A stretch of 64,000 nucleotides of DNA, taken from the NCBI GenBank assembly GCA_020057405.1, contig JAGVFW010000013.1, positions 23,144 through 87,143 on the forward strand, given 5' to 3'. The DNA is from an archaeon (GTDB lineage Archaea; Micrarchaeota; Micrarchaeia; Norongarragalinales; UBA97). Below the pieces are notes generated by a model. It did no database searches and was not told the DNA's origin. It saw only the letters and a list, made by a program, of their open reading frames with translations. A program made the translations under genes and the position numbers. This document shows, piece by piece, positions 1 through 64,000 of this stretch (positions are counted from its first letter, which is position 1; every line of letters starts with the position of its first letter).

Positions 1-825
1 GGCAGGACTGACGACCAGGGAATGCCTGCCCCTGCAGGCTATGACGTTACCCGCGATTTTTCATTCATCCAAGGCGAGCTTGACAAGTGGATGTCGAAAG
101 TCGTTGAGAAAAACGCGATGAAGGCAAAGGGCAAAAAGCCCGCTGACTTCGCGCAATACTTAAGCGGCCTGGGCCTGCCTCCTGGCCGCATCCTCGATGA
201 AGTGAAAAAGGCGGGACTGCCGGACAACATCATGTCTTGGAAGCTCCCCGAATCGGGAGCAGTGCTTGCGCAGCGGCTGCGAAAACCCATCGCAATTGCC
301 GCAAACAAGATGGATGTAGAAGGCGCAAGGGCGAACTTTGAGAAAATCAAGGCGGCCTTCCCCACCACGCGCGCTTTTGCCTGCAGCGCGGATGTCGAAC
401 TTGCCCTCTTGCGCGCGACTGAAAAAGGTTTTGTGAAGTACGACGGCAGGCACGTCGAGGCACTTGAAACGGCCAAGGCCAATCCTGCAATCGCGAGCGC
501 CGTTGGCCGGCTGTCTGCCTTTGTCGAGGGCAACAATGGCACGGGCGTACAGGCGCTGATTGACAGCGTGGCATTTGACTTGCTAAATTGCATCGTCGTT
601 TATCCCGTCGAGGACGAGAAACGCTATTCCGACCACTACGGGAACGTGCTGCCTGACGCGATTCTTCTCCCGCAGGGAAGCACGCCGCTTGACTTGGCCG
701 GCAAGATTCACACTGACTTGGCAGAGGGCTTTCTGCACGCAGTCAACTGCCGGGTCAAAATGCGCATAGGCAAGGACGAGCCTCTCAAAAACGGCGACAT
801 CATCAAGATAGTGTCAAGCAACTAG
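1..825 (+). CDS. GTP-binding protein, YchF/Ygr210-like, C-terminal part with TGS-like end; 5' end lies outside the window
   Basis: The frame is open to the window start. NKMD G4 motif is present. The C-terminus (…GDIIKIV) resembles the TGS domain of Obg-family translation-associated GTPases. Confidence 0.5.
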   Translation, partial: GRTDDQGMPAPAGYDVTRDFSFIQGELDKWMSKVVEKNAMKAKGKKPADFAQYLSGLGLPPGRILDEVKKAGLPDNIMSWKLPESGAVLAQRLRKPIAIAANKMDVEGARANFEKIKAAFPTTRAFACSADVELALLRATEKGFVKYDGRHVEALETAKANPAIASAVGRLSAFVEGNNGTGVQALIDSVAFDLLNCIVVYPVEDEKRYSDHYGNVLPDAILLPQGSTPLDLAGKIHTDLAEGFLHAVNCRVKMRIGKDEPLKNGDIIKIVSSN

Positions 826-1908
826 TTTGACGAGCCGGCTGCCGTCCACCTGGGTCTTCGATTCGACTAGCTTCTTTTCTTCCAAGTTGCTAAGGTAGTT
901 GCGCACGCTTCGCTCGCTGCCGAGGGCCTTTTTCTCAAAAAGCGCGTAAATTTCCGCCGAGGTTAGGGAACCACCCGCGGCTTTTAGCATTTCAACAACT
1001 GCTCCCTCGCCTGCGGAAAGCAGTTCCTCGTCTCGCGAGCGCTTTTGTTCCGCGCTGGAACCGGTTTTGGAGAACGCGGCGCGCGCGTCATCCAGTGATA
1101 CGGCCTTTGCAACCCGACTCGACGCGTTTTTGCCGGCCAGCCAAAGCGCGTGGAGGGCAACGCGGGCGTCACCGCCGGCTTTTGCACCGTGGGCGGCGCA
1201 AAGCGCAATCACTTCCTCGCCGCAGGCACCCGGAACGAAGGCCAATGCGGCGCGCTCGGCGAGTATTTTCTTCAAGTCTGAGGGCGAATAGGCCTTGAAT
1301 TCGGTTTCTTTTGGTGAAAGTGACGAGCGCACGCGGCCGTCGGTGCGGGAAAGCATTCCCGAGTCGTTGGTAACCATCACGATTGAAAAGTGCACGCCGA
1401 ACATTTCAGCAGCGCGGCTAAAGTCGTAGAGCACTGCGTGCTCGCTGCCGATGAAGAGCCGGTCCGCCTCGTCTAAAACGACGACGGGCACGCGTTTTTC
1501 GTACTTTAGCCTCTGGCAAACTCTCGAGAAAACTTCGTCAGCGGCCAAGCCGCGTCGTGGCAGCGGCTCGCCTACCTCTTGGGCAAGCTGGGCAAGCACA
1601 CCCTGGCGAGTCGCGTGCTGCCAGCAGTTTACGTAAACGCAAAGGGGCTTGCCGCTAAATTCCTGTAGCTGCTTTAGCACGTGGCGGCACACGCTTGTCT
1701 TGCCGGTTCCCGGCGGGCCGTGGATGAAGAGGTTGGAAGCTCTGCCGCCTCGGGCTGCTGGTTCGAGTGCCGAGGCAAGCTCGCGTTCCTCATTCTCCCT
1801 TCCCGGCAGCCGGTCTGGCAAAAACTCTGGGGAAAGGAGGTCCTCGTCCTTGAAAATGCCTTTGCCTGAGGAAACTTCGCGGAAAACGTTTGAAGCCATT
1901 TGCGGCAC
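814..1908 (-). CDS. cdc6: Orc1/Cdc6 replication initiator (AAA+ plus winged helix)
   Basis: Walker A GPPGTGKT, Walker B VVVLDEAD, and a C-terminal wH domain. Overall length (364 aa) and motif pattern fit archaeal Orc1/Cdc6. Confidence 0.9.
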   Translation of the reverse strand: MPQMASNVFREVSSGKGIFKDEDLLSPEFLPDRLPGRENEERELASALEPAARGGRASNLFIHGPPGTGKTSVCRHVLKQLQEFSGKPLCVYVNCWQHATRQGVLAQLAQEVGEPLPRRGLAADEVFSRVCQRLKYEKRVPVVVLDEADRLFIGSEHAVLYDFSRAAEMFGVHFSIVMVTNDSGMLSRTDGRVRSSLSPKETEFKAYSPSDLKKILAERAALAFVPGACGEEVIALCAAHGAKAGGDARVALHALWLAGKNASSRVAKAVSLDDARAAFSKTGSSAEQKRSRDEELLSAGEGAVVEMLKAAGGSLTSAEIYALFEKKALGSERSVRNYLSNLEEKKLVESKTQVDGSRLVKLVA

Positions 1909-2025
1909 TAGTAGGCGGGCGGGGCTATTTATTGATGCAAGTGGCTTGCCGGCCTTTGCTAAGCGCGGGCGAGAGAGAGCGCCACCTTAAGCCGCAGTTT
2001 TATATGAGGAAGTTCGAATTGTTGC

Positions 2026-2397
2026 ATGGAACGCATGGCACTCAAGTCTTCGCGCAAACACTTCAATAGCTACGTCAACGCTAATCGCGAGTCAATATTG
2101 TCCTTGCTTGAAATGGTTCGAAGCGACCCCGCGCACAAGAACCTTGTCGAAAGCAATCGCTCCATTCAACACGCCATCGGACGGCTGGAAACCATTCACG
2201 ACTGGCTGGGCTACGCCATCAGCACGCGCTCAACAAACAAGCCCGAAGGCCTGCAAGAATTTGAAAAACTAATTGGAGCAGGTTCCTCAAAAACTGGGGA
2301 GAGCAAAAAGACGTTTGGGCTGGTTTCAATACTTTTGCAAGAGTCCCAAGTGCACCAGGCTACCTTGCGCGCCTTGTTCCAATCGTCAGGGCAATAG
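2026..2397 (+). CDS. hypothetical protein (123 aa)
   Basis: ORF lies in the cdc6-upstream intergenic region. No recognisable motif. Confidence 0.3.
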   Translation: MERMALKSSRKHFNSYVNANRESILSLLEMVRSDPAHKNLVESNRSIQHAIGRLETIHDWLGYAISTRSTNKPEGLQEFEKLIGAGSSKTGESKKTFGLVSILLQESQVHQATLRALFQSSGQ

Positions 2398-2444
2398 CCC
2401 GACGCCCGTTTTTAAGAGACCCTCGTCTTGCGCCAACTTATTTA

Positions 2445-3308
2445 TTGGCGGCCAGCGCCACTCATTGCATGAAAGCAGTTCTTTCCCTCATCCGGCCGGA
2501 ATTCCCGGCAATGACGTTTGCGGGCGTGCTATTTGGCGCGGCTGTTGCGACGAAAAGCTTCGCGCCTGCCTTCGCCCTAGCCGCAATCGGGCCCGCCCTG
2601 ATTACGGCGGGAAGTTTTGCGCTAAACGACTACTTTGACGTTGCGAGCGACCGGAAGCTCGGCCGAAAAGACAGGCCGCTAGTTAGCGGTGCAATGCATC
2701 CGGCACAAGTGCTTATTGCCGGTGCGGCGATGATGCTGGCCGGCCTGGGCCTTTCGTATTACTTTAGTGGCGCCCTCGCCTTCGCAATCGCCTTTGTTTT
2801 CGGCGTGCTCGCGCTTGCCTACAACGCTTGGCTGAAAAAAACGCTGGTGGTCGGAAACGTGGCAGTGTCGACCACCTACGCCATTCCCTTCATCTACGGC
2901 AATATCATCGCCGCGGGCAACCTTGGCGAACTCAACCAATTCGTCCTGCTTTTCGCCGCAGTCGCGTTTCTTGCCGGCCTTGGAAGGGAGTTTCTCAATA
3001 GCATCAAGGACATGGCGGGCGACAAGAAGTTGGGTGCCCTGTCGTTGCCGATGTTTGTAGGCGCGCGGCCGGTAATCGCAATTGCGGCAGTACTTTTCGC
3101 AGCGGCGATTTTCCTTAGCCTGATTCCAATGGCAAGCGGCATTCAACTGCCTTACTTGGCCCTAGTGGGGGCGTGCGATTTGCTTTTGCTAAAGAGCGCC
3201 TACTCGGCGTGGAACGACTATTCGTACGAAAATTTGGCGAAAGTCAGGAAGTGGACGATTTACGCACTCGTTCTTGGAGTAATTGGCTTTGCGACTCTCG
3301 CACTCTAA
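2445..3308 (+). CDS. UbiA-family prenyltransferase, probably digeranylgeranylglyceryl phosphate (DGGGP) synthase
   Basis: NDYFDVASDRKLGR aspartate-rich motif and multiple TM helices. The ~287 aa size is typical of archaeal DGGGPS. Confidence 0.75.
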   Translation: MAASATHCMKAVLSLIRPEFPAMTFAGVLFGAAVATKSFAPAFALAAIGPALITAGSFALNDYFDVASDRKLGRKDRPLVSGAMHPAQVLIAGAAMMLAGLGLSYYFSGALAFAIAFVFGVLALAYNAWLKKTLVVGNVAVSTTYAIPFIYGNIIAAGNLGELNQFVLLFAAVAFLAGLGREFLNSIKDMAGDKKLGALSLPMFVGARPVIAIAAVLFAAAIFLSLIPMASGIQLPYLALVGACDLLLLKSAYSAWNDYSYENLAKVRKWTIYALVLGVIGFATLAL

Positions 3309-3685
3309 GTAATTTGGTCTAGCGTCATTCCGGCCTCAAGGTCGCCGGTTAGAAGCGCGTAGCTTTTTTCAGTTTCCCGCAGGGCCTGCAGGGGGTAGAA
3401 GCGCCACTGCTGTCGGTGCGCCTTCCACGCAACGTAAGTCTGCAAGTTGGTCGCCTGCTCCCACTCGAGCATTTGCTTGAAGCGGTCTTTTGGAATGTAG
3501 ACCGAGTCCTTCCAGGCCTTGCATTCTAGTGCGAAGCGCTTTGTCTTGCCAAGCGCGATTAAGTCCGGCGTGTCGCCGGCAACCCCGCTGCCGGCGGCGC
3601 GGATGACCTTGAATCCAAGCACTTCAAGGCGCTTTTGCAGCTCGCGCTCGAAATGGCTTCCCTTCACGTAACGCCAGGCGGGCAT
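3305..3685 (-). CDS. hjc: Holliday junction resolvase Hjc (start moved to an internal Met of the listed ORF)
   Basis: …ERELQKRLEVLGFKVIRAAGSG…DLIALGK…ECK… is the archaeal Hjc nuclease core. Starting at MPAWRY gives ~126 aa, the typical Hjc size. Confidence 0.75.
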   Translation of the reverse strand: MPAWRYVKGSHFERELQKRLEVLGFKVIRAAGSGVAGDTPDLIALGKTKRFALECKAWKDSVYIPKDRFKQMLEWEQATNLQTYVAWKAHRQQWRFYPLQALRETEKSYALLTGDLEAGMTLDQIT

Positions 3686-3719
3686 GCAAGTGTGTAGGAA
3701 AAGGCTAAGTAATAAACGC

Positions 3720-4145
3720 TTAGAGCTTGCGTGCGCGCTCCAATGCCGCAATGGCTGCGTAAGCGCGAAGATACGTGTCATGACCCAGCTGATTTCGGTG
3801 GGCGAAGAGCAGTTCCTGCAAGTCATTTAGCAACAGTTCGCGGTTAGCTGCGGGCACGGTGCCGTGCAATAGCCCGGCCGAAGTGCGAATCGATTCAGTA
3901 CCCTGCCTGAATGCGAAATCGTAAAATTTCGCGTTTCCGGGCGAAGCGGCGTTGTTCAAAACGAGTTGGTCGTGTACGCTGGCAACGTTGCAAACGCCGT
4001 AAGCAAATTCAAGTGCCGCCTGCTTTCGCGCCTTGCCGGTGGCTGGAACGCTTGCAGCGCGCTTGCGCAAAACATCTATCGCGGCTTTGGGAAGCTCCAA
4101 ACCGTGCCATGCGGGCATATCAAACAATTCAGGTTGAGGCGCCAA
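3720..4145 (-). CDS. hypothetical protein (141 aa)
   Basis: ORF only. Confidence 0.3.
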   Translation of the reverse strand: MAPQPELFDMPAWHGLELPKAAIDVLRKRAASVPATGKARKQAALEFAYGVCNVASVHDQLVLNNAASPGNAKFYDFAFRQGTESIRTSAGLLHGTVPAANRELLLNDLQELLFAHRNQLGHDTYLRAYAAIAALERARKL

Positions 4146-4222
4146 TTAACGCCTTCGCTTCGGCCATTGCCGTAATGGAGTTCGACGATGCTCAAAAGCC
4201 TTTTATATTTGCGGCGGCATAA

Positions 4223-4648
4223 TTGTTCATGCGAACAGGAATCAAGGTAGGAGACTGCATGAAAACAACGCTTGTAGCAATAGGTGCTGGCGCCTCGATT
4301 TACGAGGCTGCCGAGCTGATGAAACGCGAGAGGGTAGGAAGCCTTCTTGTCGAGGACGGCAACGGCGACCTTAGCTCCATTGTTACCGACACGGACATCG
4401 TAGACAAGTGTGTTGCTACGCGCAACATGGACGTGACGGTAGGCTCAATCGCAAACAGCCCCCTCGTGGCAATTGACTTCGAGGCGGACTTAAGCGAGGC
4501 GGCTACGCTGATGGGGAAAAAGGGCGTCAAGCGCATCGTAGTTACAAAGGACGGCAGGCCCGCGGGCATGGTGTCGATGACCGACATCATCAGCCTCTCT
4601 CCTTCTTCGTATGAACTGGTCGCAGGCAAGGTAAGGGGCAGCCACTAG
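4223..4648 (+). CDS. CBS-domain pair protein
   Basis: Two CBS-like repeats (…ASIYEAAELMKRERVGSLLV… and …LSEAATLMGKKGVKRIVV…). Confidence 0.7.
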   Translation: MFMRTGIKVGDCMKTTLVAIGAGASIYEAAELMKRERVGSLLVEDGNGDLSSIVTDTDIVDKCVATRNMDVTVGSIANSPLVAIDFEADLSEAATLMGKKGVKRIVVTKDGRPAGMVSMTDIISLSPSSYELVAGKVRGSH

Positions 4649-4651
4649 GCA

Positions 4652-5089
4652 GTGGCGCATACTGAGCAAACCGGCCGGAAACGTTGTTTCCGCCCCCTAG
4701 CGAGAGAAAGGTTCATGGAAACGCAGGAAAAGCGAAAACTGCTCTCCAAAATCCGCCTCATGCTGGAAAAAGAAGCAGTGTTAGTGGAGGGAAAAAAAGA
4801 CGTTTCTGCGCTGGCAACCGCCGGCTTTACCGTGCCCCGCATAATCGCGGTGCAGGGAACAAAGCCCGAACGGATTGTTGGCAAATTGGAGCTTGACGGC
4901 ACTGGCGTGCTACTGCTCTTTGACTTTGACGACGAAGGAAAACGGAAAGAGGCCGCGTACGAGGCGATTCTCGCATCGTATGGCATCCCGGTTGATCGAC
5001 CGGGACGAAAGGCCTTCCGCGCGCTTTTCCGCGTACGCACGGTCGAAGACCTCCCGCACGCCATGGCGGAGCTCAGAAAAGAGGGTTGA
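4652..5089 (+). CDS. small Toprim-domain protein; possibly starts at an internal Met near 4715
   Basis: Conserved Glu (VLVEGKKD) and DxD (LLFDFDDEG) of the Toprim fold. Its stop overlaps the dnaG start. Confidence 0.55.
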   Translation: MAHTEQTGRKRCFRPLARERFMETQEKRKLLSKIRLMLEKEAVLVEGKKDVSALATAGFTVPRIIAVQGTKPERIVGKLELDGTGVLLLFDFDDEGKRKEAAYEAILASYGIPVDRPGRKAFRALFRVRTVEDLPHAMAELRKEG

Positions 5090-6504
5090 TTGACATGGGT
5101 AAGACTTATGTGGACATAGTAAAATATCAAATTCGCGCCTCGCTTGAAGTCAATGGCATCGTAGAGAAGCCAGACATTGTTGGTGCAATCTTCGGCCAGA
5201 CCGAAGGCCTTCTAGGCGACGACCTCGACTTGAGGGAACTGCAGAAGAGCGGACGCATCGGGCGCATCGAAGTCGAGACGCAAGTGCGCGGCGGAAAGTG
5301 CGTAGGCACGGTAATCATCCCCTCCAGCCTTGACATGGTCGAGACGAGCATTCTCGCGGCTGCCCTTGAAATCGTCGACAGGGTCGGCCCTTGCGACGCT
5401 CGCATCAAGACCGAACGCATTGAAGACACGCGAAACCTCAAGCGCAAGCAAGTCTTGGGCAGGGCGCGCGAACTGCTAAAGACCATGCTGATGAGCGAAA
5501 TTCCCGAAAGCAAGGAGCTCTCCGAGATGGTGCGCGATGACGTCAAAGTCGCCGAAATCGTCAACTACGGCCCCGACAACCTGCCTGCAGGACCTGCAAT
5601 CGACTCGAGCCCCGACATCATCGTCGTCGAGGGCCGTGCCGACGTGCTAAACTTGCTCAAAAACGGCATGAAGAACGCAATCGCCATCGGCGGTGCCAAT
5701 GTCGGCAAGGGAATTGCTGACCTCTGCCGCAAGAAGGAAGTCACGCTCTTCCTTGACGGCGACCGCGGCGGTGACATCATCCTAAAGGAGATGGTGAACG
5801 CCACCGAAGTCGAGTTCGTTGCCCGTGCTCCAATCGGCCACGAGGTCGAGGAACTTGCTCGCAAGGAAATCATCCAGTGCCTGCGTAGGCGCATCCCCAC
5901 CGAACAGGCGCTCTCCGAGGCAGCTAGCGGCACGGGCCAGCGTGGCGGAGACCGCGGACGCGAGCCCGAACGCAGCAGCCCTACTAGGCCTGAGCTTAAC
6001 CGCGGTCGTGACGACCGTGGCAGCGGAAGGTCTGGCGGCTTTGAGCGCGGCGGACGCGACGACCGTGGCGGCCGGCCCGGATTCGATAGGGGCAGGCCAA
6101 GCTACGACGGGCCACGCGACTCAAGCCCGGCGCAAGCGCCCTCGGCTCCGATGATGCAAGCGCCAGAGCCAATGCAGTCGGCCCCCGCTCCAGTGCAGGA
6201 GCCCCTCCCGCCGGTTCCCGCTGAAGTCGCAGAGCCCCTGCGTGCTTCGCTTAAGGAACTGAGCGGCTCGCTAAAGGCGCGCGTCTTTGATGTCGCAATG
6301 ACTGTGACGCAGGAAGTGCCTGTGCGCGAAGTGGTGCTTGAAGTGGGCAAGATGGATAACGTGCACGCTGTTGCCCTCGACGGCATCGTCACGCAGCGCC
6401 TGCTTGACCTGGCCGAGACAAAAGCCATCAAGTACGTCGCCGGCATCCGCCTTGGCAACGTCACGCGAAGGCCCGAAGGCATCGGAATAGTTCTCGCTGC
6501 TTAA
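5086..6504 (+). CDS. dnaG: archaeal DnaG (Toprim primase/exosome-associated) with an RG/RGG-rich low-complexity insertion
   Basis: The N-terminal archaeal DnaG signature and Toprim core (IIVVEGRADV…LFLDGDRGGD) are present. Residues ~280-370 are an Arg/Gly/Asp/Pro-rich low-complexity region. Confidence 0.85.
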   Translation: MIDMGKTYVDIVKYQIRASLEVNGIVEKPDIVGAIFGQTEGLLGDDLDLRELQKSGRIGRIEVETQVRGGKCVGTVIIPSSLDMVETSILAAALEIVDRVGPCDARIKTERIEDTRNLKRKQVLGRARELLKTMLMSEIPESKELSEMVRDDVKVAEIVNYGPDNLPAGPAIDSSPDIIVVEGRADVLNLLKNGMKNAIAIGGANVGKGIADLCRKKEVTLFLDGDRGGDIILKEMVNATEVEFVARAPIGHEVEELARKEIIQCLRRRIPTEQALSEAASGTGQRGGDRGREPERSSPTRPELNRGRDDRGSGRSGGFERGGRDDRGGRPGFDRGRPSYDGPRDSSPAQAPSAPMMQAPEPMQSAPAPVQEPLPPVPAEVAEPLRASLKELSGSLKARVFDVAMTVTQEVPVREVVLEVGKMDNVHAVALDGIVTQRLLDLAETKAIKYVAGIRLGNVTRRPEGIGIVLAA

Positions 6505-6627
6505 TTTTGAGCAACGCGCCGTAAACGGCGCGGGCATTTTTTTACAATCCCTTAGCCGGAGGCATGACTCGTGCAGCTGGCTTTTTCCCACATCATTTAT
6601 TACCCTTAACTGCGCTAAGCCCTAATC

Positions 6628-8169
6628 GTGGAGGAGGAAGCGGCGCCCGCCCAGGAGTTTGTCTTTTCGCACAAAGCGAGCGACAAGCAAATCAAAAAAC
6701 GCGTGAGCCTGCATGAGCTCATGGCGGCATACGAGTCGGCCCAGACTACGGCAGACATCCCGATTCCAAGAAACCCGCTTGACCAAATTATCGGCCAAGA
6801 CGAGGCGGTTCGAACGGCTGCGATTGCGGCAAAACAGCGCCGTCACCTGCTTTTAGTCGCTCCGCCAGGGACCGGCAAGTCATTGATTGCACAGGCAATC
6901 AGCCTGCAGCTGCCAAAACCAATGCAGCAGATAGAAATAATCCACAATCCCGAAAACCCGGAGCGGCCCATCGCGGAATCACGGACGCATGAAGAGATTG
7001 AGAAAGACAAGCGCAGCCTTAGGGAAGTGCAGGGCAAGACCGTAAACCCGCAGGAAGTGCCGGGGTTCGTCGCCGAGCGCCTGGGCTTCCGCTGCCGCCG
7101 CTGCGCAACTTACTCGCCGGCCCGCACTCAGTACTGTCCCAGCTGCAATTCAGACAAGTACGCCCGCGAGCAAATGCAGTCGCCCTTCGGCGACCTTCTC
7201 GCACCCTACTTTGAGGAAAACGAAAGGCAAGATAGGGTGCACACGACCAAGCTTGACCCCGGAGGCAGGGAGGAAGTAGTTGTTTACGAACGGTCGGGAG
7301 AGCAGGTGCTCGTGCTCGACCAAAAGTACCTCGAGCGCCTCAACACCTTGAAAAAACAGAATCCCCGCAGGATACTGGTGCCGTTTAACCGCAAGACTTT
7401 CGTCGTCGCAACTGGCGCAAGCGAGACTGAATTGCTTGGCGACGTTCGCCACGACCCCTACGGCGGGCACCCTGGCATCGGCACGCTACCGTACCTGCGC
7501 GTCGTGCCGGGGGCAGTGCACGAGGCGCATGAGGGCGTCCTCTTCATCGACGAGATTTCGGCACTCGCCTACATCCAACGCTTTTTGCTTACTGCAATGC
7601 AAGAAAAGAAGTACTCGATTGTCGGAAGGAACCCGCACAGCGCGGGCGCGTCTGTGAAAGTCGAGAGCGTGCCGTGCGACTTCATCCTCATCGCCGCAAG
7701 CAACATCAACGACTTGCCAAGCATCCTCCCGCCCCTGCGTTCCCGCATCATCGGAAACGGCTACGAGGTACTGCTTGAAACGCACGCGCCGGACACTCTT
7801 GAAAACCGCGCGAAGTTCGCGCAGTTCGTCGCACAGGAAATCAAAAAAGACGGCAAAATCCCGCACGCTTCCCGCGAGGCAATCGAGGCCATCATCGATG
7901 AGGCGAAAAGGCGAGCGAAAACAGTTGACGGAATCGACGGTGCCCTCACACTCCGCCTGCGCGAGCTCTCCGGCATCATCCGCCTCTCAGGCGACATCGC
8001 AAGCGCCCAAGGCGCACCCCTCATTGAAAAGGCTTTTGTCGAACTGGCCCGCACCAAGCGCGGCCGAAGGATTGAAGAGCAGCTAAAGGACCGCTACGGC
8101 TCGATGTACAAAGCCCAGATGGGCGACGTCGGAAAAGACAGCGAGCGCGAAGGACAGGAAGTAAGCTGA
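6628..8169 (+). CDS. Lon-related AAA+ ATPase lacking a protease domain, with an inserted C4 zinc ribbon
   Basis: The N-terminus resembles LonB (IIGQDEAVRTAAIAAKQRRHLLLVAPPGTGKS). A Walker B/sensor follows (VLFIDEISAL). CRRC…CPSC sits between Walker A and Walker B. There is no Ser-Lys protease domain at the C-terminus. Confidence 0.6.
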   Translation: MEEEAAPAQEFVFSHKASDKQIKKRVSLHELMAAYESAQTTADIPIPRNPLDQIIGQDEAVRTAAIAAKQRRHLLLVAPPGTGKSLIAQAISLQLPKPMQQIEIIHNPENPERPIAESRTHEEIEKDKRSLREVQGKTVNPQEVPGFVAERLGFRCRRCATYSPARTQYCPSCNSDKYAREQMQSPFGDLLAPYFEENERQDRVHTTKLDPGGREEVVVYERSGEQVLVLDQKYLERLNTLKKQNPRRILVPFNRKTFVVATGASETELLGDVRHDPYGGHPGIGTLPYLRVVPGAVHEAHEGVLFIDEISALAYIQRFLLTAMQEKKYSIVGRNPHSAGASVKVESVPCDFILIAASNINDLPSILPPLRSRIIGNGYEVLLETHAPDTLENRAKFAQFVAQEIKKDGKIPHASREAIEAIIDEAKRRAKTVDGIDGALTLRLRELSGIIRLSGDIASAQGAPLIEKAFVELARTKRGRRIEEQLKDRYGSMYKAQMGDVGKDSEREGQEVS

Positions 8170-8175
8170 TGCGCA

Positions 8176-8547
8176 ATGACGCACCTCGTTCTCAAAGTAA
8201 TGCCCTGGAAACTGGCGGTGTGCAAGCTGCCTCTAAACGCGCGCCTTCCCCGCGTCAAAGGCTTCTTCTGCATGACAAAGGCAGACGGGGAATACACGTT
8301 GGTCTGCGACTCCAAGTTCGTTCCTCCAGACGCGATTGCCGAAAGCGGTTGGACTGCTTTTAGGGTGGAGGGAAAGCTCGGCTTCGGCCTGACGGGAATA
8401 CTCTCGTCAATTGCCTCGCCACTGGCTGACGCGAAAATCGGCATTTTCGCAATTTCCACTTTTGACACCGACTACGTGCTAGTAAAGCAAGAGAAACTCG
8501 AGGCGGCAATTGCCACCTTGGGAAAAACTTTCGAAGTCAGGCGCTAG
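8176..8547 (+). CDS. ACT-domain (ACT_7-like) protein
   Basis: …GILSSIASPLADAKIGIFAISTFDTDYVLV… is the ACT fold signature. Confidence 0.5.
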   Translation: MTHLVLKVMPWKLAVCKLPLNARLPRVKGFFCMTKADGEYTLVCDSKFVPPDAIAESGWTAFRVEGKLGFGLTGILSSIASPLADAKIGIFAISTFDTDYVLVKQEKLEAAIATLGKTFEVRR

Positions 8548-8960
8548 CGCTTCCTAAAGCCGCGCGCATGCGCCTGCTTTGCTATGCGGATGAGCTTCTT
8601 GTGGTGCTCGGGAATGTCTTTCTCGTATTCCTCGAGAGGCACGACGATTTTCCCAGTCTGGTAGACTATGAGGGCAACAGTCGCAAGGGCGAGCCAGAAG
8701 AGGAACGCCGCAATCGGGCCCATGACAACGCCGACTACGTCCTCGCCCGTGAAGTTGTAGGGCGCTGCGATGCTCCAGCCGAAGAGCTGCACGATGAGCT
8801 CTGGGCGCGCTTGGGCGTAGATGGCCTTGTTGACGGTGACGAAGACCTGGTAGGCTGCCTCGAGTGCCTTTAGCACAAAAGCGAAGAGGAAGAAAGCGCC
8901 CGCAAGCTTGAGTAGATGGAAGCGTTTGCCGCCGACAGAGAGCCAAATTATGCGATGCAC
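8544..8960 (-). CDS. membrane protein (3-4 TM)
   Basis: Hydrophobic helices. ORF only. Confidence 0.4.
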   Translation of the reverse strand: MHRIIWLSVGGKRFHLLKLAGAFFLFAFVLKALEAAYQVFVTVNKAIYAQARPELIVQLFGWSIAAPYNFTGEDVVGVVMGPIAAFLFWLALATVALIVYQTGKIVVPLEEYEKDIPEHHKKLIRIAKQAHARGFRKR

Positions 8961-9064
8961 TCAAATCACCCTTAAATGAGTTAGTACTCTTGGCGGCCAT
9001 TTAAAGCTTGCGAAACGGCTTCTTTGGACCGCATTTTATTCCTTTCCAGCTAAATATACTACGG

Positions 9065-9137
9065 GGGCCCGTAGTCGAATGGTAAGACGTCTGCTTTACA
9101 CGCAGAAGACCCGGAGTCCGATTCTCCGCGGGCCCAC
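9065..9137 (+). tRNA. tRNA-Val (anticodon UAC)
   Basis: Cloverleaf folded by hand. Acceptor GGGCCCG/CGGGCCC, anticodon stem UCUGC/GCAGA, loop UUUACAC, T-arm CGGAG-UCCGAUU-CUCCG. Confidence 0.75.
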
Positions 9138-9175
9138 CTAATTTATTATACTTAATCTACGAGAAGTAACGCAGC

Positions 9176-9670
9176 ATGAAAGCGTTTATCACCGCAGTAA
9201 AGAGTAGGGATTTTGAGAAAGTGCGGCGAGCGCTGCCCGAGCTTAGTCTAAATGCCCCGGGAAATAAGAGATTCAACCTTAGCGGCAACTGGTTAGTGGC
9301 ACACGTCGACAAGCTAACGCGCGCGCTGCCGGGACCGGAAATCAGAAAAAATAACAAAATGGGCAAAAACTACGAGCTGAGGAAAAAAGTACTGGGGGCG
9401 CTGCTTGGCGAGGCCGTGATGCGCCACCTAGGCATAACCGGGCAGGAACGCGAAAAGGTCAGGGACGTGATTGCCCAAAGGATAGTTTCCGAATCTAGCG
9501 ACATCGACGAGAGCGACTTGGCTGAGGAAACGATGATGAGGGTATATGCGAAATTCAGCGAGCTCAAGACCCAGTTAAACGGCATGCGGACAAGGCATCG
9601 GATAAACGACGCGAAGCATTACGAAGTGTGGGACCACGCCTCAAAGGCCGCAATCTACTTCACGCCCTGA
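9176..9670 (+). CDS. hypothetical protein (164 aa)
   Basis: ORF only. Confidence 0.35.
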   Translation: MKAFITAVKSRDFEKVRRALPELSLNAPGNKRFNLSGNWLVAHVDKLTRALPGPEIRKNNKMGKNYELRKKVLGALLGEAVMRHLGITGQEREKVRDVIAQRIVSESSDIDESDLAEETMMRVYAKFSELKTQLNGMRTRHRINDAKHYEVWDHASKAAIYFTP

Positions 9671-9743
9671 GGCGAAACCCAAGACTAACCCTTAAAACGC
9701 TTGCCGGGCTAATAGTTGTTTAAACCGCTTTAGGCGGAAAAAG

Positions 9744-10310
9744 GTGAATTTGTTGAAGAACTATCCCTCGCCACTCAAACTCAACTTAGGCTGCCACTTC
9801 AAGAAACTGGACGGTTTTGTGAATGTCGACTTTGACAAGGAAGTCAAGCCCGAAGTCGTCTGGGACCTAAACAAGATGCCCTGGCCGTTTAAGGCAGGCA
9901 GCGTCGACTACATCAACGGCGACGGCGTCCTAGAGCACCTGGGCTACCTCGACCCCGTGTTTGCCGAGCTCTCGCGCATACTTAAAGTCGGAGGCGAGGC
10001 GTACTTCAGCGTCCCTTACGTGACTAACGCGTACTCCATTTCCTTGATGAACTACACGAAGTGGCACAACCACACGCACATCGGCTTCATCCACGACAGC
10101 TTCGACAGGTTGTGCGAAATCAACGGCATGGAAGTCTACAAGAGGCAAATCGCGTTTGCCAGGCCGTACCAGTGGCTTGGACTGCAATGGCTCTTCAACA
10201 AGATTCCCGGCATCTACAACCACTTTTTCCTCTTCAGCTACCCCGCCCACGAGTTGCGCGTGTGGGTGAGGAAAAAAGAGCAAGTCAAGAAAAAAGAGTT
10301 CCACAACTAG
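9744..10310 (+). CDS. class I SAM-dependent methyltransferase
   Basis: LNLGCH…VNVDFD…DGVLEHL…LKVGGEAYFSVP is the methyltransferase motif I / post-I / II pattern. Confidence 0.6.
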   Translation: MNLLKNYPSPLKLNLGCHFKKLDGFVNVDFDKEVKPEVVWDLNKMPWPFKAGSVDYINGDGVLEHLGYLDPVFAELSRILKVGGEAYFSVPYVTNAYSISLMNYTKWHNHTHIGFIHDSFDRLCEINGMEVYKRQIAFARPYQWLGLQWLFNKIPGIYNHFFLFSYPAHELRVWVRKKEQVKKKEFHN

Positions 10311-10377
10311 GGCGGAAAGCGCTTCCACAAGCGTTTAAATCACATTTCCCGCCCAAATAACTAAGCTGCTTCTAGAC

Positions 10378-10451
10378 GCCGCAGTAACTCAGCCTGGGAG
10401 AGTGATCGCCTGAAGAGCGATTTGTCGGGTGTTCAAATCACCCCTGCGGCA
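10378..10451 (+). tRNA. tRNA-Phe (anticodon GAA); integration target of the downstream element
   Basis: GCCGCAG acceptor, D-arm ACUC/GAGU, anticodon stem AUCGC/GCGAU with loop CUGAAGA, T-loop UUCAAAU. Confidence 0.85.
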
Positions 10452-10454
10452 TTC
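10434..10454 (+). repeat. attL (tRNA-Phe 3' end copy of the 21-bp core)
   Basis: Exact 21-nt match to 15771-15791. Confidence 0.75.
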
Positions 10455-10502
10455 CCTTTTTCTTGAAAGTTGGGGAGAACAACTTTTCTCCCCATCAACA
10501 GT

Positions 10503-11006
10503 TCAAACTCGCCCTAATGCCTCCCTTCTTCGAAAATAAACTCTACCTACCTGTTCCCTAGAGGGCGAGTCTATTTTTTCCATAAAATCCTCCCACTTAA
10601 GTTGCGAGCCTATGCAGACAAGGACATCGTTACCGTATGCCTCGAAATTCGTATTATAAAACTGGGAGGTATTAGCCGGCTGTTGATGCCAAGGATAGTC
10701 CTTTAGAATCTTTAATTCCCCGTATTGCTTCGTAACGAAATAGACGTCAACAGTGTTTCCGTCTTTTGTGTCTTGACGAACTTGAATGAACAAATTAGAA
10801 CCGCAGTCTGGCGCTATTTCCGCAACAAGCTGCGTACCGTTTTGGCGTAAATATCCAAATGCAACAATAGAAGCAGAGTCGGCGTAAGATTCGGCCCTTA
10901 GGTAGAATGGCATGGAGTCAATAAGACTGCCGGAGTTAACCACTAGTTTTTCGTCACCTTCGCTGTAGAACGGTTTCTTGATAGCTATGGCCAAGGCATT
11001 CACCAC
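10503..11006 (-). CDS. hypothetical protein (167 aa), immediately downstream of the integrase
   Basis: ORF abuts the integrase stop. No recognisable domain. Confidence 0.4.
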   Translation of the reverse strand: MVNALAIAIKKPFYSEGDEKLVVNSGSLIDSMPFYLRAESYADSASIVAFGYLRQNGTQLVAEIAPDCGSNLFIQVRQDTKDGNTVDVYFVTKQYGELKILKDYPWHQQPANTSQFYNTNFEAYGNDVLVCIGSQLKWEDFMEKIDSPSREQVGRVYFRRREALGRV

Positions 11007-12155
11007 CTATTTTTCTGATGGCAGGAGCAATTTTAAGCTCCTCATGGACTGCTGAAAACCACTCCACGCTCCTCTCCTCATTAGCTCTTGTTGGAAGTGT
11101 TTCTTGTTGCTGCCGTCTTGAAGGTAGACGGCCATTGCGTGAATTATTGTTGCAAGGTCGGCGTCAATTCTCGTCGGGTCATTCTTTCCATAAAGCTCTT
11201 CGAACTTTTCCTGCACTAGGTAACGGTCGGCGTGAACGTACCTGGCCGTCATGTCCGAGTCCGGCCTCCAACCGAAGTAATACTTTAGCTGCTGGTCAGT
11301 CAGGTGCTTGGCCATTTCGCTTGCCCTGGCGTGCCGCCATGAATGCGGATTGAGTTTCTTGTTAATTCCCGCAAGTTTCTGTAGGCGAGCAATAGTGTTA
11401 CAAGCGGCGGCGTAAGACAATTGCTTGCCCCATCCGTTAAGCCACAGGGGAACGTTGGAATTTTTCTCGAACTTCCTCGGGTGAACGTCAAGATATACCT
11501 GCATGAATTCCAAGGCCAACGGCCAGCCAACTGGCACAATCCTTTCACCAGTCTTGCCGTCTAGCCTAACGAGCGTCTCGTTTCCTTCCTTGAAGACATC
11601 ACTTACTTTCAGGTTGAGCATTTCGCCGATGCGGGCGCCCGTAGCGTAAAGAAGAGAGATGAACGCCTTTTCCTGCAGGCTAGCGGTTTGGTCGATTATG
11701 CGCTTTACTTCCTCTTCTGAAATCAGTTTTGACGGGTGAAGTAACGCCGGATGAGGCTTTGCCATGTAGAAGTTGTCAAGTATGCCAGGGTAGCGTTTCC
11801 CTTCGCCTAACAGCCATTTATAGAAAGTGCGAGTGGTTAGGAAGAGGTCAAACTTGTAGGGTTCAGAAATCGGCTTGCCTCTCTTGGCAGTTGCCTGCCT
11901 TATCTTGCGGGCAAGCTCCTCCAGGTCGTCTTTGGTAGCGTCCTTGAAATGCTTGCCTAGAAGGTCAGAAATCTTGCGCAGTTGCCAAGAGCGCTTAAAC
12001 CGGAGTCGCAGGCTTTTTCCCTGCGCTTCCAGATAAGCTAGGTAGCGTTTCGCCAGTTCTGCTTCCTCAGGCTGCATCGCTTTGAAGGCGGTAAACTGCC
12101 TCGCAATCATCCGTTCCCCTTGCTCCAATTGTTCCGAGTTCATCTTCTCCACCAA
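11007..12155 (-). CDS. int: tyrosine recombinase/integrase (intact, non-partitioned type)
   Basis: The C-terminal catalytic region has …HSWRHARASE… (HxxR) and …RYVHADRY… (catalytic Tyr). There is an N-terminal SAM-like domain. Confidence 0.85.
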   Translation of the reverse strand: MVEKMNSEQLEQGERMIARQFTAFKAMQPEEAELAKRYLAYLEAQGKSLRLRFKRSWQLRKISDLLGKHFKDATKDDLEELARKIRQATAKRGKPISEPYKFDLFLTTRTFYKWLLGEGKRYPGILDNFYMAKPHPALLHPSKLISEEEVKRIIDQTASLQEKAFISLLYATGARIGEMLNLKVSDVFKEGNETLVRLDGKTGERIVPVGWPLALEFMQVYLDVHPRKFEKNSNVPLWLNGWGKQLSYAAACNTIARLQKLAGINKKLNPHSWRHARASEMAKHLTDQQLKYYFGWRPDSDMTARYVHADRYLVQEKFEELYGKNDPTRIDADLATIIHAMAVYLQDGSNKKHFQQELMRRGAWSGFQQSMRSLKLLLPSEK

Positions 12156-12379
12156 ACGCCACTACCAATTCAATTACCGCCTGCACCACCGTTTTTGAAA
12201 CTGCCATCCAAAACCACCTCCGCAAAACGCTTTTTGCAATAGAAGAGCAAATGAAATGCCTCAGGCTCAGAGAGTTCTTGTCTGCAAAGCGAGCACTTCA
12301 TTCGACTTACCTCTTTACCTACATACCTATAGTAGTATAACGATAGGTGTATTTAAGGCTTTCGGTATATAGGTATGAT

Positions 12380-12517
12380 ATGGCACGTGTGAAAACTAGT
12401 ATTTCAATCGATGAGGAAACCTGGAAGGAGTTTCGCAAGAAGTGCATCGACGTAGGTAAAGATGCCAGCACAGTTCTCGAGGAACTCATGCATCGGTGGT
12501 TAAAGGAAAAAAGCTAG
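12380..12517 (+). CDS. ribbon-helix-helix (CopG/Arc-like) DNA-binding protein, 45 aa; not in the ORF track
   Basis: MARVKTSISIDEETWKEFRKKCIDVGKDASTVLEELMHRWLKEKS is the β-strand then two-helix RHH pattern. It is divergent from the integrase. Confidence 0.6.
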   Translation: MARVKTSISIDEETWKEFRKKCIDVGKDASTVLEELMHRWLKEKS

Positions 12518-12544
12518 CCTCATTTTGAAGTTTTTGGTGAAATA

Positions 12545-13714
12545 ATGGCTGTTGAAGAAACGCTTCGGGTCGTCGAAGAAATGGATCGCGACAAAGGCAA
12601 ACGCGTAGCTAGAGTTAGTAGAGAGACAATGCAAAAATTGTCTCTTGAAACCGGGGACCGAATCAAAATTGTCGGCAAGAAAACAACCCTCGGGCTCGTC
12701 TTACCAGCACACACAGAAGACGAAAAACTCGATATCATTAGAATTAGCGACATTTTGAGAGCATCCGCGGCAGTTGAACTTAACCAATTAGTTAAAATAT
12801 CAAAAATCGATGGCGAAATAGCTAGTCTAGTCGTATTAGCACCAAAACAACCAACTGCCTACGCGCCCGGATTTGACCAGTACGTCAAAAAGAATCTCAT
12901 CGGCAAGCCTATCGAGACTGGAGAAATAGTTGAGATAAAAGTGTATGAAACTAGCTATCCATTTACCGTCATAACAACTGTTCCCGACAGTGTTGTCGTA
13001 GTTAGTTATGAAACCGAAGTAAAACTAAGTACCGAACCGTCTGGGATGATTGACTCAAAAATATTCAGAGATAGAAAGTTTTTAGAAAGAAAATTAAAGT
13101 TTTTGAAAAACCGAACGAATAAGTCCAAGGCCGTATTGACAACGGAGTGGGGTTTGACCGGAATAAACATTACCGGAAATATAATCCAACTCAATGAAGA
13201 TGGATTTAAACAATTGAACGTAACAACTGGAGACATAGTTGAAATCACTAACCAGTTTGACTCGGATTCATTAGAACAAAAAACGGTTTTAGCTAGAGTC
13301 GAACCAATTACCGTCGGAAAATTCAATTTTGCAAGAATGCCGGAGAGTATTAAGGACGAATTAATTCTTTCAAGTTCATCAAAAAATATTGAAATCCGAA
13401 AATCAACGCTTAAACCGGCTAAGAAAATAGCGCTAGTTCGTCAATCGTTCGGACACGCATTTTTACCATCAGATTACGAAATTAATCTCCTTAAATTAGA
13501 CTCGATGTTAGACCGATTATTGTTGCCCGGAGATTCTTTCGACGTTGCCGTAAAGAATTCCAGCATTCCATTAGTTGTTGAAAAAATCGAGCCCATCGGC
13601 CCTACCATTGTAACAAAGGACACAATCGTCGAATTTACTGAAAAGCCATTAAATCACAACCAGCTTCTTGAAGATTTCCAAGCATTACGACAATATCTAC
13701 AAAACAAAGCCTGA
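12545..13714 (+). CDS. stand-alone tandem Cdc48/VAT N-domain-like (double-psi barrel) protein with no ATPase domain
   Basis: …VARVSRETMQKLSLETGDRIKIVGKK… and a second …NVTTGDIVEITNQ… module resemble the CDC48_N fold. The gene is AT-rich. Confidence 0.45.
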   Translation: MAVEETLRVVEEMDRDKGKRVARVSRETMQKLSLETGDRIKIVGKKTTLGLVLPAHTEDEKLDIIRISDILRASAAVELNQLVKISKIDGEIASLVVLAPKQPTAYAPGFDQYVKKNLIGKPIETGEIVEIKVYETSYPFTVITTVPDSVVVVSYETEVKLSTEPSGMIDSKIFRDRKFLERKLKFLKNRTNKSKAVLTTEWGLTGINITGNIIQLNEDGFKQLNVTTGDIVEITNQFDSDSLEQKTVLARVEPITVGKFNFARMPESIKDELILSSSSKNIEIRKSTLKPAKKIALVRQSFGHAFLPSDYEINLLKLDSMLDRLLLPGDSFDVAVKNSSIPLVVEKIEPIGPTIVTKDTIVEFTEKPLNHNQLLEDFQALRQYLQNKA

Positions 13715-13782
13715 GTTAAACACAAAATAGCGTCCACTACTACCAACCATTAACTTTAAATTAACCTATCATTAAATAGTTA

Positions 13783-15165
13783 ATGATAACCGTGGACATT
13801 GCAACCCTGAAAAAATTGATTGAGTCCGGCGAGGGCAACACCGTAGAATTTCAGCAAGCTGTAGCAAAGGACACGGGCCGAACTATATGTGCTTTCGCCA
13901 ATACCGATGGCGGCCACCTGATTATTGGAGTGGAAAAGAATGGCGGAATCGTGGGACTTGAACGGGCAAAGTTAGATGACCTCCAACAAGCTGTTTCAAA
14001 CTCCTACAAAATTTGTAGCCCCGTTCCGTTAACACAAGTAGGCACCGTAGAAATCGACGGTAAGTATGTCCTAGTTATTTCAACCGCAAAGCTGGGGGAT
14101 GGCGTATGCTATTACGCAGATGAAATTTTGCTTAGGGTTGGAAGCACCAACCATAAACTCACCGGGCCAGCCATCGAAGAGTTTCTACGAAAAAATCGCG
14201 TAATCAACTTTGACTGGACGCGAAGTTCGGCCAAACTTCAAGACGTAGATACAGAAAAAATGAAAAAGTACATGAACCGTAGGTCGCCAAATTATTTGTT
14301 CGACCCTGCCAGCGAAAAGGCTTTAAAAAACCTCCTTATTTCGCTTCATTTGGCGGGAGAAAACGGCGACTTTTACGTAAGGAATGGCGGCGTCCTGTTC
14401 TTCGCCAAGCACCCTGAAACTTTTATCCCGCAAAACAAGGTGAAGTTAGTCCGATTCAAGGGCAAAATACCAGTGGACGTGTTGGACATACTCGTCCTAC
14501 AAAATACGCTTGTGGAAAATATCGAGGAAAGCCTGGCCTTTATCCGCCGAAGCACCCGCAAGAGCTACGAAATAAAGAACCTTGAACGAGAAGAAAAAAC
14601 TGAGTACCCTGAAATCGCAATCAGGGAAGCAATAGTCAACGCCCTCGTCCATCGCGACTACTTCAGCTCTGCCGTGGTACAGGTCAATGTCTTTGACGAC
14701 AGGATAGACATTGCAAACCCCGGAATGCTCCCAACAGGAATAAGCCCCGAGGATTTGTCATCACTTGGACTAGGAGTGCCACGTAACCCAATCATCTACC
14801 AGATGTTGATAGACATCAAGGTGGTTGAAGGCATAGGAACCGGCATTCCACGAATGATTTCGGCAATGCGGGACGCAGGATTGCCAGATCCCGAGTTCAG
14901 ACAATTGGGTCCATTGTTCAAAACCACGCTGTTTAACGCCTTCCCCAACCAAGCAGGCAATCTCAACGTCAGGCAAAGGCGCTCCCTGATTTACTTGAAG
15001 GATAACAGCATCATCACCGCACCACAGTACCGAAAAATGTTCAAGATAAGCCACCCAATCGCAGTCGACGACCTCAACAAGCTCATCAAGCTCGGACTCG
15101 TCAAGAAGAGAGGGCGGGGACCGGCAACGGCCTACGTACTAGCAAAACCTAAAATAAAGCAATAA
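13783..15165 (+). CDS. AlbA_2 (Schlafen-like) domain ATP-binding protein / putative transcription regulator
   Basis: The N-terminus, …GEGNTVEFQQAV…AFANTDGGHLIIGV…, is the AlbA_2 signature. A C-terminal HATPase_c_4-like region plus an HTH-like end follow. Confidence 0.6.
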   Translation: MITVDIATLKKLIESGEGNTVEFQQAVAKDTGRTICAFANTDGGHLIIGVEKNGGIVGLERAKLDDLQQAVSNSYKICSPVPLTQVGTVEIDGKYVLVISTAKLGDGVCYYADEILLRVGSTNHKLTGPAIEEFLRKNRVINFDWTRSSAKLQDVDTEKMKKYMNRRSPNYLFDPASEKALKNLLISLHLAGENGDFYVRNGGVLFFAKHPETFIPQNKVKLVRFKGKIPVDVLDILVLQNTLVENIEESLAFIRRSTRKSYEIKNLEREEKTEYPEIAIREAIVNALVHRDYFSSAVVQVNVFDDRIDIANPGMLPTGISPEDLSSLGLGVPRNPIIYQMLIDIKVVEGIGTGIPRMISAMRDAGLPDPEFRQLGPLFKTTLFNAFPNQAGNLNVRQRRSLIYLKDNSIITAPQYRKMFKISHPIAVDDLNKLIKLGLVKKRGRGPATAYVLAKPKIKQ

Positions 15166-15224
15166 TTAAGAACCTAAAGATAGGTTAATAAATACTTAAA
15201 GATACAATAATCTGGGAAGCAGAA

Positions 15225-15476
15225 ATGGAAATAACTGGAATTAAGCTTTTTGACAAACCGAACATAGCGCTTACTTTCGTCTTTAATGGAAATCAGAGGC
15301 AGGAAGTAAGCTTTAACTTGCTTGGAATAATTCTCATCGCCCTAAGCTTGTTCATCCTGGTTTTTTCAGAGTCATTCCCTCAGCCGATACAGGGGTGGTT
15401 TCAAAGTCTGGGGGCGGCAATGCTGATAGCTGGAATCGTAATTTACGGACTAACTAAAAAACAAAAAGGCAAGTAA
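15225..15476 (+). CDS. small membrane protein (2 TM)
   Basis: Hydrophobic. Lies inside the element. Confidence 0.35.
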   Translation: MEITGIKLFDKPNIALTFVFNGNQRQEVSFNLLGIILIALSLFILVFSESFPQPIQGWFQSLGAAMLIAGIVIYGLTKKQKGK

Positions 15477-15478
15477 CC

Positions 15479-15715
15479 ATGTTGCAAGAGCTACTTCAAT
15501 CAAAAAATCCCCTGATAAAAATAGTGACGATAACCGCGATTGGTTTAGTCGTCTTCATAGTCTTCGGGATTCTCTCAATCATCCTCCTGCCCTGGATAGC
15601 CCAAAAGCAGGGAGCGACTCTTGGTCCTCAGGAGTGGCTTGCGTTCTACACTAACCTACTTGCCGGAATTGCCACCAGCATTACCATCGGTATACTGTTC
15701 TTTCTTCAAAAATAG
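15479..15715 (+). CDS. small membrane protein (2 TM)
   Basis: Hydrophobic. Lies inside the element and is adjacent to the previous ORF. Confidence 0.35.
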   Translation: MLQELLQSKNPLIKIVTITAIGLVVFIVFGILSIILLPWIAQKQGATLGPQEWLAFYTNLLAGIATSITIGILFFLQK

Positions 15716-15770
15716 TCAAATACCGTCGGCGTTCTATGCCTCCGGTTCTCCCCGTCTTTTGACTTTTGGG

Positions 15771-15791
15771 CAAATCACCCCTGCGGCATTC
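15771..15791 (+). repeat. attR (distal copy of the 21-bp core)
   Basis: Exact 21-nt match to the tRNA-Phe 3' end. Confidence 0.75.
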
Positions 15792-15881
15792 TAATACGAT
15801 AGCGTAATGCCTCCACGAGCTCTACAGCGGCAGCTCGTACGGATAAACCAATAAATACGGCTTTTCAAATAGCTTGATACG

Positions 15882-17360
15882 ATGAAAAGCTTGGAAACAC
15901 CATCGATTGCGCGTTTTCTATTGCTTGCTGCAATAATGATTTTGATTTCGCTTATGCTGACGAACTCGGAGTTTACAGGAAAAAGCACGGGCGGAGTTGT
16001 TTTGAATCTTCCGAATTTAAACCCTGGCGCCATAATTCAAACTACGCCGGGCCCCAGTCCCACCGCGTCGCCGCAACCCTCCCCGTCTCCCACGCCCCGA
16101 CCTACTCCTTCGCCCAGCCCCTCGACAACTCCGAGCCCGTCTCCAAGCGTTTCACCAAGCCCCAGTCCCTCTCCCACGCCAACTCCAAATCCGGACTTCG
16201 CGTGTGGGGTTAATGAAAGCGGAAAGACGAAGCGCTTCGTTTCATCCTGCGGCGACTTGAATCAGTCGAACAGCGCCTATTTCCTCACGCGAGACATCAT
16301 CAACTCTAACAACGAATACTGTTTCACCATCTCGGCCGACAACGTTGTTCTTGATTGCGGCAACCGCCGGATTGACGGCGACGGTTCCGGTTACGCGGCA
16401 ATCTTTGCCAAATCTAGGACTAATATAAGCGTAGTCAAGTGCAGCATGACTGACTGGTTCTACGGCGTGGAGGGAGAGTCTATCGGCAAAAGCGCCTTTT
16501 CCTGCAACAAATTCTCGAACCACATGTATGGCGGATTGCAATTCGACCGCGTTACGGACTCGGCAGCATTCAACAACACGTTCCTTTCTGGAGTTTATCA
16601 AGCGGCCGAATTAATGCGCTCTAACCGCAATTCATTTAATGAAAACAGCATTTTGAACGGCTTTGTCGGAGCACTGCTGACTCGGTCGTCACTCAATACG
16701 TTTTACAAAAACAAGTTCATCGGCCCCACCCAGCCCATAACCCTGATAGAAAACTCGAATGCGAACATCGTATCGGAAAACACGCTTAATGGCCCCGTAA
16801 ATCCAGGCATACTCGTCATCAATAGCCGCTCTAACACGCTCGAACTGAATAAGATCACTTCGGGAAGCGGAGCGCACTTGATTGACCTGCTTGTTGCAAA
16901 CGGTACCTCGATTCGAGACAACTATTTGGTACCTGCTCCTGGAGCGGCTGCAATCCGACTAGATCGATCCCAAAGCAATACATTGCTCAGAAACAAGATA
17001 GTGGGAAGCCAACTCTGTCCGGAGGGAATCTTGGTTGGCGAAGCAGGTGACGAGCAGCCTTCCAAGTTAAACACTATCGCCTATAACGACATTACGGGCT
17101 GCTTGTTCGGCCTCAACATCGATAACTCTGACGCGGACCGGATTATTTCAAACAAAATAGCCGGCTTCGGTATTAGCGGCATTTTCCTTACGCTGTCCAG
17201 CAACGAGTACTTGGCGTCAAATCGTGTTTGTGGCGCCAAATTTCCTAACGCCGACATTAGTGCGGAATCCTCTAGCGGCACGGGCAGGGAAAACACTTGC
17301 GACACTACTTCTTATTGGAACGACCAGGGACAAACCGGCTGCACATACCGGTGCAGCTAG
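15882..17360 (+). CDS. secreted right-handed parallel β-helix repeat protein (NosD/pectate-lyase-like) with a Pro/Ser/Thr-rich linker
   Basis: N-terminal TM/signal segment, then a PTPSPSP… linker, then repeated N/G/S-rich β-helix repeats (…NNTF…N.I.N…). Confidence 0.6.
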
Positions 17361-17574
17361 GCCGTTTAGCCTAGAACTAAATGAAACACGTCAATCAGAA
17401 TGCTAGTCTCACCGTGCTTTGGAAGTGCATCACTTGCTCCAACCAATGCATTCTGCTCGTTTCTCCCGGAATGAGGGCATCGTTATAGCGTAGTGTACCG
17501 CGCCCCTGCGGCACCCTAATTTTCTTAGACGTTTAAGCGCCTGCGAACGCGGGTTTAATAGGCGCGTCCGGCAC

Positions 17575-17895
17575 TTGACCTCGGGGATAGTTTCTATGTT
17601 TGGCCTTGACGAGTACGCGAAAAAGAAAGCCAAAGAAATAGAGGCAAAGCTCGCCCGAACGATAATGCTGGTTCAGGTGTTCGTCTTTGTCGCAGTTGCC
17701 TCGGTTGGCCTTCTTATTGGCTCTTTTTTCCTAGAGTCGGTTGAGCTAACTGAAATAGGCGTCGTCCTCGTAATTGCGGCAGCCGCTGCAGTTATGGTTG
17801 GCTCAAGGCTCTGGCGGATTTACAACGAGATAAAACAGGAAGCCCTCAGCTTCGTCGAAGACCAAAAAAGAAAGATTTCCGGGACGCAGAAGTAA
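17575..17895 (+). CDS. small membrane protein
   Basis: Two hydrophobic helices. ORF only. Confidence 0.35.
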   Translation: MTSGIVSMFGLDEYAKKKAKEIEAKLARTIMLVQVFVFVAVASVGLLIGSFFLESVELTEIGVVLVIAAAAAVMVGSRLWRIYNEIKQEALSFVEDQKRKISGTQK

Positions 17896-18243
17896 ACTAC
17901 CCGCAACGCATTAGAAAATCGCCGCCCGTTATTTCTTCGGTTTTCGCTTGTGCGCCCCCTCCGACACCCTATTAACTTGCAGGGACTAAATTTCTTTTAT
18001 GAAACACGGATTCCGCAAGGTTTGGGAACTTGATGCCGATACTCCGTTTCTAGGACGGGCTGAAAAAGTCATCATAATAAATGACAAGAAGCTGCTTGAG
18101 GGCGCCGAACAATATAGAAAATTGAATTTGCGCAACTTCGAAGTCGACCTTTTGATTTCAGAAGCTCCGCAAACCCACCTGAATCAGATAGGCGAACTGC
18201 GCGGAAAGATTTACCCCTGAGGCGATTCCGGTTACGCTTTGGC

Positions 18244-18654
18244 TTAGGGCGCGTGGCGGAGGATTTCGTGGTTTGCCGGCCGCTTGCCGCCCAATTCCTT
18301 TAGCGCCGTGACTGCTTCCTTTGGCACACCCTTGAGGACGATGTTGACGCGGTGAGGCAACGTTCCATCCTCGTCGTGCGTCTTTGCGACAAAATGGCGT
18401 GACTTGGAATCCCATTCGCGCACTTCAATATGGTGCACCGCAATGCCTGGTTTTTCGGTCCCGGGCCAATGGTCTTCGACAATTTTTTTCAGCTCTTGCT
18501 GCACGGAATTTCCGGAACCCTTAACGTTCATCTCGTGCTCGACGACTTTCCCGACTCCGTCAATGTCGAAAGAGAGCGTCCACGCGTTGTGGGGCTTCTC
18601 GTGCTTTAGCTCCATTACTTTTTTCCAAAACGCGACGTAAGGATTTGCCTTCAT
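18244..18654 (-). CDS. hypothetical protein (136 aa)
   Basis: ORF only. Confidence 0.35.
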   Translation of the reverse strand: MKANPYVAFWKKVMELKHEKPHNAWTLSFDIDGVGKVVEHEMNVKGSGNSVQQELKKIVEDHWPGTEKPGIAVHHIEVREWDSKSRHFVAKTHDEDGTLPHRVNIVLKGVPKEAVTALKELGGKRPANHEILRHAP

Positions 18655-18762
18655 TAAAAATCAACCCGAAGCACTAATGATTTGCAGCCATTAATAAAAC
18701 AACAGCCGGACCATGACCCCTATTTCCGCAAGTTTAAATTCTGGCCCGCACTGCGTTTCCCG

Positions 18763-19230
18763 ATGGACCTGCTGCCGCAAGACGATTGGCTCAAGCTTGG
18801 CGCGAGCGTAGCCGCCTGCGAGGTTGCAGGGATTGCGGGGGCGGCGTTTATGGGGCCCGGCGTAACAGGATTGGCCATAGGCGTGGGGCTTGATTTCGTG
18901 ACTCCCGACCTCGCCTTCGGCCCGCTCCTTACCGCACTCTACATCTTGATGGGCGTCGCGCTCTTTCTAGTCTGGAAGCGCGCTAGGCGACCGGGGTCGG
19001 GTAGGGCACTTGAGCTATTTGGCCTGCAGCTTGCGTTGGGCGTTATTTGGTCCGCAGTATTCTTCGGGCTAAAGTCGCCGGTAGGGGGGCTTGTTGTGAT
19101 AATCTCCTTGCTGGCGACCACGCTGTTAACTATTGCCGAGTTCTGGCGCCTTGACGCGCGGGCTGGCGCGCTTCTCTTGCCTTACCTAGCGTGGGTCACC
19201 TTCGCTGCAGTGACAAACTATTTCGCGTGA
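18763..19230 (+). CDS. tspO: TspO/MBR family tryptophan-rich sensory protein (start moved to an internal Met)
   Basis: Five TM helices and a W-rich sequence. …LPYLAWVTFAAVTNYF… is the TspO C-terminal hallmark. Confidence 0.7.
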   Translation: MDLLPQDDWLKLGASVAACEVAGIAGAAFMGPGVTGLAIGVGLDFVTPDLAFGPLLTALYILMGVALFLVWKRARRPGSGRALELFGLQLALGVIWSAVFFGLKSPVGGLVVIISLLATTLLTIAEFWRLDARAGALLLPYLAWVTFAAVTNYFA

Positions 19231-19255
19231 GCTTAAAGCGCAGGGGGGGAAGCGG

Positions 19256-19516
19256 CTACTCGTGCGAATCCTGAGTCCATGTTTCTTTAAATCTGCGCAG
19301 TAAAGCTGAGGCCCTCAAGCGGGTTATAGGAGTATACTGCACGGCGTGAAACCCGCCGATTTTTTTGTCGTGCTTGAGGTAAACGCCGTTAACTTCCTCC
19401 AAGTACGGCTCGTGGGTGGTTAAGCCGCCAACCGATACTACGTACTGTTTGCCGCCCTCCCGTTGGCGCATCAGGACGTAAGAGTTGGAAGTCACCAGCA
19501 TCTGCTTTGGTTTCAC
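19256..19516 (-). CDS. hypothetical protein (86 aa)
   Basis: ORF only. Confidence 0.3.
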   Translation of the reverse strand: MKPKQMLVTSNSYVLMRQREGGKQYVVSVGGLTTHEPYLEEVNGVYLKHDKKIGGFHAVQYTPITRLRASALLRRFKETWTQDSHE

Positions 19517-19593
19517 AACCGGTTTTGAACGAACAAAGCTTAAAATCTCACCCGGTGCAACTGCTTTTATTGCCGGAGTGGGCTAAACTGTTT

Positions 19594-20070
19594 ATGACAG
19601 CGCAGGTACTGGTCCTTCTCGGCAGCGCGTCCGACAAGCCGGTCTTCGAGAAGGCTAAAACCGTTTTCGACGAGCTTGGCATAAAGTGGGAAGTGCACGT
19701 GGCAAGCGCGCACCGAACGCCACAAAAAGTGGTAAAACTAGTCGAGTCAAGCAAGGCTGACGTCTTCATCGGCATCGCCGGCCTTAGCGCGGCACTCCCC
19801 GGAGTCATTGCCGCGCACACTACAAAACCCGTAATCGGGGTGCCCGTTGACTCAAAGCTAGGTGGCCTTGATGCGCTCCTCTCGGCGGCGCAGTTGCCGC
19901 CTGGCATTCCGGTCGCAAGCGTCGGAATCGACAGGGGGGAAAACGCGGCCCTACTCGCCGCTGCAATGCTTGCCCTCAAGGAACCCGAACTAGGCGAAAA
20001 GCTCGCTAGCTATCGAAAGAAAATGCGCGAGAAAATTGAGGCCGACGACGAAAGCGCGCAAAAGTGGTAA
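19594..20070 (+). CDS. purE: N5-carboxyaminoimidazole ribonucleotide mutase PurE (start moved to an internal Met)
   Basis: …VLVLLGSASDKPV…VASAHRTP…FIGIAGLSAALPGVIAAHTTKPVIGVP… are canonical PurE motifs. Confidence 0.85.
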   Translation: MTAQVLVLLGSASDKPVFEKAKTVFDELGIKWEVHVASAHRTPQKVVKLVESSKADVFIGIAGLSAALPGVIAAHTTKPVIGVPVDSKLGGLDALLSAAQLPPGIPVASVGIDRGENAALLAAAMLALKEPELGEKLASYRKKMREKIEADDESAQKW

Positions 20071-20109
20071 GTAACGAAATAAAGCTCGGCGCAACGCGCT
20101 TGAGAAAAC

Positions 20110-20823
20110 TTAGGCTTTCCGAATAATGTTGCCGCGGCCTTTCTTGATTTTCTTTAGCTTGCCTGCGGCCTCGAGAGAAGTTAGCACGAGGCTAACGCGC
20201 GCTTCCGACCAGTGGGGCAATGCCTTGCGCAGGTCCTTTTGGGTAATGAGGCCGCTTGAAGCGTCAAGCGCATTTAGCACGTCGCGCTCTTCCTCAAGCT
20301 CGAGCGCCCCGCCCGGTTCAGTGGCTTTTGCATCAGCTGGTTGGGGCGGATGTTTCTTTCGCCCGCGCAGGCGGTAGTACGCGCCAAGCACTATGGCCGC
20401 CAAGGCAACGCCTAAAAGGGCAAGCGGAACTGAGAAAGCGGAACCGCCGTCGACTCCCTCGCCCAAGTCGGGCAGGCCTCCGCCCGAGAGCTCGCCCAAA
20501 GACGCGTTTGCCGCCTGGCCCAAGCCAAGCTCGTCGATAAGCACCATGTCGAGACGGTAAGTGCCCGCGCGCTCAACAACGAGGGCTTGGGAGGCCGAGG
20601 CGTTCTCGCGCGAGGTGGCGGAGAGAAGGTAAGTGCCGGGGCCGACCTCGAAACGGTAAGAGCCGTTTGCCGCGACGACCTTTTGAACGGGCGTTGAGTT
20701 GACCTCGACTACCCCCGCCACGGGGCTAAAGGCATAGTCGTAAAGCGTGCCCTCAACAACCGCGGCCGAGGCGGCGGCTGAGAACGCCGTCAACAACACG
20801 AGTGCAACGAATAGCTGTCTCAT
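20110..20823 (-). CDS. membrane-anchored protein: signal peptide, extracytoplasmic β-sandwich, TM helix, cytoplasmic winged-helix domain
   Basis: Hydrophobic N-terminus, then a carboxypeptidase-regulatory-like region (…GTYLLSATS…), a TM helix (LALLGVALAAIVLGAYY), and a C-terminal wHTH-like end (…LNALD…GLITQKDLRKAL…). Confidence 0.4.
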   Translation of the reverse strand: MRQLFVALVLLTAFSAAASAAVVEGTLYDYAFSPVAGVVEVNSTPVQKVVAANGSYRFEVGPGTYLLSATSRENASASQALVVERAGTYRLDMVLIDELGLGQAANASLGELSGGGLPDLGEGVDGGSAFSVPLALLGVALAAIVLGAYYRLRGRKKHPPQPADAKATEPGGALELEEERDVLNALDASSGLITQKDLRKALPHWSEARVSLVLTSLEAAGKLKKIKKGRGNIIRKA

Positions 20824-20957
20824 AACTTAGTTTTGCCCAAAGAGCGTTAATAAGCCTTGTTTTTTCCTTAGGCGGTGGGGTAAAGTTTTGCGAGGCCTAC
20901 GCGGCCTGCCTAAAGCTTTGGCGCAAGTTTTTTTGAAAGATTGCTTATAAAGAAGGC

Positions 20958-22613
20958 TTGGCAGACTACTTACGCTCTGGTAATCCCGGGGCGGGTGATT
21001 GGATTATGAAATTGTTTGGATTAGCTGTTTTGGGCATACTGCTCGCGGCCACGTTTGCCAGCTTTGCTTGGGCCAACGAGAATGGCGCACCTGACGTGAC
21101 TGGTTCCGGAAGCGCGTTTGCAACGCCTAGCGCAGCTGCAACCGATGACAGTGGAACTGAAGAAAATTGGAATGAAGCAACCAAGTGCATAGTTAGTACT
21201 AATGGCATTAAGACCGTGGCGGCAAACTGTGCGGTAAAGTACTGCAACCGGCCGGTCGCCAACATCCTTGACTTTGAAAAGTGCGTCAAAATCCGCGCGA
21301 CCGCCTCTGACGGAGTATCGCCAGTACCGACAGCACTTGACGAGTCAAAGTGCGCAAAGCCCGTTGCCGACGCCAAGACCGCAGCACGCTGCGCCATGCG
21401 CGAATGCTACAAGCCCACCGCAAGCGCAACTGGCATCACGACCACAGCTGCTAATGTACGCACTTGCATCGTAAAGGCCTGCGCCGACCTTACTGCAGAC
21501 GAAACTGCGGCAAAGAACTGCGTTAGCGCCATACCGGCCCCGACTTCAATAAAGCCCCGGGCGACTTCCCGCGAGTACAGCAACTGCGGCAGGCCCGCAT
21601 CCAGCGCGTCTGACGCCGTAAAGTGCGCCCGCCTTGTTCCCACCGCCGTTTCAGCCGTTAGCGTAACTGCTGTTGCAGACGCAATAACTTCCGCCTCGCA
21701 GGAACACGCAAGGTGCAAGCGACTTACGCCTTCATCGGAAAAGGAAACGTGCTTGATAAAAGTCAAGGCAACCCTCGAGGATGCCAAGACACAGGCGACC
21801 GACGAAAGCATGGTGAAGGCAGGCCTGCGCTACGCAATGATTGCAAAGGCAATCGGCGTGAAGCTGACTGACGACGACGCGCCAACCAAGATTGACGCCG
21901 AAGTCACTGCCCGCGACGATGCTTACACAAAAGTTGACGGCGAGTACAAGCTGCGACTTGACGCGCTAAAAGAATGGCGCTCCAAGAAACTCGCGGACTT
22001 ATCTGACTCCGACCGCGGCAAATACCGCGAGGCAGTCAGCAACGTCGTGACCGGCCACATCAAGCGCTTCGGTGCAGTTCTTGCCAAGCTCGAAGCGAAG
22101 GGTGTTGACGTGACTGACGTGAAGGCCAAGGTTGACGCGTGGCTTACCGCATGGAACGCCGCGACGACCAAGGAAGCCAAGATGGCCGTAATCACGACTA
22201 TCAACAGCGAATGGCCGGGCATTAGAGCTAGCCTGCAGGAAAAGTTCGAGCTTGCAAGCGCTGACGAGCTTGCGACCCGCGTTCTAAGCGTGGCCGCAAC
22301 CGCCCGCGTGACTGCAGCCGGCGTTGACGTGCGCGGAGGCGACTCCAGCGCAATCATCACCGCAGCAGCCCAGCTCGAAGGCATTGCAGCCAAGCTAAAG
22401 GCAGCCACCACGGTTGAGCAAGCCAAGGCCGCAAAGGCAGAACTCGAGCCCGCGCTTAGGGAACTGCGCCAGGCGGTGAAAACCGCTGTTGCAACAGTCA
22501 CCGGCTCGGTGATTACCCCCGCCCCCGAGGCGAGTGTAACCGCCACTGCAGGCGCTGAGGCGACCGAAGAGCCCACTGCAGCTGCAACCGTCGTGGCCAC
22601 CACGACTGCATAA
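20958..22613 (+). CDS. secreted Ala/Thr-rich protein with ~8 imperfect Cys-pair repeats and a C-terminal Ala/Lys-rich helical region
   Basis: Signal/TM N-terminus. Recurring C-x(6-12)-C motifs (CAKPVADAKTAARCAMREC…, CIVKACADL…) are followed by a coiled-coil-like segment. Confidence 0.45.
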   Translation: MADYLRSGNPGAGDWIMKLFGLAVLGILLAATFASFAWANENGAPDVTGSGSAFATPSAAATDDSGTEENWNEATKCIVSTNGIKTVAANCAVKYCNRPVANILDFEKCVKIRATASDGVSPVPTALDESKCAKPVADAKTAARCAMRECYKPTASATGITTTAANVRTCIVKACADLTADETAAKNCVSAIPAPTSIKPRATSREYSNCGRPASSASDAVKCARLVPTAVSAVSVTAVADAITSASQEHARCKRLTPSSEKETCLIKVKATLEDAKTQATDESMVKAGLRYAMIAKAIGVKLTDDDAPTKIDAEVTARDDAYTKVDGEYKLRLDALKEWRSKKLADLSDSDRGKYREAVSNVVTGHIKRFGAVLAKLEAKGVDVTDVKAKVDAWLTAWNAATTKEAKMAVITTINSEWPGIRASLQEKFELASADELATRVLSVAATARVTAAGVDVRGGDSSAIITAAAQLEGIAAKLKAATTVEQAKAAKAELEPALRELRQAVKTAVATVTGSVITPAPEASVTATAGAEATEEPTAAATVVATTTA

Positions 22614-22627
22614 ACACCCCCTTGAAT

Positions 22628-22673
22628 CCCCCGCTAGTTTTTTAGGCGGGGGGCAAACCCTTTTTATTTATTA
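22628..22673 (+). terminator. hairpin plus T-tract downstream of the 551-aa secreted-protein gene
   Basis: CCCCCGC-(11 nt)-GCGGGGG, followed by CTTTTTATTTATT. Confidence 0.4.
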
Positions 22674-22697
22674 AAACGCTAGACTCCTGTAATCGAT

Positions 22698-22961
22698 TTG
22701 GAGGTGCTTTGGTTGAAGGAACTGTTGATTGCCCTTTTACTCGGACTTTTGGTAGTAGGATGCGTTGCGCAAGGCGGGTCAAATGCCACGCCCACACCGT
22801 CTGCCACGCCTACGGTTGAGGCCACGCCGCCCGCACCGCCCGGAATTGACTCGAACGAAACGCAAAACGCGATTAACTCAGGATTAGAGGCAAGCCAAGC
22901 ACAGCCGCCCGAAATTCCCGACGACTCGCTTGACATCACTGCAGGCGACCTCGGAGCGTAG
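22698..22961 (+). CDS. small secreted or lipoprotein-like protein (87 aa)
   Basis: Hydrophobic N-terminus ending VVGC, then a Thr/Pro-rich segment. Confidence 0.3.
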   Translation: MEVLWLKELLIALLLGLLVVGCVAQGGSNATPTPSATPTVEATPPAPPGIDSNETQNAINSGLEASQAQPPEIPDDSLDITAGDLGA

Positions 22962-23152
22962 ACAGCCGCTCCCGGCCCCTTCTTTTTTATTTCCCAATTA
23001 CCCCAAAAATACAGGGGATTGTTTTTAGTGACTGAATTCGAGGCAACTGTTGCCGTAATCATCGTGGCCCTCGCACTGCTGTGGCGCTGGTTTTGGCTCT
23101 ACGGCAGGTAACCACCCGGCGTGATTAAAAACAAAACTGCAGAAGAGTATTT

Positions 23153-24781
23153 GTGAAACTAATACCCGCAACCCTCGCCATCCTCCTTCTCTTGGGCGCA
23201 GTCGTTGCATTTGATTCAACAACGCCAAAGAACATTGGCACGGCCAAAGTGTTTTTGGAACTCAATTGGTCCGTCGGATTCCAAAACGGCCTGCCAAACA
23301 CGTTTACCTTCAAAACATTCAGCTTCCCGACGACAAAAGCGCAAGTGGCTAGAGTGGAGGCCGGGGGAAGCCACCCCTTTGCCCAAAAGACCGACTCGTT
23401 TGGCAACAACCTGCTGGAATTCTCTTTTAGCCCCAAGCGTTCGACTGAAAACATGGTGGCGCGCGCTTCAGTCGATGTTGACTACGCCAATGCAGCCCCA
23501 ATGACTGGAGGGGAAAAAGAGTACCTAGCGACTACCGACCTCACTAGAGTCAGCGCGGGCATCGCCGCCAAGGCACTTGGAATAAAGGCGGGAGCAAGTG
23601 GTGAAACCGACACAGTCGTTAGGATGACTGACTGGGTGCACAACCGCGTGCGCTACGACGGCCCGGGATATGGAGCGAGCATCCAGAACGCCAACTGGGT
23701 GTTCGAAAACCAGGTGGGCACGTGCGACGAGTACAGCCACCTCCTAATCAGCATGCTCCGTTCGCTATCCATCCCCGCCAAGTTCGTGGCGGGATACGTC
23801 TGCAGCGTCAACTGCACTGAATCTGCCAACTGGGGACCCCACGCGTGGGTCGAGGCGTACGCCGACGGCAAGTGGGTTCCAGCCGACCCCACCTTTAACG
23901 AAGCCATACTGCTTGACGCAACGCACGTGAAATTCGCGCAAGGCGCCGACCAAAACGACATCAAGGAATCGCTCTCGACAACGCCATTTGGCTACTCGCT
24001 TTCAAACGTGCGCGTCGACCGCGCGGCGACAATCGGGCTTGACGAAGCGGGGCCATTCCCCGCGCTCTTTGAACTCGAGGTAAGCGGGCCAAACACCACG
24101 TTGGGCGGCGGGGCGAGCGCGAACATCACCGCGCGCATCAAGTCAACTGCAAGTGAGCCAATCGCAGTGCCACTGTCGCTCTCGGCACCAGCCGAGACTA
24201 ATGTCATCGGAGAGACTGACTCGCTCGTCTACTTGCTTCCCGGAAAAGAAATAACGCGCCAGTGGCAAGTCATACTCCCCAATCAGTTGCAGGACGGCTA
24301 CACCTACAGTTTCCCAGCCAAGGTAAGCGCCCTTGGAGAAGAGCGCGAAATCACAATCAAGGCGCAAACGGGAGGCCAGAGCGACTCGCCCGAGGGGCTC
24401 CACATGCTTGACATTGACCCACGGCTTGAAGCCGACGGCTCACTCGCAGTCAAGATCCAGTTTCTCAACACCGGACAGAAGGAAATACGAAACGCGAACG
24501 TCGTTCTCGACACAAACGCAGGCAAGGAAGAACAAACGCTCAACCTCGAAGTCGGCTCGCGCGGCTCACTCGAGTTCACGCTGCACCCGCAGGGGCTTAC
24601 GACCGTGAGCGGCAGGATTACGGCTGACACTGGAACCTACAAAATCAGCCGGCCAATACTCGTTGACCTGCCCCAGCCAACGCCAACGCCGGGGCTCACC
24701 GAAACATTCTCCGACCAGACCATCTTCACGCTAATCAACGACTTCATTATCGGCGTGCTCAAGTTCCTCGGCATGGTCTGA
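23153..24781 (+). CDS. secreted transglutaminase-like (papain-fold) domain protein
   Basis: Signal peptide. The Cys-His-Asp core is GTCDEYSHLL…GPHAWVEAY…VPADPT. Confidence 0.7.
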   Translation: MKLIPATLAILLLLGAVVAFDSTTPKNIGTAKVFLELNWSVGFQNGLPNTFTFKTFSFPTTKAQVARVEAGGSHPFAQKTDSFGNNLLEFSFSPKRSTENMVARASVDVDYANAAPMTGGEKEYLATTDLTRVSAGIAAKALGIKAGASGETDTVVRMTDWVHNRVRYDGPGYGASIQNANWVFENQVGTCDEYSHLLISMLRSLSIPAKFVAGYVCSVNCTESANWGPHAWVEAYADGKWVPADPTFNEAILLDATHVKFAQGADQNDIKESLSTTPFGYSLSNVRVDRAATIGLDEAGPFPALFELEVSGPNTTLGGGASANITARIKSTASEPIAVPLSLSAPAETNVIGETDSLVYLLPGKEITRQWQVILPNQLQDGYTYSFPAKVSALGEEREITIKAQTGGQSDSPEGLHMLDIDPRLEADGSLAVKIQFLNTGQKEIRNANVVLDTNAGKEEQTLNLEVGSRGSLEFTLHPQGLTTVSGRITADTGTYKISRPILVDLPQPTPTPGLTETFSDQTIFTLINDFIIGVLKFLGMV

Positions 24782-24846
24782 GACGCTGTCGTCCAATACT
24801 CATTTAAGCCTGTCGCGAGCCTAAAACTATTGAGAGCGACTACCAT

Positions 24847-24919
24847 GCGGCGGTGGTCCAATGGTAAGATATGGCCTTGCCAAGGCTAAGACCCGGGTCC
24901 GATTCCCGGCCGCCGCACC
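24847..24919 (+). tRNA. tRNA-Gly (anticodon GCC)
   Basis: GCGGCGG/CCGCCGC acceptor, anticodon stem UGGCC/GGCUA with loop UUGCCAA, T-arm CCGGG-UCCGAUU-CCCGG. Confidence 0.75.
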
Positions 24920-24926
24920 TCTCTTC

Positions 24927-25421
24927 TTATTTTCTCCTAAGTGCCTGGTAGTCCTTGACTCCCTTTAGCCAGCCGCCTTGGAAACAACCGGCAGGGTTGA
25001 AGTTTTTGATCGAGACCCACTTGGACCTCCCGTGTTGCCCCGACAGCGCTATCTTCCCGCCCAAAAAAACCGCCAGGTAGCCAATGGCGAATATCCTCGC
25101 TTTTTTGCCCGTGCTTGCTTCCACCCGCTCGTGTCGCATGAACACAACGGGCTTTCCCAAGCGGTATCTTGCGGCGGGCCCCAGCTCCTCGCGCATTTTC
25201 CGCTCGAGAATCTTATCGAGTGGAATGTCAAACTCGTGACGCTGAATCCTGCCGCCAGGAATGTCCCAATCACCATAACTATCCTTGAAGATGAAAAACT
25301 TGTCGCCATGCTCGAGGAAAACCTTGACTGCCACAAAATACAAGTCACGTTCGGATGCGGTCATGTCCAGCAAATTAGTGCAAGAACTCTTAAAAGCGGC
25401 AGGTGGGAATTTAACCGGCAC
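24927..25421 (-). CDS. NUDIX hydrolase
   Basis: Nudix box GGRIQRHEFDIPLDKILERKMREELG. Confidence 0.65.
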   Translation of the reverse strand: MPVKFPPAAFKSSCTNLLDMTASERDLYFVAVKVFLEHGDKFFIFKDSYGDWDIPGGRIQRHEFDIPLDKILERKMREELGPAARYRLGKPVVFMRHERVEASTGKKARIFAIGYLAVFLGGKIALSGQHGRSKWVSIKNFNPAGCFQGGWLKGVKDYQALRRK

Positions 25422-25851
25422 CGGTTATTTGCGCGCCGTTTGCAAGTCCAAGCTCCGCCGCCTTGCCGGCATTGACTTCAACCACGTACTTGGCGGCCCG
25501 CTTGGGATAGTGAATGGGGCACTCCTGCGGAGTGCAGGGACTCGCGTTTTCCCACGAGTCGACGACCGAATAGCTCGCGTCAAGAAAGACTATGTCAAGC
25601 GGGAACTGCATGTCCTTCATCCAAAAGCCCCGAAAGTCAAGAGTTTCAAACGAAAAGAGCATGCAGCAGTCGGGACACAAGTAAGAGTAGTTAGATAAGC
25701 CCGCCTCCCGCGCTTGGGAAGTCGAGGCGACCTCGCACTGCAGGGTGGCACCGGAAGGAGTGGAGAGCTGCACGGTCGGGTTCCTTGGGAGAAAGAACGC
25801 AATTGCGGCGACCGCGAGGACTAGCACGGCGATTGCAACGAGCTTTGTCAC
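25411..25851 (-). CDS. DUF192 (COG1430) family protein with an N-terminal TM/signal segment
   Basis: …CMLFSFETLDFRGFWMKDMQFPLDIVFLD… matches the conserved DUF192 core. Confidence 0.6.
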   Translation of the reverse strand: MTKLVAIAVLVLAVAAIAFFLPRNPTVQLSTPSGATLQCEVASTSQAREAGLSNYSYLCPDCCMLFSFETLDFRGFWMKDMQFPLDIVFLDASYSVVDSWENASPCTPQECPIHYPKRAAKYVVEVNAGKAAELGLANGAQITGAG

Positions 25852-25863
25852 GCGGCATCCCCC

Positions 25864-26208
25864 CTAGCGCACTGTCGCGCCGTCACTGATTTCATCTATG
25901 ACAGTAAGAAGCGCAACCTTGCCGGCGCCGTCGTCGGCGGCCAAAAGCATGCCCTGGCTCTCGATGCCCCTAATTGTCCTCGGCTCGAGGTTGGCGACAA
26001 CGACAACTAGCCTGCCCAAAAGCTCGTCGGGAGCGTAGTGCTCGGCCAATCCGGCAGCCAAAGTGCGTGTCTCGGCGCCGATGCGAACGGAGAGGCGGTA
26101 GAGCTTGTCGCTGCCCTCGACAGGCTCGCACTCGATTATCTTGCCCACACGCAGCTCCAGCTTCTTGAAGTCGTCAAAACTTGCAGACATGCCTAAACCC
26201 CCCCACAA
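25864..26208 (-). CDS. tRNA-binding (Myf/EMAP/CsaA-like OB-fold) domain protein
   Basis: …FKKLELRVGKIIECEPVEGSDKLYRLSV…LVVVVANLEPRTIRGIESQGMLLAA… is the characteristic tRNA-binding domain. Confidence 0.7.
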   Translation of the reverse strand: MWGGLGMSASFDDFKKLELRVGKIIECEPVEGSDKLYRLSVRIGAETRTLAAGLAEHYAPDELLGRLVVVVANLEPRTIRGIESQGMLLAADDGAGKVALLTVIDEISDGATVR

Positions 26209-26418
26209 ACGCTTACATACGTCGCAACAACGGCTTAAAAACGCCGCGACGGCAAGCTGACGGCCACGTCATTCAGTGAATTTAATAGAACTATTAACAA
26301 ATTAATAATAGCGGTGCATTTTTGCTTTTAAAGTGGGCCGGAGGAACGCAAGCGGCGCAAGGCAAGCTTTAAGGGACTTTAAAACAAGTGGCGACCAAAT
26401 AATGTGGAGACGGTTTAG

Positions 26419-27651
26419 ATGGCAGTAGCAGTCATACTCGCCGCGGGCAGGGGCACACGGCTTGAGCCAATTAGCGAGAGTACGCCAAAGGCACTCGTAC
26501 GGATAGCCGGCAAGCCCCTTGCGGAGTACGCTGCCGAGGGCGTCGCGCCCCTTTTTGGCAAAATAGTTATCGTCATAAGCGCACAGGACAAGGAAGCCTT
26601 TGAAAAGCACTTTTCAGGCAAGGCCTATGCAAAGAAAATTGTTTACGCAATTCAGCAAAGCGCAAACGGCACGGCGCACGCGATCCTCGCCGCGTCAAAG
26701 CAAATCGGCGCAAGCGACTTTCTCGTGCTAAACGGCGACTGCTTCTTTTCCCCAGAGTTTTACCGAGAGCTGGCGGGCCGCTTGATGAAGCGCGCGCCGT
26801 TTATCGTCGGCAAACGCGTTAACGACGCTTACAACTTCGGATTGCTTAAGGAAAAGAACGGCAGCCTCACGGGCATTGCGGAAAAGGACCCTGCCGCTAA
26901 GGAAGGCATCATCAACACCGGGGCCTACTACGTCAAGAACGATTTTCTGGCCGTCCTTGCGAAGGTCAAAAAGTCTCCGCGCGGGGAACTCGAGGCAACC
27001 GATGGCCTGACCGCCTATGCGGTAAAACAGAAAGTGGAAATCGCAATGCACTCCGGTTTCTGGACTGATGTGGGATACTATTGGAACTATCTCGACGCCA
27101 ACGCCTATGCCCTCGAGCACATGGCGAAGGAAGGCATTGAAGGCGTTGTCGAGCCCGGCGTGACGGTTAAGGGCAAGGTGTTTGTTGGCAAGGGCAGCGT
27201 CGTTAAGGCCGGCACCTACATCGAGGGCCCGGTTTACATTGGCGAAAACTGCGTAGTCGGGCCAGGGTCGCACTTGCGGCCCTACGCGTTTCTAGAAAGA
27301 GACAACCACGTGGGCAACTCTAGTGAAGTCAAGAACAGCGTGCTTTTGGCCGGCGCAAACGCGCCGCACTTCAACTATGTCGGCGACAGCGTGCTTTGCG
27401 AGGAAGTCAATTTTGGCGCTGGTGCGAAGACCGCGAACTTCCGCTTCGACGCGGGAAACATTTCGTGTGAAGTGAAAGGCAAGCGCGTCGACTCCGGCAG
27501 GCGAAAGCTCGGAGCGTGCATCGGCAGGGGAGCGAAAATCGGGGTGAACGCCACTCTAAACTGCGGCGTGCTTGTTGGCTCGGGCAGCCGCGTGCTGCCA
27601 AACGCTTTTCTTGCAGGCAACCTGCCAAGCGGCACTACTTTCAGGGGATGA
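26419..27651 (+). CDS. bifunctional sugar-1-phosphate nucleotidyltransferase / left-handed β-helix acetyltransferase (archaeal GlmU-like)
   Basis: N-terminal AVILAAGRGTRLEP nucleotidyltransferase motif. The C-terminus has hexapeptide repeats (…VGENCVVGPGSHL…). Confidence 0.75.
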   Translation: MAVAVILAAGRGTRLEPISESTPKALVRIAGKPLAEYAAEGVAPLFGKIVIVISAQDKEAFEKHFSGKAYAKKIVYAIQQSANGTAHAILAASKQIGASDFLVLNGDCFFSPEFYRELAGRLMKRAPFIVGKRVNDAYNFGLLKEKNGSLTGIAEKDPAAKEGIINTGAYYVKNDFLAVLAKVKKSPRGELEATDGLTAYAVKQKVEIAMHSGFWTDVGYYWNYLDANAYALEHMAKEGIEGVVEPGVTVKGKVFVGKGSVVKAGTYIEGPVYIGENCVVGPGSHLRPYAFLERDNHVGNSSEVKNSVLLAGANAPHFNYVGDSVLCEEVNFGAGAKTANFRFDAGNISCEVKGKRVDSGRRKLGACIGRGAKIGVNATLNCGVLVGSGSRVLPNAFLAGNLPSGTTFRG

Positions 27652-28898
27652 ACTTTATGTTTAGGGGATACGACATCAGGGGCCTTTACGGCAGCGAAGT
27701 CACTGACGAGAAGTTCACTGCCCTAGGCCGGACGCTAAACGCTTTTGCAGGTCGGGAAATCATCGCCGGAATGGACTACCGGCCGGCAAGCGGCAAGCTC
27801 TTCAACGCATTTTGCAAGGGATTTTCAGGCACGGTTAAGTCGCTTGGCATCGTCCCAACTCCCGCAGCGTCGTTTTCCTCACGGGGGTGGGGTATTGTAT
27901 TTACTGCAAGCCACAACCCGGCCCAGTACGCGGGCGCCAAGTTCGTGCACTTGCAAAGAATGGCAAGCGAAGCGGAACTAAAGTCGCTTGAAGATGGTTA
28001 CGAAAAGCAGTTGAAGGCCGGCGGTGCAGCCGGAAGTGCAAACGCGAAAGTAATTGACTCCCCGGAATTGCTTGCGGCGTACATCGAATCTATTCCGGAA
28101 ATGGGTAACGCGATTTTCGACTTGGGCGGCGGCTCCGCGTGCGCAGTCAAGCAATTGTTCGGCAAAAGGCTTTTTGATGTGCCCGACCCGAATTTCGAGA
28201 AGCACTCGCCCGAACCAAAGGACGAAACTCTAGGCGAGCTAAAGCGCGCGACGGTGAAGGAAAAAGCGCTTGGCCTGGCTTTTGACGGTGACGGCGACAG
28301 GTGCATGGTCGCCGCAGGCGGCCGCGTGATTGACGGGGGGATTATGGCCGCGTGGCTTTGCGAAAACCATTTCAAAAAAGGCGACCGCATGGTGATTAAC
28401 ATCGACTTTACGGACGAGGTCAAGTACTACCTCGCCGACGCGGGCTTCCGCGTTTCAGTCTGCGCAGTTGGCACGACAAACGTCGTTCACGCGGTGCTAA
28501 AAGAAAGCGCCGCGCTTGGCGCAGAGCGAAACGGCCACTATTATTTCCCCAAGCATGTGCCTGACAGCGATGGCATTTACGCCGCGGCGCTCTTCTCGCA
28601 AGCAACGGCAAAGGAAATCCAAGAGTTTGCGGCCCGGTTCAAAAGCGTGCTGATTACGCAGGCGGTTGAGGGACCTGTGAACTTCATCAGGCTAAAGGAA
28701 ATCTTGGTGCAGGACGAAAGCTTGCTTGAAACTAGCTTTCTAGACGGCGTTTACGCGCGCTTTGAGGACTTTACCCTGCTAATACGCGAGTCGAAGACCG
28801 AACCCAAAGTGCGCATTAACTCCGAAGGAAAAAACAGGGAAAACGCGCTAAAGGGAATGGAGAAGGCAAAAGAAATGCTTGCCAAGTGCAGAGCCTAG
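27648..28898 (+). CDS. phosphohexomutase (phosphoglucosamine/phosphomannomutase family); ATGA overlap with the upstream gene
   Basis: Active-site TASHNPAQYAG and Mg site FDGDGDR. The start moved to MNFMFRGYD inside the listed ORF. Confidence 0.8.
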   Translation: MNFMFRGYDIRGLYGSEVTDEKFTALGRTLNAFAGREIIAGMDYRPASGKLFNAFCKGFSGTVKSLGIVPTPAASFSSRGWGIVFTASHNPAQYAGAKFVHLQRMASEAELKSLEDGYEKQLKAGGAAGSANAKVIDSPELLAAYIESIPEMGNAIFDLGGGSACAVKQLFGKRLFDVPDPNFEKHSPEPKDETLGELKRATVKEKALGLAFDGDGDRCMVAAGGRVIDGGIMAAWLCENHFKKGDRMVINIDFTDEVKYYLADAGFRVSVCAVGTTNVVHAVLKESAALGAERNGHYYFPKHVPDSDGIYAAALFSQATAKEIQEFAARFKSVLITQAVEGPVNFIRLKEILVQDESLLETSFLDGVYARFEDFTLLIRESKTEPKVRINSEGKNRENALKGMEKAKEMLAKCRA

Positions 28899-29293
28899 GG
28901 CTTACGCAGGGGAACTTTTGAAGCCATGGCCAGGAAGTCTTTTGAAAGCGCTATACGATAATGGCCGGCATTTACTTCAGTCACGGGCTCTGCTTTTGCG
29001 TGCCCCTGCGCTTGGAATCGCGAAAGAAAGGCACGGCCATTTGGCGTAGCGTCCCCAAAAAATATCTTGTTCCAGTGAGGGTGGGGCAGAAGGGCGTTTT
29101 TTGCATGAATCATTAGTTCAGTTGCAGCAGTGTGGCCGTAAGTCTCAAGAAAAGCTCTTGAAACCTCCCGATCGGTTTGGATATTTTCAATGTAGGCGGG
29201 ATACGTTTCCGTCGGGCGGTTAAACGCAATCAGGCCGGCAAGCTTTCCGGAATGAAAAAGAAATAGCGTAAGCCTTTTCTTGCCAAGATTCAA
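28895..29293 (-). CDS. hypothetical protein (132 aa)
   Basis: ORF only. Confidence 0.35.
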   Translation of the reverse strand: MNLGKKRLTLFLFHSGKLAGLIAFNRPTETYPAYIENIQTDREVSRAFLETYGHTAATELMIHAKNALLPHPHWNKIFFGDATPNGRAFLSRFQAQGHAKAEPVTEVNAGHYRIALSKDFLAMASKVPLRKP

Positions 29294-29416
29294 ATACTCT
29301 TTGCGTTCAGTAGGCTCGAAATTCTGGGAATCAAAAAAACTCTTCGGCTAGCCGCTTCTCCTTGGGCGTTAGAGCGAATTCACTTTTAGCGTAGCTGATG
29401 GGCTTCGCTGCCATTT

Positions 29417-31336
29417 TCAACGCCGGTCCTCGATGTCCTTTGCCGTGCGCGCGATGAACTCGTCGATGGCAATGCCTTCCTCGATTTTACCGTCGCGCGT
29501 GCGGACTGCGAGGCGGCCGCTTGCGGATTCCTTGTCGCCTACTACGAGCATAAGCGGAATCTTGCGCAGTTGCGCGTTGCGGATTTTCGCGCCCGTCTTT
29601 TCCTGCGAATCGTCAACTTGCGTGCGGATGCCTTTTGCGCGCATTTTTTCCGCCAGTTCGTTGCAAAATCCGTTGTGGCCGTCGTTGACGGGCAATAGCG
29701 TGACTTGCACTGGGGAGAGCCATAGTGGGAAGGCGCCGGCGTAATGCTCGATGAGAACGCCGAAGAAGCGCTCGAAGCTGCCGAAAATCGCGCGGTGAAC
29801 CATCACGCACCGGTGTTTCTTGCCGTCCTCCCCAACGTAAGTGACGTCAAAGCGCTCGGGGAGATTGAAGTCTAGCTGTATTGTGGTGCACTGCCACATT
29901 CTGCCGATGGCATCCTTGATTTTTATGTCGATTTTCGGGCCGTAGAAGGCTCCGCCGCCCTCGTCGACAACGTAAGCGAGCTTGAGGTCCTCAAGAGATG
30001 ACCTTAGCGCGTTCGTTGCCTTCTCCCACGCGGCGTTCTCGCCCATCGCCTTTTCCGGCTTTGTCGAGAGGGTGATGACGTACTCGCTAAAGCCGAAGGT
30101 CTTGAGAACTTTTAGCGCAAACTGCAGCAAGTCGCGCACTTCGCCCTGGATTTGACCGGGCGTCATGAAGAGATGGCCGTCGTCTTGGGTAAAGCCGCGC
30201 ACGCGGAAGAGGCCGCTTAGGACGCCCGAGAGCTCTTGTCTGTAGACCGTGCCGAATTCGAAGTAGCGGAGCGGCAGTTCCTTGTAGGAATGGCTGCCGG
30301 TGTTGTAAATCGTGATGTGGCCCGGGCAGTTCATGGGCTTGATGCCGTACTCATTGCCGTCGATTTCGGTGAAGAACATGTTTTCCTTGTAGTTGTCGTA
30401 GTGGCCGCTAGTCTTCCACAAGTCGGATTTTATGAGGTGCGGCTGGTAGACGGGCAGGTAGCCGCGCTTGAGGTTCTCCTGTCGCATGAATTCCTCTAGT
30501 TGCGAGCGAATGATGGCGCCATTGGGGTGGTAGAGAATGAGGCCGCCCCCGACGGTGTCGCTCACGCTAAAGAGGTCAAGCTGCGTTGCAATCTTGCGGT
30601 GGTCGCGCTTGGCCGCCTCCTCGAGCATCGCGAGGTGCTCGTCAAGTTCCTTCTTTGTGGGATAGGCGATGCCGTAAATGCGCTGGAGTTGCTCGCGCTT
30701 TGCGTCACCGCGCCAGAAGGCGGCGGCGACTTTTGTGAGCTTGAAGGCTTTGAGGCAGCCCGTGTTGGGCACGTGGGGTCCCTCGCACATGTCGACAAAC
30801 GGGCCCTGCTCGTAAAATGAGACTGACTCGAATGGAATGCCCTCAAGTATCTCGAGGCGGAAGCGGTTGAAGCTCTTCTTTTTCGCCAAGTATTTGGCTG
30901 CCTCGGCCTTGTGCATCTCGATTCTATGCACCTTGTAGTCGAGCTTGACGATTTCCTCCATCTTCGCCTCGATTTTGGCAAAGTCGTCGGGAGTGAAGGG
31001 AGTCGGCCGGAAAAAGTCATAGTAAAAGCCCTCGTCGATGGCGGGGCCGATGCCCAGGGCCACTTCGGGGTAAAGCTCGGCAACCGCCTGCGCGAGAACG
31101 TGGTTGACGCTGTGCCAGAAAACGCTCTTGCCTTCCGCGTCCTTGAAAGTGAGGATTTGAAGCTTGCAGTCTTTCTCGAGTTGGTGGCTCATGTCAACGA
31201 GCTTGCCGTCAACTTTGGCAGCCATGGCGGCTAGGGCCAAGCGCGGGCCGATTGCCTCGGCAACCTGCATGCAGGTGGAACCACGGGCCACTTCCTTTAC
31301 TGCCCCGTCGGGAAGGGTTACTTTGACTTTGGACAT
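29417..31336 (-). CDS. thrS: threonyl-tRNA synthetase (start moved to MSKVKVTLPDG)
   Basis: N-terminal TGS domain, class II motifs (…FRVRGFTQDDGH…, …HRAIFGSFERFFGVLIEHYAG…) and a C-terminal anticodon-binding domain. Confidence 0.9.
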   Translation of the reverse strand: MSKVKVTLPDGAVKEVARGSTCMQVAEAIGPRLALAAMAAKVDGKLVDMSHQLEKDCKLQILTFKDAEGKSVFWHSVNHVLAQAVAELYPEVALGIGPAIDEGFYYDFFRPTPFTPDDFAKIEAKMEEIVKLDYKVHRIEMHKAEAAKYLAKKKSFNRFRLEILEGIPFESVSFYEQGPFVDMCEGPHVPNTGCLKAFKLTKVAAAFWRGDAKREQLQRIYGIAYPTKKELDEHLAMLEEAAKRDHRKIATQLDLFSVSDTVGGGLILYHPNGAIIRSQLEEFMRQENLKRGYLPVYQPHLIKSDLWKTSGHYDNYKENMFFTEIDGNEYGIKPMNCPGHITIYNTGSHSYKELPLRYFEFGTVYRQELSGVLSGLFRVRGFTQDDGHLFMTPGQIQGEVRDLLQFALKVLKTFGFSEYVITLSTKPEKAMGENAAWEKATNALRSSLEDLKLAYVVDEGGGAFYGPKIDIKIKDAIGRMWQCTTIQLDFNLPERFDVTYVGEDGKKHRCVMVHRAIFGSFERFFGVLIEHYAGAFPLWLSPVQVTLLPVNDGHNGFCNELAEKMRAKGIRTQVDDSQEKTGAKIRNAQLRKIPLMLVVGDKESASGRLAVRTRDGKIEEGIAIDEFIARTAKDIEDRR

Positions 31337-31449
31337 AAGGTATTCTAGACTGGAAAGGTAGATAAAAACTGACGGTTGCAAGCCACTTAGATGAATGGGG
31401 GGTGCCGCACGCAATATATTTAAACGGCTGCCGATGAGTTTTAGGTGAT

Positions 31450-31830
31450 TTGATGAGCTACCCCAACTTCGTAACGCACGTTAGAGAACAACTGAAAGAA
31501 CACCCTAAATTCGGGCCACGGCTAGACCAAGTAACACAACTACCGGGATCCACAAACAGGCACGTAATCAGTTTCAAGGAAGGGACGAAACCGGCGACGG
31601 TAATAGCTGCAAAGAAATTTGTTGCAGGTCTTCTTTCGTCCACGGGACTGAAGGCTTCCAGAAAGGCAAAGAATGGCGAGCAGACCTGGGGTGTTCTCGT
31701 CAAACGAGAAGGAACCGCGGTGCACTTGCAGGCCTTTCCTAACGCAACGCTTGTCCAAAGCTCTCGGGCCGAAGTGCGCAGACGCTTTGAAAAAGGTAGG
31801 AACCGCACATTTACTGGCGAAGGGCTCTAA
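31450..31830 (+). CDS. hypothetical protein (126 aa)
   Basis: ORF only. Confidence 0.3.
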   Translation: MMSYPNFVTHVREQLKEHPKFGPRLDQVTQLPGSTNRHVISFKEGTKPATVIAAKKFVAGLLSSTGLKASRKAKNGEQTWGVLVKREGTAVHLQAFPNATLVQSSRAEVRRRFEKGRNRTFTGEGL

Positions 31831-31883
31831 TAAAGAGAAAAAGAAGGACTCCCGCCGCATTGCTGCAGCGGGGGGAAAGGAGC

Positions 31884-32294
31884 TTACGCTCCCTCTTCGC
31901 CCGTGTCGTCGCCGGAGTTGTCAGAGGGGGCTTCTTCTGACTCAGTGGCTGCCGGTGCGGTTGAAGCCTCACCTGAGCGTTCGCCAACTGCAAAGCGGTT
32001 GAAGACGCGCGAGATGCGGATCTTCATCCTGTCTCCCTGGCGTGCGCCGGGAACAAACACGACGAAATTGTTGACCTTGCCTACGCCATCACCGCGCGAG
32101 CCGACTGACTCGATGACGATGTCGTATTCCTGGCCTTCCTTGACGGGCTTCTCGAAGCTGCCGCCGCCGCTTCCACCACGGTCTCCACCGTAGTCTCCGC
32201 CACCGCCTCGACCACCGCCGCCATAACCGCGCGATTCGCCGCGGTCGCTGTCACGGTCTCTGCTGTGTCCGCCCCTGTCCGAATATCCTCTCAT
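31884..32294 (-). CDS. TRAM-domain protein with an N-terminal RGG/Gly-Arg-rich low-complexity region and an acidic tail
   Basis: …YDIVIESVGSRGDGVGKVNNFVVFVPGARQGDRMKIRISRV… is a TRAM fold. The N-terminus is GYGGGGRGGGGDYGGDRGG…. Confidence 0.6.
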   Translation of the reverse strand: MRGYSDRGGHSRDRDSDRGESRGYGGGGRGGGGDYGGDRGGSGGGSFEKPVKEGQEYDIVIESVGSRGDGVGKVNNFVVFVPGARQGDRMKIRISRVFNRFAVGERSGEASTAPAATESEEAPSDNSGDDTGEEGA

Positions 32295-32385
32295 GATTCC
32301 ACACTCCTTATGTATTTCTTTTCTTTCCGTCCCCCTAAAGCTCCGGGGAACAGAAATATTGTGTCAAAAGCTCCTTTTATTCCTC

Positions 32386-33696
32386 TCATCCGGCCGCGAA
32401 GACGTTGTCCACAATCCACTCGGCGTCAAACGGCCTTAGGTCATCGTACTCCTGGCCCACGCCGATGAAAAGCACCGGCAGCTTCGTCTCGTAAGCTATT
32501 GAGAGGGCTCCGCCACCTTTTGCGTCGCAGTCGAGCTTTGTTAGGATGATACCGTCGAGCTTGATTGCCGAATTGAACTTCTTGACCTGCTCGACTAGCG
32601 CGTTTCCGGCTATTGCCTCGCCGACGAAAATCTTGAGGTGAGGATGCAGCACCCTGTCCATCTTCTCCATCTCTTTTACGAGATTGTAGTTCGTCTCCTG
32701 GCGCCCCGCAGTGTCGATTAGCACACAAGCGATGCCGTTTGCTTTTGCGTGCGCGATTGCGTCAAAGGCGACTGCGGTTGGGTCGGCGCCATAAGCGTGC
32801 TTGACAACTCGGATGCCAAGCTTGTCGCCGTGAAGCTGCACTTGCTCGATTGCCGCGCGGCGGAAAGTGTCGCCGGCGGCGATGACTGTCGAAATTCCTT
32901 TGTCCTGCAAGTGCTTGGCGAGTTTTGCTATCGTAGTTGTCTTGCCGCTGCCGTTGGGGCCGACGAAGAGTACTATGCCGACCTCGCCTTTTGCCTTCAC
33001 TGCTGCAAGGTAGTTGAACAAGTCAAACTGCTCGACCTTCATGGTCTTTAGAAGCGACTCGCGCACGACTGCCTTGATTTCCTCGCCAGCGCGGGCTTTG
33101 TTCACGCGCTTTCCCGCAAGCCGCGAGCGCAGGTCGCTTGCAAGAAAGCTCGCCGCGTCGTAGGAAACGTCGCTCTCAAGGAGCGCCATTTCAAGCTCGT
33201 GTATCGCCGGGGCAACTTCCGCCCCAGTAAGCTCGATTTCGGGAGAGAAGAGTGAAGTGACGCGCTTTAGCAGGCCGACTTTCGGCGCGAGTTGGATTTC
33301 CTGCCTTTCGACTGGCCTTGCGGGAGCGACTTGCGCGGGCTTTAGGCGCTCGGGCTCGACGCGGGCGGGCGCCGATTGTTTGACAACGCTTTGGGCAGCA
33401 GGCGCGGGTTCGACGCGGGCTGGTTCGTAAACGGGCTTGGAAATTGGTGCGGGCTCAGGGTGGACTTGCTTTTCTGGAATTGCCTTGACTACGGCAGTGG
33501 GCTTTTCAAAAACAGGTTCTGGCTCGACTTGAATGGGTTCGGGTCGCGAAATTTCCTGTGCAATGGGCGGCCTCACCGCGGGCTTTTCCTCGGGCGCCGG
33601 CTTTGGCGCTATAGTTGGTTCGGTTGGCTTTTCCTCGGCCTTTCCGACAATAGAGCTTACGAAAGAGGAGAGCTTGTTGCGCAGGCTATCGAACAA
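32386..33696 (-). CDS. ftsY: signal recognition particle receptor FtsY with a Pro/Ala/Glu-rich N-terminal region
   Basis: NG domain with GPNGSGKTTT, DTAGR, TKLD. Confidence 0.9.
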   Translation of the reverse strand: MFDSLRNKLSSFVSSIVGKAEEKPTEPTIAPKPAPEEKPAVRPPIAQEISRPEPIQVEPEPVFEKPTAVVKAIPEKQVHPEPAPISKPVYEPARVEPAPAAQSVVKQSAPARVEPERLKPAQVAPARPVERQEIQLAPKVGLLKRVTSLFSPEIELTGAEVAPAIHELEMALLESDVSYDAASFLASDLRSRLAGKRVNKARAGEEIKAVVRESLLKTMKVEQFDLFNYLAAVKAKGEVGIVLFVGPNGSGKTTTIAKLAKHLQDKGISTVIAAGDTFRRAAIEQVQLHGDKLGIRVVKHAYGADPTAVAFDAIAHAKANGIACVLIDTAGRQETNYNLVKEMEKMDRVLHPHLKIFVGEAIAGNALVEQVKKFNSAIKLDGIILTKLDCDAKGGGALSIAYETKLPVLFIGVGQEYDDLRPFDAEWIVDNVFAAG

Positions 33697-33697
33697 C

Positions 33698-34099
33698 TTA
33701 ATTCACGCCGGCTTTTTGAAGTTCGTCTACAAGAGCGTCGTTGCGGTCCATCAGTTTTTTGAGCTCAACCTGGATGCTGTTGGCGGCCTTGTCGACTTCG
33801 TCGAGTCGTGACTGCAGGATTACCGCCGTTTCTTCAGGCGTCTTTTCGGCAACCACGCCGGCGCCGATTTCGACGAGCACTTTTGCGCCGTCGCGGACGC
33901 TCGCGCGCACGAAGACGCCCGAGCCGATGGGAAAGAGGCTCTCGCCTTTTGAGGCGTCCTTGATGTTCTTGACTGTGTTTAGGGCGATTATGACGTCGTT
34001 TGTGAAGGACTGGAGTGACGAGAGCTGATGCTGGCCTTCCTCAATCTGGGCCTGGATTGCGCGCATTTCCCTTATCTTGCGAGTAGTCTGTTCGTCCAT
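33698..34099 (-). CDS. pfdA: prefoldin alpha subunit
   Basis: Coiled-coil / β-hairpin / coiled-coil pattern. Conserved position after aIF6 and before ftsY. Confidence 0.8.
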   Translation of the reverse strand: MDEQTTRKIREMRAIQAQIEEGQHQLSSLQSFTNDVIIALNTVKNIKDASKGESLFPIGSGVFVRASVRDGAKVLVEIGAGVVAEKTPEETAVILQSRLDEVDKAANSIQVELKKLMDRNDALVDELQKAGVN

Positions 34100-34104
34100 G
34101 TGAT

Positions 34105-34770
34105 TTAATCGCCTCCAAGCGCTTCGTAAATCTTTTGCGTCTCAACACCACTCGTCAGGCCCCCAACGATGGCGCCGTTCGAATTTGCTACGACGCTTAG
34201 GGAATTAAAGTAAACGCCCATGTTGCTCGTGGTGTTGACGCCCTTGACGCCGAAAATGTGCTCGAGCTTCTTTAGCTCAAGTTCGGTGAGCTCGTTGTAG
34301 GCCAGCAAGCCCTTGTTTGTCACAACAGTTGTTGGAGCGAGTGGGAATTCGCCAAAGCGCGGGTGGTGCACTTCGACGCCAAGGCAGTCGGAAAGCTTGC
34401 CGAGTTCAGCGCGCGGCATTTTCTCGCCAACCACGCCAGCGTGGTCGTTGGCGGCGATGTTGTTGCCGGGCGAGAGCCGCTCGATTGTGCAGACGTTGAG
34501 CCCTGCCTTTCGCAGTTCTTTGCACTCGCGCTCGTCCGCAAAAGAAGGAAGCACTACGCCGTTTGAGTTCATTGCGCAAAACACGCCCAGTAGCGGCGAG
34601 CTGTTGACAAAGAGCTTGAGGACCGGCACTGCGAGGGCGTCCTCTACCTGCTCGAGTAGTTTCGCGCTTATCGTGGGCGGTGAAAGCACGAGCCTATCGC
34701 TAGCGCGCAAGTACAAGCCAACGAAGGGATTGTTGTAAAAAGAGGCTTTATGTAACTTCACAGAAATCAT
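34105..34770 (-). CDS. eif6: translation initiation factor 6 (aIF6) (start moved to MISVKL…)
   Basis: Pentameric-repeat aIF6 sequence (…NSNGVVLP…, …NDHAGVVGE…). The listed N-terminal extension is a frame artefact overlapping rpl31e. Confidence 0.85.
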   Translation of the reverse strand: MISVKLHKASFYNNPFVGLYLRASDRLVLSPPTISAKLLEQVEDALAVPVLKLFVNSSPLLGVFCAMNSNGVVLPSFADERECKELRKAGLNVCTIERLSPGNNIAANDHAGVVGEKMPRAELGKLSDCLGVEVHHPRFGEFPLAPTTVVTNKGLLAYNELTELELKKLEHIFGVKGVNTTSNMGVYFNSLSVVANSNGAIVGGLTSGVETQKIYEALGGD

Positions 34771-34780
34771 CACTTCGGAC

Positions 34781-35398
34781 TTAAGCGGGAGACGCCTTTG
34801 GCGCGGGCTTGACTTGCGCCTTTGCCGGGGCCGCGGGCTTTTCGGCTTTAGGGGCCTTGGGCGTTGCGGCGGGCTTGGGTTTAGCCTTTGAAGCCGCGCG
34901 CTGTGCGGCTTTCTTCGCCTTTCGGGTGGCTGCCTTGGCTTCATTCGCCTTCCTTACGGCATCGTCTACGACGAGCGTCACGAGTGCGAGGCCGGCGTCG
35001 TCCTTTGCCACGTGCACTTTGACGTGCTTGGGCGGGTTGCGCGAGCCGCGCGCCAGGATTAATGAGTTGATTTCGGTGCTGATGCGTACGTTCTCAAGCG
35101 CCGTTTTCGCGTGCCTTGCAAGAAACGCCTTTAGTAGCGACATTGCGCGGCGGCCGCGGTGCGAACGTGACTTTAGGTAGGCGTCCATGAGTGGGACGGT
35201 GTAAACGCGGTCGAGAACTAGCTTCTTTTTCTCTTCCTTCTTCTCGGAAGTCTTTGCCGGAGCGGCTGCCTTCACGGCGGGCTTTGCGTCTGCGGCCTCG
35301 GCCTTTTCCTTGGCTTCCTCGCGCTTTTGCCCCTGCTTGGCTACTTCCTGGTTTTCTTTTGCCTGTTGGATTGCTTCAACTTTGTCGGACATTTTCAA
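34781..35398 (-). CDS. rpl31e: ribosomal protein L31e with Lys/Ala-rich N- and C-terminal extensions
   Basis: The core …RVYTVPLMDAY…SRGSRNPPKHVKVHV… matches L31e. Confidence 0.8.
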   Translation of the reverse strand: MKMSDKVEAIQQAKENQEVAKQGQKREEAKEKAEAADAKPAVKAAAPAKTSEKKEEKKKLVLDRVYTVPLMDAYLKSRSHRGRRAMSLLKAFLARHAKTALENVRISTEINSLILARGSRNPPKHVKVHVAKDDAGLALVTLVVDDAVRKANEAKAATRKAKKAAQRAASKAKPKPAATPKAPKAEKPAAPAKAQVKPAPKASPA

Positions 35399-35402
35399 CC
35401 AC

Positions 35403-35576
35403 TCACTTGACCTTTAAATCTAGCTTCTTGCCGCGCCAGTGGCGCGCTTTCGGGTTTCTTGAGACCTTGCGCTTGGTCTTGGCAATCACGAATATGGGCA
35501 GGCGCCGGTTCTGGCGGAGTGCCTTTCCGAGCGCTCTTTTCTTTGCGTTAGACTTGCGTGCAGACATTTTTTTCAT
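35403..35576 (-). CDS. rpl39e: ribosomal protein L39e (57 aa; below the ORF-track cutoff)
   Basis: Hand translation of the minus strand gives [57 protein letters not shown]. This is the L39e signature and sits in the canonical position between the DNA-binding protein and L31e. Confidence 0.75.
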
Positions 35577-35854
35577 TTCCTCTCAAACGTTATCTTCGGC
35601 TCGCGTTTCTGCTCAAGCACGCGCGCCACAAGCGACTTTAGCTGCTCTTCCGACACTTTCCCGGAAATCCTTCCCTGCTGGTAGAGCGTCACGAGGAGCT
35701 GCACGAGCTGCTCGAACATGTCCGGGCTTGAAATCCTGATGTTGTTCAGGCGTTCGAGGGCCGGGGGTTCAAGCAGTTGTTGCAACACCATTTTGAGGCG
35801 AGCGTCCTGTTCCTTCCTCTTGCGAAAATCATCTTGCTCGGAAGAAGGCTCCAC
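35573..35854 (-). CDS. PDCD5/TFAR19-like dsDNA-binding protein (COG2118 family)
   Basis: Helical sequence …[40 protein letters not shown]…. It sits in the conserved operon position. Confidence 0.55.
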
Positions 35855-35863
35855 TTGCCCAAC

Positions 35864-36259
35864 TCACACCTTTAGCTCTGCAGCGACATGGTCGACAAGC
35901 GAACGGCCTGCGGGCGAAATGCTGCGGCCAATCTTTTCCTTCTTCACAAGCCCAGCCTTCTCAAGCTGCTGCATGGCAACGCGAATGAGCTTGCCGCCGG
36001 CTGGTCGGTGGTGGCTTCGGGAAACGACGTGCGCGTGCCTGCCGCCGTACTTGTGCTGCAAGCGTCGGACGCCGACGTTGTGAGTGTAAAGAGTGACTAG
36101 GACTGAAGCGCAGCGCTTGAACCAGAAGTCGGCCTCCTGGGGAGGGCGCTCTGCGTGGCTGCCGGTCTTGACGACAGCTGACCACGGGGGAATCTGGATG
36201 GCCTCCATACCCTGTAGCTTCTTGGCAATCAAATCAATGAACGCGTTCAAAACACACAC
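35864..36259 (-). CDS. rps19e: ribosomal protein S19e
   Basis: …PPWSAVVKTGSHAERPPQE…GGKLIRVAMQQLEKAGLV… matches S19e. Confidence 0.8.
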   Translation of the reverse strand: MCVLNAFIDLIAKKLQGMEAIQIPPWSAVVKTGSHAERPPQEADFWFKRCASVLVTLYTHNVGVRRLQHKYGGRHAHVVSRSHHRPAGGKLIRVAMQQLEKAGLVKKEKIGRSISPAGRSLVDHVAAELKV

Positions 36260-36371
36260 TCTCCGTTAAGCAAATTAAACCGCTGCAAAAGGCGACTTAC
36301 ATAACACTTTAGCCTGCCAAGGCTTTAAATACGTTATTCTGGGGGGTGGGCGCAAGCCCCTGGCCGGCCCC

Positions 36372-36695
36372 TTACTTGCCGCTCTTCTTCCTTGCAGACG
36401 GCGCCCGCTTTGCCGAAAAGCCCTTCTTCGCCGCCGTTCCGCACTCGATGCAGATGGTGAGGAGGAGCTTTTGTGCGCCCAAGCGGGTTTTGGCGGTGAG
36501 GCCCGGCACCAGAGGCGCGCCACAGCCCTTGCAGGCAACGGCAGGCCCTAGCGGGAAGCGGTGGCGCATGGCAATGGCGCGGGCAAGGGAAACATAGCGC
36601 TTGGCGAGCCTCTTGTCGCCCGCGCGCCATTTCCCAACCGCCATGCGCAATAGCTCGACGCACCGTTCCTTTGCAATCTGGTCTGCGGACTTCAA
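36372..36695 (-). CDS. rnp4: RNase P protein subunit Rpp21/Rpr2 (zinc ribbon)
   Basis: N-terminal helical region plus CKGCGAPLVPG…CIECG zinc ribbon. ~107 aa. Confidence 0.7.
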   Translation of the reverse strand: MKSADQIAKERCVELLRMAVGKWRAGDKRLAKRYVSLARAIAMRHRFPLGPAVACKGCGAPLVPGLTAKTRLGAQKLLLTICIECGTAAKKGFSAKRAPSARKKSGK

Positions 36696-36709
36696 GTTTT
36701 CACCGTTAG

Positions 36710-36856
36710 TGGGCCTACGGGGATTTGAACCCCGGCGCTCTGGTTGGCCTAGAAACGCGTCCGTTGCGGACGCGCGTCATATAAGACTTGCGCGAAAAAA
36801 GGGCGGGAAAACCAACCCCGTTTCACAGCGCTCTGGCCAGACTGAGCTATAGGCCC
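36710..36856 (-). tRNA. intron-containing tRNA: 5' acceptor/D-arm and 3' T-arm/acceptor are clear but separated by ~75 nt; isotype unresolved
   Basis: Minus strand reads GGGCCUA-UA-GCUC-AGUCUGGCCA-GAGC-G…[~85 nt]…CGGGG-UUCAAAU-CCCCG-UAGGCCC-A. The best fits need a short intron in or next to the anticodon stem plus a ~60 nt intron in the anticodon loop. Confidence 0.6.
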
Positions 36857-36897
36857 GTTGCAAGGAATATAATGCCTTGGCAGGCTAATTAATTCGT

Positions 36898-37395
36898 ATG
36901 GCTTTATCGAAGACCGGTCTCGGTTTGAAGGACGTCCTGACCCTAGCTAGCGCAGCCGCAGGCGTTGCCGCGATTTCGTTTGCGCTAAAAGGCAACATTC
37001 CAAACGCTTCGGCACTCATTGTCGCCGCCGCTTTTCTTGACTACGGCGACGGCGTTGTCGCACGCACTCTTTCAAGCGCAAACGAGTTTGGAAAACAGCT
37101 CGACTCGCTAGCCGACGCGATTAGTTTTGCAGCAGCGCCCGCGGTAATCGCACTTGTCCTCAATAACGGCCTGCCGTCGCTCATTGCGGCGATAGTCTAC
37201 GCCATTGCGGGTGCGTATAGGCTCGCTCGGTTCAACGTGCAGAAAGAAAAAGGCGTCTTCCACGGCCTGCCCGCCCCCGCGGCGGGAGTGTGTTTTGCGG
37301 CTGTTGCGCTAGTCGCACCCGACTACGCGTGGATCTCGCTATTCGCGCTTGCGGCGCTCATGGTAAGCTCAATTGAGTTTAGGAAAGTCGGTTAA
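36898..37395 (+). CDS. CDP-alcohol phosphatidyltransferase family protein
   Basis: DYGDGVVARTLSSANEFGKQLDSLAD is the D-x2-DG-x2-AR…G-x3-D-x3-D motif. Multiple TM helices. Confidence 0.65.
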   Translation: MALSKTGLGLKDVLTLASAAAGVAAISFALKGNIPNASALIVAAAFLDYGDGVVARTLSSANEFGKQLDSLADAISFAAAPAVIALVLNNGLPSLIAAIVYAIAGAYRLARFNVQKEKGVFHGLPAPAAGVCFAAVALVAPDYAWISLFALAALMVSSIEFRKVG

Positions 37396-37434
37396 ACGCC
37401 GGAAGTCGAACTTCGGTTTCTGCGGCTTTTTGAT

Positions 37435-37977
37435 TCAATGCGTTTCAAAGGGATTGTGCTGGCTTATACCACGCGAGTGGGCAAGAAGAACAGCGTAAGC
37501 GACTATCTGCTCGTGCAGACTCTTCAAATAGGGCTCCAAATTTGGCATCGACGTCACCTTGCCCGACAGCGTCTCGTATTTGCCAGTGCCGGTTATCTTG
37601 TGGGCGCTCATGCCTTTTTCGGGCTTTTCCAAATCTAACACGTCAGTTGATATGGTAAGGAAATCAGGCTTACCTAGTTTCTCGAAAATCGTGCCGCGGC
37701 CTGTGCTTACGCTGTGGCGTATTTCCCAATCCGGACTCATGTGAGCTTTGACTACTGCCTGATGGCTGGACGCAATGCCTTTAACCTGCTTTGCCAACTC
37801 TTCTAGCACGGCATTTGCTTGATCGGAATCGAACCTTACGTTAAGCGCCACATGCGTAGTAAAATCAGGAGGGCGCTCTTCGTTTGGAAATATTTCGCTG
37901 ACTATGGCCGAGGACTTCTTGACTGGATTGGCTTCTAGCTTGGGCGCTGGCTTGGAACGGCGCCAGGGTGTTACCAT
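37435..37977 (-). CDS. hypothetical protein (180 aa)
   Basis: ORF only. Confidence 0.35.
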   Translation of the reverse strand: MVTPWRRSKPAPKLEANPVKKSSAIVSEIFPNEERPPDFTTHVALNVRFDSDQANAVLEELAKQVKGIASSHQAVVKAHMSPDWEIRHSVSTGRGTIFEKLGKPDFLTISTDVLDLEKPEKGMSAHKITGTGKYETLSGKVTSMPNLEPYLKSLHEQIVAYAVLLAHSRGISQHNPFETH

Positions 37978-38136
37978 GAGTTATTTTTTCCGACCGGTAC
38001 TTAAATAAGTTGCGTAAGTTTGAAGCCTGGTCTGGGCTGCCTTTTACCTGCGGTGCTGGCGCCAGCCCGAGGGGGTTTTATTGGCTCTTACCTCTAAAAC
38101 CTATTGGCGGGCACTAATTCCGCCAAAGGCAATTGC

Positions 38137-39453
38137 ATGGGACTTGGCGAAGGCATTCGAAAGGCACTCGCGCGCATTACCGGCGCGACGCTAGTCGACG
38201 AGGTGGCGGTAAAGGAACTCGTCAAGGACTTGCAACGCGCGTTAATCTCAAGCGACGTCAACGTCAAGCTCGTTTTTGACATCACGAAACGCATCGAAGA
38301 GCGCGCGATTTCGGAAAAGCCTCCCGCGATGCTCTCACAGCGCGAGCACGTCATCCAGATAGTCTACGGCGAGCTCGTGAAAATGCTCGGCGAGAAGCAC
38401 GAGGCTCGCGTGGGCAAGCAAAAAGTGATGATGCTTGGCCTCTTTGGAAGTGGAAAGACGACGACAATCTCAAAACTCGCGAAGTTCTTCCAAAAGCACG
38501 GCCTTAGCGTGGGCGTGATTGCAGGCGACGTGCACAGGCCGGCTGCCTACGAGCAGCTCGAGCAGCTCTCGAAGATAGTCAACTGCGGGTTTTACGGGAG
38601 AAAGGGCGGCACGGCAGTAGAGATTGCGCGGGAAGGAATGCAGGCGCTTGCGAAAAACGACGTCATCATCCTAGACACCGCCGGCAGGAGCGCCTTTGAC
38701 GAGGAGCTTGCAAAAGAGCTAAAGGAACTCAACGCCGTTTTCGAGCCAGACGAAAAGTTTCTGGTCGTGAGCGCCGATGTCGGCCAAGTTGCCGGCAAGC
38801 AGGCTGACGAGTTCAACAAAAACATCGGCGTCACCGGCGTCATTGTCACGAAAATGGATGGCTCGGGCAAGGGCGGCGGCGCGCTCTCAAGCGTGCACAA
38901 GAGCGGCGCTAAAGTCGCCTTCATCGGCACTGGCGAAAAGCCAGACGCGCTTGAAGAGTTTGACGCGACCAAGTTCGTCGCCCAATTGTGCGGATTCCCT
39001 GACCTCGCGGCGCTCTTGGAGAAGGCAAAAGAGGCGACTGAAGAGCAGGACCTCTCAACGGCAATGGAGAGCGGCAAGCTTGACTACAATAGTTTTATGG
39101 CGCAAATGAAGGCAATGCGCAAGATGGGTCCCCTCAAAAGCATTTTGCAGATGATGGGCGCTTACGACCTGCCCGAAGAGCTCGTCGTGAAAAGCGAAGA
39201 GAAGATGAAGAAATTTGAGGCAATCGTGCACAGCATGACACCCGACGAACGGACTACGCCGGACTCGATGAAGAACGCCAAGCGCCAGGAACGCGTCGCG
39301 CGCGGGGCCGGCGTCAAGCCCGACGAAGTCAAGGAACTCGTCAACAACTTTGAGAAATCGCAGAAGATGATGAAAGCAATGCAGGGCAACCGCGGGCTCA
39401 TGAAGCGCTTCAACAAGATGGGCGGCAACCTCGGCGGCCTGCTTGGAAGGTAA
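38137..39453 (+). CDS. srp54: signal recognition particle protein SRP54 (start moved to MGLGEGIRKAL)
   Basis: N domain, G domain (GLFGSGKTTT, DTAGR, TKMDG) and Met-rich M domain. Confidence 0.9.
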   Translation: MGLGEGIRKALARITGATLVDEVAVKELVKDLQRALISSDVNVKLVFDITKRIEERAISEKPPAMLSQREHVIQIVYGELVKMLGEKHEARVGKQKVMMLGLFGSGKTTTISKLAKFFQKHGLSVGVIAGDVHRPAAYEQLEQLSKIVNCGFYGRKGGTAVEIAREGMQALAKNDVIILDTAGRSAFDEELAKELKELNAVFEPDEKFLVVSADVGQVAGKQADEFNKNIGVTGVIVTKMDGSGKGGGALSSVHKSGAKVAFIGTGEKPDALEEFDATKFVAQLCGFPDLAALLEKAKEATEEQDLSTAMESGKLDYNSFMAQMKAMRKMGPLKSILQMMGAYDLPEELVVKSEEKMKKFEAIVHSMTPDERTTPDSMKNAKRQERVARGAGVKPDEVKELVNNFEKSQKMMKAMQGNRGLMKRFNKMGGNLGGLLGR

Positions 39454-39458
39454 TTGAA

Positions 39459-40532
39459 ATGCTAGAACTCGTTGCAATCGCAGTTGCCCTCATCGGCACT
39501 GCAAAGGCTGCGTGGCAGGACTTTAAGACGAGCTTCATCGACGAGAAAATCACTTACTCCATGATTGGCGCTGGCTTTTCATTGACGTTAATGAACACGT
39601 TGAACGCTCCAATCGAACTTGCCCTCGCTTTTACAGCCATCATCTTAGCGGCAGGCTATTTCTTCCTCAAACAGTATCCGAATATTACACCCCAATCCAA
39701 ACACGGCGGGTTCTTCGTTATTTTTCTCCTCATAGTTCCACATCTCCTAAAACAAACTCAGGCATTTGGCCCGAACGTAGACTACGGGCTACTCATCTTA
39801 TCGTTTAACGGCGCGGCAGTCATCTTCGGCCTCGGCTGGCTCCTCTACAAGACGGGCAAGCTTGGCGGGGGGGATGTGCTGCTTTACACTGGCCTTCAAC
39901 TGCTTTTGCCCGTAAAGCCGCACGCACTTGACGGCATCATCCTGCCTTACGTTCTTACTCCCGACAAGCTATTCCAATGGCAACTGCTTTCCGACATCGG
40001 CCTGCCGTTCTTTCTTAGCATCTTTCTCCTTAGCACGATGCTTGCGCTCTTGGGCAGCTCGATTGTATACGCTTGGAGGTTGCGCAAGCTCAAGCTAAAA
40101 CCCGAATTGCTCTCCGCCGGCCTTGGCTTGGTTGCAGTAATCGGGTTTGCGTACGTGATGAACGTAATGGGCGCCTCACTCAAGGCAACCGCCTTCTACG
40201 CAATATTCCTCTTGCCTTCGGCGCTGCTATTGGCGTTTAGAAAGCAGCTGATGGACGAAGTCATCGTCCAGAAAGTGACTATAGCGCAAGTGGAGGACGA
40301 GGACATTCTCGTGCTCGACAAGATGCCCCAAGCCATTGTAAAGAAATACTCGCTTGGGCCTGTGCTCACCAAGTCGGAGGTCGAGAAGCTAAAACTCATC
40401 GTCAAGAAAGAGAAGATAACGAAATTCCCGGTCGCAAAAGTGCTTCCGCGCCTTGGGCCCTACGTTTTCCTCGCAGTGTTGCTTGGCGTGCTTGGGCTCG
40501 ACTTGTTTACAATCATTCTGGCAATCGCGTAA
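39459..40532 (+). CDS. polytopic membrane protein, possibly an A24-family prepilin/preflagellin peptidase-like
   Basis: Many TM helices. An Asp near the first TM and KLGGGDVLLY resemble the two catalytic Asp regions of type IV prepilin peptidases. This is weak. Confidence 0.4.
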   Translation: MLELVAIAVALIGTAKAAWQDFKTSFIDEKITYSMIGAGFSLTLMNTLNAPIELALAFTAIILAAGYFFLKQYPNITPQSKHGGFFVIFLLIVPHLLKQTQAFGPNVDYGLLILSFNGAAVIFGLGWLLYKTGKLGGGDVLLYTGLQLLLPVKPHALDGIILPYVLTPDKLFQWQLLSDIGLPFFLSIFLLSTMLALLGSSIVYAWRLRKLKLKPELLSAGLGLVAVIGFAYVMNVMGASLKATAFYAIFLLPSALLLAFRKQLMDEVIVQKVTIAQVEDEDILVLDKMPQAIVKKYSLGPVLTKSEVEKLKLIVKKEKITKFPVAKVLPRLGPYVFLAVLLGVLGLDLFTIILAIA

Positions 40533-41574
40533 AGCCCGTGCCGCTAACTTTCACTTCGCCTTTTTCGCCTTCGTTACCTCTAAGTTCAATTTCGCACTCC
40601 GGCAGGAACTGCCTTAGTACCCATGCGTTGGTGATTAAGTGGCGGTCCACGCGGCTGACGGTAAAGCTGCTTTCGCCTTTCGCTAGCGCGGCGTAAAGCA
40701 ATAGCTGGTCAGCCAAGTGCTCCTCAAGCGTTGTGCCGGCCTCAAGAAAAACCTTGAGCGCATGGACTGCCTCGCCGGCAACCTTGTGCGCCGGCTTGCT
40801 CTTCTCGCCGAGGGCAGAAAAGCCGTTGGCCAACCCGTTTGACTCGGCAAGCAAAAACAGCTCCGCGCCGATGCCGATTGATGGCGCGTTAAGCAACTCT
40901 ATCTTCGCGTCGCTTTGGCCCATATCCGCAAGCTCCCTCAAGGCTTTCGCCTTCATGCGCTCGGCAATCTCAAGCGGCAGGTTCGAGACAATCGAGTGAC
41001 CGCGGATTTTAGGGTGCGGGTTTGTTGCCTCGGGCGCAATCGGCTTTAGTGACTCGACAGGCTTGATTGTAGACTCAAGCACGCCGGCGCCTTGCGGAAA
41101 CCAGCCCCAGCGCTTGACGTCAACGGAAACGCGGCCGCCAAATTTGGCGAGCGCTGGAGCGAAGGCCTTTTGCATGAAGAAGCCGCTTGGCGCAAACGGG
41201 TTTGACGTTCCGCCGGTGATTTTTACTCGCGAGTCGGCGGAGGCGAAGAGAAGCGGGGGTAGAATTGTCTGCAGGACTAGCGTCGTGCTCCCCGCACTGC
41301 CGATGTCGAAGTCGTAGTCGCCGCCCTTGACTTGCGATGGTGAGAAATGGACTTCCTGCGAGCCTAGACTTGCGCCTTTGACAGCCGCGTCGCAAATTTC
41401 GGCGGCGGCCTTCACTGCAGTCAGGTGCTGAAGCTGCAGGCCGGGGTTGGAGCGCCCCGCGCGAATGCGCGAAATGCGGACGGGCTTTTGAAGCAGCGCG
41501 CTAAGCGACAGGCTCGTACGCAGGATTTGCCCGCCACCCTCAAGGTAGGAACCGTCGATTGAAATAAAATCCAC
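40513..41574 (-). CDS. rtcA: RNA 3'-terminal phosphate cyclase
   Basis: MDFISIDGSYLEGGGQILRTSLSLSAL… is the RtcA N-terminus, with repeat-domain architecture over 353 aa. Confidence 0.85.
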   Translation of the reverse strand: MDFISIDGSYLEGGGQILRTSLSLSALLQKPVRISRIRAGRSNPGLQLQHLTAVKAAAEICDAAVKGASLGSQEVHFSPSQVKGGDYDFDIGSAGSTTLVLQTILPPLLFASADSRVKITGGTSNPFAPSGFFMQKAFAPALAKFGGRVSVDVKRWGWFPQGAGVLESTIKPVESLKPIAPEATNPHPKIRGHSIVSNLPLEIAERMKAKALRELADMGQSDAKIELLNAPSIGIGAELFLLAESNGLANGFSALGEKSKPAHKVAGEAVHALKVFLEAGTTLEEHLADQLLLYAALAKGESSFTVSRVDRHLITNAWVLRQFLPECEIELRGNEGEKGEVKVSGTGFTRLPE

Positions 41575-41603
41575 GAAAATAGTTTTGGAGAAGGCCGTTT
41601 AAA

Positions 41604-42371
41604 CTAGACGCGCTTTCTGCCTTCTGCCCTAACGGCGCGCACCATGCGCTTGATTTTTGAGGAAACGTCGCCGACTTCAAAAGCCGTGCCGACCTGGATG
41701 CCGCAGGCGCCTGCCTTGATTTGGGCAGCCGCTTGCGCGGGAGTGCGGACGCCGCCTGCGCTAAAGAGCATTACTTCGTCAGCGCACGCCTTTGCCATCC
41801 CCTGAATCAAAGGCAGGGGCGCTGGCGATGGGGCGCCGCTTCCTGAATCTGCAATGAGTACGTGGCTACCGGAAAAGCGAGCGGAGAGCGCGCAGGCAGC
41901 GCCCAGGTCGGGCCTGTCGCGCGGCAAAAGGTTGGCGTTTCCAATCCAGCCAACTGCGCGGCCGGGTTCGACAACTAGGTAAGTCGTTGCGATTGGCTCG
42001 ATGCCCAGCTTCGCGACAACGGGTGCGGCCTGGATTTGCGCGGTCGAGAGCCAGTAGACGTCGCGCGAGTTGAGCATGTGCATGAAATAGACTGCGTCGG
42101 CGTAGGCGGTGAGGCCGGAGATGTTGCCGGGAAAGAGCACGATTGGGATTGGGACTTCTTCCTTGATGCGTCTGACTGTCTCGTCAACCGCATTGCCCTG
42201 GGCGCCGATGCTGCCGCCGATTAAGATGACGTCGGCACCGGCCTCGTAGCTGCTTTTAGCTATTGCCACGCCCTTTTCCATGAAGCTCTTGTCGGGGTCG
42301 ATTAATGAGCAGAGCATTGCCCCCTGGGATGACAGTTTTTCCCTATAGTACTTCTCTACTTTTCCAACCAT
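41604..42371 (-). CDS. geranylgeranylglyceryl phosphate synthase (PcrB/GGGPS family) (start moved to an internal Met)
   Basis: TIM-barrel PcrB motifs …DPDKS…GADVILIGGS…, …VLFPGN…, …SGSGAP…. Confidence 0.8.
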   Translation of the reverse strand: MVGKVEKYYREKLSSQGAMLCSLIDPDKSFMEKGVAIAKSSYEAGADVILIGGSIGAQGNAVDETVRRIKEEVPIPIVLFPGNISGLTAYADAVYFMHMLNSRDVYWLSTAQIQAAPVVAKLGIEPIATTYLVVEPGRAVGWIGNANLLPRDRPDLGAACALSARFSGSHVLIADSGSGAPSPAPLPLIQGMAKACADEVMLFSAGGVRTPAQAAAQIKAGACGIQVGTAFEVGDVSSKIKRMVRAVRAEGRKRV

Positions 42372-42463
42372 AGCGACCACGCCAAAACGAGTTAGCGCCC
42401 GCAAGTATATAAAGTTCCTTTTGCCTTCAACTTGCGGTGGGGCAAAAAAACCGTTTTTTGTGA

Positions 42464-43816
42464 GTGGATTTGATGGTCGGGACACTGGAAGACGAGGTAA
42501 TTGAAAAGACCGGCTGGGAAGCCGAGCGGCTCGAAAAAGAAGTTTTCACCCGCCAAGAGCGCTTTGCGGGACTCTTGACCCGCGAGGCCGCAGTGCAGAT
42601 TATTGCCGAAGAAAGCGGTGTGAAGCCCGCACCCGAAAAAGAAGTCATCTACGACCAACTCTCTCGCGCCAAGACAACGCCAGGCGCTTCAGTCAACGTA
42701 CGCGCGCGCGTTTTCCACGCCTTTGCGCCAAAACGGTTTTCAAAACCCGACGGCAAGGGCGGCGAACGGCAGGGAAAAGTCTGCAACGTGATTCTCAAGG
42801 ACGCAACAGGCGAGGCGACTCTAGTTCTTTGGGGCAACGACGTCGACCTCGTAGAGAAGGACGGGCTTGAGCGCGGCGACGTTGTCGAAATCAAGGGCGC
42901 TTACGTCAAGAGCGTCTCACCACTAGAGCTTCATACTAGCATGCTCACGCGGTTAGACATTGCCGAAGGCGATTTTCCCGACCTGCCCCTGCCGACCAAG
43001 AAACCCGTGCAGCTAAGCGCCCTTTCGCCGGGAATGCAGGACACGGACTTTTACGGCCGCGTGATGCGCGTTGGCAAGGCAAACGAGTTCGTCCGCGTGA
43101 CGAAAAAAGGCACGCAGGAGAAAGGGCTAGTGTGCGACTGCACTCTATCAGACGGCAAGGCAAGCATGCGCTTTGTCGCCTGGGACGAAAACGCCCGGTG
43201 CCTCGAGCGCGCAGAGGCAGGCGATGCAGTCAAAGTCGAAGGCGCCTATGTCAAGAGCAACGCGAGTGCCGAAGTCGAGGCGCACGCTGGGTGGACCAGC
43301 CACGTCGTCCTCTCGCCCAAAGGCCACACATTGGCCTCAACGCAGGAAATGCTCTCGAGCCTCTATCCAAGAAAACTTTTGTCTGAATTAAACGACGGGG
43401 AAACGGCGCTCGTGACCGCCAAAGTCATCGAGCTGCGAAGCGCCGCAGTGATTACCAAGTGCACCGCCTGCGGGGCGCGCACTGAAAGCGGGAAGTGCGC
43501 GACTTGCGGCTCTGAAAAGACGCGGAGCTTCCTGATGGTGCGCTGCCGCCTCGACGACGGTTTCGCAAACCTCCCGGCAGTGCTTTTTGGCCGCGAGGCA
43601 ATGGACTTGCTTGGGCTAAAGCAGCTTGGCATCGACGCGGGCACTGCACTAGAGCTGAAGAAAGACTACTTGATTGGCAAGGACGCGTCGTTTGTCCTCC
43701 AAGCGAAGAAAAACGACGTCTCAGGCGAGCTCGAAGTCGTCGTGCGCCAAGTAGTCAGCACGAATCCTAACCCGGCTGACGTTGCCGGCGATCTCTCAAA
43801 GCGGCTTGAAAACTAA
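42464..43816 (+). CDS. rpa: replication protein A (euryarchaeal-type RPA with OB folds and a C4 zinc ribbon)
   Basis: N-terminal RPA-like helical domain, several OB-fold segments, and CTACGARTESGKCATCGS. Confidence 0.8.
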   Translation: MDLMVGTLEDEVIEKTGWEAERLEKEVFTRQERFAGLLTREAAVQIIAEESGVKPAPEKEVIYDQLSRAKTTPGASVNVRARVFHAFAPKRFSKPDGKGGERQGKVCNVILKDATGEATLVLWGNDVDLVEKDGLERGDVVEIKGAYVKSVSPLELHTSMLTRLDIAEGDFPDLPLPTKKPVQLSALSPGMQDTDFYGRVMRVGKANEFVRVTKKGTQEKGLVCDCTLSDGKASMRFVAWDENARCLERAEAGDAVKVEGAYVKSNASAEVEAHAGWTSHVVLSPKGHTLASTQEMLSSLYPRKLLSELNDGETALVTAKVIELRSAAVITKCTACGARTESGKCATCGSEKTRSFLMVRCRLDDGFANLPAVLFGREAMDLLGLKQLGIDAGTALELKKDYLIGKDASFVLQAKKNDVSGELEVVVRQVVSTNPNPADVAGDLSKRLEN

Positions 43817-43870
43817 GGCCGGCAAGCCACTGGCGAAAGTTTTTCTAAAGCTAACTAAACTAAGGTATAT

Positions 43871-44077
43871 GTGAAGCACATGACCCGGGTTTCCCTTACA
43901 TCTGAAGCTTACGCCCGGCTAAAGGCAGTCAAGCAGCAGGGCGAGAGTTTCAGCGACGTCGTCATGCAGCACGTTCCGCAGAAAATAGACTTGAAGGACT
44001 TTTTGGGCTCCTGCAAGGGAATGGATGCAGACAAGCTCAACGTGAGGATTAAATCCGAGAGGCGAAGACGATGGTGA
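43871..44077 (+). CDS. putative antitoxin-like protein (COG1753-type: …SLTSEAYARLKAVKQQGESFSDVV…)
   Basis: The SL[ST].EAY.RLK…GESFSDV motif is characteristic of a small archaeal VapB-like antitoxin family. Confidence 0.5.
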   Translation: MKHMTRVSLTSEAYARLKAVKQQGESFSDVVMQHVPQKIDLKDFLGSCKGMDADKLNVRIKSERRRRW

Positions 44078-44136
44078 AACGGGTCGGCAAACCGGTTCCG
44101 AAAACCTAATTAACTTCCGTATAACTAAGTATAACT

Positions 44137-44367
44137 ATGGCTGGAGCGGAAGTGATTAGGGTGACGGTGAAGCAGTGGGGTAACTCGAAGGGCGTCGTAA
44201 TTCCCAAAGGGGTTGACGCCGAAGTGGGGGACGAACTAGATTTGCGGATAGAGAAGTCAGTAAAACCCCTTAGAGTTAGAGACATTTTTGGCATAATCAA
44301 GCGCAAGGGCGTGCGGCCTGACGCGATAAAGGTATTGAAAGACCTACGCAGGAGCGACTGGAAATGA
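44137..44367 (+). CDS. vapB: AbrB/MazE/SpoVT-type antitoxin (VapB-like)
   Basis: VKQWGNSKGVVIPKGV swapped-hairpin motif. 4-nt overlap with the downstream PIN gene. Confidence 0.6.
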   Translation: MAGAEVIRVTVKQWGNSKGVVIPKGVDAEVGDELDLRIEKSVKPLRVRDIFGIIKRKGVRPDAIKVLKDLRRSDWK

Positions 44368-44726
44368 ACTACTTCTTCGATTCTTCAGCTATCATTGAGG
44401 TCATCGAAGGAAACCCCGGCTACTCTAAATTCGGGGCTTGCCAAGTGGTTACTGCACCCATAAACTTCGCCGAAGTCCACTACTACGGTTTGCGTGAAAA
44501 CCACGAAGGGGAAGTGGCGGCCGCGTTCGCAGGCGGAAACGCTGTTTTTCTTTCCCCGAACCTTGCCGACTGGAAAAAGGCAGCGGAATTCCGATTCGCC
44601 CATAAAAAGAAAGACTTCAGCATCGCCGACTGCGTCGGATACACCTTGGCCAAGAAGAACGGACTCGTATTTCTGACCCGCGACAAGGCATTTAGCGGAA
44701 TGCCGGGTACGGAAGTAGTCATCTAA
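44364..44726 (+). CDS. vapC: PIN-domain ribonuclease toxin VapC
   Basis: N-terminal FFDSSAII (Asp-5-like), a conserved acidic later in the sequence, and TRDK near the C-terminus. Confidence 0.7.
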   Translation: MNYFFDSSAIIEVIEGNPGYSKFGACQVVTAPINFAEVHYYGLRENHEGEVAAAFAGGNAVFLSPNLADWKKAAEFRFAHKKKDFSIADCVGYTLAKKNGLVFLTRDKAFSGMPGTEVVI

Positions 44727-45314
44727 CTAGTTTTTGTAGAGCCCGCGGTTGCGCAGGAAGCCCTTGAGGTTCTCCCGCATCTCGTCAAGCTGGCCTTCGT
44801 TGAGAACCACGGCATCAGCGCCGTGGGCGACGTGGCCGATGTTCTGCTCGAACGGCTTGGCGTCGGGCTTGTTCTCTTTTTCTTCCGAAAGCACGAAATC
44901 CTCGAATGAAAGCTCGTCGCCCTTGTCGCGGTGGCGCTTTTTTATGCGTTCGTAGCGGACTTTGACGCCCGCCTCGACGAAAATCAGCTCGAAATCCTTG
45001 CCGAATGCCTCTCGCAGCACGTCGATTTCTCCTTGGGTGCGCAGGGAATCGACTAAGGCAAGCTTGGTTTCTTTAGGCAGGGCCTTCATTTTCTCGACGA
45101 CCCTGCGCGCGGGCTCGCCGGGACCGAACTTCTTTCTGATGTCGTTGGCAACTTCCTGCTTCGTCGGCCTGTCGGTTCCAAGGCCGCGCCGGATGCACTC
45201 TTCAGTGATTTCGTCACTGGTGCTGAAAGCGGCAGCGCCGGTAAGCTCTTGAATTAGCTGGATTGCCGTACCCTTTCCCGCGCCGAAAAACCCGACGAAA
45301 CCAAGAACCTTCAT
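44727..45314 (-). CDS. P-loop nucleotide kinase (UPF0200 / dephospho-CoA-kinase-like archaeal family)
   Basis: GFFGAGKGT Walker A at the N-terminus. ~195 aa. Confidence 0.55.
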   Translation of the reverse strand: MKVLGFVGFFGAGKGTAIQLIQELTGAAAFSTSDEITEECIRRGLGTDRPTKQEVANDIRKKFGPGEPARRVVEKMKALPKETKLALVDSLRTQGEIDVLREAFGKDFELIFVEAGVKVRYERIKKRHRDKGDELSFEDFVLSEEKENKPDAKPFEQNIGHVAHGADAVVLNEGQLDEMRENLKGFLRNRGLYKN

Positions 45315-45364
45315 AAAAGAAATTAGGTCGGCTGCAGGCTAATAAACACTGGCGCGCCGGCGGC

Positions 45365-46399
45365 TTAATCGACGACTTTAGTCTCTAGCTTCTCGAGGTC
45401 GCAGAAGTCGGACGCGAAGTTGTAGGCCCCCGCGTTGATGAAAACAAGCGGTTGCCCGACTTTGGGCGCCTCTAGGTAAACGCGGTAGCGGAACAAGTCG
45501 ACCGAGCATGGCGTCACGCCCTTGACGACGTACGGCTCGCCATTGCCTGCAGGCAATTCACCCTCGATTAGTAGCTTTACCGGCACGATTACCGCGTCCA
45601 TGTCGGAATTGTAGACCGAGGCGTTGACGATGACGTTGTTCTCGTGGATGCCGATGATGGTCGTGACGAGCTTGCAGGCCGGCGCTGCGATGAAGCGGCC
45701 GGGCTCGATGACGAGCTTGATTCCGCGGCCGTTAGTCCACTGGCGGAACTCTTGGATTTTCTCAAGGATGCCTGGCAGGATGCCGGGGTTGGTGTTGGCG
45801 TAGTCTGAAGGCAGGCCACCGCCGATGTTGATGAGCTGGATTGCCTTTAGCGACTCTTCGGAGAGCAGGCTTGACACTTCGTAGACTAGGTTCCATTCAC
45901 TCACGTTCTGCGTTTTTCGGTGGAAGTGCACGCCAAGGGCGGCGATTGACGCGTGCCCGGTGAGTTCCTTTAGCCGCCTGTTGACAACATCGGCAGTCAT
46001 GCCGAAAACGAAGAACCTTTCGGTGCGAAGCGTGTGCTCGCGCAGCTTGATGCGCAGGTAAAGTGTGATTTTCTCGCTCCTTGAGGGCAGGTGCGCCATT
46101 AGCACGTCGAGGTCGGACTCGTTGTCGACAACAAAACTGCGGATGCCCATTTGCAGGAGGCCGTTGATTTGTTCTGGTGTCCAGGCTTGCGCGAGGAACA
46201 ACACGCGGCTCTTGTCTGCAAGGTGCTTTAGCTCGCCCTCAAAGTGCACGCTGAAGAGCGAATCCGTGTTTTCCTCGAGGATTGGCGTGACTTGCTGGTT
46301 TGTTTTCGAGCTATAGGAGACCGCGTCGCCAAGCTCGCGCACTTTGGCGTACTGCCTTAGCACGGTCTTTTTCGAGAGCTCAAAGTAAGGTTCTTCCAT
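45365..46399 (-). CDS. PLP-dependent decarboxylase of the Orn/DAP/Arg decarboxylase (alanine-racemase fold) family
   Basis: …YAKVRELGDAVSYSSKTN… has the PLP-Lys context. Barrel plus C-terminal β domain over ~344 aa. Confidence 0.65.
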   Translation of the reverse strand: MEEPYFELSKKTVLRQYAKVRELGDAVSYSSKTNQQVTPILEENTDSLFSVHFEGELKHLADKSRVLFLAQAWTPEQINGLLQMGIRSFVVDNESDLDVLMAHLPSRSEKITLYLRIKLREHTLRTERFFVFGMTADVVNRRLKELTGHASIAALGVHFHRKTQNVSEWNLVYEVSSLLSEESLKAIQLINIGGGLPSDYANTNPGILPGILEKIQEFRQWTNGRGIKLVIEPGRFIAAPACKLVTTIIGIHENNVIVNASVYNSDMDAVIVPVKLLIEGELPAGNGEPYVVKGVTPCSVDLFRYRVYLEAPKVGQPLVFINAGAYNFASDFCDLEKLETKVVD

Positions 46400-46405
46400 C
46401 GCAAA

Positions 46406-47359
46406 TCACTTCCTAAGCAGGTTCTCGGCGTCAAGCTCCTCAAACGCGCGAATCATCACGAGCGGGAAGGTGATTGTCACGTCGCCGATGACGGTCGCCA
46501 CGTCGCTCTCGTCCTTGACTTTGCCCCACGACTTGGCTTCATTCGTCGTCGCACCGCTCATTGAACCTGACGTCTTGTGCGCAGTTGTCATGTAGACGGC
46601 GTATTCCGCACCGCCGTTTAGGAGAGTGGCGAGGATGGCGTGGTGCTTTGAAATGCTGCCGCCGAGGGCGATGACGCCCTTCTTGTCGTCGTGGCTGGTC
46701 GCGTAGAGAATGTTTCCGAAGTCCTTGACGACATCAATGACGAAGTCAGGGTGATCCTGCTGGAAGAGATATAGGTGAAAGCCGAAAGCGCCGTCGGTCA
46801 CTGCGGGGCAGAAGATTGGCACATTGTTTTTCGCCGCTTGGTAGAGAATAGAGTCCTCATCGTTTAGCTGCAGGCCGATTTCGCGAAGCATTTCCGAGAC
46901 TGCCCAGCGCTTTTTCTTGGCGTAGAGGCCGGCGATGACTGGGCGCAGGAGGTTCTCGAAGTTCATGTAACTCTCGTTCTTCACAAGAATGTTGCCAACG
47001 CGGTTGATTCCCTGCTCGTGCAGCTCGACGTCGTCGCGCTCGAAAGTGCCTAACTGGAAGCGCTCGCCCTTGGCCTTCATTATGTCTTCTTCAATGCCCC
47101 CAACGGTGGTGATGACGATGTCCGCCATGCCAAGGCGAATGCATTGTGCAAAGAAGCCCCTGAGGCCGGAAGTGACCATGTTGGAAGTGAAAGTGAGGAA
47201 AATCTTTGCGCCGTCCTTCTTCATTTTCACGATGACGTCTGACGCTTTCTTGAGCTCGACGCTCTGGTAACCGATTTGCGAGTAGCCGGCGACCAGTTCT
47301 CGCACGGTAATGCCTTTTTTCCAAGTAAAGTCCTTAACGTAATCAACCATTGAAATCAC
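46406..47359 (-). CDS. dys: deoxyhypusine synthase
   Basis: Length and motifs (…GGSISKHHAIL…, …TTVGGIEEDI…) match DHS. Confidence 0.8.
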   Translation of the reverse strand: MISMVDYVKDFTWKKGITVRELVAGYSQIGYQSVELKKASDVIVKMKKDGAKIFLTFTSNMVTSGLRGFFAQCIRLGMADIVITTVGGIEEDIMKAKGERFQLGTFERDDVELHEQGINRVGNILVKNESYMNFENLLRPVIAGLYAKKKRWAVSEMLREIGLQLNDEDSILYQAAKNNVPIFCPAVTDGAFGFHLYLFQQDHPDFVIDVVKDFGNILYATSHDDKKGVIALGGSISKHHAILATLLNGGAEYAVYMTTAHKTSGSMSGATTNEAKSWGKVKDESDVATVIGDVTITFPLVMIRAFEELDAENLLRK

Positions 47360-47494
47360 CTTTATGAATTATGGCGTAAAAGCCAGCGAAGCTGGCGCTA
47401 GAAATGAAAAGTAGGAATTACGGACAGTCTTTCTTCTGGTTTAGCATCAAAATCGTTATCCCAAAAATAATATGCCCGCCAACGTATTTAAACG

Positions 47495-47809
47495 TCAGTG
47501 AACGCGCTTGATTTTGGGGAAGCGGTCGAAGCCTGAATCCGGGGTTCGGGACTTTTTGGACAATAAATCTGCCTTGCGAAGTTGTTTTTTCCTTAGGATA
47601 AGTTCAACCCATTCTTTGCATGAAGGGCAGAGGGTATGCATTTCAACCGTTTCTCCGCTCAGGGTGGAGTGCTTAGGGGAAAGCCGAGTCCACTCGTACG
47701 AGTCAAGACTGCATCCCATGTCTTTGGTCTGGAATCCGCCAATCTTCTTGCCACAATAAGGGCAGAAAAAATTTCCACGAATTGAATCGAACAGCCCCAC
47801 GTTAATCAC
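47495..47809 (-). CDS. zinc-ribbon protein (CPYC…CPSC)
   Basis: Two CxxC pairs. ORF only. Confidence 0.35.
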   Translation of the reverse strand: MINVGLFDSIRGNFFCPYCGKKIGGFQTKDMGCSLDSYEWTRLSPKHSTLSGETVEMHTLCPSCKEWVELILRKKQLRKADLLSKKSRTPDSGFDRFPKIKRVH

Positions 47810-47945
47810 TTAGAAAAGCTGGTTGTCAGCGTATTAAAATACATTTTGAAGTGGCTTGCCAGCCTTGCCGGGGTGCCTTTCGGGCCGCTGCCGTTTGGTG
47901 GCCCCAGTTCCAAACGCTTTTTAACGCGGGCGGTGTGATGCTTGC

Positions 47946-48692
47946 ATGCCAGTAGAACGGGTCCAGAGCGGCATTTACGGCCTTGACGAGCTGATTACGG
48001 GAGGGTTCCCAAAGGGCCGCACCATCCTCATTAGCGGCGCGTGCGGCACGGGCAAGAGCATTTTGTGCAGCCAGTACCTCTACCGCGGGGCCGCCGAGTT
48101 CGACGAACCCGGAGTTTACGTCGCTTTTGACGAGCGGCCGGAAGAAATTAGGAGCGACATGGCGAACTTCGGCTGGGACATCGAAGCAATGGAAAAGAAA
48201 GGCAAGCTCGCGATTGTTGACGTTACTAGCGCCAAAGCCGGCGTGCCAAGCGAGGAAGACCACGCAATCCTCCCAGGCCAGCTTGACATTGACAAGATTC
48301 TCGTCGACGCGATTAGCGTGGCGCGCAACATTGGCGCGAAAAGAATGGTTTTCGACTCTATTCCCTCAATGGCCTTCCGCATGGACACCGTCCACGAAAT
48401 CCGCAAAGGCATCTTGAAGCTCGCCTACATTTCGGCCAAAGCCGGCTTGACGACGCTGATTACAACTGAAGCCGAGGAATCGCCTTCCGGCGTTCCAATC
48501 AAGTTTTCCCGCTACGAAGTCGAAGAATACGTTGCAGATGGCGTCGTCGTCCTAGGACTCTTCGGCGGCGGCCAAAGCGCCTTCCGCACACTCCACGTCC
48601 GCAAGATGCGAGGCACCAAACACGCCCTCGAACTCCACCCAATGGAAATAGGCGACAAGGGAATAACAGTCAAGAAGATAGGCGGAATTTAG
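47946..48692 (+). CDS. KaiC-like RecA-superfamily ATPase (single domain), copy 1
   Basis: …GIYGLDELITGGFPKGRTILISGACGTGKS… Walker A in a KaiC/RadA-like context. ~248 aa. Confidence 0.75.
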   Translation: MPVERVQSGIYGLDELITGGFPKGRTILISGACGTGKSILCSQYLYRGAAEFDEPGVYVAFDERPEEIRSDMANFGWDIEAMEKKGKLAIVDVTSAKAGVPSEEDHAILPGQLDIDKILVDAISVARNIGAKRMVFDSIPSMAFRMDTVHEIRKGILKLAYISAKAGLTTLITTEAEESPSGVPIKFSRYEVEEYVADGVVVLGLFGGGQSAFRTLHVRKMRGTKHALELHPMEIGDKGITVKKIGGI

Positions 48693-49225
48693 CTTCCACT
48701 GGTTTTTGGTTTCAAAATAAAAACACACTCTGCTTCCCCAGTACAAACACACTTGGTTTCTACGCATTCAATCTCTTTGTCATATATTGTCGTAAAAATA
48801 CCCGCAAAAAAACCCGCTATAAAATAATCCATAACTACCTTGGTCTTTTCGTTTTTTCGTAAATCATCTTTAGCTAATGAAGAAATTGCTCCGACGATTA
48901 TACTCCCATCTGGGTTTGAAGAAATTCGGTTTATTTTCGCAAGACCTTGTAACTCCACGATATTGCGCCATAACGCTACGCTCTCCATGCCCTTAACCTT
49001 AAAACGCTTATCTAAATCCTCGGAAAAATCCTTAGATGTCCTAAAACCCAAAGTGTACAGAAGTTTTCCAGATTTGGCACTGTTTCCTTCGTTAAGAAGA
49101 CTTCTCAAATGAGAGTGGATAGACGCAGGGTATAACAAATACGTAGAGTTGAAAATAGCCACATCGCCTTCAATAAAGCGCAATTGTTTTGCCATAAGCA
49201 ATTTTTTAAAAAAGCCGGATAACAA
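48689..49225 (-). CDS. V4R-domain (hydrocarbon/small-ligand binding, COG1719-like) protein
   Basis: C-terminal …ECVETKCVCTGEAECVFIL… is the V4R C-x-x-G…C-x-F pattern. The gene is AT-rich. Confidence 0.55.
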   Translation of the reverse strand: MLSGFFKKLLMAKQLRFIEGDVAIFNSTYLLYPASIHSHLRSLLNEGNSAKSGKLLYTLGFRTSKDFSEDLDKRFKVKGMESVALWRNIVELQGLAKINRISSNPDGSIIVGAISSLAKDDLRKNEKTKVVMDYFIAGFFAGIFTTIYDKEIECVETKCVCTGEAECVFILKPKTSGS

Positions 49226-49699
49226 CTAAGTCTCCCCACGTATTCGTTTTATTTTTTCCCACTTTTCAAAATTCAGTACTAAATCGGCTTCTTGGTCGCT
49301 AACAATCGTGCTAACCAAAACTTCTCGGATTTTGGGATTACGCACTAGTTTTGATATAGAAGCTGAAAGCGCTCGAGAAAACTTATCAGAACGCAATTTT
49401 GTAGTAAAATGCGCGGATATTGCTACTGGAACACCCGTCATAATCTCAATAAAGCCGCCTTTTTCGAAGAGAAACCGCTTGTAAAACTTTTCGCCAACGA
49501 TATCTTCACCAATGAAACAGGTTTTTTCTCCGAAGTTTCTCTCCAGTGACTTAACGAATTCAAACAAAGCACGATCAGTTTCAGATTCTGAATTTTGAGT
49601 CGCCAGCGCTACGAGATCCGCAGAGTCCGGCGTATCTGAACCAAAAGGTAGCGCTTCGGGAAGATCGATTAAAGTCACATACGAGTGTCTTAGTTTCAT
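49226..49699 (-). CDS. hypothetical protein (157 aa), co-oriented and contiguous with the V4R gene
   Basis: ORF only. AT-rich. Confidence 0.35.
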   Translation of the reverse strand: MKLRHSYVTLIDLPEALPFGSDTPDSADLVALATQNSESETDRALFEFVKSLERNFGEKTCFIGEDIVGEKFYKRFLFEKGGFIEIMTGVPVAISAHFTTKLRSDKFSRALSASISKLVRNPKIREVLVSTIVSDQEADLVLNFEKWEKIKRIRGET

Positions 49700-49872
49700 C
49701 CGGTACCTCCCACTAACACATTACGCATACTGTAACGCTATTTAAAAACACTAATCTACCCGCATCTCAAAAGACACAGCAGACTTAAAAAGAGACCTAG
49801 CCTACGGGTATATACGCTAAACGCAGGTAGAAGGAAAGAAACTAACCGATAGTAAAAAAACTGGGGTAGATT

Positions 49873-51171
49873 TTGTTGAAAAACTTGCAAGTTGGCATTG
49901 GCTTTTCGGAAGTAGCAGATTCAAAAAAGGCGGCTAAGGCGGCCTCTGAACAAGCGCTGAAAACACTTAAGAAAAAGCCAACAATCACCTACGTTTTCTT
50001 CGCAGGGGAATACGATCCTAAAGAAATAAGCAGGGGGTTAGTTGAAGCACTTGGCGATAGTGAATTTGTCGGGGGTTCCGGTGACGCGGTATTTTTTGAG
50101 GACAAGATATACCGGACCGGAATAGTGGTTGCGGCAATATACAGCGAATATCTCCACGTAGGAATCTCCTCAATCGAAGGAATATCAAAAGACCCCCACG
50201 GACTAGCTAGGAAAGTAACTGCAGAAGCAATGAAGAAAATTGCAATAGACAAGTATGTAGATCCATACTTACAGTTTACTAGAATGAGAAATAGCAGCAT
50301 AAAGTGGATGATTAAAAAACCATCATTCCACATTACAGTTTTTGCGAAAGGTATGAAATTGCCTCAGATGGGAGAAGAAACCAAAATATTACAAGGAATA
50401 ACTAGGGAAATGGGATTCAATGTTCCGATTTGGGGGGGCAGTTTCGGAGTACACCTCGAAAAGCTATTCGAACAAAAACCATACGACATTCACCTCTTAC
50501 ATTCAGGTAAAATACTCACAGACGGCTTAATCGTAGTAGTGAATTCAACAAGTCTACTCTACGGACTATCCTTAGCGCATGGTTCGCAACGGACAAACAA
50601 AATAGGCTTCATTTCTGGCGTTACGGGGGGCGGGTACGTGATAACGGGAATTTCCGGTAAAAACCCCATAGACTGGTATTGTGAAAACCTAAACATACCT
50701 CGAAAAGAGTTTTTAAAAAATTCCATAGTTATTACTCAGAAAAACCCATTAGGAATTCCTGACAACTATGGCGGATTTATTATTAGGGCGGGCGGAGTAC
50801 CCGCTGGAGAAAATCTAGCCTTTACTGCAACGTTCGAAGAAGGTTGGCCGGTATACATCATGGATTCGAGCATAAGCAATATGGCCACGGCACCGGGTAA
50901 AGTAATCGAAGACCTGCGTGCAAGTACCAACGAAGCAACTCCGGCTCTAGCTCTAGCAATCATCTGCGCATCATGCAGAATCGTCACAGGAGAAAAAGGC
51001 GTCGCCGGAGAACTCAAAGAATTAAAGAAAAAGCTCGGCGGGGCGCCAATCGTAGGTTTCTCGTCATTTACTGAAATTGGAGCTAAAGAGGGCGTACCCA
51101 CTACGGTACAGCACGAAGCTACAACCCTACTAACAATTTACGATAAATTGTTGCACGAAGTTAGGGATTGA
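49873..51171 (+). CDS. FIST-domain (FIST_N + FIST_C) putative small-ligand sensor protein
   Basis: N-terminal …PTITYVFFAGEYD… and C-terminal …PIVGFSSFTEIG… match the FIST N and C signatures. Confidence 0.6.
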   Translation: MLKNLQVGIGFSEVADSKKAAKAASEQALKTLKKKPTITYVFFAGEYDPKEISRGLVEALGDSEFVGGSGDAVFFEDKIYRTGIVVAAIYSEYLHVGISSIEGISKDPHGLARKVTAEAMKKIAIDKYVDPYLQFTRMRNSSIKWMIKKPSFHITVFAKGMKLPQMGEETKILQGITREMGFNVPIWGGSFGVHLEKLFEQKPYDIHLLHSGKILTDGLIVVVNSTSLLYGLSLAHGSQRTNKIGFISGVTGGGYVITGISGKNPIDWYCENLNIPRKEFLKNSIVITQKNPLGIPDNYGGFIIRAGGVPAGENLAFTATFEEGWPVYIMDSSISNMATAPGKVIEDLRASTNEATPALALAIICASCRIVTGEKGVAGELKELKKKLGGAPIVGFSSFTEIGAKEGVPTTVQHEATTLLTIYDKLLHEVRD

Positions 51172-51182
51172 GTTGAACCTGC

Positions 51183-52730
51183 GTGACACCTATTCGAAAC
51201 GCAACAATTTTAGTGCTGGGCGGAGCAGGACAAGTAGGCTTCGAATTTTGTTCACAAATCCTATCCAAAAATCCACTGAAGCTCATTATTTGCGATATAA
51301 ATGAGAAAAAAGTTAAGTCTGCCATTAGTAGATTAAATTCAAAAAGTCGTACGACCGCAAAAATCGGAGAATGGGGAGATATTTTTTCAGATAAACCGAC
51401 AGCGAAGTCTGCGCTCATTCAAATAAAAAGCAGCATTGTCGAACTGACGAACCGAACTGGCGTGCTGGCGGCTAGCGATGCCTCAGATACCTTCCTTTAC
51501 AAGCTGATATGCAAATACAAGCCCGACATCCTTGTTGATGCGGTCAATACAGCTACTGCACTGGCTTACAAAGATAGTCGCGAATCAAAAACGCGCGAAT
51601 CTACGCAACAAAACGACCTACCAGAACCGGTGCCGATTATGCAATTAATTCGACACACGCAAGTGTTGTTTCAGGCGTTCAGAAAAGCACAAACTAAGGA
51701 ATATATAAAAATAGGAACTGGCGGAACCGGCGGCCTTGGTTTCACTTTGCCATATACACACGGTGAAAATGAAGTTCCGTCAAAACTCCTAATGAGTAAA
51801 TCTGCCGTTGCAGGCGCGCAAACCATGCTTTTGTGGGTTTTGGCAAGAACTCCAATGATGCCAATAATAAAGGAAATTAAAGTTACGGCACTCATAGGAT
51901 GGAGAGAAATTGGGCGGGGTGAATTCACCATCGACTCCGAACCAATCGCACTCTATGATTGCCCAATTGAAAAGAGCCTAACTATCAGCGATGCGCTAAA
52001 AAAACACAATTCAATCAGATTAAATAAAAATCTACACGGGACGTGGATTGACACTGGAGAAAATGGAATATTTACTAAAGATATGTTCGCGGCTATTACT
52101 TCGAGAAACAACATGGAGCTAATTACTCCAGCAGAAATAGTCAAAATAATCATAGACGAAATTGAAGGCAAGCACACCGGGAAAGACACAATATCGGCCA
52201 TGGATAATGCAGTACTTGGCCCTACACTAATCGGAAGCGGAATGCGGCAAGTCGCTATAGATCGAATGAAGGATGACGACGAAGTTGTGGCAAGTATACC
52301 GACGCTAGGCCCCCTAACGGCAAAAATATTGTGGGAAGCCGCATTACTGAAAACCTCTTTCGAGAATATCGATCAAGTAATAAAAGAAAATGAAAAACAT
52401 ATATCGGAAAGGACTTTTGAAAAAATAAGCAGAGATCAAACGCTGAGAGCTAAAATAATATCCATAGGAATACCCATCCTCTTACCTTCTGGTAAGCTTC
52501 TTCGCGGTCCAACTATATCAATTCCAGATCAGAGTCGAGTATCCTCAAACCTGCGAGATGTCGAGACTTGGGCCGCCACTGGCTGGGTAGACCTTAGGCC
52601 TAAAAACTGGCTGCTTTGGAAAACCTGGCTCCGCGACTATCGCACATCTAATAACAATTCATTCAATATCGGCGAGATTTGCGGATGGATTTTTGCGCAT
52701 AAGCTTGGCGGAATGAGGATAAAACGGTGA
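51183..52730 (+). CDS. Rossmann-fold NAD(P)-binding oxidoreductase of uncertain family (515 aa)
   Basis: N-terminal ILVLGGAGQVGFEF…LIICDINEKK… (GxGxxG plus an acidic residue after β2) and …PDILVDAVN…. The remainder is unassigned. Confidence 0.5.
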   Translation: MTPIRNATILVLGGAGQVGFEFCSQILSKNPLKLIICDINEKKVKSAISRLNSKSRTTAKIGEWGDIFSDKPTAKSALIQIKSSIVELTNRTGVLAASDASDTFLYKLICKYKPDILVDAVNTATALAYKDSRESKTRESTQQNDLPEPVPIMQLIRHTQVLFQAFRKAQTKEYIKIGTGGTGGLGFTLPYTHGENEVPSKLLMSKSAVAGAQTMLLWVLARTPMMPIIKEIKVTALIGWREIGRGEFTIDSEPIALYDCPIEKSLTISDALKKHNSIRLNKNLHGTWIDTGENGIFTKDMFAAITSRNNMELITPAEIVKIIIDEIEGKHTGKDTISAMDNAVLGPTLIGSGMRQVAIDRMKDDDEVVASIPTLGPLTAKILWEAALLKTSFENIDQVIKENEKHISERTFEKISRDQTLRAKIISIGIPILLPSGKLLRGPTISIPDQSRVSSNLRDVETWAATGWVDLRPKNWLLWKTWLRDYRTSNNNSFNIGEICGWIFAHKLGGMRIKR

Positions 52731-53884
52731 TAACTAACTTCGAGGAGCTTTTAACAACATCCTCACGCACATTAGACCCGAAACAGATTTCACCAGCCGT
52801 ATGGGCTTCAAAAAATTGGGAAAAACTAGATAGGAAAAGTACTGAAACGACCCTTCTTCCGTTTATTAAGTTTCAAATTAATCGCGCTGGCAAAGCAATG
52901 CCAGATATTTACTCGCCATACACGAAAAAAAATACGCCAATAAACGAGTTTGAAGATTTTTTTAATTTACCTGCACTAGTAAAAGACACGGGAACCCACT
53001 CCATCGGATTTAGAGAAAAGGTCAAACTTAATCCGTATATACTATTACCAAAAGATACGAGTTCAGCTACGGTCGTCTATAAATCAGGCGGTACTCGGGG
53101 TACAGCCACTCCCACGTTTCTAACCACTTGGGATCACGAAGTTGAAGCGCTTTCCTTAAAAAAGTGCTTCGAGTATATGGGAATAAAGAAAGATGTGGTT
53201 GCGCTTAATTCTTACAATCCGACACATAAAGGCGGACAACTGATTACCAATGCACTCTTAGCTCTGGGCGTAAAAGTTATACCTAGGCGTACAACCGATA
53301 CGCCAACAGAAATGATTAACACGATAAAAACCTACGGCGTATCAATGTTAGCAACAGTACAAGGCCCACTTAGTGAAGATGATAATGTTCGAAAAGGCGC
53401 AGGGATAGATTTCCTATCACTTATTGAAGCGGGACAAGATGTACTCGAACAACACTTAGACTTGTTGTTCATTACCGGCTATTCGCTCATTCCGGAAGTT
53501 ATTGCTTGGTCAGAAAGTAATAAAAAAAACCTCGCTACGTGTTTAGGTTCTTCGGAAGCAATTCCCCAAGCAACTAGCACAGTAAAAGGTACAAAGTGCA
53601 AATACAACAACCTGCACCTGATTAACGGCCCCCACTACCTCGAAATCGTAAAGCTGGAATCTGGAACACTCGTTCCAGTAAAACGGGGAGAAACTGGCCT
53701 GCTACTATACACCACCATTGCAAGAGACGGTACGATATACATCCGATACGCTCCGGGTGACGCGGCAACACTAACGGCTTACGGTGGAGAATGCGACTGT
53801 GGAATACGTACACCCATCATTTCAAATATTCGAAGAATAGATATACCTGAAGATACTATTGCCGCCGGCTGTTGCATAGGGTAG
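52727..53884 (+). CDS. adenylate-forming acyl-protein synthetase-like enzyme (LuxE / PaaK / F390-synthetase superfamily)
   Basis: …VYKSGGTRGTATPTF… is P-loop-like [ST]SG[ST]xG. …YAPGDAATL… is present. The C-terminus ends …GCCIG, as with the LuxE acyl-Cys near its C-terminus. Confidence 0.5.
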   Translation: MITNFEELLTTSSRTLDPKQISPAVWASKNWEKLDRKSTETTLLPFIKFQINRAGKAMPDIYSPYTKKNTPINEFEDFFNLPALVKDTGTHSIGFREKVKLNPYILLPKDTSSATVVYKSGGTRGTATPTFLTTWDHEVEALSLKKCFEYMGIKKDVVALNSYNPTHKGGQLITNALLALGVKVIPRRTTDTPTEMINTIKTYGVSMLATVQGPLSEDDNVRKGAGIDFLSLIEAGQDVLEQHLDLLFITGYSLIPEVIAWSESNKKNLATCLGSSEAIPQATSTVKGTKCKYNNLHLINGPHYLEIVKLESGTLVPVKRGETGLLLYTTIARDGTIYIRYAPGDAATLTAYGGECDCGIRTPIISNIRRIDIPEDTIAAGCCIG

Positions 53885-55311
53885 AACAAATGACCCACCT
53901 AAAATTTAACAACTATATAGGCGGAAAGGAAGTTCTACTTTCAGGACAAACTTTTACAGTTGAAAGCAGCATATATCCCGACTATCAGTTTCTAGCTCCT
54001 GAAGCGGGACTATTTGATATTAAAACGGCAATTTCTAAGGCGCGTACATCTGTAAAAGACTGCCACGCACTTACCTTTAGCGAACGAATAGAAATACTTG
54101 AACGAGCGGCGGCTTCTTTTTCGCCAACTGCAACTGATTTCGAGTTCGCTGTCAAAACCACAGGCATGCCCATATCAAATGTTAGGTCTTTTTCAGAAGA
54201 TATTCGAAATATTTACCGCAATGTACCGATTGCTATAGAAAAGCACATAGGCCGGCTGGGCGACCGGTTCGGACATGACCTTAGACACTCAGAAGGCACC
54301 GTGCATTTTGAACCAATAAATGGAATAGTATATGCAATTACGCCAGGTAACGATATTCGCGTAACCGCATTCATTGCAAGTTGGCTAGTAGCCTTAGGAA
54401 TACCCGGAATATTTAAATGCTCAAAAAACGACCTCGCGTTTGCTAATAAAACTTTACAAAAGTTAGTCGAGGCGGGCTATCCGGAAGGCGGTCTTAACCT
54501 GCTTTGTTGGGATACACAAAAAAAGGAAAATGCTAAATTAAATTTCGAATTGGTAGATTCTTCGAAAGTTGTTTGGGCATATGGAGCCGATTCGACCGTT
54601 GATTTCATGCTTCGATTTGAAACAAAATCTGAAAACCAAGTTTTAGATCACTTTTCGGACAAAACCATACTAAGACATGCAACCGGAAGAACCGCAGCTA
54701 TATCCTCTCCGAAAACAGACATCGAAAAAGTATCTGAACGCGCGACTACCTCCGCTTTAACTTGGCCGATTGGTTGTAACTCGCTAAAAGCACTATTTAA
54801 CGCATCCAACAAAAACACCGAGGTTGTTAGCGCCCTAACGGAAAAGTTCGAGCAACTTGCTAAACATACCGGCGACCCCATGAAAAACACTACGAAGATA
54901 GGCTTCACGGAACCAAAACTACTAGCCCAGGTGTGGAACAGAATAAATGACCTCAAAAAAACCGGTCAGCTTAGCTTGCTTACTGGAGAAAAAATTAGTG
55001 AAAGACAATGCACGCCGCTACTCTTAGAAACTCTCGACCTTAATTCGGAATTCCTAAACACTGAATTTTCTACTTATCTACTAACTATCAAAAACTGCTC
55101 CGGGTTTAGTGAAGCGATAGATGAGGTCAATGTAACTTCAGGTGCGAATAGACGACTCGTAGTAACTGTTTTTTCTTCTGAAAATGAAAAACTCGGAAGA
55201 ATTCACGCGCACCGAATAAATATGAACACCATAACAACCGATCTCGACCTATTATTTCAAGAAGGAAACGACTACTTTAGCAAACTGACTACGCCCCAAC
55301 TTCATAAATGA
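53872..55311 (+). CDS. LuxC-like acyl-CoA/acyl-protein reductase (divergent ALDH superfamily)
   Basis: Segment-by-segment similarity to the LuxC pattern. AITPGNDIRVTAFIASWLVAL matches LLAGNVPLSGIMSILRAIL. GIFKCSKNDLAFAN matches CIIKTSSTDPFTAN. VVWAYGAD matches VIVAWGGPD. ERQC matches QRAC (catalytic Cys). Confidence 0.6.
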   Translation: MHRVEQMTHLKFNNYIGGKEVLLSGQTFTVESSIYPDYQFLAPEAGLFDIKTAISKARTSVKDCHALTFSERIEILERAAASFSPTATDFEFAVKTTGMPISNVRSFSEDIRNIYRNVPIAIEKHIGRLGDRFGHDLRHSEGTVHFEPINGIVYAITPGNDIRVTAFIASWLVALGIPGIFKCSKNDLAFANKTLQKLVEAGYPEGGLNLLCWDTQKKENAKLNFELVDSSKVVWAYGADSTVDFMLRFETKSENQVLDHFSDKTILRHATGRTAAISSPKTDIEKVSERATTSALTWPIGCNSLKALFNASNKNTEVVSALTEKFEQLAKHTGDPMKNTTKIGFTEPKLLAQVWNRINDLKKTGQLSLLTGEKISERQCTPLLLETLDLNSEFLNTEFSTYLLTIKNCSGFSEAIDEVNVTSGANRRLVVTVFSSENEKLGRIHAHRINMNTITTDLDLLFQEGNDYFSKLTTPQLHK

Positions 55312-55325
55312 ACGAATAGAACGCA

Positions 55326-56099
55326 TTAAAGCTTCAAAACGTCTTCATCGGAAACAAACTCGATTCCGCTCTTTGAAAATCTATACGATAACGCCTTCCG
55401 TTCATGATCAGTATACCTCATTTTTCTAACTTGCAAAGATCGAAATTCGGCAGTACCTATTCCAAAAAAACTCAGGAAAATTACACCATCGGCAAGAAAT
55501 TCTGAAATTCCGTCCGAACTCATACCTTTTCCTCGCTCTGGCAATTCTGAAGTGAGAAAAATTGTCGCACCCAACGCCCTTAGACTAGAAATAACCGTAG
55601 CTAACATTCGCTTAGTCATAGTTTTCTCCGAAGTACTCCTAGGTGGAATTTTATCTAAACTTCGTGAAGGCACCCCTCCGCGCTTAAGCAATACTTCCTT
55701 TGCAAAATCAGATACCAAGGCAAACTCAGAAAAAGTACTCATAGAGTCTAAAACCAGCCGTTGCGGAGAAAACTGACGAATCGCAGTGAAAATTTCGCTC
55801 AAAAAAGACTCGTCCTTTAATATATCTACATAAACTATTTTGAGCAAGTTTTTATCTACCCAAAGATTCAAATCCCACCCGTATTGGGCAGCTTGCTTAT
55901 TCAATTCTTCAAACGTCTGTTCGGTTGAAACGTACATACTTCGCTCATTATTTGCTATCCCCTGAAGTAAGAAATGCAAACATAAGGTACTCTTACCAGT
56001 TCCGGCCCCCCCCGAAATTAATACTACGTTCCCCTTAGGAATGCCCCCACTAATGGCCTCATCCAAGCCGATAATGCCAGTTTTAACTCTCTCAATCAT
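55326..56099 (-). CDS. KaiC-like RecA-superfamily ATPase (single domain), copy 2; ~35% identical to copy 1
   Basis: …GIIGLDEAISGGIPKGNVVLISGGAGTGKS… plus a Walker B-like VLDSMS. Confidence 0.75.
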   Translation of the reverse strand: MIERVKTGIIGLDEAISGGIPKGNVVLISGGAGTGKSTLCLHFLLQGIANNERSMYVSTEQTFEELNKQAAQYGWDLNLWVDKNLLKIVYVDILKDESFLSEIFTAIRQFSPQRLVLDSMSTFSEFALVSDFAKEVLLKRGGVPSRSLDKIPPRSTSEKTMTKRMLATVISSLRALGATIFLTSELPERGKGMSSDGISEFLADGVIFLSFFGIGTAEFRSLQVRKMRYTDHERKALSYRFSKSGIEFVSDEDVLKL

Positions 56100-56120
56100 C
56101 GAGATACTTAGGCTTGCCCA

Positions 56121-57011
56121 TTAAAAAAGCATATCGGATCGGGTAGCTTTACCCCGTTTGAATCCACCTTTAGTCGGGCCTACCTCAAACACGCATTTTT
56201 GGTCGCCTTTTGCTATGCACTTGGTTTCTTTTGCTTCGATTGCTGGGTCACCATACATTACGGCGAATCCTCCCGCTAGGCAGCCGCGCAGAAAATCGTC
56301 CACAGGCTCCTTGCTTTTTCCGAAACGATTAAGGTATTCGACTGCGAAGGGAGAATAATCTACTGTGACGAAAGCGGTTTTATTTGCCGTATCTATCTGC
56401 TCGATGTTTAGACTCCCCCAGCCGACTATTGAGAGCGTGTCAATGCCGTGCTGGAGTTCTACATCCAAGTCGCCACGGGTTACGCCCGTTCTACGCATTT
56501 CAGAATACCAACTGACGCTCATATCTCTTACCGTTTTGTAAAGAAGGCCGGGCTTCTTTTTGAGTTCAATGTGCCAAAGTAGGTACTGATACATCGGAAT
56601 CATGCAAATCTTGTGCCCAAATAAGTAAAGCTCATCCTTCGACAGGGTGAGATTTCCACTAAGCAAAAGATGTTTGAGCAGCGACAATGCCCTAAATGCA
56701 GAAAACATCCGGCCCTTGGCCGGAATGGCGAAAAAAGTTTTTGAATCGGAAGACGCCTGTATTGTCGAAATTTCTTGCGCCAAATTTCCCAACCAAACGC
56801 GATTAATAGAATAACCGGCATCATCTTTCACTAGCATTCCGGCGGCGGCCATTTCGCCGAGCGCCTTGTGTACGCCTTGGTAGGTAGCTTTGGTGCCTTC
56901 CTTTTGCACTGCCTTGAACGTTTCTTTTGCCGTTAGGGGCGCTTGCTCGGAGAGCGCGTTAAGCGTGGCGCCTTTCACACCGCCCAATGCAGAGCCTAGG
57001 ACTGAACTCAT
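56121..57011 (-). CDS. winged-helix plus V4R-domain putative ligand-responsive regulator (start moved to MSSVLGS…)
   Basis: The N-terminal wHTH (…PLTAKETFKAV…ATYQGVHKALGEM…GYSIN…) is shared with the three upstream paralogues. The C-terminus has …KCIAKGDQKCVFEV…, a V4R pattern. Confidence 0.55.
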   Translation of the reverse strand: MSSVLGSALGGVKGATLNALSEQAPLTAKETFKAVQKEGTKATYQGVHKALGEMAAAGMLVKDDAGYSINRVWLGNLAQEISTIQASSDSKTFFAIPAKGRMFSAFRALSLLKHLLLSGNLTLSKDELYLFGHKICMIPMYQYLLWHIELKKKPGLLYKTVRDMSVSWYSEMRRTGVTRGDLDVELQHGIDTLSIVGWGSLNIEQIDTANKTAFVTVDYSPFAVEYLNRFGKSKEPVDDFLRGCLAGGFAVMYGDPAIEAKETKCIAKGDQKCVFEVGPTKGGFKRGKATRSDMLF

Positions 57012-57835
57012 TTTCTCCCTCCGCACAGTGCAATCGTTTCTTTCTTTAGTTGGTCGGCGAGGGCTTGGTTGCGGATGACTGCAACTGGCACTCGCGCCTT
57101 TTTCATGAAAACCGCCTCGTAGAAGCTGTCGACATCGAAGTCGCTCATTTTGGAGGCGGAGTTGTAGACTTTGTCGAGTGCTTTCTTGAACTCGAGCGGG
57201 TAGTAGACGCGCACAACGAAGTCCTTGTAGACGACGGTATCCGTGCTCGTCGCTTCCTTCACGCCAATCCGGTGCTTCAGCTTGGAGTTCTTGCGCCAGT
57301 AGTCCGCGCACCAGCGGTCAAGCGGCGTGTCGGCAGGCGTTATCGAGTAGCTGTCGGACACGCTTACCAGCTCCTTCATGCGCAAGTAAGTCTCGCGGTT
57401 GAGGAACAGGGGAACCCAGAAGTGGCACCACTGCAGCGCCAGTACCTTGTCCTTTGGGTCAAAAACCTTCTGCGCGAAAGAGACAAGGAAATCGTCAACC
57501 TCGGCAACAGAATCAAAAAAAAGCACCGACTGGCCGGCGGGCATGCTTAAACCGGTCTTCGAATAGGAAGACTTGAGCTCGTCAGAAAACCGTGAGAGTC
57601 CATCAATCCAATCAAAGGAAAGAGAGTAACCCTCTGGAGAACGGGAAATCACGCCCTCCAAAGAAAGCTCGCCTAAAGACTTGTGGATTGCCTGATAAGT
57701 AAGGTGCGTTCCGTTCTTCGCAATTGCGGAATGGATTTGCTTGGCAGAGAGCGGCCACTTGGCAGAGAGAACACTGATAATCGCGCTTTTCGCGTCCGCT
57801 TTTCCTCGACTGCCTAGAGTAGGTAATTCAATCAT
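57008..57835 (-). CDS. winged-helix regulator-family paralogue 2, unknown C-terminal domain (start moved to MIELPTLG…)
   Basis: wHTH …PLSAKQIHSAIAKNGTHLTYQAIHKSLGEL…GYSLS…. C-terminal …DFVVRVYYPLEFKK…RVPVAVIRNQALADQL…. Confidence 0.5.
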   Translation of the reverse strand: MIELPTLGSRGKADAKSAIISVLSAKWPLSAKQIHSAIAKNGTHLTYQAIHKSLGELSLEGVISRSPEGYSLSFDWIDGLSRFSDELKSSYSKTGLSMPAGQSVLFFDSVAEVDDFLVSFAQKVFDPKDKVLALQWCHFWVPLFLNRETYLRMKELVSVSDSYSITPADTPLDRWCADYWRKNSKLKHRIGVKEATSTDTVVYKDFVVRVYYPLEFKKALDKVYNSASKMSDFDVDSFYEAVFMKKARVPVAVIRNQALADQLKKETIALCGGRK

Positions 57836-58683
57836 TTCCTTCCCCTCCTGAACTCGGCGAGCGTTTCGTCGATGATTTGTTTTGCCATTGCCTTGTTGCG
57901 GGTGATGACTACTGGGACTTTCATGCGGGCGCCGATTCCGACGAGCACGTAGTCGTAGACGACACGCATTACGCTGGCCGCTGACTGGGACGAGAAAGTC
58001 AGGTGCATGAACTTTTTGAATGCGGGGGGCCAGTAGATGTTGATTACGTAGTCGTTGAAGGCGAGCACGTCGCACGCTTCGGCAACGTCAACACCGGCAA
58101 GCCATTTGAGGGCTATTGGACCCTCCAAGTACTTCAGGCAGTAAATGTCCCCAGGTGAGTTGCCTCGGCAGAGAGCGTAATTGCCCTTGCTTTTCTTGAA
58201 TCTGGCCATTTTCTTGTATTGCTCCTCGCCAACCATTTGCGCCGCCCAAGCGAACCCGCAGTGCTGCACAATCACGCTCTTGCCTGCGGCGATTGGAGGC
58301 ATCTCATCAATGACCCAATAGGGGGCGGAGATTATGCCCGTAAAAGTGTAGGAAACCGAAGAGTTGGGAGGAATTTCCAAGAGACGAGGAGGCTCTCCGC
58401 CCGAATATCGCTTGCTAGCGTCATTCCACCAAGCTTTCTGCGCTTCGACCCACCCTGGCGAAAGCGAATATCCTTCCGGCAAGCGCGAGATAACGCCATC
58501 GGCCGACAACTCGCCCAAGACCTTGTGCACCGCTTGGTAAGTAAGTGGCTTGCCGCCGTCCTTTGAAACTACAGCGTGCAACTGCTTTGCAAACAAGGGC
58601 CATTTGACTGCTAGCGCGTTGATCACGCGCGAGCGGGCGTCATGCCTGCCGCTTGCGAGCAGTCCCGCGTTAAGTTCAGCCAC
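57832..58683 (-). CDS. winged-helix regulator-family paralogue 3
   Basis: Same wHTH (…PLFAKQLHAVVSKDGGKPLTYQAVHKVLGEL…) and the same C-terminal motifs (…DYVINIYWPPAFKK…KVPVVITRNKAMAKQI…). Confidence 0.5.
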   Translation of the reverse strand: MAELNAGLLASGRHDARSRVINALAVKWPLFAKQLHAVVSKDGGKPLTYQAVHKVLGELSADGVISRLPEGYSLSPGWVEAQKAWWNDASKRYSGGEPPRLLEIPPNSSVSYTFTGIISAPYWVIDEMPPIAAGKSVIVQHCGFAWAAQMVGEEQYKKMARFKKSKGNYALCRGNSPGDIYCLKYLEGPIALKWLAGVDVAEACDVLAFNDYVINIYWPPAFKKFMHLTFSSQSAASVMRVVYDYVLVGIGARMKVPVVITRNKAMAKQIIDETLAEFRRGRK

Positions 58684-59578
58684 TGCGCTTGCCTCCGGTT
58701 TTGAAGTGCGTTGCCAGCTTCCTTCTCATTTCTCTTGCAAGCGCGGCGTTTCGGGTGATGACTAGCTTGATTTTGAATTTCTTTTGGAAGCAAATCTTGT
58801 AGAGGGAATTGAGGTCCATGATTTTTTTTATCATGTTCTTACTGAACCACGCCATTACTTCGGGGGGCGTGTAAATCTGGACGATAAAATCGCCGAAAAC
58901 CACGGAGTCTACCTTGTTTGCAGGGTCGGTGCCCATAACGTAGGGCGTGCCGAAACCACGCTTCCAAAACTCTAGAGTGAACCTATCGAGAAAGAAGTTC
59001 GTCGTGCACACGAGCCTTGTGCGGGCCGAGGAAGTAAGCTGCCTGATTTCATCATACTCTTTCTTGCTAACAATAAAGACCGGCCAGGCGCCGTACATCA
59101 CGATGAAAACATCGCCCTCGACCCTGTGCTTGAGAGTATACTCCGCCATCTCGGAAAGAACCCAGTAAAAGGGCGCGGCCAGACTCTCGTTAAACTCCAC
59201 AGTTGTGCTGGAATCAGGCGCAATGTCGGCAAACGAAATGCGGTCAGGCGAGACGTGACGCACTTCCGCCTCCTGCAAAAACTTCTTAGAACGCGAAATC
59301 CAGTCAAGAGACAAACGATAATTGCTAGAAAAATTGCGCTCAAGCACGCCCTCAGAAGCAAGGCGCCGAACCACCTTGTGGACGGCCTGGTAAGTCAACT
59401 GCTTGCCGCCGTCAGATAAAAGAAGCGAGTGAACATGCTTTGCGGACAACGGGGACTTTCTAGCCAGTGCCGAGATTACACGCGAGCGGGCGTCACGGCG
59501 CCCCGACGCTAGGACACTTTCCGAAAGCCCCCGATCTAAGTTGCCAACCAAACCCCAAACCACCACTCCGCAGGACAC
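58676..59578 (-). CDS. winged-helix regulator-family paralogue 4
   Basis: …PLSAKHVHSLLLSDGGKQLTYQAVHKVVRRL…, …DFIVQIYTPPEV…, …KLVITRNAALAREM…. Confidence 0.5.
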   Translation of the reverse strand: MSCGVVVWGLVGNLDRGLSESVLASGRRDARSRVISALARKSPLSAKHVHSLLLSDGGKQLTYQAVHKVVRRLASEGVLERNFSSNYRLSLDWISRSKKFLQEAEVRHVSPDRISFADIAPDSSTTVEFNESLAAPFYWVLSEMAEYTLKHRVEGDVFIVMYGAWPVFIVSKKEYDEIRQLTSSARTRLVCTTNFFLDRFTLEFWKRGFGTPYVMGTDPANKVDSVVFGDFIVQIYTPPEVMAWFSKNMIKKIMDLNSLYKICFQKKFKIKLVITRNAALAREMRRKLATHFKTGGKRSG

Positions 59579-59620
59579 GAAGAGTCCCGGGGATTGCCAA
59601 CTGGATAGTGGTGACGACCG

Positions 59621-59697
59621 GCTATAAACTTTTAGTTGATTGCAGTTCTACCGCACCTCTTTATTCGGGCACAAACACAATAATTTCGACAAAGAAG
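59621..59697 (+). promoter_or_regulatory. conserved upstream motif, copy 1 (AACTTTTAGTTGATTG-CA-GTTCTACC plus a ~30 nt extension)
   Basis: Shares a ~30-nt block with 61668-61699, and a ~75-nt block with 63238-63306. Confidence 0.5.
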
Positions 59698-59710
59698 GCG
59701 GTGAGCAAAT

Positions 59711-60592
59711 ATGATAGAAAATAATCGTGAGCGGATTCTTCTTCGGCTCTTGCTGACGCCGGTTCCTCTCCTTGCACTCGTGACGACCGCACTCTTGCTG
59801 GCGGCTGGAACCGCACATGCGGACGGTAACTTCACGCTCATACAATTCAACACTACGAACATAACCGCCATAAACGCGACGCGGTTGCTGCCGGATTTGA
59901 TTACTGGATTGTCTGCAGACCGGACGGAACTCTATGTAGGCGAGAGCTTCACCGTAACCGAGCGCACGCTCAACATCGGCCGCGGACGCGCGAAGGCGTC
60001 GTCAACCGCATCCCACATGGTGTTCAGGGGGAATGGCTATGGCAACGGCGGCTCGGCGTATGTTCCAAAACCAGTTTTGCGGCCGGGGCAATACGCCGAC
60101 TACAACGGAACATTCTACTGCGGCGACGTTGGCAACTACACCTTCAGCGCGCAAGCGGACTACTTCAACAACGTCACCGAGTCCAACGAGACCAACAACA
60201 ACGCGTGGGCGGCCGTCAACGTGACCTGCACTGCGCCACAAGGGTCGGACCTAGTCACGCGGTTCGACAAGGCAACAATAGGAAATTACACATACTACCC
60301 CAGCAACGGCAGGATTTTCATTCCGTTCAACACCAACGTTACTTTTTATGAAACGACTTCGAACATAGGGGGAGCTTTTGCCTCACCTTCCACCACCGTA
60401 ATCGGAACTGTCTCCGGTAGGCATTACCTAGCCAAACCGAGCATCGCCCCCAACTCGTCAATTCAGTCAACATTTACGTACAAGTGCAGATGGGACGAAA
60501 CAATTAACGTCACTGCAGATTACTTTGGCGAAGTGAGCGAAAGCAATGAATCGAACAATTTCGTCGAGCTATACGTCGGTTGCGTGTGGTAG
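59711..60592 (+). CDS. secreted protein with two CARDB-like (Ig-like) repeats
   Basis: Signal peptide. Repeated …SFTVTERTLNIGRGRAKAS… and …YETTSNIGGAFASP… segments, each ending …NN.V…V.C…. Confidence 0.5.
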   Translation: MIENNRERILLRLLLTPVPLLALVTTALLLAAGTAHADGNFTLIQFNTTNITAINATRLLPDLITGLSADRTELYVGESFTVTERTLNIGRGRAKASSTASHMVFRGNGYGNGGSAYVPKPVLRPGQYADYNGTFYCGDVGNYTFSAQADYFNNVTESNETNNNAWAAVNVTCTAPQGSDLVTRFDKATIGNYTYYPSNGRIFIPFNTNVTFYETTSNIGGAFASPSTTVIGTVSGRHYLAKPSIAPNSSIQSTFTYKCRWDETINVTADYFGEVSESNESNNFVELYVGCVW

Positions 60593-60803
60593 ACGAAAAC
60601 GCATTGACGCGGAATCCACACGAGAAGCTGGTACTGAAAGCAATGCGGCGGTTGTTGACCCGGTCACCGGCGCGGACATTGCAAGCGGCACCGTAAGCCC
60701 GAGAGGAAGCGCACTTGAAATCAGGTCGCACTCCCAGTTGGCAATAAGGTACGCAAGCGAACTGGCAAGCGCGAAGTTCTCCTTTGACAAGATGAATTAA
60801 GCG

Positions 60804-61664
60804 ATGGGGCAGGTGGTTGGAATGGGTTTGCTTGGAAAACTTTTGGGCGGAGAAAAGCCTATGCCCAAGAAGAGCGGGGGGCACGGCAGCCACTGGCAAA
60901 CGCTTTTCCCCCAGTTGGACGACGTGTTTGTAAAAGCGCTCGTGGCCGGAGCGGAGTCAAGTAAGGTAGAATTAAGCCGCAAGGGCACGTTTGCAGGAAT
61001 GCGGGACACTACGCTGGCGTACGCGGTGTTTGGAGAGAAACTTGCGTTCGTTTACGCGCTTTTCTTAAAAGAAGTCGAACGCGATGGAAAGAAGCTGAAA
61101 GGCCTGATTGTTGACGAACCGTTCACCGCATACCCCGCTTACTTTGCCGCAAAGCCACATAACGGCACGATCAAGGCGGTTGAGGAATGGGCAAACGGGA
61201 CCGAAGCGCAGGTGCAAGTCAAGCTCGACGCTGGACCTGCTTTGTGGTTTTTCGCGACCGACTACTTGGAGAAGAAGGAAAAGTACGCAGTTGGAAGCAA
61301 GGCGGCACCCAAACTCGCGGGTTTTGCATATCGGCTGAACAAATTAGGCGACGAAAAACGCGAAGTCACGCTTCCTGACGGGAGCAAGGCGTCAATGGAC
61401 AACTTCGCGGGCATTATCCCCATGCAGATGACGCACAAGGCTGGCGATGTCGACGATTATGCCGTGTGGGCGAAGGTAGAGCGGCTTTCGCAAGAGAAAA
61501 CGCCAGTTAGCGCGAAAGTCGTCGAGGCGATTGTGGCGTACGGAGGCGAAAACCACAAGACAGCCATATCGATTCCCATCGTGACCACGGAAAAAACACT
61601 TCCCGATGCAGTCAAGCCCGGCGAGAAAATCACGGGAACGATTTGGTTAACTGGATCGCTTTGA
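60804..61664 (+). CDS. hypothetical protein (286 aa)
   Basis: ORF only. Confidence 0.35.
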   Translation: MGQVVGMGLLGKLLGGEKPMPKKSGGHGSHWQTLFPQLDDVFVKALVAGAESSKVELSRKGTFAGMRDTTLAYAVFGEKLAFVYALFLKEVERDGKKLKGLIVDEPFTAYPAYFAAKPHNGTIKAVEEWANGTEAQVQVKLDAGPALWFFATDYLEKKEKYAVGSKAAPKLAGFAYRLNKLGDEKREVTLPDGSKASMDNFAGIIPMQMTHKAGDVDDYAVWAKVERLSQEKTPVSAKVVEAIVAYGGENHKTAISIPIVTTEKTLPDAVKPGEKITGTIWLTGSL

Positions 61665-61667
61665 GAC

Positions 61668-61699
61668 AATCAACTTTTAGTTGATTGTGGTTCTACCCA
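61668..61699 (+). promoter_or_regulatory. conserved upstream motif, copy 2 (perfect CAATCAAC-TTTTA-GTTGATTG palindrome, then TG-GTTCTACC)
   Basis: 8-bp inverted repeat with a 5-nt spacer, ~45 nt upstream of the radical-SAM GTG start. Confidence 0.5.
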
Positions 61700-61732
61700 A
61701 CAAATAAGATTCTGCAAAAATAAAACAAGTTA

Positions 61733-62635
61733 GTGAACATCGAAGTTGTTGATTGGAAGATTATTGGAACCTGCAATTTGCGTTGTTTGCACTGCTACGG
61801 CCCGCCCAAAACGGATACGGCCCTCCCATTAGAGAAATTACTAGCAATCATCGACAAGTTCAAACTTCTTAAAATAAAATGGGTGGTGCTAACTGGAGGT
61901 GAACCCTTGCTCGTACAGAATATAGAAACAGTATTCCGTCACTTAAATCAGCACAACATCAAAATCGCTTTATCGACTAACACCACCTACTTCAGAAAAT
62001 TTCAACCATCCATTGAAAAGTACGTTTCGTCACTGAATATTCCGATTGACGGTTCCACACCAGAAATTCACGCTAAATCACGTAAAGACACGGCGTCATA
62101 TCATTCAGCAGCCGATGTCCTTAAGTTCTACCTTGAAAATCCGGAAAATAAACCCGAACTACTTCGAGTGGGGACTGTTTTCTCGAAAGCTAACCAAGGA
62201 GATTTCATCAACATTGCAAGGCTGCTTGAACCCTACGAATCAATCATAAGCACGTGGAAGATCTACGAATTAATGAACTCCGACACGCACCTTGATCTCA
62301 GAGCGCCGATTCTCCACGAACACGCTAATTTTGAACTGGAAATGGAGGAACTACACTCTACGGGCTTGCTTTCATCGAAAATATTGGTTTCCCGCGCTAG
62401 CTCGAGAAATAAGGCCTACTTTATGCTTAATCCCCAAGGGCAAGTCGTAGTTCCGACAAACCTAGATGGCATCTCCACGGACATGCCTGCCGGAGACTTC
62501 TTATGGACTCCAACGGACAAGTTGTTGGCACGCTGGCAAACAATGGTTTCCACAGAAAACTATAACTCAAACCACACTCGCCACTATGGCAAGATTAAGC
62601 TAACTCCGATTATGCTTGAGATGAAAGCGCGATGA
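61733..62635 (+). CDS. radical SAM protein (GTG start)
   Basis: CNLRCLHCY (C-x3-C-x2-C) and VVLTGGEPLL SAM-binding motif. No SPASM extension. AT-rich. Confidence 0.75.
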   Translation: MNIEVVDWKIIGTCNLRCLHCYGPPKTDTALPLEKLLAIIDKFKLLKIKWVVLTGGEPLLVQNIETVFRHLNQHNIKIALSTNTTYFRKFQPSIEKYVSSLNIPIDGSTPEIHAKSRKDTASYHSAADVLKFYLENPENKPELLRVGTVFSKANQGDFINIARLLEPYESIISTWKIYELMNSDTHLDLRAPILHEHANFELEMEELHSTGLLSSKILVSRASSRNKAYFMLNPQGQVVVPTNLDGISTDMPAGDFLWTPTDKLLARWQTMVSTENYNSNHTRHYGKIKLTPIMLEMKAR

Positions 62636-63201
62636 CTGGGGAACTGATGGACGTAGTCAACCACGCAAATGCCGTTATTGGAAGCGCGACAGTAAGCGAA
62701 GTGTATGAGCGTAAATTATCGCACCGGATAGTACATGTTTTTGTCCTCAACCAAAATGGCGAAGTATACCTGCAACAGCGGGCCCTAACTGACTCATTTC
62801 TTCCAGGGTACTGGTGCACCTCTGCAGGAGGGCACGTAAGAAAAGGAGAATCGTACGAAGATGCAGCGCGCAGAGAACTTGAAGAAGAGCTTGGCCTCAA
62901 AGATGCACCACTCGCCCCGCTAGGCAGCACTTTTCAATTCCAGCCCGACGAACACCAACGCCACCTGCAAGTCTTTGTCGCGTTCTCACCAAAAAGTCCG
63001 GCCCCAAACAAAGCCGAGGTGCATAAGGGTAAATTTTTTGACCTAGGGGAAGCGATACGAAAAGTCAAGTCAAACAAGCAAATTCATCCTCAACTTCAGC
63101 CCTGCTTGGCTCTGCTTTATGAAAACAGGGAAAGGCTTAAGGAAAGTCTGATCTTCTCTCCGAAAACCGAGCGGGAGCTATCGGCGAAATCCTCAAAATA
63201 G
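62632..63201 (+). CDS. NUDIX hydrolase (IDI/YfcD-like)
   Basis: Nudix box GGHVRKGESYEDAARRELEEELGL. ATGA overlap with the radical-SAM gene. Confidence 0.7.
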   Translation: MTGELMDVVNHANAVIGSATVSEVYERKLSHRIVHVFVLNQNGEVYLQQRALTDSFLPGYWCTSAGGHVRKGESYEDAARRELEEELGLKDAPLAPLGSTFQFQPDEHQRHLQVFVAFSPKSPAPNKAEVHKGKFFDLGEAIRKVKSNKQIHPQLQPCLALLYENRERLKESLIFSPKTERELSAKSSK

Positions 63202-63237
63202 GTTAGTTTTCAGATTGTCGAAATCCCGACATTCCAC

Positions 63238-63306
63238 CAATCAACTTTTAGTTGATTTCAATTCTACCGAGCTAATTTATTCCGGCACTTCCACAATAAT
63301 TTCGAC
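63238..63306 (+). promoter_or_regulatory. conserved upstream motif, copy 3 (CAATCAAC-TTTTA-GTTGATTT, then CA-ATTCTACC and a TTTATTCCGGCAC…CACAATAATTTCGACA extension)
   Basis: Aligns over ~75 nt with copy 1. Confidence 0.5.
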
Positions 63307-63500
63307 ATGGATGCGCGGGCCAACAAAGTAAAAACACGGGGGCGCTTATTTTCATTAAGGCGTTCACTGCGGCCAGCGCCAAAATCTCCTCTTCTTAAGT
63401 TCGAGCGGGAACCGGCAGCGGAAGGGTTGCCTACCAAAAGCGGATTGCCTCAAAGCGTATCCGCGCCGGTTGCCCGACTTAAAGGGGACAACGGGAGCAC

Positions 63501-64000
63501 ATGCTGAAAACGCCTAGGAATATCATAATCGAGGGCGTGGAATGCGCAGGCAAGACCACGCTAATAGACGCGCTTAGCCGTGAATGCCGCGGGTGGGACA
63601 TCAAGTACCTGCCGCACAAGGACGGCAACCAATTCAAGAGATACGTGCACGAGTACCTCACCAACGAAAAGACGATTTTCAACCGCTCGCACTTAAGCGA
63701 AGTCGTGTGCGGGAGTTTGTGGAGAGGCGGACCTGGAATGAGTGAAGAGGAAACGAGTACCCTAAACAAGCTAGTTGGAGAAGAATTCGTCGTGGTGCTT
63801 GTTGACGCCGACCCCGAAGTGATTAAACAGCGCTTTAGGGAAAGAGGCTATGTCGAGGGGGCTAAAATTGACGAAGTGGAAGCCGTCCAAAAGGGATTCA
63901 AAAACGCATTTGAAAACGTGACGCACATAACTTGCGTGTCAAACGACGAGGACGACTTGAAACGAAATGTCGGGACTATAGCGAAGTTCATGAGGGGGAT
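63501..64000 (+). CDS. thymidylate-kinase-like P-loop kinase; 3' end lies outside the window
   Basis: IIIEGVECAGKTT resembles the Tmk P-loop (EGxDGxGKxT). The frame is open to the window end. Confidence 0.5.
   Translation, partial: MLKTPRNIIIEGVECAGKTTLIDALSRECRGWDIKYLPHKDGNQFKRYVHEYLTNEKTIFNRSHLSEVVCGSLWRGGPGMSEEETSTLNKLVGEEFVVVLVDADPEVIKQRFRERGYVEGAKIDEVEAVQKGFKNAFENVTHITCVSNDEDDLKRNVGTIAKFMRG

What the first reader, a model, noticed from the sequence alone, without database searches (positions are those of the whole stretch)
52727..55311. LuxE-like plus LuxC-like pair, a carboxylic-acid-reductase module in an archaeon
Gene 53872-55311 matches the LuxC acyl-CoA reductase pattern across at least four spaced segments, including the catalytic-Cys context (ERQC against QRAC). 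The upstream overlapping gene has an adenylate-forming P-loop and a C-terminal Cys-Cys, like LuxE acyl-protein synthetase. Together these predict activation of a carboxylic acid and NADPH-dependent reduction to an aldehyde. The upstream Rossmann enzyme (51183-52730) could then reduce, oxidise or reductively aminate the aldehyde. The substrate and product are unknown. This would be a lipid-, polyamine- or signal-like metabolite pathway outside bioluminescence.
Basis: partly seen in the sequence, partly recalled or inferred. Interest (0 to 1): 0.75.

Follow-up and report, generated by a model that had tools for sequence, protein, structure and literature searches.

The report
LuxCE-like acid reductase pair, independent origin
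Two adjacent archaeal genes encode an acid-activating enzyme that has swapped its CoA-binding lid for a short cysteine-bearing tail, and a non-hydrolysing aldehyde-dehydrogenase-like partner. Together they probably turn a carboxylic acid into an aldehyde the way the bioluminescence LuxE/LuxC pair does, yet they belong to neither Lux family and appear not to have been described.

Summary

The architecture nevertheless matches what defines LuxE/LuxC function. The ligase stops just after the ANL hinge Arg370, so it has no lid. It ends in a disordered tail carrying Cys382, invariant in 41/41 independent loci. The partner keeps catalytic Cys302 (33/33), which aligns with the LuxC acylation Cys, and has no general-base Glu.

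An ALDH-family gene follows the ligase in all 39 informative loci from archaea and bacteria.

In archaea the pair sits in a conserved operon with FIST, V4R, KaiC-like and a 157-aa unknown protein, on a low-GC island. The upstream Rossmann gene (PF27054) is an accessory found in one subclade only.

Best reading: an independently evolved two-protein, Cys-to-Cys acyl-relay carboxylate reductase. The substrate is unknown and possibly amino-acid-derived.

The parts
52727..53884 (+). Lid-less PaaK-type adenylating enzyme (385 aa), the proposed acyl-protein synthetase. It has P-loop S120-G125 (nt 53084-53101), invariant K168, K223, E277 and D345, and hinge R370 (nt 53834-53836). It ends in a 15-residue tail carrying invariant Cys382 (nt 53870-53872).
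   Evidence: PaaK/F390/DVU_1553-type hits, no LuxE. (residue conservation). (pLDDT 90.5, tail residues 376-385 below 50). (PaaK fold; profile covers 4r1l residues 6-327 of 436, so the lid is absent)..
53872..55311 (+). Non-hydrolytic ALDH-superfamily protein (479 aa from TTG 53872, or 473 aa from ATG 53890), the proposed acyl-thioester reductase. Catalytic Cys302 is at nt 54775-54777. N160 is the oxyanion Asn. K182 and K185 are cofactor-site residues. His269 (nt 54676-54678) sits where the general-base Glu would be. E398 is also conserved.
51183..52730 (+). Rossmann-fold protein of family PF27054 (515 aa), an accessory gene. Its stop overlaps the ligase start by 4 nt. It is linked to the pair only in the closest archaeal subclade.
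   Evidence: only the N-terminal NAD(P)-binding signature is recognised. (more than 2,400 homologues, mostly bacterial 'short-chain dehydrogenase', PF27054). (present in L001, L052-L055 and L074, absent elsewhere). (unrelated context in bacteria).
49873..51171 (+). FIST_N + FIST_C protein (432 aa), the first gene of the co-directional FIST-Rossmann-ligase-ALDH string (gaps of 11, -4 and +5/-13 nt).
   Evidence: FIST 64 bits, FIST_C 47 bits. (lies upstream of the ligase, usually immediately, in 24 of the 25 archaeal-type loci that contain it; downstream only in L065).
49226..49699 (-). Conserved 157-aa protein of unknown function, present in the archaeal-type loci with enough flank.
   Evidence: pairwise E 1e-55 to 1e-7 between loci.. 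No Pfam, NCBIfam or PDB match.
48689..49225 (-). V4R-domain protein (178 aa), a predicted small-molecule-binding protein.
   Evidence: V4R 39.9 bits. (conserved in archaeal-type loci; co-directional with the pair in L004 and L007).
47946..48692 (+). Single-domain KaiC-like ATPase (248 aa) with an intact Walker A motif.
   Evidence: PF06745, 228 bits..
55326..56099 (-). Second single-domain KaiC-like ATPase (257 aa), convergent with the ALDH gene. It marks the end of the low-GC island.
   Evidence: PF06745, 165 bits. (module GC 0.433 against 0.54 for the rest of the window).

Best explanation
The two genes encode a two-protein carboxylic-acid reductase that works by a protein-to-protein acyl relay.

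Step 1 (inferred from conserved motifs): the lid-less PaaK-type enzyme adenylates a carboxylic acid with ATP.

Step 2 (inferred from architecture): CoA is not the acceptor. Instead the thiol of the enzyme's own invariant Cys382 attacks the acyl-AMP and forms an acyl-S-enzyme. Cys382 sits on a flexible 15-residue tail that begins at the hinge Arg370, exactly where the ANL lid domain would start.

Step 3 (inferred): the tail delivers the acyl group to the invariant Cys302 of the ALDH-fold partner. The partner has no general-base Glu, so it cannot hydrolyse the thioester.

Step 4 (inferred): NAD(P)H reduces the thioacyl-enzyme to a free aldehyde. NADPH is probable, because the residue equivalent to ALDH Glu195 is never Glu and is Lys in the archaeal-type proteins.

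This is the LuxE/LuxC logic, reached independently from a PaaK-like ligase and an ordinary-looking ALDH.

In archaea the pair is co-transcribed with a FIST protein, and in one subclade with a PF27054 Rossmann enzyme. It travels with V4R, KaiC-like and 157-aa proteins, which most likely sense a ligand or control the pathway.

The substrate is unknown. Aminotransferases and SHMT genes recur next to the pair, which suggests an amino-acid-derived acid, or an aldehyde that is subsequently transaminated or condensed.
For: Shown by computation:
- The ligase family has intact adenylation motifs: P-loop, E277, D345 and R370, each in 41/41 loci.
- It lacks the lid. The profile aligns to residues 6-327 of the 436-residue BT_0428, and to columns 14-347 of 454 in lidded PaaKs.
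- It ends with an invariant Cys three to five residues from the C-terminus in more than 130 homologues. The tail is modelled as disordered while the rest is confident.
- The ALDH partner keeps Cys302 (33/33), Asn160, Lys182 and Glu398, but no member has Glu at the general-base site. It is His in 29 and Phe or Tyr in 4; LuxC has Phe there.
- Cys302 aligns with the LuxC acylation Cys.
- Gene linkage is complete: 39/39 informative loci plus the window, including bacterial loci that lack every other module gene.

From the literature: LuxE is defined by this same architecture. It has a PaaK-like core and no C-terminal subdomain. A flexible C-terminal motif of about 20 aa carries the acylated Cys, which transfers the acyl group to a Cys of LuxC. 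LuxC lacks the hydrolytic residues and uses NADPH (PMC6279958; PMC9157457).
Against: - There is no biochemical evidence, and no complex model could be computed.
- Sequence-level kinship to LuxE is negligible (0/60 Pfam hits; hhalign E 4e-3 over 90 columns).
- The LuxE catalytic Lys238 loop has no Lys at the aligned position. Which invariant Lys (K168 or K223) replaces the missing A10 Lys is therefore unknown.
- Unlike LuxC, the partner retains the oxyanion Asn and Glu399-equivalent typical of oxidative ALDHs. It is structurally closest to NADP-dependent oxidative GapN-type enzymes, so the direction of the reaction is not settled.
- Cys382 could in principle be a metal ligand together with the nearby conserved C291, C356 and C358.
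- The substrate is not identified.
Confidence: 0.55

Rival explanations
1. The same two-protein acyl relay runs in the oxidative, energy-conserving direction. The ALDH-like enzyme oxidises an aldehyde with NAD(P)+ to a thioacyl-Cys302. The acyl group passes to Cys382 of the ligase. The ligase then runs backwards (acyl-S-enzyme + AMP + PPi gives acid + ATP), so ATP is made by substrate-level phosphorylation.
For: The partner retains the oxyanion Asn160 and Glu398 and is structurally closest to oxidative NADP-dependent ALDHs such as GapN. Loss of the hydrolytic Glu fits conservation of the thioester equally well. Neighbouring aminotransferases could supply aldehydes or oxo-acids from amino acids or amines. 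The closest relatives are in DPANN-type archaea, which are generally held to have small genomes and limited energy metabolism (own knowledge, not tested here).
Against: No lid-less ANL enzyme is known to work in reverse. The only characterised system with this architecture (LuxCE) is reductive. The non-Glu, often Lys, residue at the 195-equivalent position suggests NADPH, which is more typical of reductive roles. No PPi-generating or aldehyde-generating enzyme is consistently linked.
Confidence: 0.12
2. This is a CoA-dependent two-step pathway with no protein-to-protein relay. The ligase makes a free acyl-CoA (or only an acyl-AMP), and the ALDH-like enzyme is a CoA-acylating aldehyde dehydrogenase or acyl-CoA reductase. 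Cys382 is structural, redox-regulatory or a metal ligand.
For: LuxC itself also accepts acyl-CoA. The ALDH family aligns with the CoA-acylating EutE at E 7e-6, better than with LuxC. The conserved C291, C356 and C358 near the tail could form a metal site together with C382.
Confidence: 0.13
3. This is an ordinary catabolic pair: a phenylacetate-CoA-ligase-like enzyme plus a hydrolytic aldehyde dehydrogenase (aldehyde to acid to acyl-CoA), as in aromatic-compound degradation.
For: The top database labels are PaaK-like and aldehyde dehydrogenase. E. coli has feaB and paaK in one region.
Against: There is no lid domain, and scores fall far below the PaaK equivalog cutoffs (39 bits against 700). 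There is no general-base Glu, so thioester hydrolysis is not expected. None of the other paa genes is nearby.
Confidence: 0.05
4. The enzymes are mainly signalling components. The module is a KaiC/FIST/V4R sensory system, and the ligase/ALDH pair makes or destroys a small-molecule signal, or covalently marks a protein, rather than carrying metabolic flux.
For: The pair is co-transcribed with FIST and linked to V4R, KaiC-like ATPases and wHTH-V4R regulators in every archaeal-type locus. KaiC-like ATPases have been proposed as archaeal signalling hubs (Makarova et al. 2017, cited; the paper itself could not be read).
Against: Bacterial members keep the pair without any of these genes. So the pair has a function of its own, and the sensory genes are a lineage-specific addition. 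This reading is also compatible with the best explanation rather than exclusive of it.
Confidence: 0.1

Closest known systems
LuxE/LuxC fatty-acid reductase of luminous bacteria (PF04443 / PF05893; PDB 7XC6)
   Same: Both are two separate proteins encoded side by side. The activating enzyme has a PaaK-like N-terminal core, no C-terminal lid, and a short flexible tail after the hinge Arg carrying an invariant Gly-Cys. The partner has the ALDH fold, its catalytic Cys is in the same aligned position, and it has no general-base Glu. NADPH use is likely.
   Different: - There is no sequence-family membership: 0/60 hit LuxE, and hhalign gives E 4e-3, while each family is far closer to lidded PaaK.
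- The tail motif is R-x-D-x8-9-G-C-(C/A)-x-G at the very C-terminus, not TRxxKGCxLS followed by about 10 more residues.
- There is no Lys at the LuxE K238 position.
- The partner keeps the oxyanion Asn and Glu399-equivalent that LuxC has lost, and is closer to canonical ALDHs.
- There is no LuxD or luciferase.
- The hosts are archaea and non-luminous bacteria, and the context is FIST/V4R/KaiC.
Phenylacetate-CoA ligase (PaaK) subfamily of ANL enzymes (BT_0428 4R1L, PaaK1 2Y27, ClxA 9S3L)
   Same: These are the best sequence and fold matches for the N-terminal domain (profile E 2.4e-15 to 4R1L; TM about 0.7). The P-loop, A5, A7 and A8 motifs and the CxCG motif are shared.
   Different: The whole C-terminal lid of about 110 residues (A10 Lys, CoA-binding conformation) is missing and replaced by the Cys tail. 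The family-specific invariant motifs 'NPTHKGG' and K223-G are not seen in PaaK.
DVU_1553-family lid-less AMP-dependent ligases (NCBIfam NF045666) and EhpF (3HGU)
   Same: These are other lid-less members of the PaaK branch. DVU_1553 is the best NCBIfam hit.
   Different: Scores are far below the cutoff (47 bits against 300). The match ends at the hinge, so the Cys tail is not part of that model. They have different gene partners.
Canonical and CoA-acylating aldehyde dehydrogenases (PF00171; GapN, FeaB/AldA/GabD, EutE)
   Different: The general-base Glu268 is replaced (invariant His269 in archaeal-type proteins, Phe or Tyr in bacterial-type). Identity is only 15-19%. The gene is obligately paired with the lid-less ligase.
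Type I carboxylic acid reductases (CAR: A-PCP-R) and alpha-aminoadipate reductase Lys2
   Same: The proposed net chemistry is the same: acid + ATP + NADPH gives aldehyde through an enzyme-bound thioester.
   Different: There is no carrier-protein domain, no phosphopantetheine arm and no SDR-type R domain. The thioester carrier is a protein Cys and the reductase has an ALDH fold.

Membership tests
LuxE acyl-protein synthetase (PF04443) | Sequence matches the family profile above threshold | tested here: not met
   0 of 60 family members hit PF04443 even at E<=10. An HMM built from 9 authentic LuxE sequences gives at most 11.6 bits. hhalign gives E 4e-3 over 90 columns, against 2e-49 to lidded PaaK.
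LuxE acyl-protein synthetase (PF04443) | PaaK-like adenylating core with the C-terminal lid subdomain missing | tested here: met
   The profile aligns to 4R1L residues 6-327 of 436 and to lidded-PaaK columns 14-347 of 454. The protein ends 15 residues after hinge R370. The fold is PaaK-like, TM about 0.7.
LuxE acyl-protein synthetase (PF04443) | Short flexible C-terminal motif with an invariant acyl-accepting Cys (LuxE: TRxxKGCxLS) | tested here: inconclusive
   An invariant Gly-Cys sits on a tail modelled as disordered (41/41 loci). The motif and spacing differ from authentic LuxE tails. Acylation itself was not testable.
LuxE acyl-protein synthetase (PF04443) | Loop lysine (LuxE K238 in GGGWK) that replaces the lid A10 Lys | tested here: not met
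   The aligned loop ('ITGYSLIPE') has no Lys. Other invariant lysines, K168 and K223, exist, but their position in space could not be examined.
LuxE acyl-protein synthetase (PF04443) | ATP-dependent self-acylation and transfer to the reductase | not testable with these tools
   This needs enzyme assays and intact-protein mass spectrometry.
LuxC acyl-protein/acyl-CoA reductase (PF05893) | Sequence matches the family profile as the best family | tested here: not met
LuxC acyl-protein/acyl-CoA reductase (PF05893) | ALDH fold with the acylated catalytic Cys at the conserved position | tested here: met
LuxC acyl-protein/acyl-CoA reductase (PF05893) | Loss of the hydrolytic machinery (two Glu and one Asn, per PMC9157457) | tested here: inconclusive
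   The general-base Glu is absent in all members, replaced by His, Phe or Tyr. The oxyanion Asn160 (30/33) and Glu398 (31/33) are retained, unlike in LuxC.
LuxC acyl-protein/acyl-CoA reductase (PF05893) | NADPH-dependent reduction of an acyl-thioester to an aldehyde | not testable with these tools
   There is only an inference. The residue at the Glu195-equivalent position is never Glu and is Lys in 18/33.
Phenylacetate-CoA ligase PaaK | Two-domain ANL enzyme with a C-terminal lid carrying the catalytic Lys; forms acyl-CoA | tested here: not met
   The lid is absent. NCBIfam PaaK models score 18-39 bits against cutoffs of 646-700.
Aldehyde dehydrogenase superfamily (PF00171) | Profile match above threshold and the ALDH fold | tested here: met
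Aldehyde dehydrogenase superfamily (PF00171) | General-base Glu268 for thioester hydrolysis (hydrolytic ALDHs) | tested here: not met
   There is no Glu at or next to the aligned position in any of 33 sequences.
Type I carboxylic acid reductase (A-PCP-R) | Phosphopantetheinyl carrier domain and SDR-type reductase domain | tested here: not met
   No PP-binding or NAD_binding_4 domain is found in either protein.

The most novel reading that the evidence does not exclude
In DPANN-type archaea this is a new kind of sensory-metabolic unit. A KaiC-like ATPase, a FIST protein, a V4R ligand-binding protein and a 157-aa protein would form a complex with, or gate, a protein-tethered thioester relay. That relay either produces a reactive aldehyde or amine signal, or runs backwards to make ATP from aldehyde oxidation. 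The reverse case would be a previously unknown form of substrate-level phosphorylation, using a lid-less ANL enzyme in reverse.
Probability: 0.15. Interest if true: 0.85.

Novelty: new variant of a known kind. Interest (0 to 1): 0.62.

Why it matters
LuxCE is the only characterised carboxylate reductase that uses a protein cysteine, rather than CoA or a phosphopantetheine arm, to carry the acyl group. If this reading is right, the same solution arose a second time, from a different ligase and a different ALDH lineage.

That would define a recognisable signature: a lid-less ANL enzyme ending in Gly-Cys, followed by an ALDH that lacks the general-base Glu. The signature could be used to annotate many proteins now labelled 'PaaK-like' or 'aldehyde dehydrogenase family protein'.

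It would also give biocatalysis a compact two-protein reductase that needs no phosphopantetheinylation.

Finally, it would attach a concrete enzymatic output to the poorly understood FIST, V4R and KaiC-like proteins of archaea, making their function testable.

Tried and rejected
- **Pfam and NCBIfam membership in LuxE/LuxC.** Rejected for LuxE and marginal for LuxC.
Rejected. C380 occurs in 2/20 homologues.
- **The Rossmann gene as a core pathway step.** Rejected as core. It is linked only in the window, L001, L052-L055 and L074, and sits in unrelated contexts in bacteria. The name of its Pfam family (PF27054, 'Beta_methylindole_red_C') could not be traced in the literature.
- **Literature on a FIST/V4R/KaiC association with these enzymes.** Nothing was found. 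The key KaiC paper (PMC5717392) is not held.
- **PDB searches with the FIST protein and the 157-aa protein.** Uninformative.
- **Looking up the window's own contig through P0001.** Not on record. The host is known only as an archaeon, from deoxyhypusine synthase, RFA and SRP54.
- **Geometry of K168, K223 and the Cys cluster.** Model coordinates are not exposed, so this could not be measured.
- **Complex prediction.** Not available.

Full report
**What is in the sequence.** On the + strand, four ORFs follow each other almost without gaps:
- FIST protein, 49873-51171
- Rossmann-fold protein, 51183-52730
- ANL-type protein, 52727-53884
- ALDH-type protein, 53872-55311

The Rossmann stop overlaps the ligase start by 4 nt. 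The ALDH gene starts either at TTG 53872 (13-nt overlap) or at ATG 53890 (5-nt gap, the start used by NCBI and JGI).

On the other strand, or flanking, lie a KaiC-like ATPase (47946-48692), a V4R protein (48689-49225, -), a 157-aa ORF (49226-49699, -), a second KaiC-like ATPase (55326-56099, -) and a wHTH-V4R protein (56121-57311, -). The block 47946-56099 has GC 0.433 against 0.54 for the rest of the window. The host is an archaeon: it has deoxyhypusine synthase, replication factor A and SRP54.

The upstream protein does not hit Pfam LuxE. It gives a weak AMP-binding hit and sub-threshold hits to the DVU_1553, PaaK, F390-synthetase and FlxY NCBIfam models. None of 60 family members hits LuxE, even at E<=10, while 45 hit AMP-binding.

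The downstream protein scores 65.4 bits on Aldedh and 21.1 bits on LuxC, where the cutoff is 21. All 20 family members hit Aldedh, and 11 hit LuxC weakly.

**Comparison with authentic Lux proteins.** I fetched 41 lux operons with a LuxA query and extracted nine LuxC and nine LuxE sequences. Profile-profile comparison gave the following:

| Comparison | E-value | Aligned columns |
|---|---|---|
| Window ligase family vs lidded PaaK-like enzymes | 2e-49 | 326 |
| LuxE vs the same PaaK set | 3e-16 | 287 |
| Window ligase family vs LuxE | 4e-3 | 90 |
| Window ALDH family vs E. coli FeaB/AldA/GabD | 9e-12 | 421 |
| Window ALDH family vs EutE | 7e-6 | 304 |
| Window ALDH family vs LuxC | 4e-4 | 403 |
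| LuxC vs canonical ALDH | 8e-4 | 260 |

One caveat applies. The PaaK reference set came from a search seeded with the window family, which favours that pairing. Even so, LuxE is still far closer to PaaK than to the window family.

Conclusion: neither protein belongs to the Lux families. Each is a separate offshoot of its superfamily.

**Why the mechanism nevertheless looks like LuxCE.** Two papers define what makes LuxE and LuxC work (PMC6279958; PMC9157457):
- That subdomain is replaced by a flexible motif of about 20 residues. Its conserved Cys is acylated and then enters the LuxC active site.
- LuxC has the ALDH fold with an acyl-accepting Cys, lacks the hydrolytic residues and uses NADPH.

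The window family reproduces these points:
- **No lid.** The family profile aligns to residues 6-327 of the 436-residue BT_0428. The protein ends 15 residues after the hinge Arg370.
- **A Cys-bearing tail.** The last residues are G-C-(C/A/V/M)-x-G. The Cys is invariant in more than 130 homologues and in 41/41 loci of an independent sample. Residues 376-385 are the only low-confidence segment of the model. Authentic LuxE tails read RR-x-x-T-R-x-x-K-G-C-A-L-S, so both have a hinge Arg followed by Gly-Cys on a short tail, though the motifs differ.
- **Intact adenylation motifs.** The P-loop, E277, D345 and R370 are invariant, and so are H167-K168 and K223.
- **A non-hydrolytic partner.** Cys302 is invariant and aligns with both the ALDH catalytic Cys and the LuxC acylation Cys. 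No member has Glu at the general-base site. It is His269 in archaeal-type proteins, and Phe or Tyr, as in LuxC, in bacterial-type ones. The residue equivalent to ALDH Glu195 is never Glu, which is compatible with NADPH.

There are also differences from LuxCE. No Lys lies at the position of LuxE K238. The partner keeps the oxyanion Asn and the Glu399 equivalent that LuxC has lost.

The 'ERQC' Cys is residue 380. It occurs only in the window protein and one homologue (2/20) and lies about 80 residues past the catalytic position.

**Gene linkage.** I examined 45 loci encoding the ligase family, from archaeal and bacterial contigs. Every one of the 39 with at least about 400 bp downstream has an ALDH-family ORF downstream on the same strand. 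The six without one end less than 450 bp after the ligase.

Bacterial-type loci (for example a Parachlamydiales contig, L008) have the pair without FIST, V4R, KaiC or the 157-aa gene. So the pair is the functional core.

Archaeal-type loci add the other genes:
- FIST lies upstream of the ligase.
- V4R, a KaiC-like ATPase and the 157-aa family are also present.
- In L004 and L007, the 146-aa protein, FIST, ligase, ALDH and V4R form one tightly spaced co-directional string.

The family is small: 37 cluster representatives at E<=1e-30 among 1.84 billion. It has no curated Pfam or NCBIfam model.

**The Rossmann gene.** It belongs to PF27054, a large and mostly bacterial family annotated only as 'short-chain dehydrogenase'. 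It is linked to the pair in the window and six close loci (L001, L052-L055, L074). It is absent from the other archaeal loci and sits in unrelated contexts in bacteria. It is an accessory gene whose role is open.

**Substrate.** Nothing identifies the substrate. The only recurrent hint is the presence of PLP enzymes next to the pair:
- A class-IV aminotransferase lies between the two genes in L059, L060 and L063.
- Class-I/II aminotransferases occur in L002, L006, L077 and L082.
- A class-III aminotransferase occurs in L001.
- SHMT occurs in L006, L008 and L082.

I infer, with low confidence, that the acid is amino-acid-derived, or that the aldehyde is transaminated or condensed afterwards.

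The most likely reading is an independently evolved two-protein carboxylate reductase with a Cys-to-Cys acyl relay (confidence about 0.55). Steps 1 to 4 of the mechanism are all inferred from sequence, model and linkage. None has been shown biochemically.

The direction of the reaction and the role of the FIST, V4R and KaiC genes remain open. I found no description of this family or of its gene neighbourhood in the searchable literature.

Noticed in passing
window 47946-56099; also about 12000-16000: The whole KaiC/V4R/157-aa/FIST/Rossmann/ligase/ALDH/KaiC block is a low-GC island (0.433 against 0.54). Its closest homologues are in DPANN-type archaea, which suggests horizontal acquisition. A second low-GC stretch (0.42-0.46) lies at about 12-16 kb.
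   Followed up: partly
window 56121-59578 (- strand): Four tandem paralogous genes have an N-terminal winged-helix motif, and the first also has a C-terminal V4R domain. The mechanical ORF calls overlap by hundreds of bases, so the upstream starts are probably wrong.
   Followed up: no
window 49226-49699 (-); L001 9487-9963; L002 9484-9966; L004 4959-5399; L007 6182-6622: A conserved protein family of 146-160 aa has no Pfam, NCBIfam or PDB match. It is present in archaeal-type loci with enough flank and absent from the bacterial-type loci that lack FIST.
   Followed up: partly
proteins P0141-P0225: A wider set of lid-less PaaK-like proteins (about 350-395 aa) ends in '...R-x-x-D...G-G-C-(A/E/Q/R)-x-x'. 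It includes fusions to an O-methyltransferase (P0181, P0202). A separate group of 450-490 aa ends in 'G-S-C-A-x-D-A-L'. None is in a curated family. The terminal Gly-Cys signature may mark many more self-acylating ANL enzymes.
   Followed up: partly
L059 2489-3460; L060 8799-9710; L063 1442-2365; L002 6689-7843; L006 11426-12859; L077; L082; L008 12469-13764: Aminotransferases of classes IV, I/II and III, and SHMT genes, recur beside or between the ligase and ALDH genes in both archaeal and bacterial loci.
   Followed up: partly
L064 9086-10096; L068 3757-4704: A polytopic membrane protein of about 300 aa with no Pfam hit is inserted between the ligase and ALDH genes in two archaeal loci.
   Followed up: no
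window 53872-53892: The 'HRV' conserved in the N-terminal extensions of several ALDH homologues comes from the ligase's conserved 'CCIG-stop' codons read in another frame. It is not evidence for the upstream start.
   Followed up: yes
window 45365-47359 (- strand): Deoxyhypusine synthase and a PLP-dependent decarboxylase of the Orn/DAP type lie just upstream of the island. They look like housekeeping genes and are not conserved with the module elsewhere.
   Followed up: partly

Follow-up and report, generated by a model that had tools for sequence, protein, structure and literature searches.

Winged-helix paralogues with predicted TrmBL2-like and V4R architectures next to a KaiC-like ATPase gene in a DPANN archaeon

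We describe four consecutive genes, A to D, and a neighbouring KaiC-like ATPase gene, K2, from a window of 64,000 nucleotides (the whole stretch of DNA that was analysed) of a Micrarchaeota genome. On balance, we think it probable that A to D form an operon of TrmBL2-like and V4R regulators, that K2 is a separate unit, and that C-terminal modules have been exchanged by recombination within the conserved head. All coordinates are positions of the whole window, and A to D as well as K2 lie on the minus strand.

Four paralogues in a compact array

59623-59633, minus strand: BRE/TATA-like element AAAAGTTTATA, 5' of gene A, read from the sequence
58676-59578, minus strand: gene A, head of winged helix-turn-helix (wHTH) type and predicted PLD-like domain, 300 aa, GTG start at 59578
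57832-58683, minus strand: gene B, wHTH head and predicted PLD-like domain, 283 aa, GTG start
57008-57835, minus strand: gene C, wHTH head, long helix and predicted PLD-like α/β domain, 275 aa, ATG start
56121-57011, minus strand: gene D, head of the A-C type and V4R domain, 296 aa, ATG start

A previous, sequence-only reading of this DNA claimed that four consecutive minus-strand genes share a wHTH and that three of them share a C-terminal domain. Both claims are borne out by pairwise BLASTP: all six pairs of heads, compared alone, are significantly similar (E 1e-12 to 1e-29, 31-59% identity), and the tails of A, B and C match each other with E values of 1e-18 to 1e-21 (25-30% identity). The tail of gene D shows no similarity to these three in the same comparison (E >= 0.4). 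The sequences contain every motif listed earlier: LTYQA[IV]HK, DF[VI]V.[VI]Y.P, and also V[IV]TRN.A.A. Home-made profiles recognize the head and tail of gene A (E 2e-32, residues 18-107, and E 1e-57, residues 120-295) and those of gene B (E 1e-34 and 3e-58), the latter being identical to the database protein P0006, named 'hypothetical protein' in its source. Judged from these alignments, A to D are genuine paralogues with a DNA-binding head in common. An alternative TTG start of gene A lies at 59551, after GGAGTGGTG; the JGI gene call P0007 begins at TTG 59449, which removes the head.

The ATGA overlaps that had been claimed are found at the B/C and C/D junctions, while A and B overlap by 8 nt (GTGGCTGA). 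A GGAGG sequence precedes the starts of B, C and D by 8-10 nt (at 58692-58696 for B and 57018-57022 for D). A to D would thus form one translationally coupled operon, and the element at 59623-59633, recognized by its resemblance to the consensus, is probably its archaeal promoter.

A predicted TrmBL2-like domain order at the fold level

The C-terminal domain of A, B and C has no sequence match in Pfam, NCBIfam or PDB, and a PDB search with the family profile also returned none. It was first described as an unknown domain, a description that no longer stands in the light of structure prediction. In one AlphaFold model of C, computed from 12 sequences (pLDDT 81), a wHTH (residues 15-72) is followed by a long helix (74-92) and by an α/β domain (102-272) with, at the level of this model, a phospholipase D (PLD) fold. 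The top eight Foldseek matches of the model in PDB are all TrmBL2 chains, aligned over their full length (E 1e-8 to 7e-7). In TrmB and TrmBL2, a HTH is followed by a dimerization helix and then by the C-terminal domain, and the additional domain for sugar binding is missing from TrmBL2 (PMC4877046; PMC4158304). The A-C family presents the same succession at the fold level (compared with Pyrococcus furiosus TrmBL2, PDB 5bpd/5bqt/5box, and TrmB, 2f5t/3qph) and, like TrmBL2, has no sugar-binding β-barrel subdomain of the kind present in TrmB and TrmBL1, since C stops at residue 275, immediately behind the α/β domain.

The resemblance does not extend to sequence. Identity to TrmB/TrmBL2 is only 10-13%, and no match to PF01978 or PF11495 reaches the Pfam thresholds. 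PF01978 has no match in A, B or C and only three weak ones among 75 family members (best E 0.004, under cutoff); PF11495 is absent from the 25 commonest Pfam families shown for these members (81 families matched at E <= 0.1). Aligned by hhalign with 11 haloarchaeal TrmB proteins, the family profile gave a probability of 3.4%, over helix 3 to the dimerization helix only. Unlike TrmB/TrmBL2, which occur in Thermococcales or haloarchaea, the family belongs to DPANN archaea and has its own signature (W-P-L, TYQAVHK, D173, D199, K-N256), tandem arrays, forms with multiple C-terminal domains or HAD, and a link to KaiC-V4R genes. From the model, A, B and C thus appear to be a new, sequence-distinct form of TrmB/TrmBL2-type regulators, resembling them at the fold level.

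A PLD-like fold raises the question of a well-known enzyme family. If the domain were catalytic, as a nuclease or phosphodiesterase comparable to Nuc, NucT or Zucchini, A to C could belong to a DNA-targeting defence or mobile-element system, in keeping with the mosaic, partly low-GC locus and with a conserved set of His, Lys/Arg, Asn and Asp residues. However, the canonical HKD motif, HxK(x)4D(x)6GSxN, is absent among the 75 members, which show the consensus DxxVxGDxVxQxFxP at the β-hairpin 199-213 where we infer, without residue-level superposition, that the motif would lie. Column conservation in the same members leaves H138 as the only well-conserved His, and it is followed by W instead of xK. 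In this the family differs from the PLD superfamily (Nuc, NucT, Zucchini/PLD6, FAM83 DUF1669). PADLOC returned no match for A to D, a search of viral contigs gave no relatives, and TrmB and TrmBL2 share the fold without catalysis. We therefore find an active enzyme hardly credible; by analogy with FAM83 and TrmB, the PLD-like domain is probably non-catalytic.

The conserved polar set of this domain (H138, T170, D173, D199, D205, Q209, K/R255, N256 and R/K264) could instead form a ligand site in A to C. The residue types in this pocket (His, Lys, Asn, Arg, Thr and Asp) are reminiscent of those that bind phosphate in genuine PLD enzymes. We know of no ligand of the C-terminal domain of TrmBL2, and the 'ligand-like module' of the sequence-only reading therefore stays an inference.

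A putative V4R regulator with the same head

The V4R domain claimed for the fourth gene is found in D, although its Pfam match is marginal (PF02830, E 2.6e-7, with 31.1 bits where the cutoff is 31.0); a home-made V4R profile gives E 6e-87. The head spans residues ~12-85 and V4R residues ~98-294, with the Pfam core at 229-279. Gene D and three relatives keep the pattern GGF...ETxC...GDxxCVF in their alignment. Proteins with HTH and V4R are a proven type of redox-sensing regulator, represented by MsvR, in which three conserved V4R cysteines control redox-dependent DNA binding (PMC3729527). Among known V4R systems (MsvR and bacterial sensors of the PoxR/MopR type), gene D is comparable to MsvR in its N-terminal HTH and C-terminal V4R with three cysteines (Cys244, Cys265 and Cys273, the first not kept in the paralogue P0005), but its head is that of the DPANN family. 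We rejected D as an MsvR orthologue because it scores 16 bits with the NCBIfam equivalog NF053755 (cutoff 220).

Mosaic heads and module fusions

57659-57703, minus strand: predicted recombination junction within the C head, around codons ~45-59, where the LTYQAIHK motif lies
56919-56966, minus strand: predicted second junction, in the head of D, codons ~16-31

The heads of C and D are mosaics when compared with those of the close relative L001. Nucleotide identity of C to its orthologue rises from 54-62% in codons 1-45, which are 60-66% identical to the neighbouring wHTH-V4R gene, to 77-90% from codon 59 onward. Conversely, gene D is 81% identical to its L001 counterpart in codons 1-30 and 44-50% thereafter, and its GC content, ~0.55 at first, falls to ~0.45 near codon 60. 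Read from these identities, the nucleotide mosaicism is that of recombination junctions inside the head.

The earlier idea of a common head with swapped C-terminal modules also holds beyond this locus, where V4R is the alternative module: in other genomes, the fusion partner of the head is FIST, a PRT-like module or PLD-like+HAD, and some forms have two or three C-terminal domains. A sensor and a DNA-binding domain are thus joined in one polypeptide in D (wHTH and V4R) and in the FIST relatives.

The most conserved stretch of the family is the recognition helix (Y47 in 73, Q48 in 72 and K52 in 72 of 75 members). Such near-invariance is compatible with non-specific DNA binding as well, and we found no shared operator motif in the promoter regions that we searched. 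TrmBL2, an abundant protein, binds DNA non-specifically and assembles into tetramers and filaments (PMC4877046). As it is also the best full-length structural match, and as the helix hardly varies across paralogues and phyla, A to C might be chromatin (nucleoid-associated) proteins that coat DNA whatever its sequence and do not respond to signals, the adjacency to KaiC having no mechanistic meaning. We find this improbable. The tails have diverged strongly and yet conserve their polar set, the head is fused to sensor or enzyme modules (V4R, FIST, HAD, PRT-like), up to five different copies occur in tandem, and among KaiC genes the linkage specifically concerns the K2 subtype; a family of regulators fits these data better than a single bulk chromatin protein.

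A large DPANN family linked to K2-type KaiC genes

55326-56099, minus strand: K2, single-domain KaiC-like ATPase, 257 aa, PF06745 E 2e-48
48689-49225, minus strand: stand-alone V4R protein, 178 aa, Pfam V4R E 4.5e-10

A, B and C belong to a large, so far unnamed family of DPANN archaea, with 2417 representatives (clusters at 50% identity) at E <= 1e-3, a number that falls to 610 when E <= 1e-30 is required. Among 35 genome loci, 26 carry phylum or genus labels of Micrarchaeota, Iainarchaeota, Aenigmatarchaeota or Nanoarchaeota, eight lack a phylum label, and one, the only locus labelled outside DPANN, bears the name Methanosarcinales. At least two head genes are present in 15 of the 35, and one locus has five in tandem with 4-nt overlaps.

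The translation of K2 contains Walker A (GGAGTGKS) and Walker B (RLVLDS) motifs. Like the KaiC-like ATPases of the arCOG01171 type and ArlH, it consists of a single RecA/KaiC domain of ~257 aa, but it falls under every NCBIfam cutoff (KaiC, circ_KaiC, ArlH and RadB models) and has a conserved insertion (LLKRGG...) common only to the L001 and L003 orthologues. A bona fide circadian KaiC was rejected for K2 on account of its single 257-aa domain, in place of duplicated CI and CII domains, and its scores under the circ_KaiC cutoffs. No KaiA or KaiB family appeared in Pfam scans of the neighbouring genes.

The adjacency to KaiC that had been pointed out recurs in other genomes, and this linkage, which is specific to K2-type genes, holds across DPANN phyla. 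A KaiC-like gene lies within about 7 kb in 15 of the 35 loci and no more than 300 nt from a head gene in nine (seven divergent, two co-directional). Twelve of these 15 genes are clearly K2-type, with 42-49% identity to K2 versus ~31% to K1. The order D-like gene, K2, V4R is kept in the close relatives L001 and L003, and in these two as well as in six GTDB loci the gene directly behind the K2-type KaiC gene encodes a V4R protein of ~185 aa. In the window, an apparently inserted cluster separates K2 from any V4R gene. The 178-aa V4R protein is possibly the displaced partner of K2; its orthology is uncertain because its identity to the L001 copy reaches only 26%.

This link might be fortuitous, the array representing an ordinary lineage-specific expansion with unrelated regulons that shares a variable genome region with K2, or meets it there by coincidence. 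The flanks of 20 of the 35 loci, several of them short, contain no KaiC gene, K2 lies in a low-GC tract (~0.41, versus ~0.53 for A to C), and the cluster beyond it seems to be inserted. Against this, the 12 K2-type genes were found in about 402 kb of flanks, where roughly one KaiC gene would be expected from random sequence of a ~1-Mb genome with one or two copies (an estimate, not a measurement), and adjacency within 300 nt occurs in nine loci from several phyla. Coincidence therefore seems quite improbable to us, and a putative functional link of the head genes to a KaiC-V4R module likely.

K2 as a probable separate unit

56121-56128, minus strand: T-run and TATA-like box TTTTTTAA, covering the stop codon of D and ending 21 nt before the ATG of K2

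According to the sequence-only reading, the five genes are probably one transcript. If so, the four wHTH proteins could be one-component sensors that convey the signals of different ligands directly to KaiC or act in complex with it. All five genes are on the same strand, A to D overlap, only 21 nt separate the stop codon of D from the ATG of K2, and read-through past the T-run is possible. A D-like gene also precedes K2 in L001 and L003, L006 and L007 are likewise co-directional, and the modules carried by A-D type heads, V4R and FIST, are of the sensor type. However, K2 has no Shine-Dalgarno site, unlike B, C and D, and its ATG is preceded by a TATA-like box of its own; such a box ends 21-25 nt before the start of the KaiC gene in at least 12 other related loci. 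A single transcript from A to K2 is unlikely for these reasons, and we hold the direct signalling built on it to be unlikely too. In addition, seven of the nine tightly linked loci are divergent, so that co-transcription is not the conserved feature. We prefer to see K2 as a separate unit, with TTTTTTAA probably acting as its promoter and giving a leaderless mRNA.

A model for the array

In the regulator-operon reading that we favour, A, B and C would each consist of a wHTH, a long dimerization helix and an α/β domain of PLD fold without HKD motif, and D would combine a head and helix of the same type with a cysteine-bearing V4R sensor, in an MsvR architecture. We propose that they bind DNA as dimers or tetramers through the near-invariant recognition helix TYQAVHK and that, this helix being so conserved, the paralogues would address the same class of sites. 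Different signals would be brought to these sites by the C-terminal modules, through the polar pocket of the PLD-like domain or the cysteines of V4R. The most likely targets would be the A-D operon itself and the adjacent K2-V4R module, and recombination inside the conserved head would generate new combinations of head and module.

A further step, which we regard as rather unlikely, would be a so far undescribed, DPANN-specific pathway made of a K2-type KaiC, a V4R partner and a TrmBL2-like output, in which the polar pocket senses a ligand that is phosphorylated, or else KaiC's own phosphorylation state. If it exists, this pathway would be an archaeal counterpart of the cyanobacterial output from KaiC to transcription, with a family that is perhaps the principal group of transcription factors in these reduced genomes.

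Archaeal single-domain KaiC-like ATPases were reportedly proposed as signalling hubs by Makarova and colleagues in 2017. K2 agrees with that proposal in general terms, as it also lies beside putative sensor and output proteins, and the link of the head genes to the K2-type KaiC-V4R module, if functional, would provide a concrete case of such a hub in archaea. We found no mention of a pairing of KaiC with a V4R gene and the DPANN wHTH family in the searchable literature.

The genomes of DPANN archaea are tiny, most of these organisms are uncultured, and to our knowledge almost nothing is known of their gene regulation. Our analysis provides a predicted fold and a likely role, together with a partner in the genome, for a family of at least 2400 clusters (50% identity) that is outside Pfam and NCBIfam and whose members are 'hypothetical protein' in the source records. 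In this locus one also sees directly how recombination within a conserved DNA-binding head can give rise to regulators with new sensors.

A tandem array of four winged-helix paralogues

Gene limits were taken from the ORF listing combined with inspection of start codons. Four consecutive minus-strand genes (A to D) precede K2, a KaiC-like ATPase gene:

A, 58676-59578, minus strand, 300 aa, GTG start; alternative TTG start at 59551, behind GGAGTGGTG
B, 57832-58683, minus strand, 283 aa, GTG start
C, 57008-57835, minus strand, 275 aa, ATG start
D, 56121-57011, minus strand, 296 aa, ATG start
K2 (KaiC-like), 55326-56099, minus strand, 257 aa, ATG start

A and B overlap by 8 nt, and the B/C and C/D junctions are the ATGA overlaps claimed in the sequence-only reading. 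GGAGG is found a few bases upstream of the starts of B, C and D. The same reading proposed that all four genes share an N-terminal winged helix-turn-helix (wHTH) head, that three share a C-terminal domain and that the fourth carries V4R, and pairwise BLASTP bears this out. All six pairings of the heads (N-terminal ~90 residues) show significant similarity (E 1e-12 to 1e-29); for the tails (C-terminal ~190 residues), similarity is confined to A, B and C (E 1e-18 to 1e-21). D passes the Pfam V4R gathering score marginally (31.1 versus 31.0 bits; E 2.6e-7), and K2 matches Pfam KaiC with an E-value of 2e-48. The JGI call of A (P0007, 257 aa) has its start at TTG 59449 and so loses the first two wHTH helices (window 59449-59578); this start is probably mis-called.

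A predicted TrmBL2-like architecture with a putative ligand pocket

None of A, B and C matched Pfam, no Pfam family covered the tail in a scan of 75 diverse family members, NCBIfam gave no match for the C-terminal domain, and the family profile retrieved no PDB chains, even at E<=10. For C, AlphaFold run on an alignment of 12 sequences gave a model with a mean pLDDT of 81 (80-93 in the tail) that shows three parts: the wHTH (residues 15-72), a single long helix (74-92) and a domain of β-α-β type (102-272). TrmB and TrmBL2 have exactly this order, the HTH domain being followed by a dimerisation helix and then a domain at the C-terminus, and TrmBL2 lacks the additional sugar-binding domain found in TrmB (PMC4877046; PMC4158304). 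The model of D, for which the input was D and P0005 (a wHTH-V4R relative) only, had a pLDDT of 49 and did not go into the fold search.

The hhalign probability was 0.6% against one haloarchaeal TrmB and 3.4% against 11, with shallow, halophile-only templates that give this test low power. Since homology to TrmB was not demonstrable at the sequence level, we call A-C TrmBL2-like in architecture and fold, and not members of Pfam TrmB. An equivalence of Tyr47 with TrmB Tyr50 was dropped; hhalign sets H51/K52 opposite the Tyr-Asp of TrmB. The array represents a variant of TrmB/TrmBL2-type regulators that is distinct in sequence, and one of its paralogues carries V4R. A chromatin role like that of TrmBL2 is a rival explanation for A, B and C.

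The tail of A-C is PLD-like, and it could be imagined as an active nuclease, possibly within a defence system. This idea is disfavoured because the family lacks the canonical HKD motif of catalytic PLD enzymes, PADLOC gave no match for A-D (and generic P-loop matches only for K2), and no relatives were found in viral contigs. Another polar set is kept in 56-69 of the 75 members: H138, T170, D173, D199, D205, Q209, K/R255, N256 and R/K264. In the model of C, H138, T170, D173, K/R255 and N256 sit just past the points where β-strands end on their C-terminal side; D199, D205 and Q209 belong to the β-hairpin 199-210 and R/K264 to the last helix. α/β folds usually bind ligands at strand ends, and the position of the first five residues in the model suggests a putative ligand-binding pocket.

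A large family with one head and several modules

Word-indexed searches found only 5-14 relatives, and a head-only alignment search returned only ten short fragments. An exhaustive HMM search over 1.84 billion cluster representatives yielded 2417 proteins with E<=1e-3, of which 610 reach E<=1e-30, and nearly all of the best 150 matches covered the full ~275-aa profile. The relatives checked were named 'hypothetical protein' in their source or bore no name. A scan of one genome per species gave 35 loci, 26 of which are labelled Micrarchaeota, Iainarchaeota (Diapherotrites), Aenigmatarchaeota or Nanoarchaeota; eight are labelled 'archaeon' or 'uncultured archaeon', phylum not given, and one (L018) Methanosarcinales. 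The array is part of a large unannotated DPANN family. Two or more head genes occur at 15 of the 35 loci, with a maximum of five in tandem, joined by 4-nt overlaps (L012). Other architectures of relatives are:

Head with two or three tandem PLD-like domains: P0008, P0015-P0018
Head with PLD-like domain and HAD hydrolase: P0101 (HAD by Pfam, E 2e-19)
Head with PRT-like domain: P0014
Head with FIST sensor domains: L018, 7795-9297 (Pfam E 6e-22), third in a tandem array

P0020, P0122 and P0153, with one head each, are also among the multi-PLD-like, PLD-like plus HAD or PRT-like relatives. At the level of the family, the earlier proposal of one head joined to interchangeable modules is therefore correct.

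Association with a KaiC module

The closest relatives are L001/L002 (groundwater metagenome) and L003 (a MAG), and they share the gene order. In them, B-like, C-like and D-like (wHTH-V4R) genes and a K2-type KaiC are followed by a V4R protein of ~185 aa, a protein of ~180 aa, a prenyltransferase in reverse orientation and, likewise reversed, K1, the second KaiC-like gene of the window. Small custom profiles for head, tail, V4R and KaiC were run against all ORFs of the loci. A KaiC-like gene is present inside the flanks (about 7 kb) at 15 of the 35 loci and within 300 nt of a head gene at nine (seven divergent, two co-directional), and a ~185-aa V4R gene directly adjoins the KaiC gene at six. 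The K2 subtype is clear for 12 of the 15 KaiC genes (identity 42-49% to K2 versus about 31% to K1). A further rival reading is that the position of the array beside K2 is coincidental; we estimate that about one K2 gene would be expected by chance in the flanks, which sum to about 402 kb, for ~1-Mb genomes with one or two copies. The link is thus conserved and specific to the subtype, and so speaks for a functional connection; the array adjoins a conserved K2-type KaiC module.

K2 contains an insertion with LLKRGG (residues ~125-170; window ~55590-55725) that splits its Pfam KaiC match into two stretches; of the KaiC genes examined, the L001 and L003 orthologues alone share it.

Transcription units

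The sequence-only reading took A-D and K2 as probably one transcript, and the corresponding rival explanation is a relay from co-transcribed sensors to KaiC. D and K2 are indeed separated by only 21 nt. However, K2 lacks a Shine-Dalgarno site, whereas B, C and D have one, and TTTTTTAA, which includes the D stop codon, ends 21 nt upstream of the K2 ATG. TATA-like boxes end 21-25 nt before KaiC start codons at at least 12 related loci, K1 of the window included. In archaea, TATA boxes have their centre about 26 nt upstream of the transcription start; a first gene is often leaderless, and internal genes carry Shine-Dalgarno sites. Since box spacing and the missing Shine-Dalgarno site fit these rules, K2 has the appearance of an independent, leaderless unit, as far as promoters can be read from sequence. 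Separate transcription is also indicated by the prevalence of divergent arrangements (7/9 of the tightly linked loci), divergence being the classical way in which a regulator and its target are placed. The array and K2 are thus probably not co-transcribed.

Upstream of A, the BRE/TATA-like AAAAGTTTATA (59623-59633) is a candidate promoter. An operator search compared 14 promoter/intergenic regions for 8-mers and inverted repeats in common and turned up only TATA-like words. Sites in a bacterial-type promoter/terminator scan, a method without relevance for an archaeon, were no more numerous than in shuffled sequence.

Mosaic evolution through the shared head

Nucleotide identity between the window and L001 varies sharply along the region:

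K1 (background, housekeeping-like gene): 80-88%
C, codons 59 onward (tail): 77-90%
C, codons 1-45, versus the L001 orthologue: 54-62%
C, codons 1-45, versus the neighbouring L001 wHTH-V4R gene: 60-66%
D, codons 1-30: 81%
D, after codon 30: 44-50%
K2: 50-68%
B tail: 51-61% for the most part, 74% in the last segment compared

Two sharp transitions fall within the C and D heads, one of them at the conserved LTYQAIHK motif, and provide direct evidence that recombination in the shared head exchanges modules. The head of C is nearer to P0005, the L001 wHTH-V4R protein, than to its own orthologue. C as a simple recent fusion of the P0005 head and the P0001 tail was rejected, the identity to P0005 being too low, so that the fusion event would be old or the donor a different allele. 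We retain only the weaker claim that junctions lie in the head. The GC content of K2 and the V4R gene stays near 40% in each of the three genomes, whereas the background is about 55%.

Other features of the window

A low-GC tract (48600-56100; GC 0.38-0.44 versus ~0.55) contains K2, a plus-strand cluster, a 157-aa gene and a V4R gene. The cluster, between K2 and the V4R gene, looks inserted because V4R directly follows K2 in L001 and L003. Identity to the L001 counterpart is 93% for K1 and only 55% for K2. The FIST protein of the cluster has its domain fused in L018 to the same wHTH head as A-D.

47946-48692, plus strand, K1, high GC
48689-49225, minus strand, V4R gene, converging on K1 with a 4-nt overlap
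49873-51171, plus strand, FIST, gene of the cluster
rest of the cluster, plus strand, SDR-like (515 aa), AMP-binding-like (385 aa) and ALDH/LuxC-like (479 aa)
59711-60592, plus strand, CARDB-domain protein, divergent from A
61733-62635, plus strand, ORF with CxxxCxxC motif, radical-SAM-like (motif read only)
62632-63201, plus strand, ORF with Nudix box (motif read only)
36710-36856, minus strand, 147-nt Rfam tRNA match lacking an ARAGORN call, presumably an intron-containing archaeal tRNA, which together with the gene content indicates an archaeal source

A proposed role

Alongside the paralogy, predicted fold, family size, conserved neighbourhood and mosaicism established here, we propose that A-D bind DNA as dimers or tetramers through their wHTH and long helix. 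Across the whole family, no part is more conserved than the recognition helix (Y47 in 73/75 members, Q48 in 72/75, K52 in 72/75), and the paralogues may for this reason address a common class of sites, at which different signals would be integrated. Signals could enter through the PLD-like pocket and through the V4R domain with its three cysteines, a mode of input for which MsvR offers a precedent (PMC3729527). The likeliest targets would be the adjacent K2-V4R unit and the array's own promoter. NEQ174, a KaiC-domain protein of 256 aa, is one of the three most abundant proteins of Nanoarchaeum equitans (PMC3149612), and this abundance may be relevant if K2-type KaiC represents a core function of DPANN archaea.

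What the first reader, a model, noticed from the sequence alone, without database searches (positions are those of the whole stretch)
59621..63306. Three copies of a conserved palindrome-containing motif upstream of co-oriented genes
AACTTTTAGTTGATTG-NN-(G/A)TTCTACC occurs at 59621, 61668 and 63238. Each copy is 45-85 nt upstream of a plus-strand gene: the CARDB-like secreted protein, the radical-SAM/Nudix operon, and the Tmk-like kinase. Copies 2 and 3 contain the palindrome CAATCAAC-TTTTA-GTTGATT(G/T). Copies 1 and 3 share a further ~30 nt (TTTATTC(G/C)GGCAC…CACAATAATTTCGACA). This is either a shared operator/promoter of a small regulon or a short repeat family such as a MITE-like element. 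Copy 1 lies in the divergent region next to the first gene of the wHTH array, so these could be the cognate regulators.
Basis: seen in the sequence. Interest (0 to 1): 0.6.

Follow-up and report, generated by a model that had tools for sequence, protein, structure and literature searches.

The report
Shared operator of an archaeal regulon
Three neighbouring promoters in an uncultured DPANN-type archaeon carry the same 29-base element just upstream of their TATA boxes. This is most likely the docking site for a cluster of uncharacterised TrmB-like regulators encoded next door, so it is a new example of an ordinary kind of gene switch.

Summary
AT(A/C)AAC-TTTTA-GTTGATT-N4-TTCTACC occurs three times, at 59624-59652, 61669-61697 and 63240-63268, all on the + strand, against zero expected by chance.

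It is not a MITE, a terminator or a structured RNA. The window is archaeal. In this genome TATA boxes sit about 26-32 nt before start codons, so the real TATA of each promoter lies exactly 7 nt downstream of TTCTACC. The palindrome is therefore centred about 30 nt upstream of the TATA start, next to the BRE position.

The same element, with the same spacing to a TATA, recurs in other Micrarchaeota-type contigs. Every site that could be checked against gene calls is intergenic. The element repeatedly lies beside genes of one winged-helix protein family, which forms the window's four-gene array. This holds whether loci were found through the DNA motif or through the protein.

An AlphaFold model of one array member matches TrmBL2 over its full length. 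The palindrome has the 6-N5-6 layout of the TrmBL1 operator.

Best reading: an operator of a small local regulon, with autoregulation of the divergent regulator operon. The regulon covers a CARDB surface protein, a viperin-like radical-SAM/Nudix operon and a kinase. Whether the regulator activates or represses is not resolved. This is a new member of a known kind and is moderately interesting.

The parts
59624..59652 (+). Site 1: ATAAAC-TTTTA-GTTGATT-GCAG-TTCTACC. It lies in the divergent region between the regulator operon and the CARDB gene.
59622..59629 (-). Inferred TATA (GTTTATAG on the minus strand) of the divergent regulator operon. It overlaps the left arm of the site 1 palindrome. The flank GTTTATAGCCGG.CGTCACCACTATC.AGTTGGCAATCC is conserved in L072 and L080.
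   Evidence: The same layout in L087 has TTTATA 33 nt before the ATG of the first wHTH gene.
59660..59691 (+). Promoter 1 core: TATA TTTATT (59660-59665) plus the conserved block up to the predicted transcription start (CACAATAATTTCGACA). A Shine-Dalgarno-like GGCGGTGA follows at 59697-59704 and the ATG at 59711.
61669..61697 (+). Site 2: ATCAAC-TTTTA-GTTGATT-GTGG-TTCTACC. It starts 5 nt after the stop codon of gene 60804-61664.
61702..61710 (+). Promoter 2 TATA-like box (AAATAAGAT), about 30 nt before the GTG start at 61733. This spacing fits a leaderless mRNA.
63240..63268 (+). Site 3: ATCAAC-TTTTA-GTTGATT-TCAA-TTCTACC, 38 nt after the Nudix stop codon.
63276..63307 (+). Promoter 3 core: TATA TTTATT (63276-63281) plus the same conserved block as promoter 1. 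The block ends at the A of the ATG at 63307, so TATA start to ATG is 31 nt (leaderless spacing).
58676..59551 (-). R1, first gene of the wHTH array. The TTG start at 59551 is inferred from alignment with paralogs; the longest ORF starts at GTG 59578.
57832..58683 (-). R2, a wHTH regulator. Its AlphaFold model matches TrmBL2 over the full length.
57008..57835 (-). R3, a wHTH regulator paralog. It overlaps R2 by 4 nt.
56121..57011 (-). R4, with the same wHTH domain fused to a V4R sensor domain. It overlaps R3 by 4 nt.
55326..56099 (-). KaiC-like ATPase, the last gene of the array. The same neighbour occurs in L081 and L078.
59711..60592 (+). Target 1: a secreted CARDB-domain protein.
61733..63201 (+). 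Target 2: an operon of a viperin-like radical SAM gene (61733-62635) and a Nudix hydrolase gene (62632-63201).
63307..64000 (+). Target 3: a 66-codon ORF (63307-63507) overlapping the start of a P-loop dTMP-kinase/VakA-like kinase (63501 onward, cut by the window end).

Best explanation
The 29-bp element is a cis-regulatory operator shared by three adjacent promoters. Its core is an inverted repeat, AT(A/C)AAC-N5-GTTGAT, suited to a dimeric winged-helix protein. A third box, TTCTACC, follows one helical turn later and abuts the BRE.

The most likely binding proteins are those encoded by the neighbouring operon of four paralogous TrmB-like regulators (R1-R4). They share one recognition helix, (T/S)YQ(A/G)VHK, but carry different sensor domains.

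On the + strand the site lies immediately upstream of BRE/TATA. In archaea this is the position from which TrmBL1, TFB-RF1 and Ptr2 activate transcription by helping TFB or TBP to load. At site 1 the same palindrome overlaps the TATA of the divergent regulator operon, so binding there would also autoregulate the regulators, probably by repression.

Shown here: the sequence element, its invariant geometry relative to TATA, its conservation in other genomes, its co-occurrence with the protein family, and the fold of the protein.

Inferred: that these proteins bind it, and the sign of regulation.
For: 1. The element is non-random and local. There are 3 hits against 0 expected, all within 3.7 kb beside the array, and none elsewhere in 64 kb.

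2. The organism is archaeal (an intron-bearing tRNA). In 22 of 34 genes with an intergenic upstream region, the best A/T-rich heptamer starts between -40 and -26. The positional A+T peak is at -30 to -25. By that rule the functional TATA of each motif promoter is the box 7 nt after TTCTACC. Start codons then follow 28-31 nt after the TATA start in w2, w3, three L070 promoters and L071.

3. Eighteen full sites from the window and 12 other contigs keep the same layout, [palindrome]-T-N4-[(T/A)TCTAC(C/T)]-N7-[TATA], with no length variation. The N4, the N7 and the flanks differ between sites. L082, found through the protein and not the motif, carries a 29/29 match plus TTTATT.

4. Every site in loci with called genes is intergenic (combined).

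5. Co-occurrence with the protein family. Five of 11 loci found by the motif alone have a family member within the held DNA, adjacent in four and with an array about 1.3 kb away in L070 (window, L003, L005, L070, L072). L070 has 6 sites in 14 kb beside a 3-4 gene array. Among 8 loci found by the protein alone, L080, L082 and L087 carry the palindrome. L088, a distant low-GC lineage, has two copies of a variant, ATCAAC-CAAAAA-GTTGA, one of them 58 nt upstream of its wHTH array. The background rate of the arms-only pattern in the window is 1 extra hit in 64 kb.

6. Core-only palindromes lie directly upstream of wHTH genes, with the left arm doubling as a TATA. L087 has ATCAAC-CAAAA-GTTTATA ending 26 nt before the ATG. 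L005 has ATCAAC-GAACA-GTTGAT. L072 and L080 have one each, and L070 has one at position 156.

7. The R2 model (pLDDT 83) has a wHTH, a long helix and an alpha/beta domain. The best PDB matches are eight TrmBL2 chains, E from 3.6e-8 to 1.2e-5 over about 290 columns. CggR follows, and PLD/Nuc folds match the C-terminal domain.

8. TrmBL1 binds TATCAC-N5-GTGATA. It activates when the site is upstream of BRE/TATA and represses when it is downstream (PMC4706686).

9. The recognition-helix motif is present in 128 of 158 family members retrieved.
Against: - No binding, footprint or transcription-start data exist.
- Pfam TrmB models do not hit the proteins, and profile searches of PDB sequences find no TrmB chain. 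The TrmB link therefore rests on one Foldseek result with low TM-scores (0.33-0.37).
- Some arrays lack the site: L081, from the same MAG as L003, and L086.
- Six motif-bearing contigs show no family gene, although most of them are short.
- Most relatives were found with a pattern that fixes 20 of the 29 positions, so apparent invariance at those positions is partly due to ascertainment.
- Several loci are orthologous or come from the same metagenome, so they are not independent.
- The core promoters look strong (TTTATT), which fits repression as well as activation.
Confidence: 0.6

Rival explanations
1. The element is a conserved composite core promoter with no dedicated regulator. The palindrome would itself be a symmetric BRE-TATA-BRE (CAAC-TTTTA-GTTG) that loads TBP/TFB in either direction. 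This would give a bidirectional or tandem promoter, copied between genes by duplication.
For: The generic BRE-like sequence in this genome is (A/C)AAC just upstream of the TATA, and ATCAAC-TTTTAG resembles that. In ATAAAC variants the opposite strand reads GTTTATA, a plausible TATA for the divergent gene. Copies 1 and 3 share 82% identity over 68 nt, which indicates promoter duplication.
Against: - Eighteen nucleotides are identical across genomes whose regulators are only 44-59% identical. That is far more conservation than ordinary BRE/TATA boxes show in the same window.
- A separate TATA at a fixed 7 nt after TTCTACC is positioned correctly for the start codons, whereas the central TTTTA is about 30 nt too far upstream.
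- This reading does not explain why the element tracks one protein family.
Confidence: 0.15
2. The element is an operator, but for a different transcription factor than the adjacent wHTH array. In that case the proximity only reflects a shared accessory or defence island.
For: L081 and L086 arrays lack the site. L067 and L069 have sites with no family gene within 2-5 kb, and L069 has an unrelated wHTH ORF nearby. In L070 another HTH-containing nucleotidyltransferase gene lies between the array and one of the sites.
Against: Sites lie at the promoters of the family's own genes in the window, L003, L005, L070, L072/L080 and L087, and a co-varying N6 variant does so in L088. No other protein family recurs next to the sites.
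Confidence: 0.12
3. The element is a short mobile repeat (MITE-like) that happens to land in intergenic DNA.
For: There are multiple copies per locus. L070 has three near-identical repeats of 100-170 nt that include the site. A 9-bp inverted repeat brackets promoter 3 (63216-63224 and 63299-63307).
Against: - No terminal inverted repeats or target-site duplications are shared by the copies.
- Copy 2 shares only 29 nt with the others.
- Orientation relative to the downstream gene and spacing to the TATA are invariant.
- The window has only three copies.
- Orthologous promoters in different genomes keep the element (w1 and L061; L069, L072 and L080).
- About 24 nine-bp inverted pairs within 100 nt are expected by chance in 64 kb, by my own estimate.
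Confidence: 0.03
4. The element acts at the RNA level, as a terminator hairpin for the upstream genes or as part of a small RNA or leader.
For: Copies 2 and 3 can form an 8-10 bp hairpin and lie 5 nt and 38 nt after stop codons.
Against: - Copy 1 cannot form the hairpin and follows no co-oriented gene.
- No T-run follows the stem, and the terminator scan finds nothing at the sites.
- Folding z-scores are -0.1 to -0.5.
- Rfam has no hit even at E<=1.
- The left arm varies (ATAAAC, GTAAAC) without compensating changes in the right arm.
Confidence: 0.03

Closest known systems
TrmBL1 (Tgr) and the Thermococcales Glycolytic Motif (TGM), TATCAC-N5-GTGATA, in Pyrococcus and Thermococcus
   Same: Both have a dimeric wHTH regulator with a long helix and a C-terminal sensor domain. 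Both operators are 6-N5-6 inverted repeats with similar half-sites (ATCAC versus ATCAAC). In both, sites lie close to BRE/TATA, and for TrmBL1 the position decides between activation (upstream) and repression (downstream) (PMC4706686; fold match to the paralog TrmBL2).
   Different: There is no detectable sequence similarity to Pfam TrmB models. The half-site sequence differs. An extra TTCTACC box sits at a fixed distance. The targets are surface, Nudix and viperin-like genes rather than sugar metabolism genes. The regulators come as an operon of four paralogs plus a KaiC-like ATPase. The lineage is DPANN, not Thermococcales.
TFB-RF1 (PF1088) of Pyrococcus furiosus and Ptr2 of Methanocaldococcus jannaschii, both archaeal activators
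   Same: Their binding sites lie directly upstream of BRE/TATA, from where TFB or TBP is recruited (cited in PMC4706686; PMC5937170 listed).
   Different: They belong to different protein families. Their target promoters have weak BRE or TATA boxes, whereas the promoters here have good TTTATT boxes. Activation is not shown here.
TrmB at the trehalose/maltose (TM) promoter, and other autoregulated archaeal repressors
   Same: The operator overlaps BRE/TATA and blocks TBP/TFB by steric hindrance (PMC4706686). This is the arrangement inferred for the divergent regulator promoter at site 1, L087, L072/L080 and L070.
   Different: Here one and the same palindrome would serve two divergent promoters in different registers.

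Membership tests
TrmB-family transcription regulators | N-terminal HTH matching Pfam PF01978 (TrmB) and/or C-terminal PF11495 | tested here: not met
   Pfam scans of R1-R4 and 11 relatives, up to E=1, give no TrmB model. Only V4R, FIST and weak Penicillinase_R or HTH_12 hits appear.
TrmB-family transcription regulators | Overall fold: wHTH, then a long dimerisation helix, then an alpha/beta effector domain | tested here: met
   The AF2 model of R2 (pLDDT 83.2) has this order of elements. The eight best Foldseek PDB hits are TrmBL2 chains (5bpd, 5bpi, 5bqt, 5box), E from 3.6e-8 to 1.2e-5, 275-294 aligned columns, but TM only 0.30-0.37.
TrmB-family transcription regulators | Binds a palindromic operator of 6-N5-6 type near BRE/TATA | tested here: inconclusive
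   A palindrome of that layout co-occurs with the genes. Binding itself cannot be tested with these tools.
MITE or short mobile repeat | Terminal inverted repeats and target-site duplication shared by the copies, with similarity along the whole unit | tested here: not met
   Copy 2 shares only the 29-nt element (66% identity over 68 nt). No common ends are present.
MITE or short mobile repeat | Many dispersed copies, in both orientations, regardless of gene structure | tested here: not met
   There are three copies in 64 kb, all on the + strand. Related sites are all intergenic, with fixed orientation and spacing to a TATA.
Archaeal core promoter (BRE/TATA) | A/T-rich box about 25-32 nt upstream of the transcription start or leaderless start codon | tested here: met
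   This is met by the downstream box (59660, 61702, 63276), which is 28-33 nt from start codons where the mRNA looks leaderless. It is not met on the + strand by the central TTTTA of the palindrome, which lies about 30 nt further upstream.
Intrinsic terminator or structured RNA | Stable hairpin followed by a T-run, or significant conserved secondary structure, or an Rfam match | tested here: not met
   The terminator scan finds nothing at the sites. Folding z-scores are -0.13 to -0.52. Rfam finds nothing at E<=1. The left arm varies without compensation.
Upstream activating sites of archaeal activators (TrmBL1 upstream TGM, TFB-RF1, Ptr2) | Site immediately upstream of BRE/TATA, with transcription stimulated by the bound factor | tested here: inconclusive
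   The position criterion is met: the palindrome centre is 30 nt upstream of the TATA start and TTCTACC ends 7 nt before it. Stimulation cannot be tested here.

The most novel reading that the evidence does not exclude
A large, unannotated family of TrmB-like one-component regulators in DPANN archaea uses one conserved recognition helix and one operator. The family has about 1,900 clusters at 50% identity and no Pfam model.

Operons of paralogs with different sensor domains (PLD-like, V4R, FIST), together with a KaiC-like ATPase, would then integrate several signals on a single site. That site would switch on an accessory island of cell-surface and antiviral genes, including a viperin-like radical-SAM/Nudix/kinase module. 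This would be an example of signal-controlled transcription of a viperin-type defence system in archaea.
Probability: 0.2. Interest if true: 0.65.

Novelty: new member of a known kind. Interest (0 to 1): 0.42.

Why it matters
Almost nothing is known about transcription control in DPANN archaea, which cannot be grown alone. This finding gives a precise and testable operator-regulator pair: a 29-bp site with fixed promoter geometry, and four candidate binding proteins. It also gives a first functional handle on a protein family of roughly 1,900 clusters that is annotated only as "hypothetical". The predicted targets are surface proteins, Nudix hydrolases and a viperin-like operon, and in relatives T4SS-like genes and genes set among toxin-antitoxin modules. 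These are the kinds of genes expected to matter for host contact and virus defence. The regulon may therefore show when such functions are switched on.

Tried and rejected
- Viral origin. A scan of IMG/VR with the 17-nt palindrome gave 55 hits, none with TTCTACC or a related flank. Most were coding matches in AT-rich phages.
- Unrelated pattern hits. Hits L001, L002, L004, L062-L065, L068, L073, L074, L076 and L077 are AT-rich bacterial or eukaryote-like DNA without the left arm or the promoter layout. They were discarded.
- Structured RNA or terminator. Rejected.
- Replication origin (ORB) or att site. Considered and dropped, because all copies point the same way, each sits at a fixed distance from a TATA and a gene start, and no AT-rich unwinding region lies between inverted copies.
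- Source contig beyond the window. It could not be fetched. Exact-protein look-ups of P0001, the Nudix protein and P0008 all failed, so a genome-wide count in the source organism was not possible.
- Word-index protein searches. These found only 6 relatives, which understated the family. The full HMMER scan corrected this.
- Distant family members. L083-L086 do not carry the strict palindrome, so the exact element is confined to a subclade.


Full report
**Observation**

These are 59627-59652, 61672-61697 and 63243-63268, all on the + strand. No hits occurred in 100 dinucleotide-preserving shuffles. The 21-nt palindrome is perfect in copy 2 and has one mismatch in copy 3. In copy 1 the left arm is CTATAAAC. 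The second block shared by copies 1 and 3 is at 59660-59691 and 63276-63307. The repeat finder groups the three copies as one 68-nt family, with 82% identity (copy 3) and 66% identity (copy 2) to copy 1. The observation therefore stands. The only errors are small coordinate offsets and the gene assignment for copy 3, which is directly followed by a 66-codon ORF (63307-63507). The kinase gene begins at 63501 and overlaps that ORF's stop.

**Where the element sits in the promoter**

The window is archaeal. It contains a tRNA with an intron at 36710-36856, and the only genome hits to the motif are Micrarchaeota MAGs. I listed the upstream regions of the window's genes and tRNAs. In 22 of 34 genes with an intergenic upstream region, the best A/T-rich heptamer starts between -40 and -26. 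Positional A+T content peaks at -30 to -25. TATA boxes (TTTATT, TTTTAA and similar) thus lie about 26-32 nt before start codons, so most mRNAs are leaderless or have short leaders.

By the same rule, the TATA of each motif promoter is the box that starts exactly 7 nt after TTCTACC:
- TTTATT at 59660.
- AAATAAGAT at 61702.
- TTTATT at 63276, which is 31 nt before the ATG at 63307.

The generic BRE-like (A/C)AAC seen at other promoters in the window occupies the 7-nt gap. The specific element, AT(A/C)AAC-TTTTA-GTTGATT-N4-TTCTACC, therefore lies directly upstream of BRE/TATA. Its dyad centre is 30 nt upstream of the TATA start.

**Conservation elsewhere**

A genome scan found the element in two Micrarchaeota MAGs, L003 and L005. 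Both also carry the left arm AATCAAC, which was not part of the search pattern. A metagenome scan added L061, L066, L067, L069, L070, L071, L072 and L075. Mismatch-tolerant scans and loci fetched through the protein added sites in L070 (six in 14 kb), L080, L082, L087 and L088.

Laid side by side, 18 full sites keep the same arrangement with no length variation: palindrome, T, N4, (T/A)TCTAC(C/T), N7, TATA-like hexamer. The N4, the N7, the TATA sequence and all flanks differ between sites. L082 was found only through a protein homolog, yet it has a 29/29 match followed by AAACAAA-TTTATT. This shows that the conservation is not just a product of the search pattern. Every site in loci with gene calls is intergenic.

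Downstream genes include:
- CARDB or other secreted proteins (window, L003, L061, L069, L072).
- Nudix hydrolases (window operon, L070).
- Small zinc-ribbon proteins (L005, L071).
- Small ORFs (L070).
- A 57-codon ORF followed by T4SS-like genes (L082).

**Link to the winged-helix proteins**

The four minus-strand genes next to site 1 (R1-R4, 56121-59551) overlap by 4-8 nt and are followed by a KaiC-like ATPase. All share an N-terminal domain with the motif PLSAK..H...(T/S)YQ(A/G)VHK.

An HMM of that domain finds a member within the held DNA in 5 of the 11 loci ascertained by DNA pattern alone: the window, L003, L005, L070 and L072. It is adjacent to the site in four of them, and in L070 the array lies about 1.3 kb away. 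Going the other way, among loci fetched through protein homologs:
- L080, L082 and L087 carry the palindrome.
- L088, a low-GC "Diapherotrites" MAG, carries two copies of a variant with a 6-nt spacer. One of them is 58 nt upstream of its own wHTH array.
- L078 has only a degenerate site.
- L081 and L086 have none, and L083-L085 have only a weak ATAAAC-N5-GTTTAT match.

In the window the arms-only pattern, with at most 1 mismatch, has one background hit in 64 kb. The association is therefore far above chance, although several loci are orthologous or come from one metagenome.

Core-only palindromes, lacking TTCTACC and the + strand TATA, lie directly upstream of wHTH genes. Read on the gene's strand, their left arm is GTTTAT(A), which is a TATA box. 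In L087 it ends 26 nt before the ATG of the first array gene. In the window, L072 and L080, the flank GTTTATAGCCGG.CGTCACCACTATC.AGTTGGCAATCC is conserved. This points to autoregulation of the regulator operon from the same palindrome.

**What the proteins are**

Pfam, NCBIfam and PADLOC give no family for R1-R3. A full HMMER scan shows that the family is large: 1,872 representative clusters at E<=1e-3, and 280 at E<=1e-30. Most members are 270-290 residues long. Sampled members lack Pfam regulator domains and are named "hypothetical protein" where named at all. The recognition-helix motif is present in 128 of 158 retrieved sequences.

An AlphaFold model of R2 (mean pLDDT 83) shows a winged helix, with YQAVHKVLGELSA as its third helix followed by a beta-hairpin wing. 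A long helix and an alpha/beta domain follow. The eight best Foldseek hits in the PDB are TrmBL2 chains aligned over about 290 columns, with E down to 3.6e-8. CggR comes next, and PLD/Nuc folds match the C-terminal domain. TM-scores are low (0.30-0.37), as expected if the domain orientation differs. R4 carries a V4R domain instead, and the L003 member carries FIST domains.

**Mechanism**

TrmBL1 of Pyrococcus binds TATCAC-N5-GTGATA. It activates when the site is upstream of BRE/TATA and represses when it is downstream. TrmB represses by overlapping BRE/TATA (PMC4706686). The element here has the same 6-N5-6 layout, a similar half-site and a TrmB-like candidate protein.

I therefore propose that a dimer of one or more of R1-R4 binds the palindrome. 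The TTCTACC box, one helical turn further on, would be either a third contact or an extended BRE. On the + strand the complex touches TFB at the BRE. At site 1 it also covers the TATA of the divergent regulator operon. Position favours activation of the + strand promoters and autorepression of the regulators. However, the good TTTATT boxes are equally compatible with repression by blocking TFB, so I leave the sign open.

**Rivals**

- A purely basal symmetric BRE-TATA-BRE promoter is possible, but it does not explain the extreme conservation, the second correctly placed TATA, or the link to one protein family.
- A different, unlinked regulator cannot be excluded.
- The MITE, terminator and small-RNA readings fail their defining tests.

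**Verdict**

This is a real, conserved cis-regulatory element of a small local regulon, most likely the operator of the adjacent TrmB-like regulators. It is a new member of a well-known kind of system, in a lineage and protein family where nothing has been characterised.

Noticed in passing
window 61733-64000: The radical SAM protein hits the PADLOC pVip models (E 1.5e-21 and 3.1e-20, nearly the full profile). Its best NCBIfam hit is viperin_w_prok (63.8 bits, below the cutoff of 180). It is followed by a Nudix hydrolase, a 66-codon ORF and a P-loop kinase that weakly hits VakA and dTMP kinase. Together these look like a divergent viperin-type antiviral module.
   Followed up: partly
window 55326-59551 (minus strand); L081 907-6011; L078 7603-10936: The gene order is conserved: three wHTH paralogs, a wHTH-V4R fusion, a KaiC-like ATPase and, in L081 and L078, a stand-alone V4R protein. 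In the window the reading frames overlap by 4-8 nt, which suggests one operon.
   Followed up: partly
window 48500-56000: GC content drops to 0.40-0.44 here, against 0.52-0.57 in the flanks. The stretch encodes stand-alone V4R (48689-49225) and FIST (49873-51171) proteins, an SDR-like protein and an aldehyde dehydrogenase. FIST and V4R are the sensor domains found fused to the same wHTH domain in L003 and R4. This may be an acquired island.
   Followed up: partly
window 36710-36856 (minus strand): A tRNA gene 147 nt long matches Rfam tRNA but is missed by ARAGORN. It is presumably intron-bearing, which marks the window as archaeal.
   Followed up: no
L070 2991-3160, 9579-9650, 13239-13410: Three near-identical repeats contain the site, a TATA box and the sequence ATGGACTTTTTTGGCGGCGGGCGCC. 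Two of them stay alike for about 100 nt further. The reading frame is not conserved in the third copy, so this may be a small RNA rather than a small protein. It remains unexplained.
   Followed up: partly
L082 1797-8413: A perfect full site precedes a 57-codon ORF and an operon with a TrbC/T4SS pilin, a TraC-like protein and a VirB4/DUF87-type ATPase. PIN/MazE toxin-antitoxin pairs lie beyond it. The element may therefore also control a conjugation-like or DNA-transfer apparatus.
   Followed up: no
L070/L079 3167-9433: In this 14-kb contig the six sites are interspersed with two HEPN/nucleotidyltransferase pairs, an AbiEii-family gene, two Nudix genes and an exo/endonuclease-phosphatase gene. 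This is a defence-island-like context.
   Followed up: no
window 63216-63224 and 63299-63307: A 9-bp inverted repeat, TGTCGAAAT / ATTTCGACA, brackets promoter 3. By my estimate about two dozen such pairs are expected by chance in 64 kb, and the repeat is absent from the other copies, so it was not pursued.
   Followed up: no
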